Assembly: GCA_965178125.1 (NCBI GenBank)
Contig: OZ237754.1
Location: 1,054,001-1,079,703 of the forward strand
DNA from: Bilabrum cf. latius
Lineage: Eukaryota
Length of the DNA stretch: 25,703 nt
Reading direction: 5' to 3'
The notes below the pieces were generated by a model. It was given only the letters and a program-made list of their open reading frames with translations. It had not been told where the DNA came from and ran no database searches. A program made the translations under genes and the position numbers. Shown in pieces: positions 1-25,703 of this stretch; the first letter of the stretch is position 1; every line of letters starts with the position of its first letter.

Positions 1-1116
1 GATCTCCTGGGACACAAACACCCAGTCCAGGTCCCCGTTCTCATCGAGTACTACGCGGGGCCTCTCGTTGTTCGCGGACGGGTGTGGCGGCCCGATGAGC
101 TTGGAGGACCACCCCCACTGCAGCCCGTCGGGGGACCACCCGTGCGTCAGGTCGGGGGCCGAGTGCAGCAGCAGGTGGAACCCTCGCCTGCCGCGGTACA
201 GCACGGGGTCCTCCGTGAGCACCTTGCCATTGCCCACGGGGACAGAGCCGTTCACGCCGGCGAGAGGCACCCAGCTGTAGCCCTCGCTCCAGTGCTGCGC
301 TCGGTACAGGAAGATGTTGTGGTACACCTGCCTGGTGCCGTTGGGGAAGCGGCCCGCGTCCTTGCCCCGGGCCACCATCAGCGTGGTGCCGTTGGGGAAC
401 ACGTACGGGGCTGGGTTGCTGGTGCCTGCATCAAATGGTAGTTTCTTTGTGGTCACGTTGATGCTGCCCGCGCTGGCCCACGGCCCGTCCAGCGACTTGC
501 TGTAGTGGATGTGCGTGATAGAGTTGCCGGGGCAGGAGGGGGCGGGCCATCCGGGTGGGGGGCGAATGCCTGTGCAGTTGGGCGTGATGCCTCCTTCGCA
601 TCCTTGAAAGTACGGGTTGCAAGAGTCGGGGTTGTCCCCTCCTCCGATGTGGTACAGCAGGTGCATCTTGTCGGAAGGACTGTATGTGTAGTATGCGTTG
701 TGAGCCTGGGTGCCCACGGCCACACCAACCTTCTGATAAGGGCCTTCAGGTCGATCAGCAACTGTGTGGGCAATCGTTGACATTCTCGCCCATGTGCACA
801 TGCCACAGCCAGCTGCAATTTCGGTCACATACAAATGGTACTTGGTCCCGTCGTAGACAGGAGGTCCGCCGCCCCAGCTGGACGATTTCGATACACCATG
901 ACCATAAACGACTTTTGGCGTGTTATCGAGGTTCAATATCTCGCAGGTGTCGCCTGTCCACCCCTTGTCACATTCGCAAGCACCCTGGTCGTTGCAAGCT
1001 CCGTTCAGGCTGCAGTCCATGTCAGTGCTGCATCCAGCGGCAACAACATGTGCTACCAGACTAAACGCTGCAACGACAAAGGCAGCTCCAGCTGGGATGC
1101 CCCCAGTGTTCCGCAT
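1..1116 (-). CDS. Secreted protein with an EGF-like Cys module and a GH43-like five-bladed beta-propeller glycoside hydrolase domain; 3'-partial, runs off the window
   Basis: Translated by hand because it is not in the ORF track. ATG at 1116, 372 codons with no stop. Signal-like MRNTGGIPAGAAFVVAAFSLVAHVVAAG, EGF-like CSTDMDCSLNGACNDQGACECDKGWTGDTC, then SSWGGG..YHLYVTEI..CGMCTW..S.IAH..EGPY, AHN, SNPAP, EDPVL and ERP motifs typical of eukaryotic GH43-like propeller proteins. Confidence 0.8.
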   Translation of the reverse strand, partial: MRNTGGIPAGAAFVVAAFSLVAHVVAAGCSTDMDCSLNGACNDQGACECDKGWTGDTCEILNLDNTPKVVYGHGVSKSSSWGGGPPVYDGTKYHLYVTEIAAGCGMCTWARMSTIAHTVADRPEGPYQKVGVAVGTQAHNAYYTYSPSDKMHLLYHIGGGDNPDSCNPYFQGCEGGITPNCTGIRPPPGWPAPSCPGNSITHIHYSKSLDGPWASAGSINVTTKKLPFDAGTSNPAPYVFPNGTTLMVARGKDAGRFPNGTRQVYHNIFLYRAQHWSEGYSWVPLAGVNGSVPVGNGKVLTEDPVLYRGRRGFHLLLHSAPDLTHGWSPDGLQWGWSSKLIGPPHPSANNERPRVVLDENGDLDWVFVSQEI

Positions 1117-1251
1117 GAAGCCAAGTACACTGGTAGTACGGAAGGAGAGGTCCCGTCGCTCGCGATTTCACGAAAACCGGAAACATTTCTTAAAGTACGG
1201 TGCACTTTTACATGCCCGTTTCGCTCCGGGCTTCCAACAAGCGGCTCTACG
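1117..1251. promoter_or_regulatory. Putative compact bidirectional promoter between the GH43-like gene and IFT52
   Basis: 135 bp between divergent ATGs at 1116 (-) and 1252 (+). Inferred from position only. Confidence 0.45.
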
Positions 1252-3585
1252 ATGTCGTCTTCTACTGCTACTAAGGTATGGTACTTCATCGTTAGCGTGT
1301 GTTTGGGTTAGCCGGATTAAGGCTGCTAGAGTTCTTTGTGTTAGACACTTCTTGCATCCCACACGCAGGTTGCTGGCTCGCTGCCACTAATGATGTTCGA
1401 TGCCGGCAAGAAAGAAGCTGGGGCCGCATCGATGCGAAAGTTTGCTCGACGGTTGAAGGCGACATGTAGATTAGCGCCGTGAGTTCACGCCCTGTGTCCT
1501 GCGTACGAGCCTGTGGTGCCGTCCGTTGGATTGCAGCTCCGGAAAAGAAATGCCTAAGAGAGCATCACTGTGCATAAGTGCGATTTCTGCATGGCACATT
1601 GTCATTAACCTATACTAATCTGTCGCTCGGCCCGGGGAAGATTAATTGGGAAGGCCAGCAACTTCTCATGTCGCTGCCCACTTTCGCAAATTCTCATCGC
1701 AGCTCGAAGAACGAAATATCCTCTGAGGTTCTCAAAAACGTGTCCGTGTTCGTATTAGCATGCCCTAGGTCAAAGCTTTCGGCTGCAGAAATCTCAAGCT
1801 TGCATGAATTCGTTGGGAGGGGCGGATCGCTGCTGGTCCTGTCTGGCGAAGGCGGTGACAAATCTCACGATACCAACTTGAATGAAATTACGGAGCCGCT
1901 TGGTGTAAAGATCAACTCTGATGTAGTACTTCGTGCCTCATTCCACCAGTTTTTACATCCCAAGGAATGTATCGTCAGCGGAGGAGTGGTGGACGAGGGG
2001 CTGCAGGCGGCCGTATCGCGTCTATCCCGCCGAGGAGGACTCGAATTTATGTGAGATAACACGCAACCAGTGTGCCTACATAATTGCGCCATGCTTCCTC
2101 CCTGTGCTGCTCGCCCTAACCTCGCCTACGATCCCCGAACGCACTGCACCCCTCGCTGCTCGCAGCCCCAAGACAGCGGCCGAGGCAGACGAGAGCAGAG
2201 CTGATGCAGCCACGTAGTCGTAGCAGACATTTGTGTTCCCCCGAGGCGCCACGCTGCAGGTGAAGGCGTCCACGGAGGTGCACGGGGCGCAGGCCACACC
2301 GCTGCTGACCTCTGGACTCGTGGCCTACCCGCTGCACCAGCCCACCGCGGCCCTCATCCAGGTCAGGGCAAGGACCAGAGCAGAGGAATTCAGGGGAGGC
2401 GGAGAGGAGGACGAAGAGGAGGACGGGCCCAGCAGTGGGGCGGGCGACGCGAGCCCAGGAGGCGGTGCCTCGTCGTCTAGCAGCAGCAGCAGCCGTCCGA
2501 CAGCGGGCCGAGTGGCTGTGCTGGGCTCTTGGGAGATGCTTGCGGATGCGTACATTGGCAAGAACAGCAATGCGGCAATGGCAGACGCCATCACTCGCTG
2601 GCTGCTGAAAGACCCCGCGGTGAAGCTCGCAGACCCTGGCAGCATCACCGGCTGGGCGGCGGGGGGGGAGGACGAGTCGAGGGGGGGCGGGGCCCGGGGG
2701 AAGGGCGCGGACAGGCGAAGGGGCAGGAAGACCGGGCATGCGGGCGCGCGAGGCAGGGGAGGCGCGGCTGCAAGCGGCTCCACGCCCGCAGGCCTGGGTC
2801 AGGACGGGCAGGAGGAGATCCCCAAGCGGCTGTACCTGCCCGACACAGAGTCGCTCGCGGAGAGGTTGCGGCCTTGCCTGCAGGAATCCGAGCAGCTGCC
2901 CCGGGATGTGCACCGCCTCTTCGACAACGAGCTGTTCGGGTTCTCCCTGCGGCGAGTCCCCGAGGCAGTTGCCATGTACGACAAGCTGGGTGTCAAGCAC
3001 GAGCCTCTGTCCCTCATCCCCCCGTAGTTCGAGACGCCCCTGCCACCCCTCAAGCCGGCCGTGTTCCCACCCACGCTGCGGGAGCCCCCTCCGCCGGCCC
3101 TGGAGCTGTTCGATTTGGACGAGCACTTCGCCAGCGAGAGGATTCGGCTTGCGCAGCTGTGCAACAAGTGTGATTAGTCCACCTCCTCCAAGTCGGGCGG
3201 TGGGTCCTCCTCGTCTGCTTCCTCCCGCGGGGGGCGCGTGGACGAAAAGGACCTGGACTACTTCATCCGGGAGGCGGCCGATATCGTGGGTGTCACCCAG
3301 CAGCTGCCGGCGGACCAGCGAACGGCAAGGCACGCGCTGTGCTACGTGGCGCAGGCCTTGATTCGATTGCGCAAGCTGCATCACGACGCGGACGAACCAC
3401 CCCTGCTTGGCGCCAGGAGCGACACCGCCGGGGGCAGCGGGCAGGGCGCGGCGGACGGTGCTGGCGGCATCGGGTCGCTTTACAAGAGCGCAGTGGCAAC
3501 CGCGCAGACCACTGGTGCGGCAGGCATGGGACCCGCTGTTGCAGCAGGATTTAGCAGTCCAGGGAAGGGCAAGAGTGGGAAGTGA
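1252..3585 (+). CDS. IFT52: Intraflagellar transport protein 52 (IFT-B); 4 exons (1252-1275, 1369-1478, 1703-2050, 2166-3585), ~633 aa, 4 in-frame TAG read as sense
   Basis: Conserved blocks MFDAGKKE, GGSLLVLSGEGG..DTNLN, HPKE, TFVFPRGATLQV, LLTSGLVAYPLHQP, YLPDTESLAERLRPCLQE, PP*FETPLPPLKPAVFPPTLREPPPPALELFDLDEHFASE..RLAQLCNKC and DLDYFIRE. GT..AG introns keep phase (1276-1368, 1479-1702, 2051-2165). In-frame TAG at 2215, 2221, 3025 and 3175; ends TGA 3583-3585. Exon 1 is the least certain. Confidence 0.93.
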
Positions 3586-3880
3586 TTGCTTACAGCGTAG
3601 GTTCGAAAACTCGTCCTGACTGGTTTTCAGTCGCAGGCACAACTATGTGGCACCAAGTCTACCGGTGCAATCAACTGGGTGGATGAAGCTCGCAATACAC
3701 ATTCCCCTCAATTGTTCGCAGTTGTGTCTTAAAGCGCTGTTTTGGTGCAGTCTGGATCACAGATCGACCGTCATCCTATGCAGTGACAAAAATGTTGGCA
3801 TACACCTTAGCTCTTTCTTAGCACAAAAGAATGCCAAGTTCCCTACACCCAACACCGACCTCCCCAATCCATAGAAAAGG

Positions 3881-4064
3881 ATGCCCACCGACCTCCATCC
3901 GCCGCACCCAACACTGACCTCCCCAATGCCCACCGACCTCCATCCGCCGCACCTAACACCGACCTCCCCAATGCCCACCGACCTCCATCCGCCGGACCCA
4001 ACACCGACCTCCCCGACAACCTACCGACCTCCATCCGCCGCACCAAACACTGACCTCCCCAACA
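3881..4064 (+). repeat. Telomere-adjacent ~45-bp tandem repeat, ~4 copies
   Basis: Unit ~atgcccaccgacctccatccgccgcacccaacaccgacctcccca, directly abutting the first TTAGGG block. Confidence 0.85.
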
Positions 4065-4066
4065 CT

Positions 4067-4156
4067 TTAGGGTTAGGGTTAGGGTTAGGGTTAGGGTTAG
4101 GGTTAGGGTTAGGGTTAGGGTTAGGGTTAGGGTTAGGGTTAGGGTTAGGGTTAGGG
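4067..4156 (+). repeat. (TTAGGG)15 telomeric repeat, block 1
   Basis: Perfect TTAGGG array. Confidence 0.98.
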
Positions 4157-4244
4157 TATCTGGGGGTCATGTTAGGATCGGGGCACGCCCTTTTTTGGAC
4201 CAAAAATAAAAACGCCGCACATTATATATATTCAGATAGCCCTT
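4157..4244 (+). repeat. Telomere-associated 88-bp unit A, copy 1
   Basis: tatctgggggtcatgttaggatcggggcacgccc...cagatagccctt. Recurs at 4796-4883 (variant) and 15413-15500. Confidence 0.92.
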
Positions 4245-4466
4245 GATCGGGAGAGTTGATTTATGGTTGGTTGGCGGCACTCATTTCCAATATTGAGCGA
4301 GATATGGGGAGGTTTCGGGTCACCAGTTGAGCGGATGATTTTGGCAGGTCGTTTTAGGCATGTTCAAAGACGAGTGGCCGTTTGATTGTCTAGGTGGTTA
4401 TCAGACATGGCCAACAATATGGTATGCATAGCTTGTGTGCCCTGGTTGGGCATTCGCGGCGCCTTT

Positions 4467-4795
4467 TTAGGGTTAGGGTTAGGTTAGGGTTAGGGTTAGG
4501 GTTAGGGTTAGGGTTAGGGTTAGGGTTAGGGTTAGGGTTAGGGTTAGGGTTAGGGTTAGGGTTAGGGTTAGGGTTAGGGTTAGGGTTAGGGTTAGGGTTA
4601 GGGTTAGGGTTAGGGTTAGGGTTAGGGTTAGGGTTAGGGTTAGGGTTAGGGTTAGGGTTAGGGTTAGGGTTAGGGTTAGGGTTAGGGTTAGGGTTAGGGT
4701 TAGGGTTAGGGTTAGGGTTAGGGTTAGGGTTAGGGTTAGGGTTAGGGTTAGGGTTAGGGTTAGGGTTAGGGTTAGGGTTAGGGTTAGGGTTAGGG
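4467..4795 (+). repeat. (TTAGGG)n telomeric repeat, block 2
   Basis: TTAGGG array with one TTAGG variant near its start. Confidence 0.98.
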
Positions 4796-4883
4796 TATCT
4801 GGGGGTCATGTTAGGATCGGGGCACGCCCATTTTTGCACCAAAAAATAAACCGTCGCACATTATATATATTTAGATAGCCCTT
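4796..4883 (+). repeat. Telomere-associated unit A, copy 2 (diverged)
   Basis: Same ends as copy 1 with several internal differences (cccatttttgcaccaaaaaataaaccgtcgc). Confidence 0.9.
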
Positions 4884-4903
4884 GATGCGTAGATATCCGT
4901 AAA

Positions 4904-5119
4904 AGGGTTAGGGTTAGGGTTAGGTTAGGGTTAGGGTTAGGGTTAGGGTTAGGGTTAGGGTTAGGGTTAGGGTTAGGGTTAGGGTTAGGGTTAGGGTTAG
5001 GGTTAGGGTTAGGGTTAGGGTTAGGGTTAGGGTTAGGGTTAGGGTTAGGGTTAGGGTTAGGGTTAGGGTTAGGGTTAGGGTTAGGGTTAGGGTTAGGGTT
5101 AGGGTTAGGGTTAGGGTTA
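4904..5119 (+). repeat. (TTAGGG)n telomeric repeat, block 3
   Basis: TTAGGG array with one TTAGG variant. Confidence 0.98.
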
Positions 5120-5247
5120 CAGTACCATCTCAGGGAAGGGTAAGGCGCCGCGAAAGTTGACATGTTCCGCAGAAGTTGACATGTTCCGCAAAGACGGCGG
5201 TGCCGCGCAGTGTCGAAGTGGTCGCAAGATCGCACTGAGGCGGATCT
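5120..5247 (+). repeat. Telomere-associated 128-bp unit B, copy 1
   Basis: cagtaccatctcagggaagggtaagg...gaggcggatct, containing aagttgacatgttccgca twice. Recurs at 15966-16093. Confidence 0.92.
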
Positions 5248-6194
5248 GGGCCAGTTGCAAGGATGCAAGCAGTCGGCAAGAGGTGCAAGTGATTGGCAAT
5301 GCATATTTGGTGTTTGATTATGTGTGTCTGCTTGGTTTGCAATGAATCTCGGCCGCGGTCTCCTCGGCAGTGCGGCCCGTGGGTGACGAGCACCCAGGGG
5401 GCTGCACGGGATGGACGCCCACCCGGCGAGTCTGGACCAAACCGCGTCGTGCAAATTGGGTTTGCCAAGGAGGTGTGCCCTGCTGTGTTTCGCCCGCGAG
5501 AATAGGGGGTTGTCTCCCCGTCGGGCAGGTGCTCCATCCAGCTCGCCCGTCCGTGACTGAGACAGCACGGGCCGCGACAAGTGCGCGAGCCCGGGGATCA
5601 AGTCAGCGGCCGATGGCAGCGAGCCGGCATGAAGCGCGTGCACGAGGAGCTTGCGCTCCCCATGCACTGCCTGCCCCACCTCATTGCGGATCTGGGACAT
5701 CAGGTTCATCGTGTTGCCACACACACCTCCACACTCGACGATCGGATCTACAGAGACACCTGTCCCGGGATGCTGCTCCTCGTCATTGGCCTGCTCCTTC
5801 TCGCCCCGGGGGCACGCGCTGCCTCGAAGCACGCACCCGCGCTCCCGCCCGACTCAAGGACTAAGTGCTGGGAGGGTGCGCGGGCAGCCGCGTGAGAGGA
5901 TGACGGGCGTGCCGCCGAAGGCCGAGTCCAGGAGCTGGGGACGGGACGCATCATTGGGACTGCCCTGAAGAGACCAAAGAATCAACCGCCATCCGTACGG
6001 ATCCCTATACGGTTGGCCGGTCTGACTCTCTGCTCGCCCACCGCACGGATCTGCTCAGTTCCATGCAATGTTTGCCAGAAGCGGCGAGAGGGTCTCATCA
6101 GCACAGGTGGGTCCTAAAGGCTGCCTGCAATGCATAGGAAAAGAATGAAACGATTGAAAACAAATTTATAGCCCCTCGATGCATGGCAGCATAC

Positions 6195-6574
6195 CTGAGT
6201 GCTGTCATGAAAACTGGACAACGCACAAGCACGTCAGCAGACCAGCGACCTTCCCATTCAGATGCCAGAACCTAACACAAATACAAAGCAAACAAACTGA
6301 ATGAATACAATAGAATCAAAATACCTGGCGGTTGTTGTACTCGGGCTATGCGGTACCTAGCTGTTCTGTCTGCAAACGCCATCGCGCGCCCCAAGGAGAC
6401 GAGACCAAAGCAGAGCCACAGCAGCATTCCACCTTGAACACACAACGATGTATGGCAGTAAATGGTAATTAACATGAATCCCAACAGCCCCCAGGACAGT
6501 TGAGCCGGTCTGTGGCGCGGAGAGGTGTGGTTGCGCCAGAATCCACAAACGGTCGCGAACAGCGGAACCAGCAT
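6195..6574 (-). CDS. Possible exon of a hydrophobic membrane protein; boundaries uncertain
   Basis: ORF 6272-6574 has TM-like stretches and reads on through TAG 6272 (LYLC*VLASEWEGRWSADVLVRC) to a donor ag|gtatgc at 6194, followed by a pyrimidine tract and ttgcag acceptor at 6125. No homology recognised. Confidence 0.3.
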
Positions 6575-7313
6575 GCCGCGGCGCGGCGTCTGAGCTTCAC
6601 GATGCAGCCAGACTCAGCAGTGTATACGGTCAATCTCGTCATTGTTTCAAGCAAGTTATTATTTCGTTGCACTTGATCATAGCTATCAGTTCGATTTATG
6701 CATTACTTGGGGGAATATTTGAGATTTGCTCACGTTAGCAGGTGCTCCAGCTGCCAGAAGTATACGAGAACCGTGCACAGCTTCGCGATTTGATAACGCT
6801 GGCGCATCATATTCATACATCAATTCAATCTAGTCTAATTCCACACGCTACGCAGCAGGCATCGCTGTCCTCCAGTTGACATGCTGAAGCCCCCACTGCT
6901 CCTCAGTGCCAGCCAGCACAAGCGACTTCCTTTGCTGACCAACTGACCGGCACCTCAGGCTACGATACTAAGTAGGTTTCAATGAAACATTTCGGCGGCA
7001 TCCTAGGACGGAATTGATAACCCGGACGTCGGAATCAGCCCACTGGCAGGCAGTCACCACAGCAAGTCAGGTCACCGGATGTGTCCGTGCACGATTGGGA
7101 TCAGTACGCTTTGTGGACCGCATCCCAACTCGATACATAAAGTCTTAGTACTTGTACAACAACCAATCTACGGAACGGAGTATGTGGCTTGGTACAACAT
7201 GTAGGACGACGTGTTGGAGGCAGCCCCATATATTGGTTTCCAGACCATTTCTAGAAAACTGTTCAGCATAGGTCGAATAGTACTTGCTCATAGCTAAACT
7301 CTTGTTCAATTTG

Positions 7314-10300
7314 TCAATCCCAATACGTGTCATGGTCCCAGTATACGTCGTCGAGGGCTGGAATGGAGATCCATTGCGGCGGATGGCCTGGAACCAGCGT
7401 CTCCACTTCACCACGAGCACCTGAGTAGGCATGCTCCAACGCTTCTGAGCCATGACTACGTAGGCTCGAACTTGACACGGGCGATATCGCCAAGCGTTGC
7501 TCGTCCTCCTCGTCTGCTCCTTCTGCCTCGCTAGATGCTGCAAGCCGCTGGATCCCCCTGGGTGCTGCTGCGGTGCCGCTCGAGGAACCCTAGGGCGGTG
7601 CCAGACCAGCCAATGCTGCACGTTTCCTTGCGTCTATGCCTAGTGACGACTGCAATGTAAACGCGTCACCACCACTCCCAGCTCCACTGGATGCTGGCCG
7701 CCCAGACTGGTAGTTGCCAATTGCCGGAGGCTTGAAACCACCGTCACTGACAGCTCCCGACGTTCCGGTCAGTGAAGCTATTGGGATGTCTGGCCGCCGG
7801 AAGCGCTTCTTGGAACGCGGCATTTCATCATGCTCTTCATCACTGTGTTCGGAGGGCCATTGCTGGCTTGCATGGTTCTCCATGACAGGACTCAATGATG
7901 CTGAAGGCTACTGCGTTGATGCGCTGGTAGCCCCGATGTCTTCACCAGAGCAAGCACGCCGGAACAAATCGGGCGTATCGTTGGGCAGCGCGGGATAACT
8001 TTCCCTGGTTGCCTGCCATATCCTATATCTGTGGATCCTCTTTAGACGTTCCTGACCGCCAATGATGCGAGCGACTTCCGTGCGAGCAGCATGCACAATC
8101 TTTAAGTCGTCCTGCATGCAGATTCGTAGGTCTCCCTTGCCCGCCAACTTGTTGTACGGAGCATCCGAAAGTGCAGGCACGGTGAATGGAGCTGCTTGCA
8201 GGTCCACGCACAGGCCTGCGCCATGGTAGCATACATCGATCACCCGCCTGAGAGACCCATCTGGTCGGTTCAAGGTTCCCTGAAACGTCTGCTTGTCACC
8301 AAACCTTGGAATCTGCCACTTGCCATGCTCCACCATGAACTCTTCGACGCGCTGGGCAACAATGACGGCAGGCTATGCGGATGCTGGAGGTGGCCCAACC
8401 ACCACGGTCGGTCCATCCTCCGCGTCTGGTGCTTGATCACCTCTCGGTCGCTTGATTCCAGGCAGCTAAGTTCGCTGTATACGGTCTGGTAGCAATGTTG
8501 CAGATCCAATTACGCAAGCTGGAAGCAGCCATTGGGACAGCATGCTGCGGAACTGCTCGTCTGCTACTGATGGCTGTCCTTGCGGCCTGGTGCTCACAAC
8601 GGCTCGCAGCAGAGCCGCGACATACGACGTCTTTACTGAGGATTCCGCAGGAAGCGTGCGCTGCATGGTTGGGGACTCTGTCGTCAGAACGGCAACAGGA
8701 AGGCCAGACGCTCGAGCAGAGGACTTGGTAGCGTAATCTGCCCTGAAATTGCCTGCATTCGTCGACCCGCGCCACATGGCAGCCGCGGTGGGGTACGGGC
8801 AGACTGCTGTCTTCGATATGCACGACCTCAGACCCACCAAGATCGAGCTCCTCGAGCACTTCAATCGAGACACAAGCTGCCCGTACAGTGCTACAGCCAG
8901 ACTACCCCTTGCTAGCATTCCCTTCCGTGTGCCGTTGCGTAGGTGGAGCTTTGGCAAATGCAACTGTGCCAGATACAGCTTCCTGAGCTCCATCTCAATC
9001 GTGATAGCAACGTTGATACCGGTCAGCGCCCGCATGTCATAGACTAGCTAGCACCGAACAGGAAGTTTGTCTAGAATGGCCGCCACAACGTCAGCTCGTA
9101 CCATTGCGCGAAATCCTGCGACCCCGCTATTGACACCACTAATCCCCATCCTAAACTGCTCGCTATCGTGCGCCGACACAAGCCCACAGAGGGCATATTG
9201 CGTGGACCTCCTGGCCACTTGCCATGTCATTCCGTTGCACTCTGCTACGGCGCAAAGGCTCCAAGACGTAACTATGATTTCACATACGGCTAAAACCGTC
9301 CACGAGTTCAGGCGCGAGCCGTGGCCGTCCCCAGCGCGAACGGAATGCACGGCACTGGCAACTTGATCGACGATTGCTGCTGCGACTGCAACAACAGCAG
9401 ATTGCTCTGGCATGCACCCAGATGACTGCAGACAGTCGCGGACGACCTGCCACTCAATTGTAGCAGGTCCAAGGTTGCGCAGGACAGGCCTTGTTGCAGG
9501 TAGCCATGTCACAGCAGTTTGTTCTGCAACAACCTGCGACCATGCATCCGTTCGTAAAGCCACCCATCCTTCTAAGCAACACCGGGACATTGATGCCGCT
9601 AGCGCCCACATTGCAGAACGTTGGAATGTCGGAATCCTGTCAGAACCGCAGACAGATGCCACAAGCAACCTCTGGATCCTTTGGAGGGCTCGATTGAAAG
9701 TAGTGTAAACCAACTGTATGTAGTCCTCCATGACATCGTCATGCACGACTTCTATGAAATGGCGTGCGAAAGGAGCTTCAGAATACTCTTCAGTAGTCTA
9801 GGCGCGGTGCTCAGGGCGCTGCTGCTAGTAGATTGCTTCAGCTGGTAGCATCACGCAGCCCAGCATCAAGGCCATGGTTGATGCGGGCACGTCGAATTCG
9901 CCTCGCGTTGACCCTTTCAGGCCTTTCGACAGCCTTTGCATGCTTTGTTCGTATGCTGTTTGAAGCCCACACTGTATATGCCTGCGAATTGGCAGTGTCT
10001 CGAGTGCTCCACTAGCAGCTGCGACATCTCTACCTCGCGCAACGGGTGCAACTGCTCTTTGTGCGTCTGTCTCAGCAGAGTGGCGCAGCCTGGAGAGAAC
10101 ACGCCGCCGAAATAGATCATGCGCGGAATCGTGCGTCCCTGGACTTGGCTATTGGGATCGGAACGCTCCGGGCTGATACACGTGCAACTACGACGACAGC
10201 AGGCAGCCAAATGGCAGGAAGGACGATATACCCCCGTCGTCACTGGTTGCATGCGCGGTATCCTTGGCAAGTACACGCTGGTGTATTGCAGCGATGTCAC

Positions 10301-13100
10301 CCCAAGAGATAGAAGACGGCAGCTTCCCTTGCAATGTCCCAGCGTACTCGCCAACCGACGCCAGTGCCCCGTAGGGACGAGTAGCCTCTCGCACCACGGC
10401 GTACCGAGCCCGTTCGAGCGGCGTACCATGCACAACCTCTTGCAAAAGCTCATCACGACTGCTGTGCATGAACTTTATCATAGCTGGGTTGGGAATTGCT
10501 ACTGTGTGCGAGGGCTGGCCACACAATTCAAAGCCAACGCCAAAACTGCAGTACGTGGCCATGTCTGCGTCTTGCTGGGGAGTCAGCAGACCATGCGGAT
10601 GAATGATGGCCGCAAGATCTCGCATACCTCGACGCTACTAAGATCCACTCCATGCACGCGCCTGCGCCACGCCAGTCTGCATCTATCGACTGGCAACACG
10701 CGTCTTTGGCTTGCTGCTGGCAGCTGTTGTAGAGCTTGGACCTGTGGGAGTCCTTGATGTCCCGTCACTGCGATCTCCTGTCGGACCAAACCACTCACCT
10801 CTCCGTCCTCTGGCGTCCTCTTCATCGCTTTCATCCATCGCAGCTTGTCGAGCGCGCTCCCGTGCTGACTGCTGAGCAGCAATGTCTGCCTCTGCTCTGC
10901 GCATCTGTTGCTGTGCAGCCTGCAGCAAGAGAGACATCGGCTTGCAAGCCTTGCAGCCGACTCGCTATACATAAAACACTGAGCATCTTGCCACCTGCCT
11001 CATGAGCAATATCATGAGGAATCGGTTGTAGTGAGAAACGTGCACCATGCGCCGCAGCAAGCCGTCCTGATCCTAGAGCCAGTTGTCCCGGCCAAGCACT
11101 GCAACGGATTCTGCTTGCCTTGCTTCTGTGGCCTCACTCACACCAGAGTCGGAGTCAGACCTGGAGTCAGACTCGGAGTCGGAGTCAGACACATCAGTCT
11201 GACCAACAGCAGGATACCCCAAGCATCGCACCCAATGAAATGCACTTGACAGAAATCGTGATGGACTACGGTCCCGAGTGTGAGAACTGGGCCAGAATCT
11301 GCTTGTCTACGGGCCTCGCCCACTGGCAACATGCGTGAGAGATGACTTGAATCCACCAGTTTGCCCACCTCCGCGCTATACACGAATCACTAGCTCGGGT
11401 CCCTACCAATCGAGCTTCTTGGCAGCAGCTCGTAGGCCCGAGCCAAACACGTACAGCAAACAACTCCGAATGACATCGATGTGTGATCCTTGGGTCCAGA
11501 ATCCCTCGTCGTTTGCTAGTTCCACAACCCCTTCAGAATCAAGCGTGTGTTGCAGTGACCTAATAGGAGGTTCAAAGGCGTCGATCAGGTCTCGACAGAA
11601 GGCAAGCAAACCACCCGGCACCATGACAGACACTGTAGCTGCACCAACGTCGAAAAGCTGAACGTGAATATCAGTTGCAAGACCGCTCAGGACATGAAGC
11701 TTTGGTAGATTAGCCTATTGATCGCTCTGGCCGCTCGATGACGCTTGATGCACGGCCCGACTCCACAAGGTTCCAGCGTGCGGGAGCACTGAGGACCAGC
11801 CTCCCCTGTCAGCTTTGTCGAGAGTCCACTGGTACTCACGTTTGCACTGCTACTCAATGTGTTTGCTATATCTAGACACGTCTGCCTAAGCCCCAGCTGC
11901 CAGGACCCGAATGTTCGTGCCACCAATACCGTGCGGACTTTGCTGGCGCAGAGCATGCACCTTGGCCACCACGCTCGCAACCTCCAAGGTATCCCCGTGT
12001 TTCTCTAACGAAGACCATCGCATGGCAGTCTGCTCATCCTTGAAGACGCTATCACCGCCATCAATGTGTGACGACCATGCTAGTCGCATCGAGCCTCCTG
12101 CAGGTGGGCGCTGGGCATGTGCCGCTCGAACTACCACGCCAGAAGCAGGCGATTGAGACAAGCTGGTATACGACGGAAGCAGCGAATCTGAGTCATGGAC
12201 GCCTAGAACGCCATCTGTGATCCAGTCCAGCAGTGTATGGTCCGATCCGTCCAGCCCCAGCGGCCTTGCCAACGTTTGAGGCAGGAAGTAGTTCGAAGTC
12301 TCATCTTCACCTGTGCCAGTACAACACGCTACCGCTCCAAGTGCAGTGTATCCATCTAAATCAAAGGCAGAATCACAGTGACAAGACAGCGGCATGTCGT
12401 CAGAGAGTGGGGGAACCTAGAACGCTGCAAAGCTCTACGGTCGGTCCGAAAGTGTGCTGCTTGTCGATCTCCTTCTTGACGCCGAGCTTGGAAGGCCTCG
12501 GCTGGCACTTGGTGGGATTGGCTAGCCAGATGATCGACTCTCCGCAACAATGGCCTTCTTTCTTGCCGCAGCACGAGCTCCTTGTCTACGGACAGGAGGC
12601 AATGGTGCAAATCCAAGGCACATATCTGCTAAGAATCTCTGCGATGGTGACAGCTCCACCATCCTCTATTGGCCAGACGCTGGTGCTGGTCGGGACAGAA
12701 TGCGGCCTGATGCACCTCCAGAAGCTTGGCTTGCACCTCCTGACAGACTATGGCTGCTGCTGGGACCACCGCTTCTCGATGAGCGAGGACGGGCTGGTGA
12801 GCTCCCAGAGGCTTGGCTTGCACCTCCTGACAGACTGCGGCTGCTGCTGCGACCACCGCTTCTCGATGAGCGAGGACGGGCTGGTGAGCTCCCAGAGGCT
12901 TGGCTTGCACCTCCTGACAGACTGTGGCTGCTGCTGGGACCACCGCTCTTCGATGAGCGAGGACGGGCTGGTGAGCTCCCAGAGGCTTGGCTTGCACCTC
13001 CTGACAGACTGTGGCTGCTGCTGGGACCACCGCTTCTCGATGAGCGAGGACGGGCTGGTGAGCTCCCAGAGGCTTGGCTTGCACCTCCTGACAGACTGCG

Positions 13101-13139
<39 letters not shown>

Positions 13140-13950
13140 ACTGCTACTGCTGCTACTGCTGCTACTGCTGCTACTGCTGCTACTGCTGCTACTGCTGCTA
13201 CTGCTGTTACTGCTGTTACTGCTGCTACTGCCTGGCGACTGCAGGTGCTCCGTTGGACCCGCCAACGGCTACCTCACTCCATCAATATGCACTGAGGGAG
13301 CCACTGTCCTGCTTGCCAGCGCTGCTTGCGCGGGGAGGTGATCATGAGGAGCATATTGGCAGCAATCAACCAAAGATACATCGGAATGTAGGTCTGATGA
13401 TTCCAGCAGCCATTGAATGGTCGTCTTGTGGGAGATCTCTGCATTGGCGCTCGGTGTATCGTACACCACGAGTAGAGAAGCCAGCAAGTTGTCGAAGTCA
13501 GCAGCTTTTACTTGCAGCAAGCGGAGACAGTCCTCGATCTCTTGGGTCTCGACACCATCCATCTGTGAGATGGCGCATGAAATTATAAGCGTAGCACTTG
13601 TGCCGAAAACTGAAATTTGTAACTGGTTGATGCAAACCGATGAAAAACGTCTCACTTCACGGGGTGGATTTGGCTAGTCGTGGTTGAACTCGCGGATTAA
13701 GCTCAATTTCTCCTCTGCGATCTGCGAAAGTTATTATACGGGTATATACTTAATATCAGTTAGCGAGCCATGACGGGACCATTGTAGCATGTGCAACAGC
13801 TGGTCTCACTGGTACTTGCTGCCAATGAATGGACCGTCGAGTTAGGGCTTGCTCCAACCGTGTAAGCACCTTGCGCATAGATGCGAGCTAGTCCTTTTCA
13901 TTAACGATACTGCACGCATTATCGATGGTGCAAAAATGTTCACTGGCCAT
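7314..13950 (-). CDS. Giant hypothetical protein (~2150 aa), visible only when TAG is read as sense; model exons 13950-13810, 13721-13656, 13562-7314
   Basis: ORF-track fragments ending at 7590, 7908, 8466, 9048, 10188, 10683, 11403, 11886, 12666 and 13269 share one frame and all end in TAG. Reading the gaps by hand finds no TAA/TGA between TGA 7314 and TAA 13731, with 26 TAG. gtgaga donors (13809, 13655) and cag acceptors (13722, 13563) are in phase 0. The 5' structure is less certain than the main frame. Confidence 0.8.
12719..13099 (-). repeat. 87-bp coding tandem repeat (~4.4 copies) encoding SLSGGASQASGSSPARPRSSRSGGPSSSH
   Basis: Near-identical units with period 87 (e.g. 12719, 12806), a multiple of 3, inside the giant ORF. 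Confidence 0.92.
13103..13230. repeat. CTG/CTA trinucleotide microsatellite encoding poly-Ser in the giant ORF frame
   Basis: (ctg)n then (ctactgctg)n. The minus strand reads agc/agt in the open frame. Confidence 0.92.
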
Positions 13951-14082
13951 CCTAGACTTGTTGCAATGGGTGTTGCACTGAACGGATATTTTGGCTCAGG
14001 GTGTGTGCGCGGCGCCACTGGCAACAGTTGATTACGGAACACGACCGACTGCTGCCAGGATTCGAAAAGTTCGAGGGATTGA
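13951..14082. promoter_or_regulatory. Putative compact bidirectional promoter
   Basis: 132 bp between inferred divergent ATGs at 13950 (-) and 14083 (+). Confidence 0.35.
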
Positions 14083-15066
14083 ATGATGTAGAAGCATGGT
14101 TTAGGTCCCAAGTAGGAACACACATCGCCGTGGAAGTTGCTTGGAGTGGTTCCCGGTGACTTCGTCTTGGACTGTCTTGCCGTTCGACGGGGCATTTGCA
14201 TCGCTGCAAGCTGCATAGCTCAAGAAAGCTTGCGGTTCATTGTATAGGTTGGTACGCATGTATCTGCGCACTAGCGTAGCCATTTGTATTCCGTACTACA
14301 GCAAATTTGTACTGCATCGGAAGGCTCGGTACTATGCGTTGATCCGGCGTTCGTGTTAGGAGAAACAGGCAGGCGGCACTTGCGCCTGGCCCTCAACAGC
14401 ATTCAAGACGAGACAGATGCAAGATTGAACTCCATACGACTAAAGCTGGTAACACCGAGAACAGCTACTATTGATCCAAGGGCAAACGTGAGTACATCAA
14501 GCCGATCAAGCTAGCTTGCCACCAAATCAATGCGTGGAGTAGGCAGCGAAGGAGGTTCTCGCACAGCTATGAAAGGCATCGACGAGCACCGTAGCGAGGT
14601 ACGTGGTGTGCCAAGCCCAATTGACGACAGCAGTAGAGCATCCTAGACTCGTGCTGCAAGTTCCAGCATGCCTAGCTCTAACCGTACCTCTGGTAGCAAG
14701 CAAGCTGATCAGGCTGGTGCGTACTCGTGGCAAGAGGCAGTCATGCACTTGCGGACACTATGCGACAGCTGCGAACGGAAGGTGCGCCTATCTCGTGAGG
14801 AATCGCGCAGCCTGGTCCACACTGCAAGCAACAGCATTGAACCCGCGCTCACGCGCATGCTGCAACTTGCCCGTGCGGAGACATCCGCCAAGACTACTCC
14901 ACATAGGCAGGCCCCAAAGGCTACCACCAGTACGTACACCAGATCTAAGGCGTTGCCGCAAAGGACTCTGCCGAAGAAGCGAAAGCTGCTAGCTGCGAGC
15001 GCTTCCAGCAAGAAGAAGGCCAGGGTGGTCAGCCAGGGTGCCATCGCGTTTCTATCGGGAAAGTGA
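14083..15066 (+). CDS. Hypothetical 327-aa protein with a basic C-terminus (KKRK NLS-like); needs TAG as sense
   Basis: ATG 14083 follows TGA 14080. One frame joins ORF-track pieces 14284-14514 and 14668-15066 through TAG at 14089, 14113, 14245, 14272, 14512 and 14644, with no TAA/TGA until TGA 15064-15066. Confidence 0.65.
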
Positions 15067-15342
15067 CGTTCAAGACAGCAGCCCCCCGTGTCGTCCTATC
15101 ATCTGCCTTCATCCGCCCCGGATGTACCGGCTCGCCCTATAGCCCCCGCCCCGTCCGTGGCAGCGTACGGGCTCAGCGGCCCCAAGGCACAGCCTTGCCT
15201 GCAGGTCCGCCCTCACGCTTCAGTTGCTTGGCCTGTACGCAGATGCACTGTCCATTTATGATCAACGATTCACGTTCTCAGACAAGTCGCAGTCCCACAC
15301 ACCAACCATATCACACCATGTGCCGCACACTCACCAGGTCCC

Positions 15343-15412
15343 TAGGGGGGGGGTAGGGTTAGGGTTAGGGTTAGGGTTAGGGTTAGGGTTAGGGTTAGGG
15401 TTAGGGTTAGGG
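15343..15412 (+). repeat. (TTAGGG)n telomeric repeat, block 4
   Basis: Degenerate G-run start followed by a TTAGGG array. Confidence 0.95.
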
Positions 15413-15500
15413 TATCTGGGGGTCATGTTAGGATCGGGGCACGCCCTTTTTTGGACCAAAAATAAAAACGCCGCACATTATATATATTCAGATAGCCCTT
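15413..15500 (+). repeat. Telomere-associated unit A, copy 3
   Basis: Matches 4157-4244. Confidence 0.92.
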
Positions 15501-15965
15501 AGGGGGGTTGGGTTAGGGTTAGGGTTAGGGTTAGGGTTAGGGTTAGGGTTAGGGTTAGGGTTAGGGTTAGGGTTAGGGTTAGGGTTAGGGTTAGGGTTAG
15601 GGTTAGGGTTAGGGTTAGGGTTAGGGTTAGGGTTAGGGTTAGGGTTAGGGTTAGGGTTAGGGTTAGGGTTAGGGTTAGGGTTAGGGTTAGGGTTAGGGTT
15701 AGGGTTAGGGTTAGGGTTAGGGTTAGGGTTAGGGTTAGGGTTAGGGTTAGGGTTAGGGTTAGGGTTAGGGTTAGGGTTAGGGTTAGGGTTAGGGTTAGGG
15801 TTAGGGTTAGGGTTAGGGTTAGGGTTAGGGTTAGGGTTAGGGTTAGGGTTAGGGTTAGGGTTAGGGTTAGGGTTAGGGTTAGGGTTAGGGTTAGGGTTAG
15901 GGTTAGGGTTAGGGTTAGGGTTAGGGTTAGGGTTAGGGTTAGGGTTAGGGTTAGGGTTAGGGTTA
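15501..15965 (+). repeat. (TTAGGG)n telomeric repeat, block 5
   Basis: TTAGGG array with a degenerate start (aggggggttggg). Confidence 0.98.
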
Positions 15966-16093
15966 CAGTACCATCTCAGGGAAGGGTAAGGCGCCGCGAA
16001 AGTTGACATGTTCCGCAGAAGTTGACATGTTCCGCAAAGACGGCGGTGCCGCGCAGTGTCGAAGTGGTCGCAAGATCGCACTGAGGCGGATCT
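15966..16093 (+). repeat. Telomere-associated unit B, copy 2
   Basis: Matches 5120-5247. Confidence 0.92.
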
Positions 16094-16546
16094 TTAGGGT
16101 AGGGTTAGGGTATAGGGTTAGGGTTAGGGTTAGGGTTAGGTTAGGGTTAGGGTTAGGGTTAGGGTTAGGGTTAGGGTTAGGGTTAGGGTTAGGGTTAGGG
16201 TTAGGGTTAGGGTTAGGGTTAGGGTTAGGGTTAGGGTTAGGGTTAGGGTTAGGGTTAGGGTTAGGGTTAGGGTTAGGGTTAGGGTTAGGGTTAGGGTTAG
16301 GGTTAGGGTTAGGGTTAGGGTTAGGGTTAGGGTTAGGGTTAGGGTTAGGGTTAGGGTTAGGGTTAGGGTTAGGGTTAGGGTTAGGGTTAGGGTTAGGGTT
16401 AGGGTTAGGGTTAGGGTTAGGGTTAGGGTTAGGGTTAGGGTTAGGGTTAGGGTTAGGGTTAGGGTTAGGGTTAGGGTTAGGGTTAGGGTTAGGGTTAGGG
16501 TTAGGGTTAGGGTTAGGGTTAGGGTTAGGGTTAGGGTTAGGGTTAG
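16094..16546 (+). repeat. (TTAGGG)n telomeric repeat, block 6, abutting bacterial DNA
   Basis: TTAGGG array with variant units at its start (tagggt, tataggg, ttagg). Confidence 0.98.
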
Positions 16547-16549
16547 TGG

Positions 16550-16714
16550 TTATCGATCGCTATCTTTCTTAATTCTCCTTAAAAGATTGGATCGACTCAT
16601 GGCCATTGCCTCAGCCAATTCTGAAACTCCAAACGACTCATTCGAGATGTTCTCTAACACCTTTTCCTGTACCCTCTTTAGAAATTCACTTTGCTGATTT
16701 AAGTGCTCCTTCAT
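16550..16714 (-). pseudogene. AraC-type helix-turn-helix regulator, N-terminal fragment truncated at the junction
   Basis: Hand translation MKEHLNQQSEFLKRVQEKVLENISNESFGVSELAEAMAMSRSNLLRRIKKDSDR*. This is the first half of an AraC HTH, cut off next to the telomeric block. Confidence 0.8.
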
Positions 16715-16939
16715 CGCGTCTCGAAATTAGTTTTTTTCGGTCTACCCGAAAATAGACTTAGACGCTGCATTTTATCCCTCAGAAGGCTATTTGCGTCATA
16801 ATTTATACTCCTGCGTCATAGTTTTCCTGCACTCCTCAAAGTTTATGAACCCTGCTGCATAACAGTTACAGCGGGGCTTTTGCGCTTCCCACCTTTGTAC
16901 TGTTCAATTTCTATCACATTAAAATCAAAAATCACAGAA

Positions 16940-17509
16940 ATGAAAACGATCAAATTAAGCTATTCGAAAATCTTAGTAGCAAGTTCCTTATTTATGGTCC
17001 TTTTTTCGGCCTGCGCACAATCACAAAACTCCGAAACCCCTAGTCAGATAACTGCGCCGCAAATGGATATTCAAACCGCAGTACTAAGTGGGAATCTTGA
17101 AGCAGTAAAGCAACACATCGCCGCAGGAACTGATCTCAATCAAAAAGATCCCATGACCGGTTCCACACCTCTGATCACTGCTGCCACTTTTAATCGGGTA
17201 CAAATCGCCCAAGCTCTTATTGAAGGTGGCACCGATTTGAGCCTTAAGAATAATGATGGTACTACTGCCCTGCACAGTGCAGCATTTTTCGGACGAATAG
17301 AAATCGTAAAGCTCCTTATTGAGGCCAAGGCCGATAAAAGCCTACTCAACAATTTTGGTGCTACTCCTCGCCAGACGGTCATGGGTGATTTCGCGGAAAT
17401 CAAACCGATCTACGAAATGATGCAATTGCAGTTAGGTCCTTTGGGCTTGCAACTCGATTTAGCTGAAGTTGAAGCGGCGCGTCCGGTGGTGGCTATGATG
17501 TTGCAGTAG
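16940..17509 (+). CDS. Ankyrin-repeat lipoprotein
   Basis: Probable start MKTIKLS at 16940, lipobox FSAC, ankyrin motifs GSTPLITAA and GTTALHSAAFFGRIEIVKLLIE. Ends in TAG. Confidence 0.9.
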   Translation: MKTIKLSYSKILVASSLFMVLFSACAQSQNSETPSQITAPQMDIQTAVLSGNLEAVKQHIAAGTDLNQKDPMTGSTPLITAATFNRVQIAQALIEGGTDLSLKNNDGTTALHSAAFFGRIEIVKLLIEAKADKSLLNNFGATPRQTVMGDFAEIKPIYEMMQLQLGPLGLQLDLAEVEAARPVVAMMLQ

Positions 17510-17575
17510 GGATTATTGTTGAGTAGATAGTGAAAAGTAGAAGGTTCAAAGTAGAGAAAGTAGAAAGTAGAAAGT

Positions 17576-18643
17576 ATGGAAACTGCAAGACGTTATGATA
17601 TAGATTGGTTAAGGGTAATCGCCATTGGTTTACTATTGATATACCACATCGCGATTATCTTCCAACCCTGGGCGATGTTTATAGGCTTCATCCGCAGTGA
17701 TGAACTTCACGAAGGCCTCTGGAAGCCTATGACTATGCTCAACGTATGGCGGATACCCATCCTCTTCTACGTGTCTGGTATGGGAGTCTATTTTGCTATG
17801 CAAAGAAGAAACGTAAAGCAGCTTTTACTAGATCGGGCGCAGCGAATCCTGCTTCCCTACCTCTTTGGTATTGTGGCGGTGGTGCCCTTGCACTTTTTGG
17901 TTTTCCAACATCATTATGGTCAGCCTTTAGGTTATTTCGCTCACCCTGCCCACCTTTGGTTCTTAGGAAATCTGGTTATCTACATCTCCATACTTTTTCC
18001 CCTATTCTTTTACCTGATAAGAAACCCTGAAAATCGCTTCAAAAAAGCCCTGGAGAGAATTATGAAGCATAGCTTAGGACCTTTGGTTGTCATTCCCTTC
18101 TTTATCCTTGAAGTGTTGATAGTGAACCCGGACGTATTTGCCCTCTATGCCCAAACTCCACATGGCTATGGAATTGGCTTCCTTTCGTTCTTCTTCGGCT
18201 TTATCTTAGTTTATGTGGGTCAAACCTTTTGGCAAACCGTGCTTAAAGGACGCTGGCTCTATATCGGTTTGGCGGTCTTATTCTATGGCCTACGGATTTT
18301 TGTCTTTGAAGATCATACCCCCAACTACCTGATGGCTATCGAATCAAACCTCTGGATCTTTGGAATCTTCGGCTTCACCTACAAGTACCTAAACAGGCCC
18401 AGTGCTACTTTGCGTTATTTGAGTCAGGCGGCCTATCCAGTGTACATCATTCACATGTTTGTACTATACGCTGCCGCAACGGTAATACTACCTCTAAGTA
18501 TCCCCGTCCTGGCCAAGTTCGCATTGATCATCTTGCTCACATTCGTGCTATGCTTTGCGATTTATGAAATGCTCTTAAGAAGAGTGAGGGTTCTTAGGCC
18601 TCTTTTTGGATTGGCGTGGAGGAGGAATAAGGTAAAATCCTAA
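17576..18643 (+). CDS. Acyltransferase family 3 (OpgC/MdoC-like) membrane protein
   Basis: RRYDIDWLRVIAIGLLLIYH, WRIPILFYVSG, HLWFL and YLSQAAYPVYIIH motifs, with many TM segments. Confidence 0.9.
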   Translation: METARRYDIDWLRVIAIGLLLIYHIAIIFQPWAMFIGFIRSDELHEGLWKPMTMLNVWRIPILFYVSGMGVYFAMQRRNVKQLLLDRAQRILLPYLFGIVAVVPLHFLVFQHHYGQPLGYFAHPAHLWFLGNLVIYISILFPLFFYLIRNPENRFKKALERIMKHSLGPLVVIPFFILEVLIVNPDVFALYAQTPHGYGIGFLSFFFGFILVYVGQTFWQTVLKGRWLYIGLAVLFYGLRIFVFEDHTPNYLMAIESNLWIFGIFGFTYKYLNRPSATLRYLSQAAYPVYIIHMFVLYAAATVILPLSIPVLAKFALIILLTFVLCFAIYEMLLRRVRVLRPLFGLAWRRNKVKS

Positions 18644-18750
18644 GCTAAGCTTCCCTAAAGTGCCAAACAGAATAGTAATCTCCAGAGATTAGACTTTTCC
18701 CTTGAATAGCAACATGGTTCAGTATGAATGAATAGGTAATTAACAGTATT

Positions 18751-18779
18751 AAAAAGCCCCTCCTTTCGAGGGGTTTCTT
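18751..18779 (+). terminator. Rho-independent terminator-like hairpin
   Basis: aagcccctc-cttt/c-gaggggttt hairpin flanked by A and T runs, downstream of the acyltransferase. Confidence 0.65.
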
Positions 18780-19009
18780 AATTGGTCTAGATTAACTAGG
18801 CATTGCTCTTGTAAAAAGGCCAACTGTTACGAAGCGACTTTTGTGGGCTTGGTACCGTCTGAGCCGAGACGATCAATGATATGCCAAAACTAATAACTCA
18901 CCAATTGTGACTTATTGGACAGTTAAATGCCATCCAAGGTTCAAAGCCCTCAGATCTTATCATACTGCTTGCTGGCTCGAGGAGAATTAGGTAAACTACC
19001 TCTCTCAGA

Positions 19010-19522
19010 AGACTGGTACTTAAAGAGCTTAAAGAGCTTAAAGACCACTATGCTGAAGGTCTTCAATCAATAGTTGACAAAGATTTCAAGCAGATCATAA
19101 CAGAGAAGTACATTATTAATCTCGATGATCAATTGGATTCAATGTACCAAAGGGAGGACCATCAACTAAAAGCAGCCGCAAGTCGGGCATCACTCCAGTA
19201 AAAAATTAATACGCTGGAGGAATTTATTATCAAATACTTCGAGCCTATTCCCGCATACCGAATTGACAACCACAACTCATACACAGCCACCGAAATATCA
19301 ATCTATCTCCAAAACATTAACTCCATTAAACTGAGCATGAATCTGATAGGAAAAGCTATGTCCAAACATAGCTACAATCAAAAAAATGTTCGAAGTTTAA
19401 ACTTAACGAAAAGGAAAGGTAGCCCAGTAAAGAAGTGGGGAATTAAGGAACGAATGGGTGACATAAAAGAATACTTCGCTCAAAAGCGACTCTTGGACGA
19501 TGGAATAAGTAAATATTGGTAA
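19010..19522 (+). pseudogene. Degraded VapE/VirE (virulence-associated E, P-loop NTPase family) remnant
   Basis: One frame reads DKDFKQIITEKYIINLDDQLDSMYQREDHQLKA...*KINTLEEFIIKYFEP...YTATEISIYLQ...LSMNLIGKAMSK. This resembles the VirE Walker-B region and the DUF3874-like C-terminus. Internal TAA at 19199 and no intact 5' part. Confidence 0.5.
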
Positions 19523-19791
19523 GAGGCATGTAGTAATGTAGTAAGGGCCATGACGGAAATATCAATCTTAACAACTAGTATTCATGTTCTATTTATTATA
19601 ACTTATGATTAGCTGAAAATTTCTCCATTAAAAATGCTTCGCTTAATTCTGGCTCAATGTACATAAATCAGAAACTACCGGAGTCTATCCTTTCCCATAT
19701 TGCATCGAAGACTACTCATTAAAAGTCTGTAATAAATACCAAGTTCTCGTTTCCTTAGCTATTTTTGAATTATACCTGAAGAAAACTATTT

Positions 19792-20949
19792 ATGAAATAT
19801 TTCATTTACCTCCTCGCTATAACAATGACTAGTTGTTCCTTCATTAAGGATCATTATGTCCAGTTCGGAGAGCATTCTAATCAGCAAAATGCATCAAAAG
19901 GGACTACCAGAATTTTCTATGATCGATATGGTAAAATCTATCCAAATTTACCCGTTGATAATTTATTATTGAAAAAAAACTATTCCTCTTTAGAGTTATA
20001 TTATAGGAACAATCTGGAAATTCTAGAAGATAATCTAGAAAGTTACAATGTGACTGTGAATGAAGAATTAAATGATGAAAACTTCCAGAAATACTTTGGA
20101 ACCCTTCAAGATGTGACTCTAAAAGAAATAGTTAGAAACCTAAAAGCTATTGAAGCTGATGAATTTACATTTCTCATTCACGGCTTTCGCAATAGATTCG
20201 AGTTTGCCAATTCAAGCTATGCCAATGTAGAAAACGTTATAAAATCCAAGACTCCCAATACCAGACACCATTTTATTGAAGTATACTGGGATGGATTAAC
20301 CTGGACAAAACTGAATGCTGCAAAGGTTTGGGATAATGCTCAGGCTCATTCTTACCTAGTAGGCTTAGAATTGAGAAAGGTATTGTCCTCGCTTCAAAAA
20401 GATGATATTAATGTTATCGCTCACAGCACGGGCGCAAATGTCATATGTACCGCACTTTTTAGTCAAACATCAAAGATTTCAAAAAAAGACAAAAGTGAAT
20501 TCCAGGATTTATATATAAATAAATTAGACTTGGAGGAATATAAAACTCCTTCTAGTCTGATCCGGGTGGCTTTAATAGCGCCTGCTATTCCTGGGGTAAG
20601 TAGTTTTAAAGATTACGCTATTCGCAACCCTGAAATCATTCGTGAGAATGATAATTATCAATTCACAATTACGCTCAATATTTTTGACCCCGCCCTAACG
20701 AAGTATAATGTTTTAGGTGAATTTGGGGTAAAAACAGGATTAGGTTCAACTTCACTTGGATGCCTAAAGAGTGAGCATGATTCGGTTAAGAGCCTTTTCG
20801 AAGAGGAACACGGAAAATTGAACATCCCCATGTTTTTAGATTTTTCTTATACCAACAATAATTTGCAGCAGAATATTCATAACCTTCGTGCTTATGTCGA
20901 GAATCCTTCTTTCGATGATCTAGTAGCAAGATTATATACCTTTAGGTAG
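19792..20949 (+). CDS. Lipoprotein alpha/beta-hydrolase (DUF900-like)
   Basis: Lipobox MTSC, FLIHGFRN oxyanion region, IAHSTG nucleophile elbow and LIAPAI. Ends in TAG. Confidence 0.8.
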   Translation: MKYFIYLLAITMTSCSFIKDHYVQFGEHSNQQNASKGTTRIFYDRYGKIYPNLPVDNLLLKKNYSSLELYYRNNLEILEDNLESYNVTVNEELNDENFQKYFGTLQDVTLKEIVRNLKAIEADEFTFLIHGFRNRFEFANSSYANVENVIKSKTPNTRHHFIEVYWDGLTWTKLNAAKVWDNAQAHSYLVGLELRKVLSSLQKDDINVIAHSTGANVICTALFSQTSKISKKDKSEFQDLYINKLDLEEYKTPSSLIRVALIAPAIPGVSSFKDYAIRNPEIIRENDNYQFTITLNIFDPALTKYNVLGEFGVKTGLGSTSLGCLKSEHDSVKSLFEEEHGKLNIPMFLDFSYTNNNLQQNIHNLRAYVENPSFDDLVARLYTFR

Positions 20950-20977
20950 ATAAAGAAGGCTTTTATCTCCGATCCAT

Positions 20978-21484
20978 TTACACCAAGTCTGCAAGCAGAT
21001 CGGTAGTTATTCTCCCAACGGCATATGGGACGCTATGCTCCGAATTAGTTGGATGTTCAAAACCAAGAGCATGACACCATTCATGGACATAGTGTCCTGC
21101 AATCTCGGCTATGGTCATTTCCCTAAACCTTGGTTTATAAGTGAAGATTTTTCCATCTTGAAACATACCTATAGTTTCTAGGCTTGGCCCCGATCCATTT
21201 CGCAGAATTAATACCAAGTTAGCCACATAATCTGGTTCTGTACCAATTTCCTTTGCGGCATAAATTCTCTTTAGAACCTCATAATTATCCAAACCTTGAT
21301 TATTGGCAAATAATGGTATGTGTTCCCCATTTCTATACTGGATTATAGATTCTGCAAATTCCGTACTTCGCATTACCGAATTTAGCAGGGTAATAGCAAC
21401 CTTGGCCGTGTGAAGGTCCTTGTTCTTATAACCAGCACTTTCATTCCAGTTCACCCTTACCTTAAAGTTACTTGGAGCTACCAT
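20978..21484 (-). CDS. Small zinc metalloprotease-like protein
   Basis: HEWCHALGFEH (HExxHxxGxxH) followed by SVPYAVG. Confidence 0.8.
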   Translation of the reverse strand: MVAPSNFKVRVNWNESAGYKNKDLHTAKVAITLLNSVMRSTEFAESIIQYRNGEHIPLFANNQGLDNYEVLKRIYAAKEIGTEPDYVANLVLILRNGSGPSLETIGMFQDGKIFTYKPRFREMTIAEIAGHYVHEWCHALGFEHPTNSEHSVPYAVGRITTDLLADLV

Positions 21485-21493
21485 GGTTGGTTA

Positions 21494-22615
21494 TCAAAAT
21501 GAAGCAATAATACCAGCCGACCCAAAGTAATGGTTCCTTACCTCGATAATACCTGAGTTAAATTCAGGTAAACGTATCGTGTTTTTATATATAAGTGACA
21601 ATCCCTTAACTCGAGAGTTCCTTAGATATTTATAAGAGTATCCTACACCAAATACGACTTCACCAATGAACGGATTAGTCCATTCAGACGGTAATACATA
21701 AATGTCATCCTGAAACATTCTTCCTTCCAACATAGAATTTCTTAGCATGAAAGTTCCATTTAATTGGCCTATTAAGAAGTACTCATGTCGCGATTTCCCA
21801 CTTGACCCTTCACCTTGATAAGCAGCACTTCCCAGAGAAGTAAAGGCGTTAAACCAATCATAAACACGCTCCACGTCAATTTTCCCGATCCGCCCACCAA
21901 TACCAGCATATACTCTATTGTAGTATCCTGCCGACGCTCCCCAGGTCCAACCACCGTCCGCAGCATATTTTGAAGTTAAGTTTAATCCAACATCTTTCAA
22001 CTTTCTAAACGTCCTAAACTGATTGTAGTCTAAAAGCATTGTAAAACTACCGCCATCTCCGATTTGGTTAGACCAACCCTCCGGCACTGGTCTAGTGTTC
22101 CACTCGGTACTATGGATGCAAGACTGAACAACCTTGCCAACGTGTGTTCCAAAAACACCATAATTTATACCAATACTTTGATATACATGCCTTTCCGAAT
22201 CAGTTATGTACAGCATGACATTCCTTGTTGTTAGCCCCAAAAAAAAGGCATAGGGCCGATCTCCAAAAACCACAGCATTAGTATCAAGTTTTTCCGGAGT
22301 GAAAGCAGTGCCGAGAATGCCCACATTGCTCGCATATAGCGATGAGCTTCTTATTACCTCGGAATGCCTTTCCCCAAACCTTTTAATAAGGTCGAGGGGG
22401 ACATGAGTGTACCAATTCTTTATCGCATCATGCGATACCTCAAGTGAAAAACCCATGGTATAGTTTCTATCTTCATTGCGCTCTTTACTGAAATAAAAGA
22501 AATCCTGATCGGTTGTTAGTGATACGACACATCCGTCTCTTCTTTCATTTGAAGTAGACTGTGCTTTAGTTAAAACAGGAATAACTAGGACAATCAAGTA
22601 CTTTAAAAATTTCAC
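21494..22615 (-). CDS. LpxR family (DUF2219) outer-membrane lipid A 3'-O-deacylase-like beta-barrel
   Basis: Signal peptide, DRNYTMG, AFTP, GDRPYA and GWSNQI motifs, C-terminal Phe. Confidence 0.8.
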   Translation of the reverse strand: MKFLKYLIVLVIPVLTKAQSTSNERRDGCVVSLTTDQDFFYFSKERNEDRNYTMGFSLEVSHDAIKNWYTHVPLDLIKRFGERHSEVIRSSSLYASNVGILGTAFTPEKLDTNAVVFGDRPYAFFLGLTTRNVMLYITDSERHVYQSIGINYGVFGTHVGKVVQSCIHSTEWNTRPVPEGWSNQIGDGGSFTMLLDYNQFRTFRKLKDVGLNLTSKYAADGGWTWGASAGYYNRVYAGIGGRIGKIDVERVYDWFNAFTSLGSAAYQGEGSSGKSRHEYFLIGQLNGTFMLRNSMLEGRMFQDDIYVLPSEWTNPFIGEVVFGVGYSYKYLRNSRVKGLSLIYKNTIRLPEFNSGIIEVRNHYFGSAGIIASF

Positions 22616-23216
22616 AGATTTTGGATTTTAAAACAATCTATTCAAGCGAAGTATAATTCTTATGGTTAATCGATTTATCATCAGGTTCTCAAGCACCAAA
22701 GGCAACATAATCAATAGGTAAACATAGAGAAAACCCTTCTAAAACTAAAGTATAAATTTTTTAAAATTAAAACACAATACTTGGTATTTATTTCATATTA
22801 TCACTGTGATAGCCCCTTTATTCATAAATCTTAATTAGATTAAATCGCTTCCTTATGGCAATATTAAAGCTCTAACAGTCCACAAAACATGTCAATTACT
22901 AGCCCTTTGAACGCTATCTCGACAAGGTGAAACCATCCATTTACCCTTTTGCTATGAGACTCTTGGAACGATCTATTTTCGCATTTATGAAATATCCCAT
23001 GAATTCGTAGATAACGAACAACACCTTACCCTTTTTCTAGAACCGGGGTCTCGTAATAGCTACTGAAAACTAAGAAAAGATCAAGCAATTGAAACAGGAG
23101 AAATATCTGATTATTATTCTGTTTACAAGAATGACTAGGAGTTGAGATGTAACTTAAATATTAGTAAAGAACGCCGTAAGTAAACTAAAACTTTACCAAG
23201 TTTTTGAACTCATCTA

Positions 23217-24071
23217 TTAGTCCAACTCTTTTGCAGAAGCCCAAATTTCTGATATGTAATCAGAGAGTTGCTCTTCTGGCACCAACCTAATAGGGCCTTG
23301 CGCTTCATTTAAAACGTTAATAGCGACATTGTAGGTTTCGATCAGCTTTGACTTTGAAGGTTTTGAGACTAATAAATCCAAACGGGAACGATCTACGTAG
23401 AGAGTTGAGCCAATAAGATCCACTTTCTTTGCAAAAGCAAACGACTTTTGCTCAATGCCCTCAGATGTATCTAAATCCAGCGCAAATGGTTTAATCAAAT
23501 TTGTTGTTCCGTTTTGCCAAAACTCATTTACTTGGATGTTCACCCTTGTGCTCTTTAACTGCCTTTTGTCCCTCCTAATTAATTTCGACCAATCCCTTTC
23601 GCCAGCTGTTTTATTCAATAAACCATGAAAAGAGGCTCTCAAATGGCTTTCATCGTGCCTTTTAGACTCCTTAACACTAGGAACCTTATCTATTAAATAG
23701 ATGCTCGTAAAATGATCAATTGTCCGTTTATAATCCCGCCATATTGGAGCCCTCTTAACCTTATCAAAAGCCAAGGATGATCCATTTTGAACTAGAAAGT
23801 GCTCATTTATTAAGACCTCCGGTTCCCTAGCATAACTGAATGCCTTCTTAGAGATAGCTTTAGCTTTAGAATCGAATGAGCCGAGATACATTTTAATGTT
23901 TGCCAAATCAACATCCAAATAAGCCTTTTTAATACGCCTAAGATCTTTAGTCCCCCTAAAAGCAATTTGAGAGGAATTTGGAAAATAAAATATCAGACCC
24001 ACATTTAGAGACTCCTCTATGAGTTGATTATACCTGAATTTCAGGATACTAAAGTAAAACTCCTCCTTCAT
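23217..24071 (-). CDS. DUF3037 domain protein
   Basis: N-terminal YFSILKFRY...EESLNVGLIF signature. Start overlaps the kinase stop (ATGA). Confidence 0.85.
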   Translation of the reverse strand: MKEEFYFSILKFRYNQLIEESLNVGLIFYFPNSSQIAFRGTKDLRRIKKAYLDVDLANIKMYLGSFDSKAKAISKKAFSYAREPEVLINEHFLVQNGSSLAFDKVKRAPIWRDYKRTIDHFTSIYLIDKVPSVKESKRHDESHLRASFHGLLNKTAGERDWSKLIRRDKRQLKSTRVNIQVNEFWQNGTTNLIKPFALDLDTSEGIEQKSFAFAKKVDLIGSTLYVDRSRLDLLVSKPSKSKLIETYNVAINVLNEAQGPIRLVPEEQLSDYISEIWASAKELD

Positions 24072-24847
24072 TTCAAATGGTTGGATAACAAATTTATCAT
24101 TTCTTTGGTATTTGCTTTGGTTGAAAGGATAAAGTCAACCCAGTGGTTGGTTTCCTCTTCAGTCAACAGGTCCAATTCTTGAAGTCTAGAAAATGTTTTT
24201 CTTAATTTAAGGTCTGAAAGATTTTCTAAAGAAAAACTGAAAAAATCAAAAACACCTTTGCCCTTTTGTCTAAATAGCTTCCTTGCATGATCGAAAAGTA
24301 TATGACCATTTACTAAATGCGGCAAATTATTCAAACTTGGTGGAGTTGAGCCAAAAGCAAGCTCATGGTCAATAAGGTAAAATTGTTTCTTAGTCATCAA
24401 CATATTTGGTTTCCCTCGACGTCTATCGGTATTCGATATTAACATATCAAACGCCAAAATAGCAGCAATATCATCTTTATTAAGGTGCCTCAATAATAGG
24501 GTGTGTGAATAAATTGCTGAACCCTCCAAGTATTTGTTACCAAATAAAATTGCCTCTCCGTTCTCATCTATCTTCAAATTAGCAGCAAAAGGCAAATCCT
24601 TAATAAACGAGTTGCTTAATCTAACCAAGAAAAACTCAGGTGTACTTAAATTCAATTGCTGTGCTAACCAAGCACCAAGATACTCATGGCCAGTATAGGA
24701 TTTTTGCACTAGTTGATCAGGTTTAAACACTTTAACCACCGCTTGAATCAGATTCCCTTCTTCCGTCTCAACTTCTAACAACCATGGCTTGGTGGTACCT
24801 CCTTCAAGTATTCGAACAAATCTATATGCTGATAAGACTCTTGTCAT
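24068..24847 (-). CDS. HipA-like Ser/Thr kinase (HipA_2 / PI3-4 kinase-like fold)
   Basis: GGTTKPWL P-loop, VVKVF, HEYLGAWLAQQLNLSTP, FDMLISNTDRR..PNML and YLIDHELAF. Confidence 0.88.
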   Translation of the reverse strand: MTRVLSAYRFVRILEGGTTKPWLLEVETEEGNLIQAVVKVFKPDQLVQKSYTGHEYLGAWLAQQLNLSTPEFFLVRLSNSFIKDLPFAANLKIDENGEAILFGNKYLEGSAIYSHTLLLRHLNKDDIAAILAFDMLISNTDRRRGKPNMLMTKKQFYLIDHELAFGSTPPSLNNLPHLVNGHILFDHARKLFRQKGKGVFDFFSFSLENLSDLKLRKTFSRLQELDLLTEEETNHWVDFILSTKANTKEMINLLSNHLK

Positions 24848-25012
24848 ATCCGGTTAAGTTAAAACGAACTATATAAAATTATATCAACTAGGCGGTAAAA
24901 TGTAAATTAGACAACCAGAATTCATCCACCTCGCTTTGCAACAATCACATTTAGGTTAGATATTTTTTAAAGGGACATCGTATGTTAAAACGTGTATAAT
25001 ATCCTGATAAAC

Positions 25013-25558
25013 ATGAATGAACTAGACTTATTGAAAACACTTTTGGAACTTGAAGTAGATAGGGATAACTTCTCTATTCAATATTCCATAGAAGACAATA
25101 CCCTTCGAAAATCAGAATTAAAAGCCACCTTATTGAAAATAGAAGATCAAATTGGTGAAATAGAAGGAAGACTTATTGAGATTGAAGATAAAACATTTAG
25201 CCAACGAGCGAGAAAAACTATGATCTCTCAACTAGAGGCTTATGTTTTAGAAATGAGCAAAGCCAAAGAGGGTTTAAGAGTTGACAGGAACCAGCGACTG
25301 ATTTTAAAAAACTATCTATTCTCGATGATTATCAGAGATATGGAGTACCTGATTCAAGACGAACCGTTTGGCCACCATAGCCCAAGCAATCTTGTTTACA
25401 CGTACAGAATTGAAAATTCAGTAGAGATCAGCGAGCTTAGTGAATTTCTAAACTCCGAAATAGGAGTTTTAAGAGAAACTGATAAAATAAACTATGTGGT
25501 ACTTCGCGACTATTTCCAAGGCTTTAAAACTAGAATCATAGCTTCATTCACGAACTGA
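25013..25558 (+). CDS. Hypothetical helical protein upstream of hsdM
   Basis: Open frame 24992-25558 with likely ATG at 25013 and a coiled-coil-like N-half. Ends 31 bp before hsdM. Confidence 0.7.
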   Translation: MNELDLLKTLLELEVDRDNFSIQYSIEDNTLRKSELKATLLKIEDQIGEIEGRLIEIEDKTFSQRARKTMISQLEAYVLEMSKAKEGLRVDRNQRLILKNYLFSMIIRDMEYLIQDEPFGHHSPSNLVYTYRIENSVEISELSEFLNSEIGVLRETDKINYVVLRDYFQGFKTRIIASFTN

Positions 25559-25589
25559 GTGATTGATGTAAAATACATGAAAAAACAAA

Positions 25590-25703
25590 ATGACCCAACA
25601 AGAAATACGCGACCTCGAAAAGGACCTCTGGGAAGCAGCCGACGAACTTAGAGGGAATTCGAAATTAACCGCCGCAGAATACAAGGATCCGGTCCTTGGA
25701 TTG
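25590..25703 (+). CDS. hsdM: Type I restriction-modification M subunit, N-terminal part (runs off the window)
   Basis: [38 protein letters not shown] matches the HsdM_N motif LW.AAD.LRG...EY..PVLGL. Confidence 0.88.

What the first reader, a model, noticed from the sequence alone, without database searches (positions are those of the whole stretch)
1252..15066. Non-canonical nuclear code: UAG is sense (probably Gln), UGA stops, UAA never in frame
Seen: three independent genes carry 37 in-frame TAG (IFT52 4, giant gene 27, 14083 gene 6) and no in-frame TAA over roughly 3000 codons. All three end in TGA. TAG 3025 lies in the conserved IFT52 motif IPP*FETPLP, where human IFT52 has Gln, with no room for an intron. 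TAGs often sit next to CAA/CAG or each other (7908, 9825, 10149, 10635/10638, 11715, 11850, 12666, 2221), as expected for Gln runs. Established: most eukaryotic reassignments change UAA and UAG together (many ciliates, hexamitid diplomonads, some ulvophytes). UAG-only codes are rare (e.g. Iotanema spirale UAG=Gln, a rhizarian UAG=Leu, some phyllopharyngean ciliates). Inference: this GC-rich flagellate with TTAGGG repeats may be another independent UAG-only lineage. Whether UAA is a stop or simply unused cannot be told from this window.
Basis: partly seen in the sequence, partly recalled or inferred. Interest (0 to 1): 0.95.

Follow-up and report, generated by a model that had tools for sequence, protein, structure and literature searches.

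The report
Eukaryote reading UAG as glutamine
The GC-rich eukaryotic part of this window comes from an unidentified flagellate-type organism that reads the stop codon UAG as glutamine while keeping UGA, and probably UAA, as stops, which is a rare variant of the nuclear genetic code.

Summary
In-frame TAG is as frequent as off-frame TAG. TAA and TGA are purged from the frames.

TAG behaves like an ordinary Gln codon:
- In IFT52, TAG 3025 sits in a column that is Q in 73 of 83 homologues.
- In the giant gene, TAG sites match Q in close relatives at 5 of 9 sites, against 28 of 45 for CAA/CAG sites.
- A BLOSUM likelihood over 39 observations puts Gln 13.7 ln units ahead of Glu.

A metagenome contig (L006) holds a distant orthologue of the giant gene with 24 in-frame TAG and 0 TAA. 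Its neighbouring ORF has 4 TAG and ends in TAA. Contigs from runs of three studies carry the same letters.

UAA as a sense codon is statistically excluded. UAA as a stop rests on that one case. No tRNA or eRF1 gene could be reached, and the organism stays unplaced. The profile differs from Iotanema, and the TTAGGG repeat and GC content differ from what I recall of ciliates.

Window 16552-25703 is bacterial DNA (Croceimicrobium MAG, 99.95%) joined at a telomere array, most likely an assembly chimera.

Verdict: probably a further lineage with a known rare code.

The parts
1252..1275 (+). IFT52 exon 1 (ATG start)
   Evidence: Gene model read from the sequence. All three introns are GT-AG, and the joined CDS is 1902 nt, in frame.
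1369..1478 (+). IFT52 exon 2
   Evidence: tblastn with IFT52 homologues matches 1387-1473. Splice sites.
1703..2050 (+). IFT52 exon 3 (GIFT domain, N-terminal part)
   Evidence: tblastn matches 1704-2042 with E down to 4e-23. Splice sites.
2166..3585 (+). IFT52 exon 4. It holds 4 in-frame TAG (2215, 2221, 3025, 3175) and the TGA stop at 3583-3585.
   Evidence: Pfam IFT52_central 3.1e-36, Itf52_C 9.2e-17 and IFT52_GIFT 2.3e-13. TAG coordinates.
3025..3027 (+). TAG in the conserved IFT52 motif LIPP-x-FETPLPPL
   Evidence: The alignment column is Q in 73, E in 9 and G in 1 of 83 homologues. It is S in Chlamydomonas.
7314..13730 (-). Giant ORF of 2138 codons with 26 in-frame TAG, 0 TAA and a TGA stop at 7314-7316. 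The first ATG is codon 57. No Pfam family matches.
   Evidence: Orthologous fragments in relatives. Orthologue in L006.
14083..15066 (+). ORF of 327 codons with 6 in-frame TAG and a TGA stop, divergent from the giant gene
   Evidence: An ORF of like size and position lies in L006, with weak similarity (E = 0.031).
1..1167 (-). Gene for a secreted EGF-domain protein (P0124), cut by the window's start. It has no TAG in 389 codons.
   Evidence: Homologues at up to 75% identity.
4067..5119 (+). TTAGGG arrays interrupted by a repeated telomere-associated element
15350..16551 (+). Second set of TTAGGG arrays, holding the same two kinds of inserted element. It ends at the join with bacterial DNA.
16552..25703 (.). 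Bacterial DNA, not part of the coding finding. It is 99.945% identical to the chromosome of a Croceimicrobium sp. MAG.

Best explanation
Window 1-16551 is nuclear DNA of a GC-rich eukaryote with spliceosomal introns, an intraflagellar-transport gene and TTAGGG telomere repeats. Its translation system reads UAG as glutamine. UGA terminates, and UAA is not a sense codon and probably terminates too. This is the code pattern of NCBI table 15.

Shown:
- UAG is read through in at least three genes here and two in a distant relative.
- UAG sites behave like ordinary Gln codons.
- TAA and TGA are excluded from the frames.

Inferred, because none of it could be tested here:
- A tRNA-Gln with anticodon CUA decodes UAG. 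It would be one base change away from tRNA-Gln(CUG).
- That tRNA cannot read UAA, because C34 does not pair with A.
- An eRF1 with an altered N-terminal domain no longer recognises UAG but still recognises UAA and UGA. This is by analogy with the T32G change in the GTS motif proposed for Iotanema spirale (PMC5304391, section 9, passages read).
For: 1. Open frames.
- A 2138-codon frame holds 26 TAG, 0 TAA and no internal TGA. Its off-frames hold 26/59 TGA and 8/4 TAA.
- The same pattern holds in IFT52 exon 4 and ORF 14083.
- In L006 the orthologous frame of 1902 codons has 24 TAG, 0 TAA and a TGA stop. A second ORF of 336 codons has 4 TAG and a TAA stop.

2. TAG is not selected against. There are 64 in-frame TAG in all, against about 62 expected from the off-frame means (my arithmetic).

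3. The amino acid is Gln.
- The IFT52 column at TAG 3025 is Q in 73 of 83 homologues.
- In fragments from close relatives, TAG sites align with Q at 5 of 9 sites. Canonical CAA/CAG sites in the same alignments do so at 28 of 45. Chance P for 5 of 9 is 2e-5.
- Against L006, Q is found at 6 of 18 aligned TAG sites. CAR-Gln identity there is 9 of 60.
- A BLOSUM62 likelihood over all 39 observations puts Q first, then E at -13.7 and K at -16.9 ln units.

4. UAA is not sense.
- 0 of 64 TAR codons are TAA, although CAA is 42.6% of CAA+CAG (P = 3.9e-16).
- 0 in-frame TAA are seen against about 21 expected from the off-frames (P = 7.6e-10).

5. TAG is read through, not a terminator.
- Conserved sequence continues after the last TAG of IFT52: the Itf52_C domain at ORF residues 445-480 follows TAG at residue 423.
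- The same holds for the giant gene. A relative's fragment aligns across TAG 2047 to the last residue, 2138.

6. The letters are real. Contigs from runs of three studies are identical over the genes.

7. The DNA is nuclear and eukaryotic. IFT52 has a four-exon GT-AG gene model, and TTAGGG arrays are present.
Against: - Only about 16.5 kb of this organism and 8.1 kb of one relative could be read, giving five frames in all.
- Only one TAG lies at a strongly conserved column. Two other aligned IFT52 TAG sites fall in variable columns (N/Q tie at 21 each; G in 49 of 83), and a fourth falls in an insertion that 81 of 83 homologues lack.
- Many TAG sites in the giant gene align with other residues. 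These are P, L, E and H in close relatives, and 12 of 18 non-Q against L006. In the reverse direction only 1 of 9 L006 TAG sites meets Q, and K scores slightly better for that subset.
- UAA as a stop rests on a single ORF in the relative, whose C-terminus has no homologue to confirm it.
- Frame ends were defined as the first TAA or TGA, so '4 of 5 end in TGA' is no measure of preference.
- The 389-codon P0124 frame has no TAG.
- No tRNA was found in the window or in L006. No eRF1 was available. There is no RNA or peptide evidence.
Confidence: 0.85

Rival explanations
1. Both UAA and UAG encode Gln (the common UAR=Gln code, NCBI table 6), and TAA is merely rare in this GC-rich genome.
For: This is the commonest eukaryotic stop reassignment (PMC11687900 Discussion, passages). 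GC is 50-67% in the eukaryotic part. TAA is the rarest of the three triplets overall: 112 against 263 TAG in 14.2 kb, both strands.
Against: - CAA is 42% of CAA+CAG in the same genes, so A-ending codons are not avoided.
- 0 of 64 TAR codons are TAA (P = 3.9e-16), and 0 in-frame TAA are seen against about 21 expected from the off-frames.
- One ORF with four in-frame TAG ends at TAA in L006.
Confidence: 0.03
2. UAG is sense but encodes another amino acid, such as Glu, Lys, Leu or Ser. Such codes are known in some ciliates, a rhizarian and Scotinosphaera.
For: - E is the second residue at the IFT52 column (9 of 83).
- The 9 L006 TAG sites score K, E and Q within 1.5 ln units of one another.
- 26 of the 39 aligned observations are not Q.
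Against: - The pooled likelihood favours Q by 13.7 ln units over E and 16.9 over K. Leu is not among the best six.
- TAG sites match Q as often as canonical Gln codons do: 5 of 9 against 28 of 45.
- TAG neighbours Gln codons more often than chance: 9 of 36 against 10.7%.
Confidence: 0.05
3. The code is context-dependent. UAG is Gln inside genes but also terminates some genes near the mRNA 3' end, as UAR or UGA do in Condylostoma, Blastocrithidia and karyorelicts.
For: This cannot be excluded from five frames whose ends I defined by reading through every TAG. Such codes exist (abstracts listed).
Against: - All five frames reach a TGA or TAA.
- The IFT52 frame ends 8 residues after a C-terminal motif. 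Related IFT52 proteins end a similar distance after it: 8, 6 and 5 residues in P0004, P0005 and P0021.
- TGA and TAA are kept strictly out of the frames, unlike in codes with no dedicated stop.
Confidence: 0.07
4. There is no code change. The TAGs would be sequencing errors, lie in unrecognised introns, or the frames would be decaying pseudogenes.
For: No RNA or protein data were available. IFT52 does contain introns.
Against: - Letters are identical in contigs from runs of three studies.
- Introns or decay would not keep a 2138-codon frame free of TGA (85 off-frame) and TAA.
- An orthologue with 27% identity over about 1400 residues shows the same pattern.
- TAG 3025 lies inside a conserved motif with no room for an intron.
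Confidence: 0.01

Closest known systems
Iotanema spirale (Fornicata): UAG = Gln, UAA and UGA stop (PMC5304391; passages of sections 7-9 read)
   Same: Only UAG is reassigned, and to Gln. No in-frame UAA or UGA occurs. UAG is not seen as a terminator. The proposed mechanism is a tRNA-Gln(CUA) plus an altered eRF1.
   Different: - In Iotanema UAA is the dominant stop (104 of 119 transcript ends) and UAG is only about 8% of Gln codons.
- Here the three window genes end in TGA, and TAG is 36 of 162 Gln-type codons, or 22%.
- The DNA here is GC-rich with TTAGGG telomeres.
- IFT52 found no near-identical protein in the library I searched. The best hit was 57% identical over the conserved 201 residues.
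Ciliates with UAG-only = Gln: Protocruzia tuzeti and two phyllopharyngean lineages (PMC11687900, Discussion passages)
   Same: The same code pattern, which that paper reports as arising independently several times.
   Different: - The telomere repeat here is TTAGGG and GC is 50-67%. That ciliate telomeres are of the TTGGGG or TTTTGGGG type, and that ciliate genomes are mostly AT-rich, is recalled and not tested here.
- No named ciliate protein appeared among the best 120 IFT52 hits.
- In the PDB search Tetrahymena IFT52 scored far below Chlamydomonas.
UAR = Gln codes (many ciliates, hexamitin diplomonads, some ulvophytes, Streblomastix, Amoeboaphelidium; PMC11687900 and PMC5304391 passages)
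   Same: A stop-to-Gln reassignment, presumably through mutated tRNA-Gln.
   Different: UAA is not reassigned here. There are 0 in-frame TAA against 64 TAG.
Rhizarian exLh (UAG = Leu) and Scotinosphaera (UAG = Ser)
   Same: UAG and UAA are uncoupled, and UAA is kept as a stop.
   Different: The amino acid differs. Gln is favoured here, and Leu is not among the six best candidates.

Membership tests
UAG=Gln, UAA/UGA=stop nuclear code (pattern of NCBI table 15) | In-frame UAG in real protein-coding genes | tested here: met
   36 in three frames of the window and 28 in two frames of L006. IFT52 is identified by Pfam.
UAG=Gln, UAA/UGA=stop nuclear code (pattern of NCBI table 15) | UAG positions correspond to Gln in homologues | tested here: met
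   - Q in 73 of 83 homologues at the one strongly conserved column.
- Q at 5 of 9 TAG sites in close relatives, against 28 of 45 for CAA/CAG sites.
- Q is best by 13.7 ln units over 39 observations.
The sample is small.
UAG=Gln, UAA/UGA=stop nuclear code (pattern of NCBI table 15) | UAA is not used as a sense codon | tested here: met
   0 in-frame TAA in about 5,180 codons of five frames, against about 21 expected (P = 7.6e-10).
UAG=Gln, UAA/UGA=stop nuclear code (pattern of NCBI table 15) | UGA and UAA terminate genes; UAG does not | tested here: inconclusive
   Four frames end in TGA and one, in L006, in TAA. Ends were defined by reading through TAG. Only the IFT52 and giant-gene ends are supported by homologues.
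UAG=Gln, UAA/UGA=stop nuclear code (pattern of NCBI table 15) | A tRNA-Gln with anticodon CUA | not testable with these tools
   No tRNA gene lies in the window or in L006. No whole genome is held for the window.
UAG=Gln, UAA/UGA=stop nuclear code (pattern of NCBI table 15) | eRF1 N-domain altered (GTS, NIKS, YxCxxxF motifs) | not testable with these tools
   No eRF1 gene lies in the 16.5 kb available.
UAG=Gln, UAA/UGA=stop nuclear code (pattern of NCBI table 15) | TAG present in mRNA and Gln present in peptides | not testable with these tools
   No RNA run was listed, and there are no proteome data.
UAR=Gln code (NCBI table 6) | In-frame UAA as well as UAG, both at Gln positions | tested here: not met
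   0 TAA against 64 TAG in frame.
Codes with no dedicated stop (Condylostoma, Blastocrithidia, Amoebophrya sp. Kv types) | In-frame UGA (Trp) together with UAR | tested here: not met
   No internal TGA in any of the five frames, against 26-66 in each off-frame of the two giant genes.
IFT52 (intraflagellar transport complex B) | GIFT, central and C-terminal IFT52 domains | tested here: met
   PF23352 at 124 bits, PF21178 at 60.9 bits and PF23355 at 50.3 bits, all above the curated cut-offs. The N-terminal GIFT part lies on exons 2-3.

The most novel reading that the evidence does not exclude
The window samples an undescribed clade of GC-rich, non-ciliate eukaryotes that also turns up in environmental data. 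In this clade UAG was reassigned to Gln long ago, while UAA and UGA stayed stops.

The trait is seen in a relative whose orthologue is only 27% identical over about 1400 residues (L006). At least two intermediate relatives (about 85% and about 65-70% identity) appear only as short ORF fragments in public metagenome and run assemblies. That is what standard-code gene callers would produce from TAG-containing genes.

If so, this would be a new, old and independent origin of the rare uncoupling of UAG from UAA. UAG would be a major Gln codon here, at 22% of Gln-type codons.
Probability: 0.45. Interest if true: 0.78.

Novelty: new member of a known kind. Interest (0 to 1): 0.62.

Why it matters
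UAA and UAG almost always change meaning together. The texts I read list only a handful of nuclear lineages where they are uncoupled (PMC5304391, PMC11687900).

A further case would help in three ways:
- It lies in a GC-rich genome where UGA rather than UAA ends the genes seen so far, and where UAG supplies about a fifth of Gln codons.
- It would show whether the same eRF1 and tRNA solutions recur.
- It would show whether GC pressure favours capture of UAG alone.

There is also a practical side. Relatives of this organism appear in public protein collections only as short ORF fragments (43-364 residues). Fragment P0127 spans exactly the stretch between this gene's TAG codons 1561 and 1755. Standard-code gene calling therefore seems to be shredding this clade's genes in metagenome resources.

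Tried and rejected
- Whole genome: none is held for the window. Genome-wide codon inference, tRNA search and eRF1 search were therefore impossible.
- RNA evidence: no RNA holder was listed among the 8 runs. All four runs laid were contigs, and no joints were seen. This says nothing about expression or splicing.
- More DNA of the organism, which all came to nothing:
  - Exact scans for its telomere-associated element found 0 matches in genome contigs and 0 in metagenome contigs.
  - Two viral-contig scans with relatives' proteins found nothing.
  - Earlier findings of this scan returned nothing for genome, words or sequence.
- Function of the giant protein:
  - No Pfam family matches.
  - No homologue of near length was found among 7998 scored candidates.
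I dropped it.
- RNA genes: Rfam at E <= 0.1 gave only two sub-threshold matches on a CTG repeat. There are no tRNAs.
- Taxonomy remains unplaced:
  - In the IFT52 tree (84 rows, quick method) the query sits on a branch of 1.69 changes per column. The only starred set joins it to two rows labelled Symbiodinium sp. KB8 and to two unnamed rows. I do not trust this.
  - A C-terminal motif, AG[ML]GPxVAAGF, is shared with 6 of 120 hits, one of them labelled Symbiodinium. This is suggestive only.
  - The P0124 family tree (51 rows) puts the query next to a metagenome protein. It lies within a radiation that holds choanoflagellate, Picozoa-SAG and diatom sequences, so it gives no placement.
  - Searches for the TSA prefix of the nearest EukProt hit and for Amoebophrya telomeres gave nothing useful.
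- Amoebophrya sp. ex Karlodinium was considered and rejected. It has in-frame UAA and UGA too, in shares of 58%, 32.3% and 9.7% for UAA, UAG and UGA (PMC12005148 passages). TGA and TAA are absent from the frames here.
- A Legionella-like identity of the bacterial part was considered, because of ankyrin, LpxR and DUF900 hits. It was rejected. All NCBIfam hits are far below their cut-offs, and the matching record is a Croceimicrobium MAG.

Full report
**What the window is**

The window is a composite. Positions 1-16551 are GC-rich DNA (0.49-0.67 per kb). From 16552 to the end the sequence is 99.945% identical, over 9153 aligned bases, to a 3.4-Mb bacterial chromosome (G001). A pattern scan gives that record's title as 'MAG: Croceimicrobium sp.'.

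The join lies directly at the end of a TTAGGG array. The array's orientation is that of a chromosome's right end running into the bacterial DNA. It is not the orientation of a telomere capping the bacterial fragment. I therefore read the join as an assembly or library chimera, though I could not test this in raw reads.

The eukaryotic part is itself two unique segments, 1-4066 and about 5200-15340. Each is followed by TTAGGG arrays. The arrays contain the same two inserted elements. The finding lies wholly within the eukaryotic part.

**Genes in the eukaryotic part**

*IFT52.* The gene is identified by three Pfam domains above their cut-offs. tblastn with homologues, and a reading of the splice sites, give a four-exon model with three GT-AG introns. 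The exons are 1252-1275, 1369-1478, 1703-2050 and 2166-3585. The joined CDS is 1902 nt and in frame.

*Giant ORF.* On the minus strand, 7314-13730 is one frame of 2138 codons with no Pfam match.

*ORF 14083.* It runs divergently from the giant ORF, 14083-15066, 327 codons.

*P0124.* At the left edge, 1-1167 (minus strand) encodes a secreted protein with an EGF domain. It has no TAG.

**Check of the observation**

Read with TAG as sense, IFT52 exon 4 has 4 TAG, the giant frame 26 and ORF 14083 6. That is 36 in 2939 codons, not 37. 25 of the 26 in the giant frame lie after the first ATG. No in-frame TAA and no internal TGA occur, and all three frames end in TGA.

The comparison with the two off-frames needs few assumptions:

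| Triplet | In frame | Off-frames |
|---|---|---|
| TAG, giant gene | 26 | 24 / 26 |
| TGA, giant gene | 0 internal | 26 / 59 |
| TAA, giant gene | 0 | 8 / 4 |

So TAG is under no selection against being in frame. TGA and TAA are purged. From the off-frames about 8 in-frame TAA would be expected in the window's three frames (P of none = 3.4e-4).

The letters are not an assembly error of one data set. Contigs of runs X1 and X2 (one study), X5 (a second) and X7 (a third) fit with 0 differences over the pieces listed on the giant gene and ORF 14083. The best holder may be the window's own source. All four runs were contigs, so nothing can be said about transcripts.

**Which amino acid**

TAG 3025-3027 sits in the IFT52 motif LIPP-x-FETPLPPL. 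Among 83 homologues aligned with the query (83 of the 120 listed hits), the column is Q in 73, E in 9 and G in 1. Chlamydomonas has S there. The other three IFT52 TAGs fall in variable or inserted columns and say little.

For the giant protein a near-length search found nothing. An exhaustive HMMER search with its last 1199 residues found 10 proteins. All are short fragments of 43-364 residues, unnamed, from ENA, Logan and JGI assemblies.

In the nine fragments from closer relatives (55-86% identity), TAG sites of the window align as follows:
- Q at 5 of 9 sites: 1032, 1181, 1194, 1786 and 1941.
- P, L, E and H at the other four.

Canonical CAA/CAG Gln sites in the same alignments meet Q at 28 of 45. 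TAG therefore behaves like an ordinary Gln codon. With Q at 4.6% of fragment residues, 5 of 9 has P = 2e-5.

Against the distant orthologue in L006, 6 of 18 aligned TAG sites meet Q, while CAR-Gln identity is 9 of 60. In the reverse direction only 1 of 9 L006 TAG sites meets Q.

A BLOSUM62-based likelihood over all 39 observations ranks Q first, E at -13.7, K at -16.9 and S at -17.7 ln units. For the 9 reverse observations alone, K, E and Q are within 1.5 units of one another.

TAG also has a Gln-type neighbour at 9 of 36 sites, against 10.7% expected (P = 0.012).

**A relative shares the trait**

One fragment (P0133) led to a JGI metagenome contig, L006, of 8118 nt. There the orthologous gene is a frame of 1902 codons with 24 in-frame TAG, 0 TAA and no internal TGA, ending in TGA. 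Its off-frames hold 45/66 TGA and 8/7 TAA. It is 27% identical to the window's protein over about 1400 residues.

Upstream and divergent from it, as ORF 14083 is in the window, lies an ORF of 336 codons (P0266). It starts with ATG, has 4 in-frame TAG and no TGA, and ends in TAA. Its similarity to ORF 14083 is weak (E = 0.031).

Fragment P0127 (86% identity) covers exactly residues 1563-1753. That is the stretch between the window's TAG codons 1561 and 1755. This is what a standard-code gene caller would produce if those TAGs are conserved in that relative.

**UAA**

Pooling both organisms, there are 64 in-frame TAG and 0 internal TAA. CAA is 42.6% of CAA+CAG in the same genes. If TAA were a Gln codon used like CAA, P(0 of 64) would be 3.9e-16. 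From off-frame densities about 21 TAA would be expected (P = 7.6e-10).

UAA is therefore not a sense codon, or at most a vanishingly rare one. Its use as a terminator rests on the one TAA-ended ORF in L006. That 4 of 5 frames end in TGA carries no weight, because the ends were defined as the first TAA or TGA.

**Mechanism**

The pattern requires a decoder that reads UAG but not UAA. By the wobble rules that means anticodon CUA, and the residue is Gln. The same argument is made for Iotanema (PMC5304391, section 9, passages). It also requires an eRF1 that spares UAG.

Neither component could be looked at. No tRNA lies in the window or in L006, and no genome is held. These steps are inference.

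**Comparison with what is known**

According to the passages I read, UAG-only = Gln is reported for Iotanema spirale, Protocruzia tuzeti and two phyllopharyngean ciliate lineages. UAG = Leu is reported for a rhizarian and some ciliates, and UAG = Ser for Scotinosphaera (PMC11687900 Discussion; PMC5304391).

The present organism differs from Iotanema, where UAA ends 104 of 119 transcripts and UAG is about 8% of Gln codons. It also differs from ciliates in its TTAGGG repeat and high GC, although that contrast rests on recall.

Two literature searches for further UAG=Gln reports listed no matching organism. Those searches cover only the held library.

The organism itself could not be placed. The IFT52 tree puts it on a very long branch, and the P0124 family is patchily distributed.

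**Verdict**

- UAG is a sense codon: about 0.97.
- It encodes Gln: about 0.9.
- UAA is not sense: about 0.9.
- UAA is a working stop: about 0.6.
- This is a new, independent lineage: open, about even odds.

It is a new member of a known, rare kind of code.

Noticed in passing
window 16552-25703: Bacterial DNA, 99.945% identical over 9153 aligned bases to the chromosome of a Croceimicrobium sp. MAG (OZ257133.1). It is joined directly to the end of a TTAGGG array. Genes include an ankyrin-repeat protein, an acyltransferase, an LpxR-like protein and a HipA-like kinase. Most likely an assembly or library chimera.
   Followed up: partly
window 4157-4250, 4797-4890, 15413-15505: An element of about 90 nt, beginning TATCTGGGGGTCATG, is inserted three times within TTAGGG arrays. 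A second element of about 128 nt contains a doubled 19-mer and occurs at 5120-5245 and 15966-16093. Exact scans of the genome and metagenome contig collections for the first element found nothing. These could be telomere-targeting mobile elements or subtelomeric satellites.
   Followed up: partly
window 5400-6576: Summed contig depth in runs X1 and X2 is several-fold that of the giant gene over most of this stretch, and variant contigs map here. It looks like a multi-copy subtelomeric repeat family.
   Followed up: no
window 4067-5119 between the IFT52 segment and the giant-gene segment: Two unique eukaryotic segments are each followed by TTAGGG arrays in the same orientation. This is either a real interstitial telomere block or a second assembly join through shared telomeric repeats.
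   Followed up: no
window 12718-13231 (giant gene, minus strand): An 87-nt tandem repeat (4.4 copies, 96% matches) encodes a 29-residue Ser/Gly-rich unit. Next to it a 9-nt repeat encodes a long poly-Ser run.
   Followed up: no
window 3881-4062: A 45-nt tandem repeat (4 copies, 89% matches) lies immediately before the first telomere array.
   Followed up: no
window 1-1167 (minus strand): The EGF-domain secreted protein P0124 belongs to a family whose closest named members are from choanoflagellates (Salpingoeca, Stephanoeca, Diaphanoeca, Choanoeca), Picozoa single-cell genomes and a diatom. A 98%-identical protein (P0146) is on record without source or name, which is how the tool lists proteins the window itself encodes. 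It runs 22 residues past the window's edge.
   Followed up: partly
IFT52, window 2166-3585: The protein carries long low-complexity insertions rich in Gly, Ser, Ala and Arg that homologues lack. Its C-terminal motif AGMGPAVAAGFSS is shared by 6 of the 120 best hits, one of them labelled Symbiodinium sp. KB8.
   Followed up: partly
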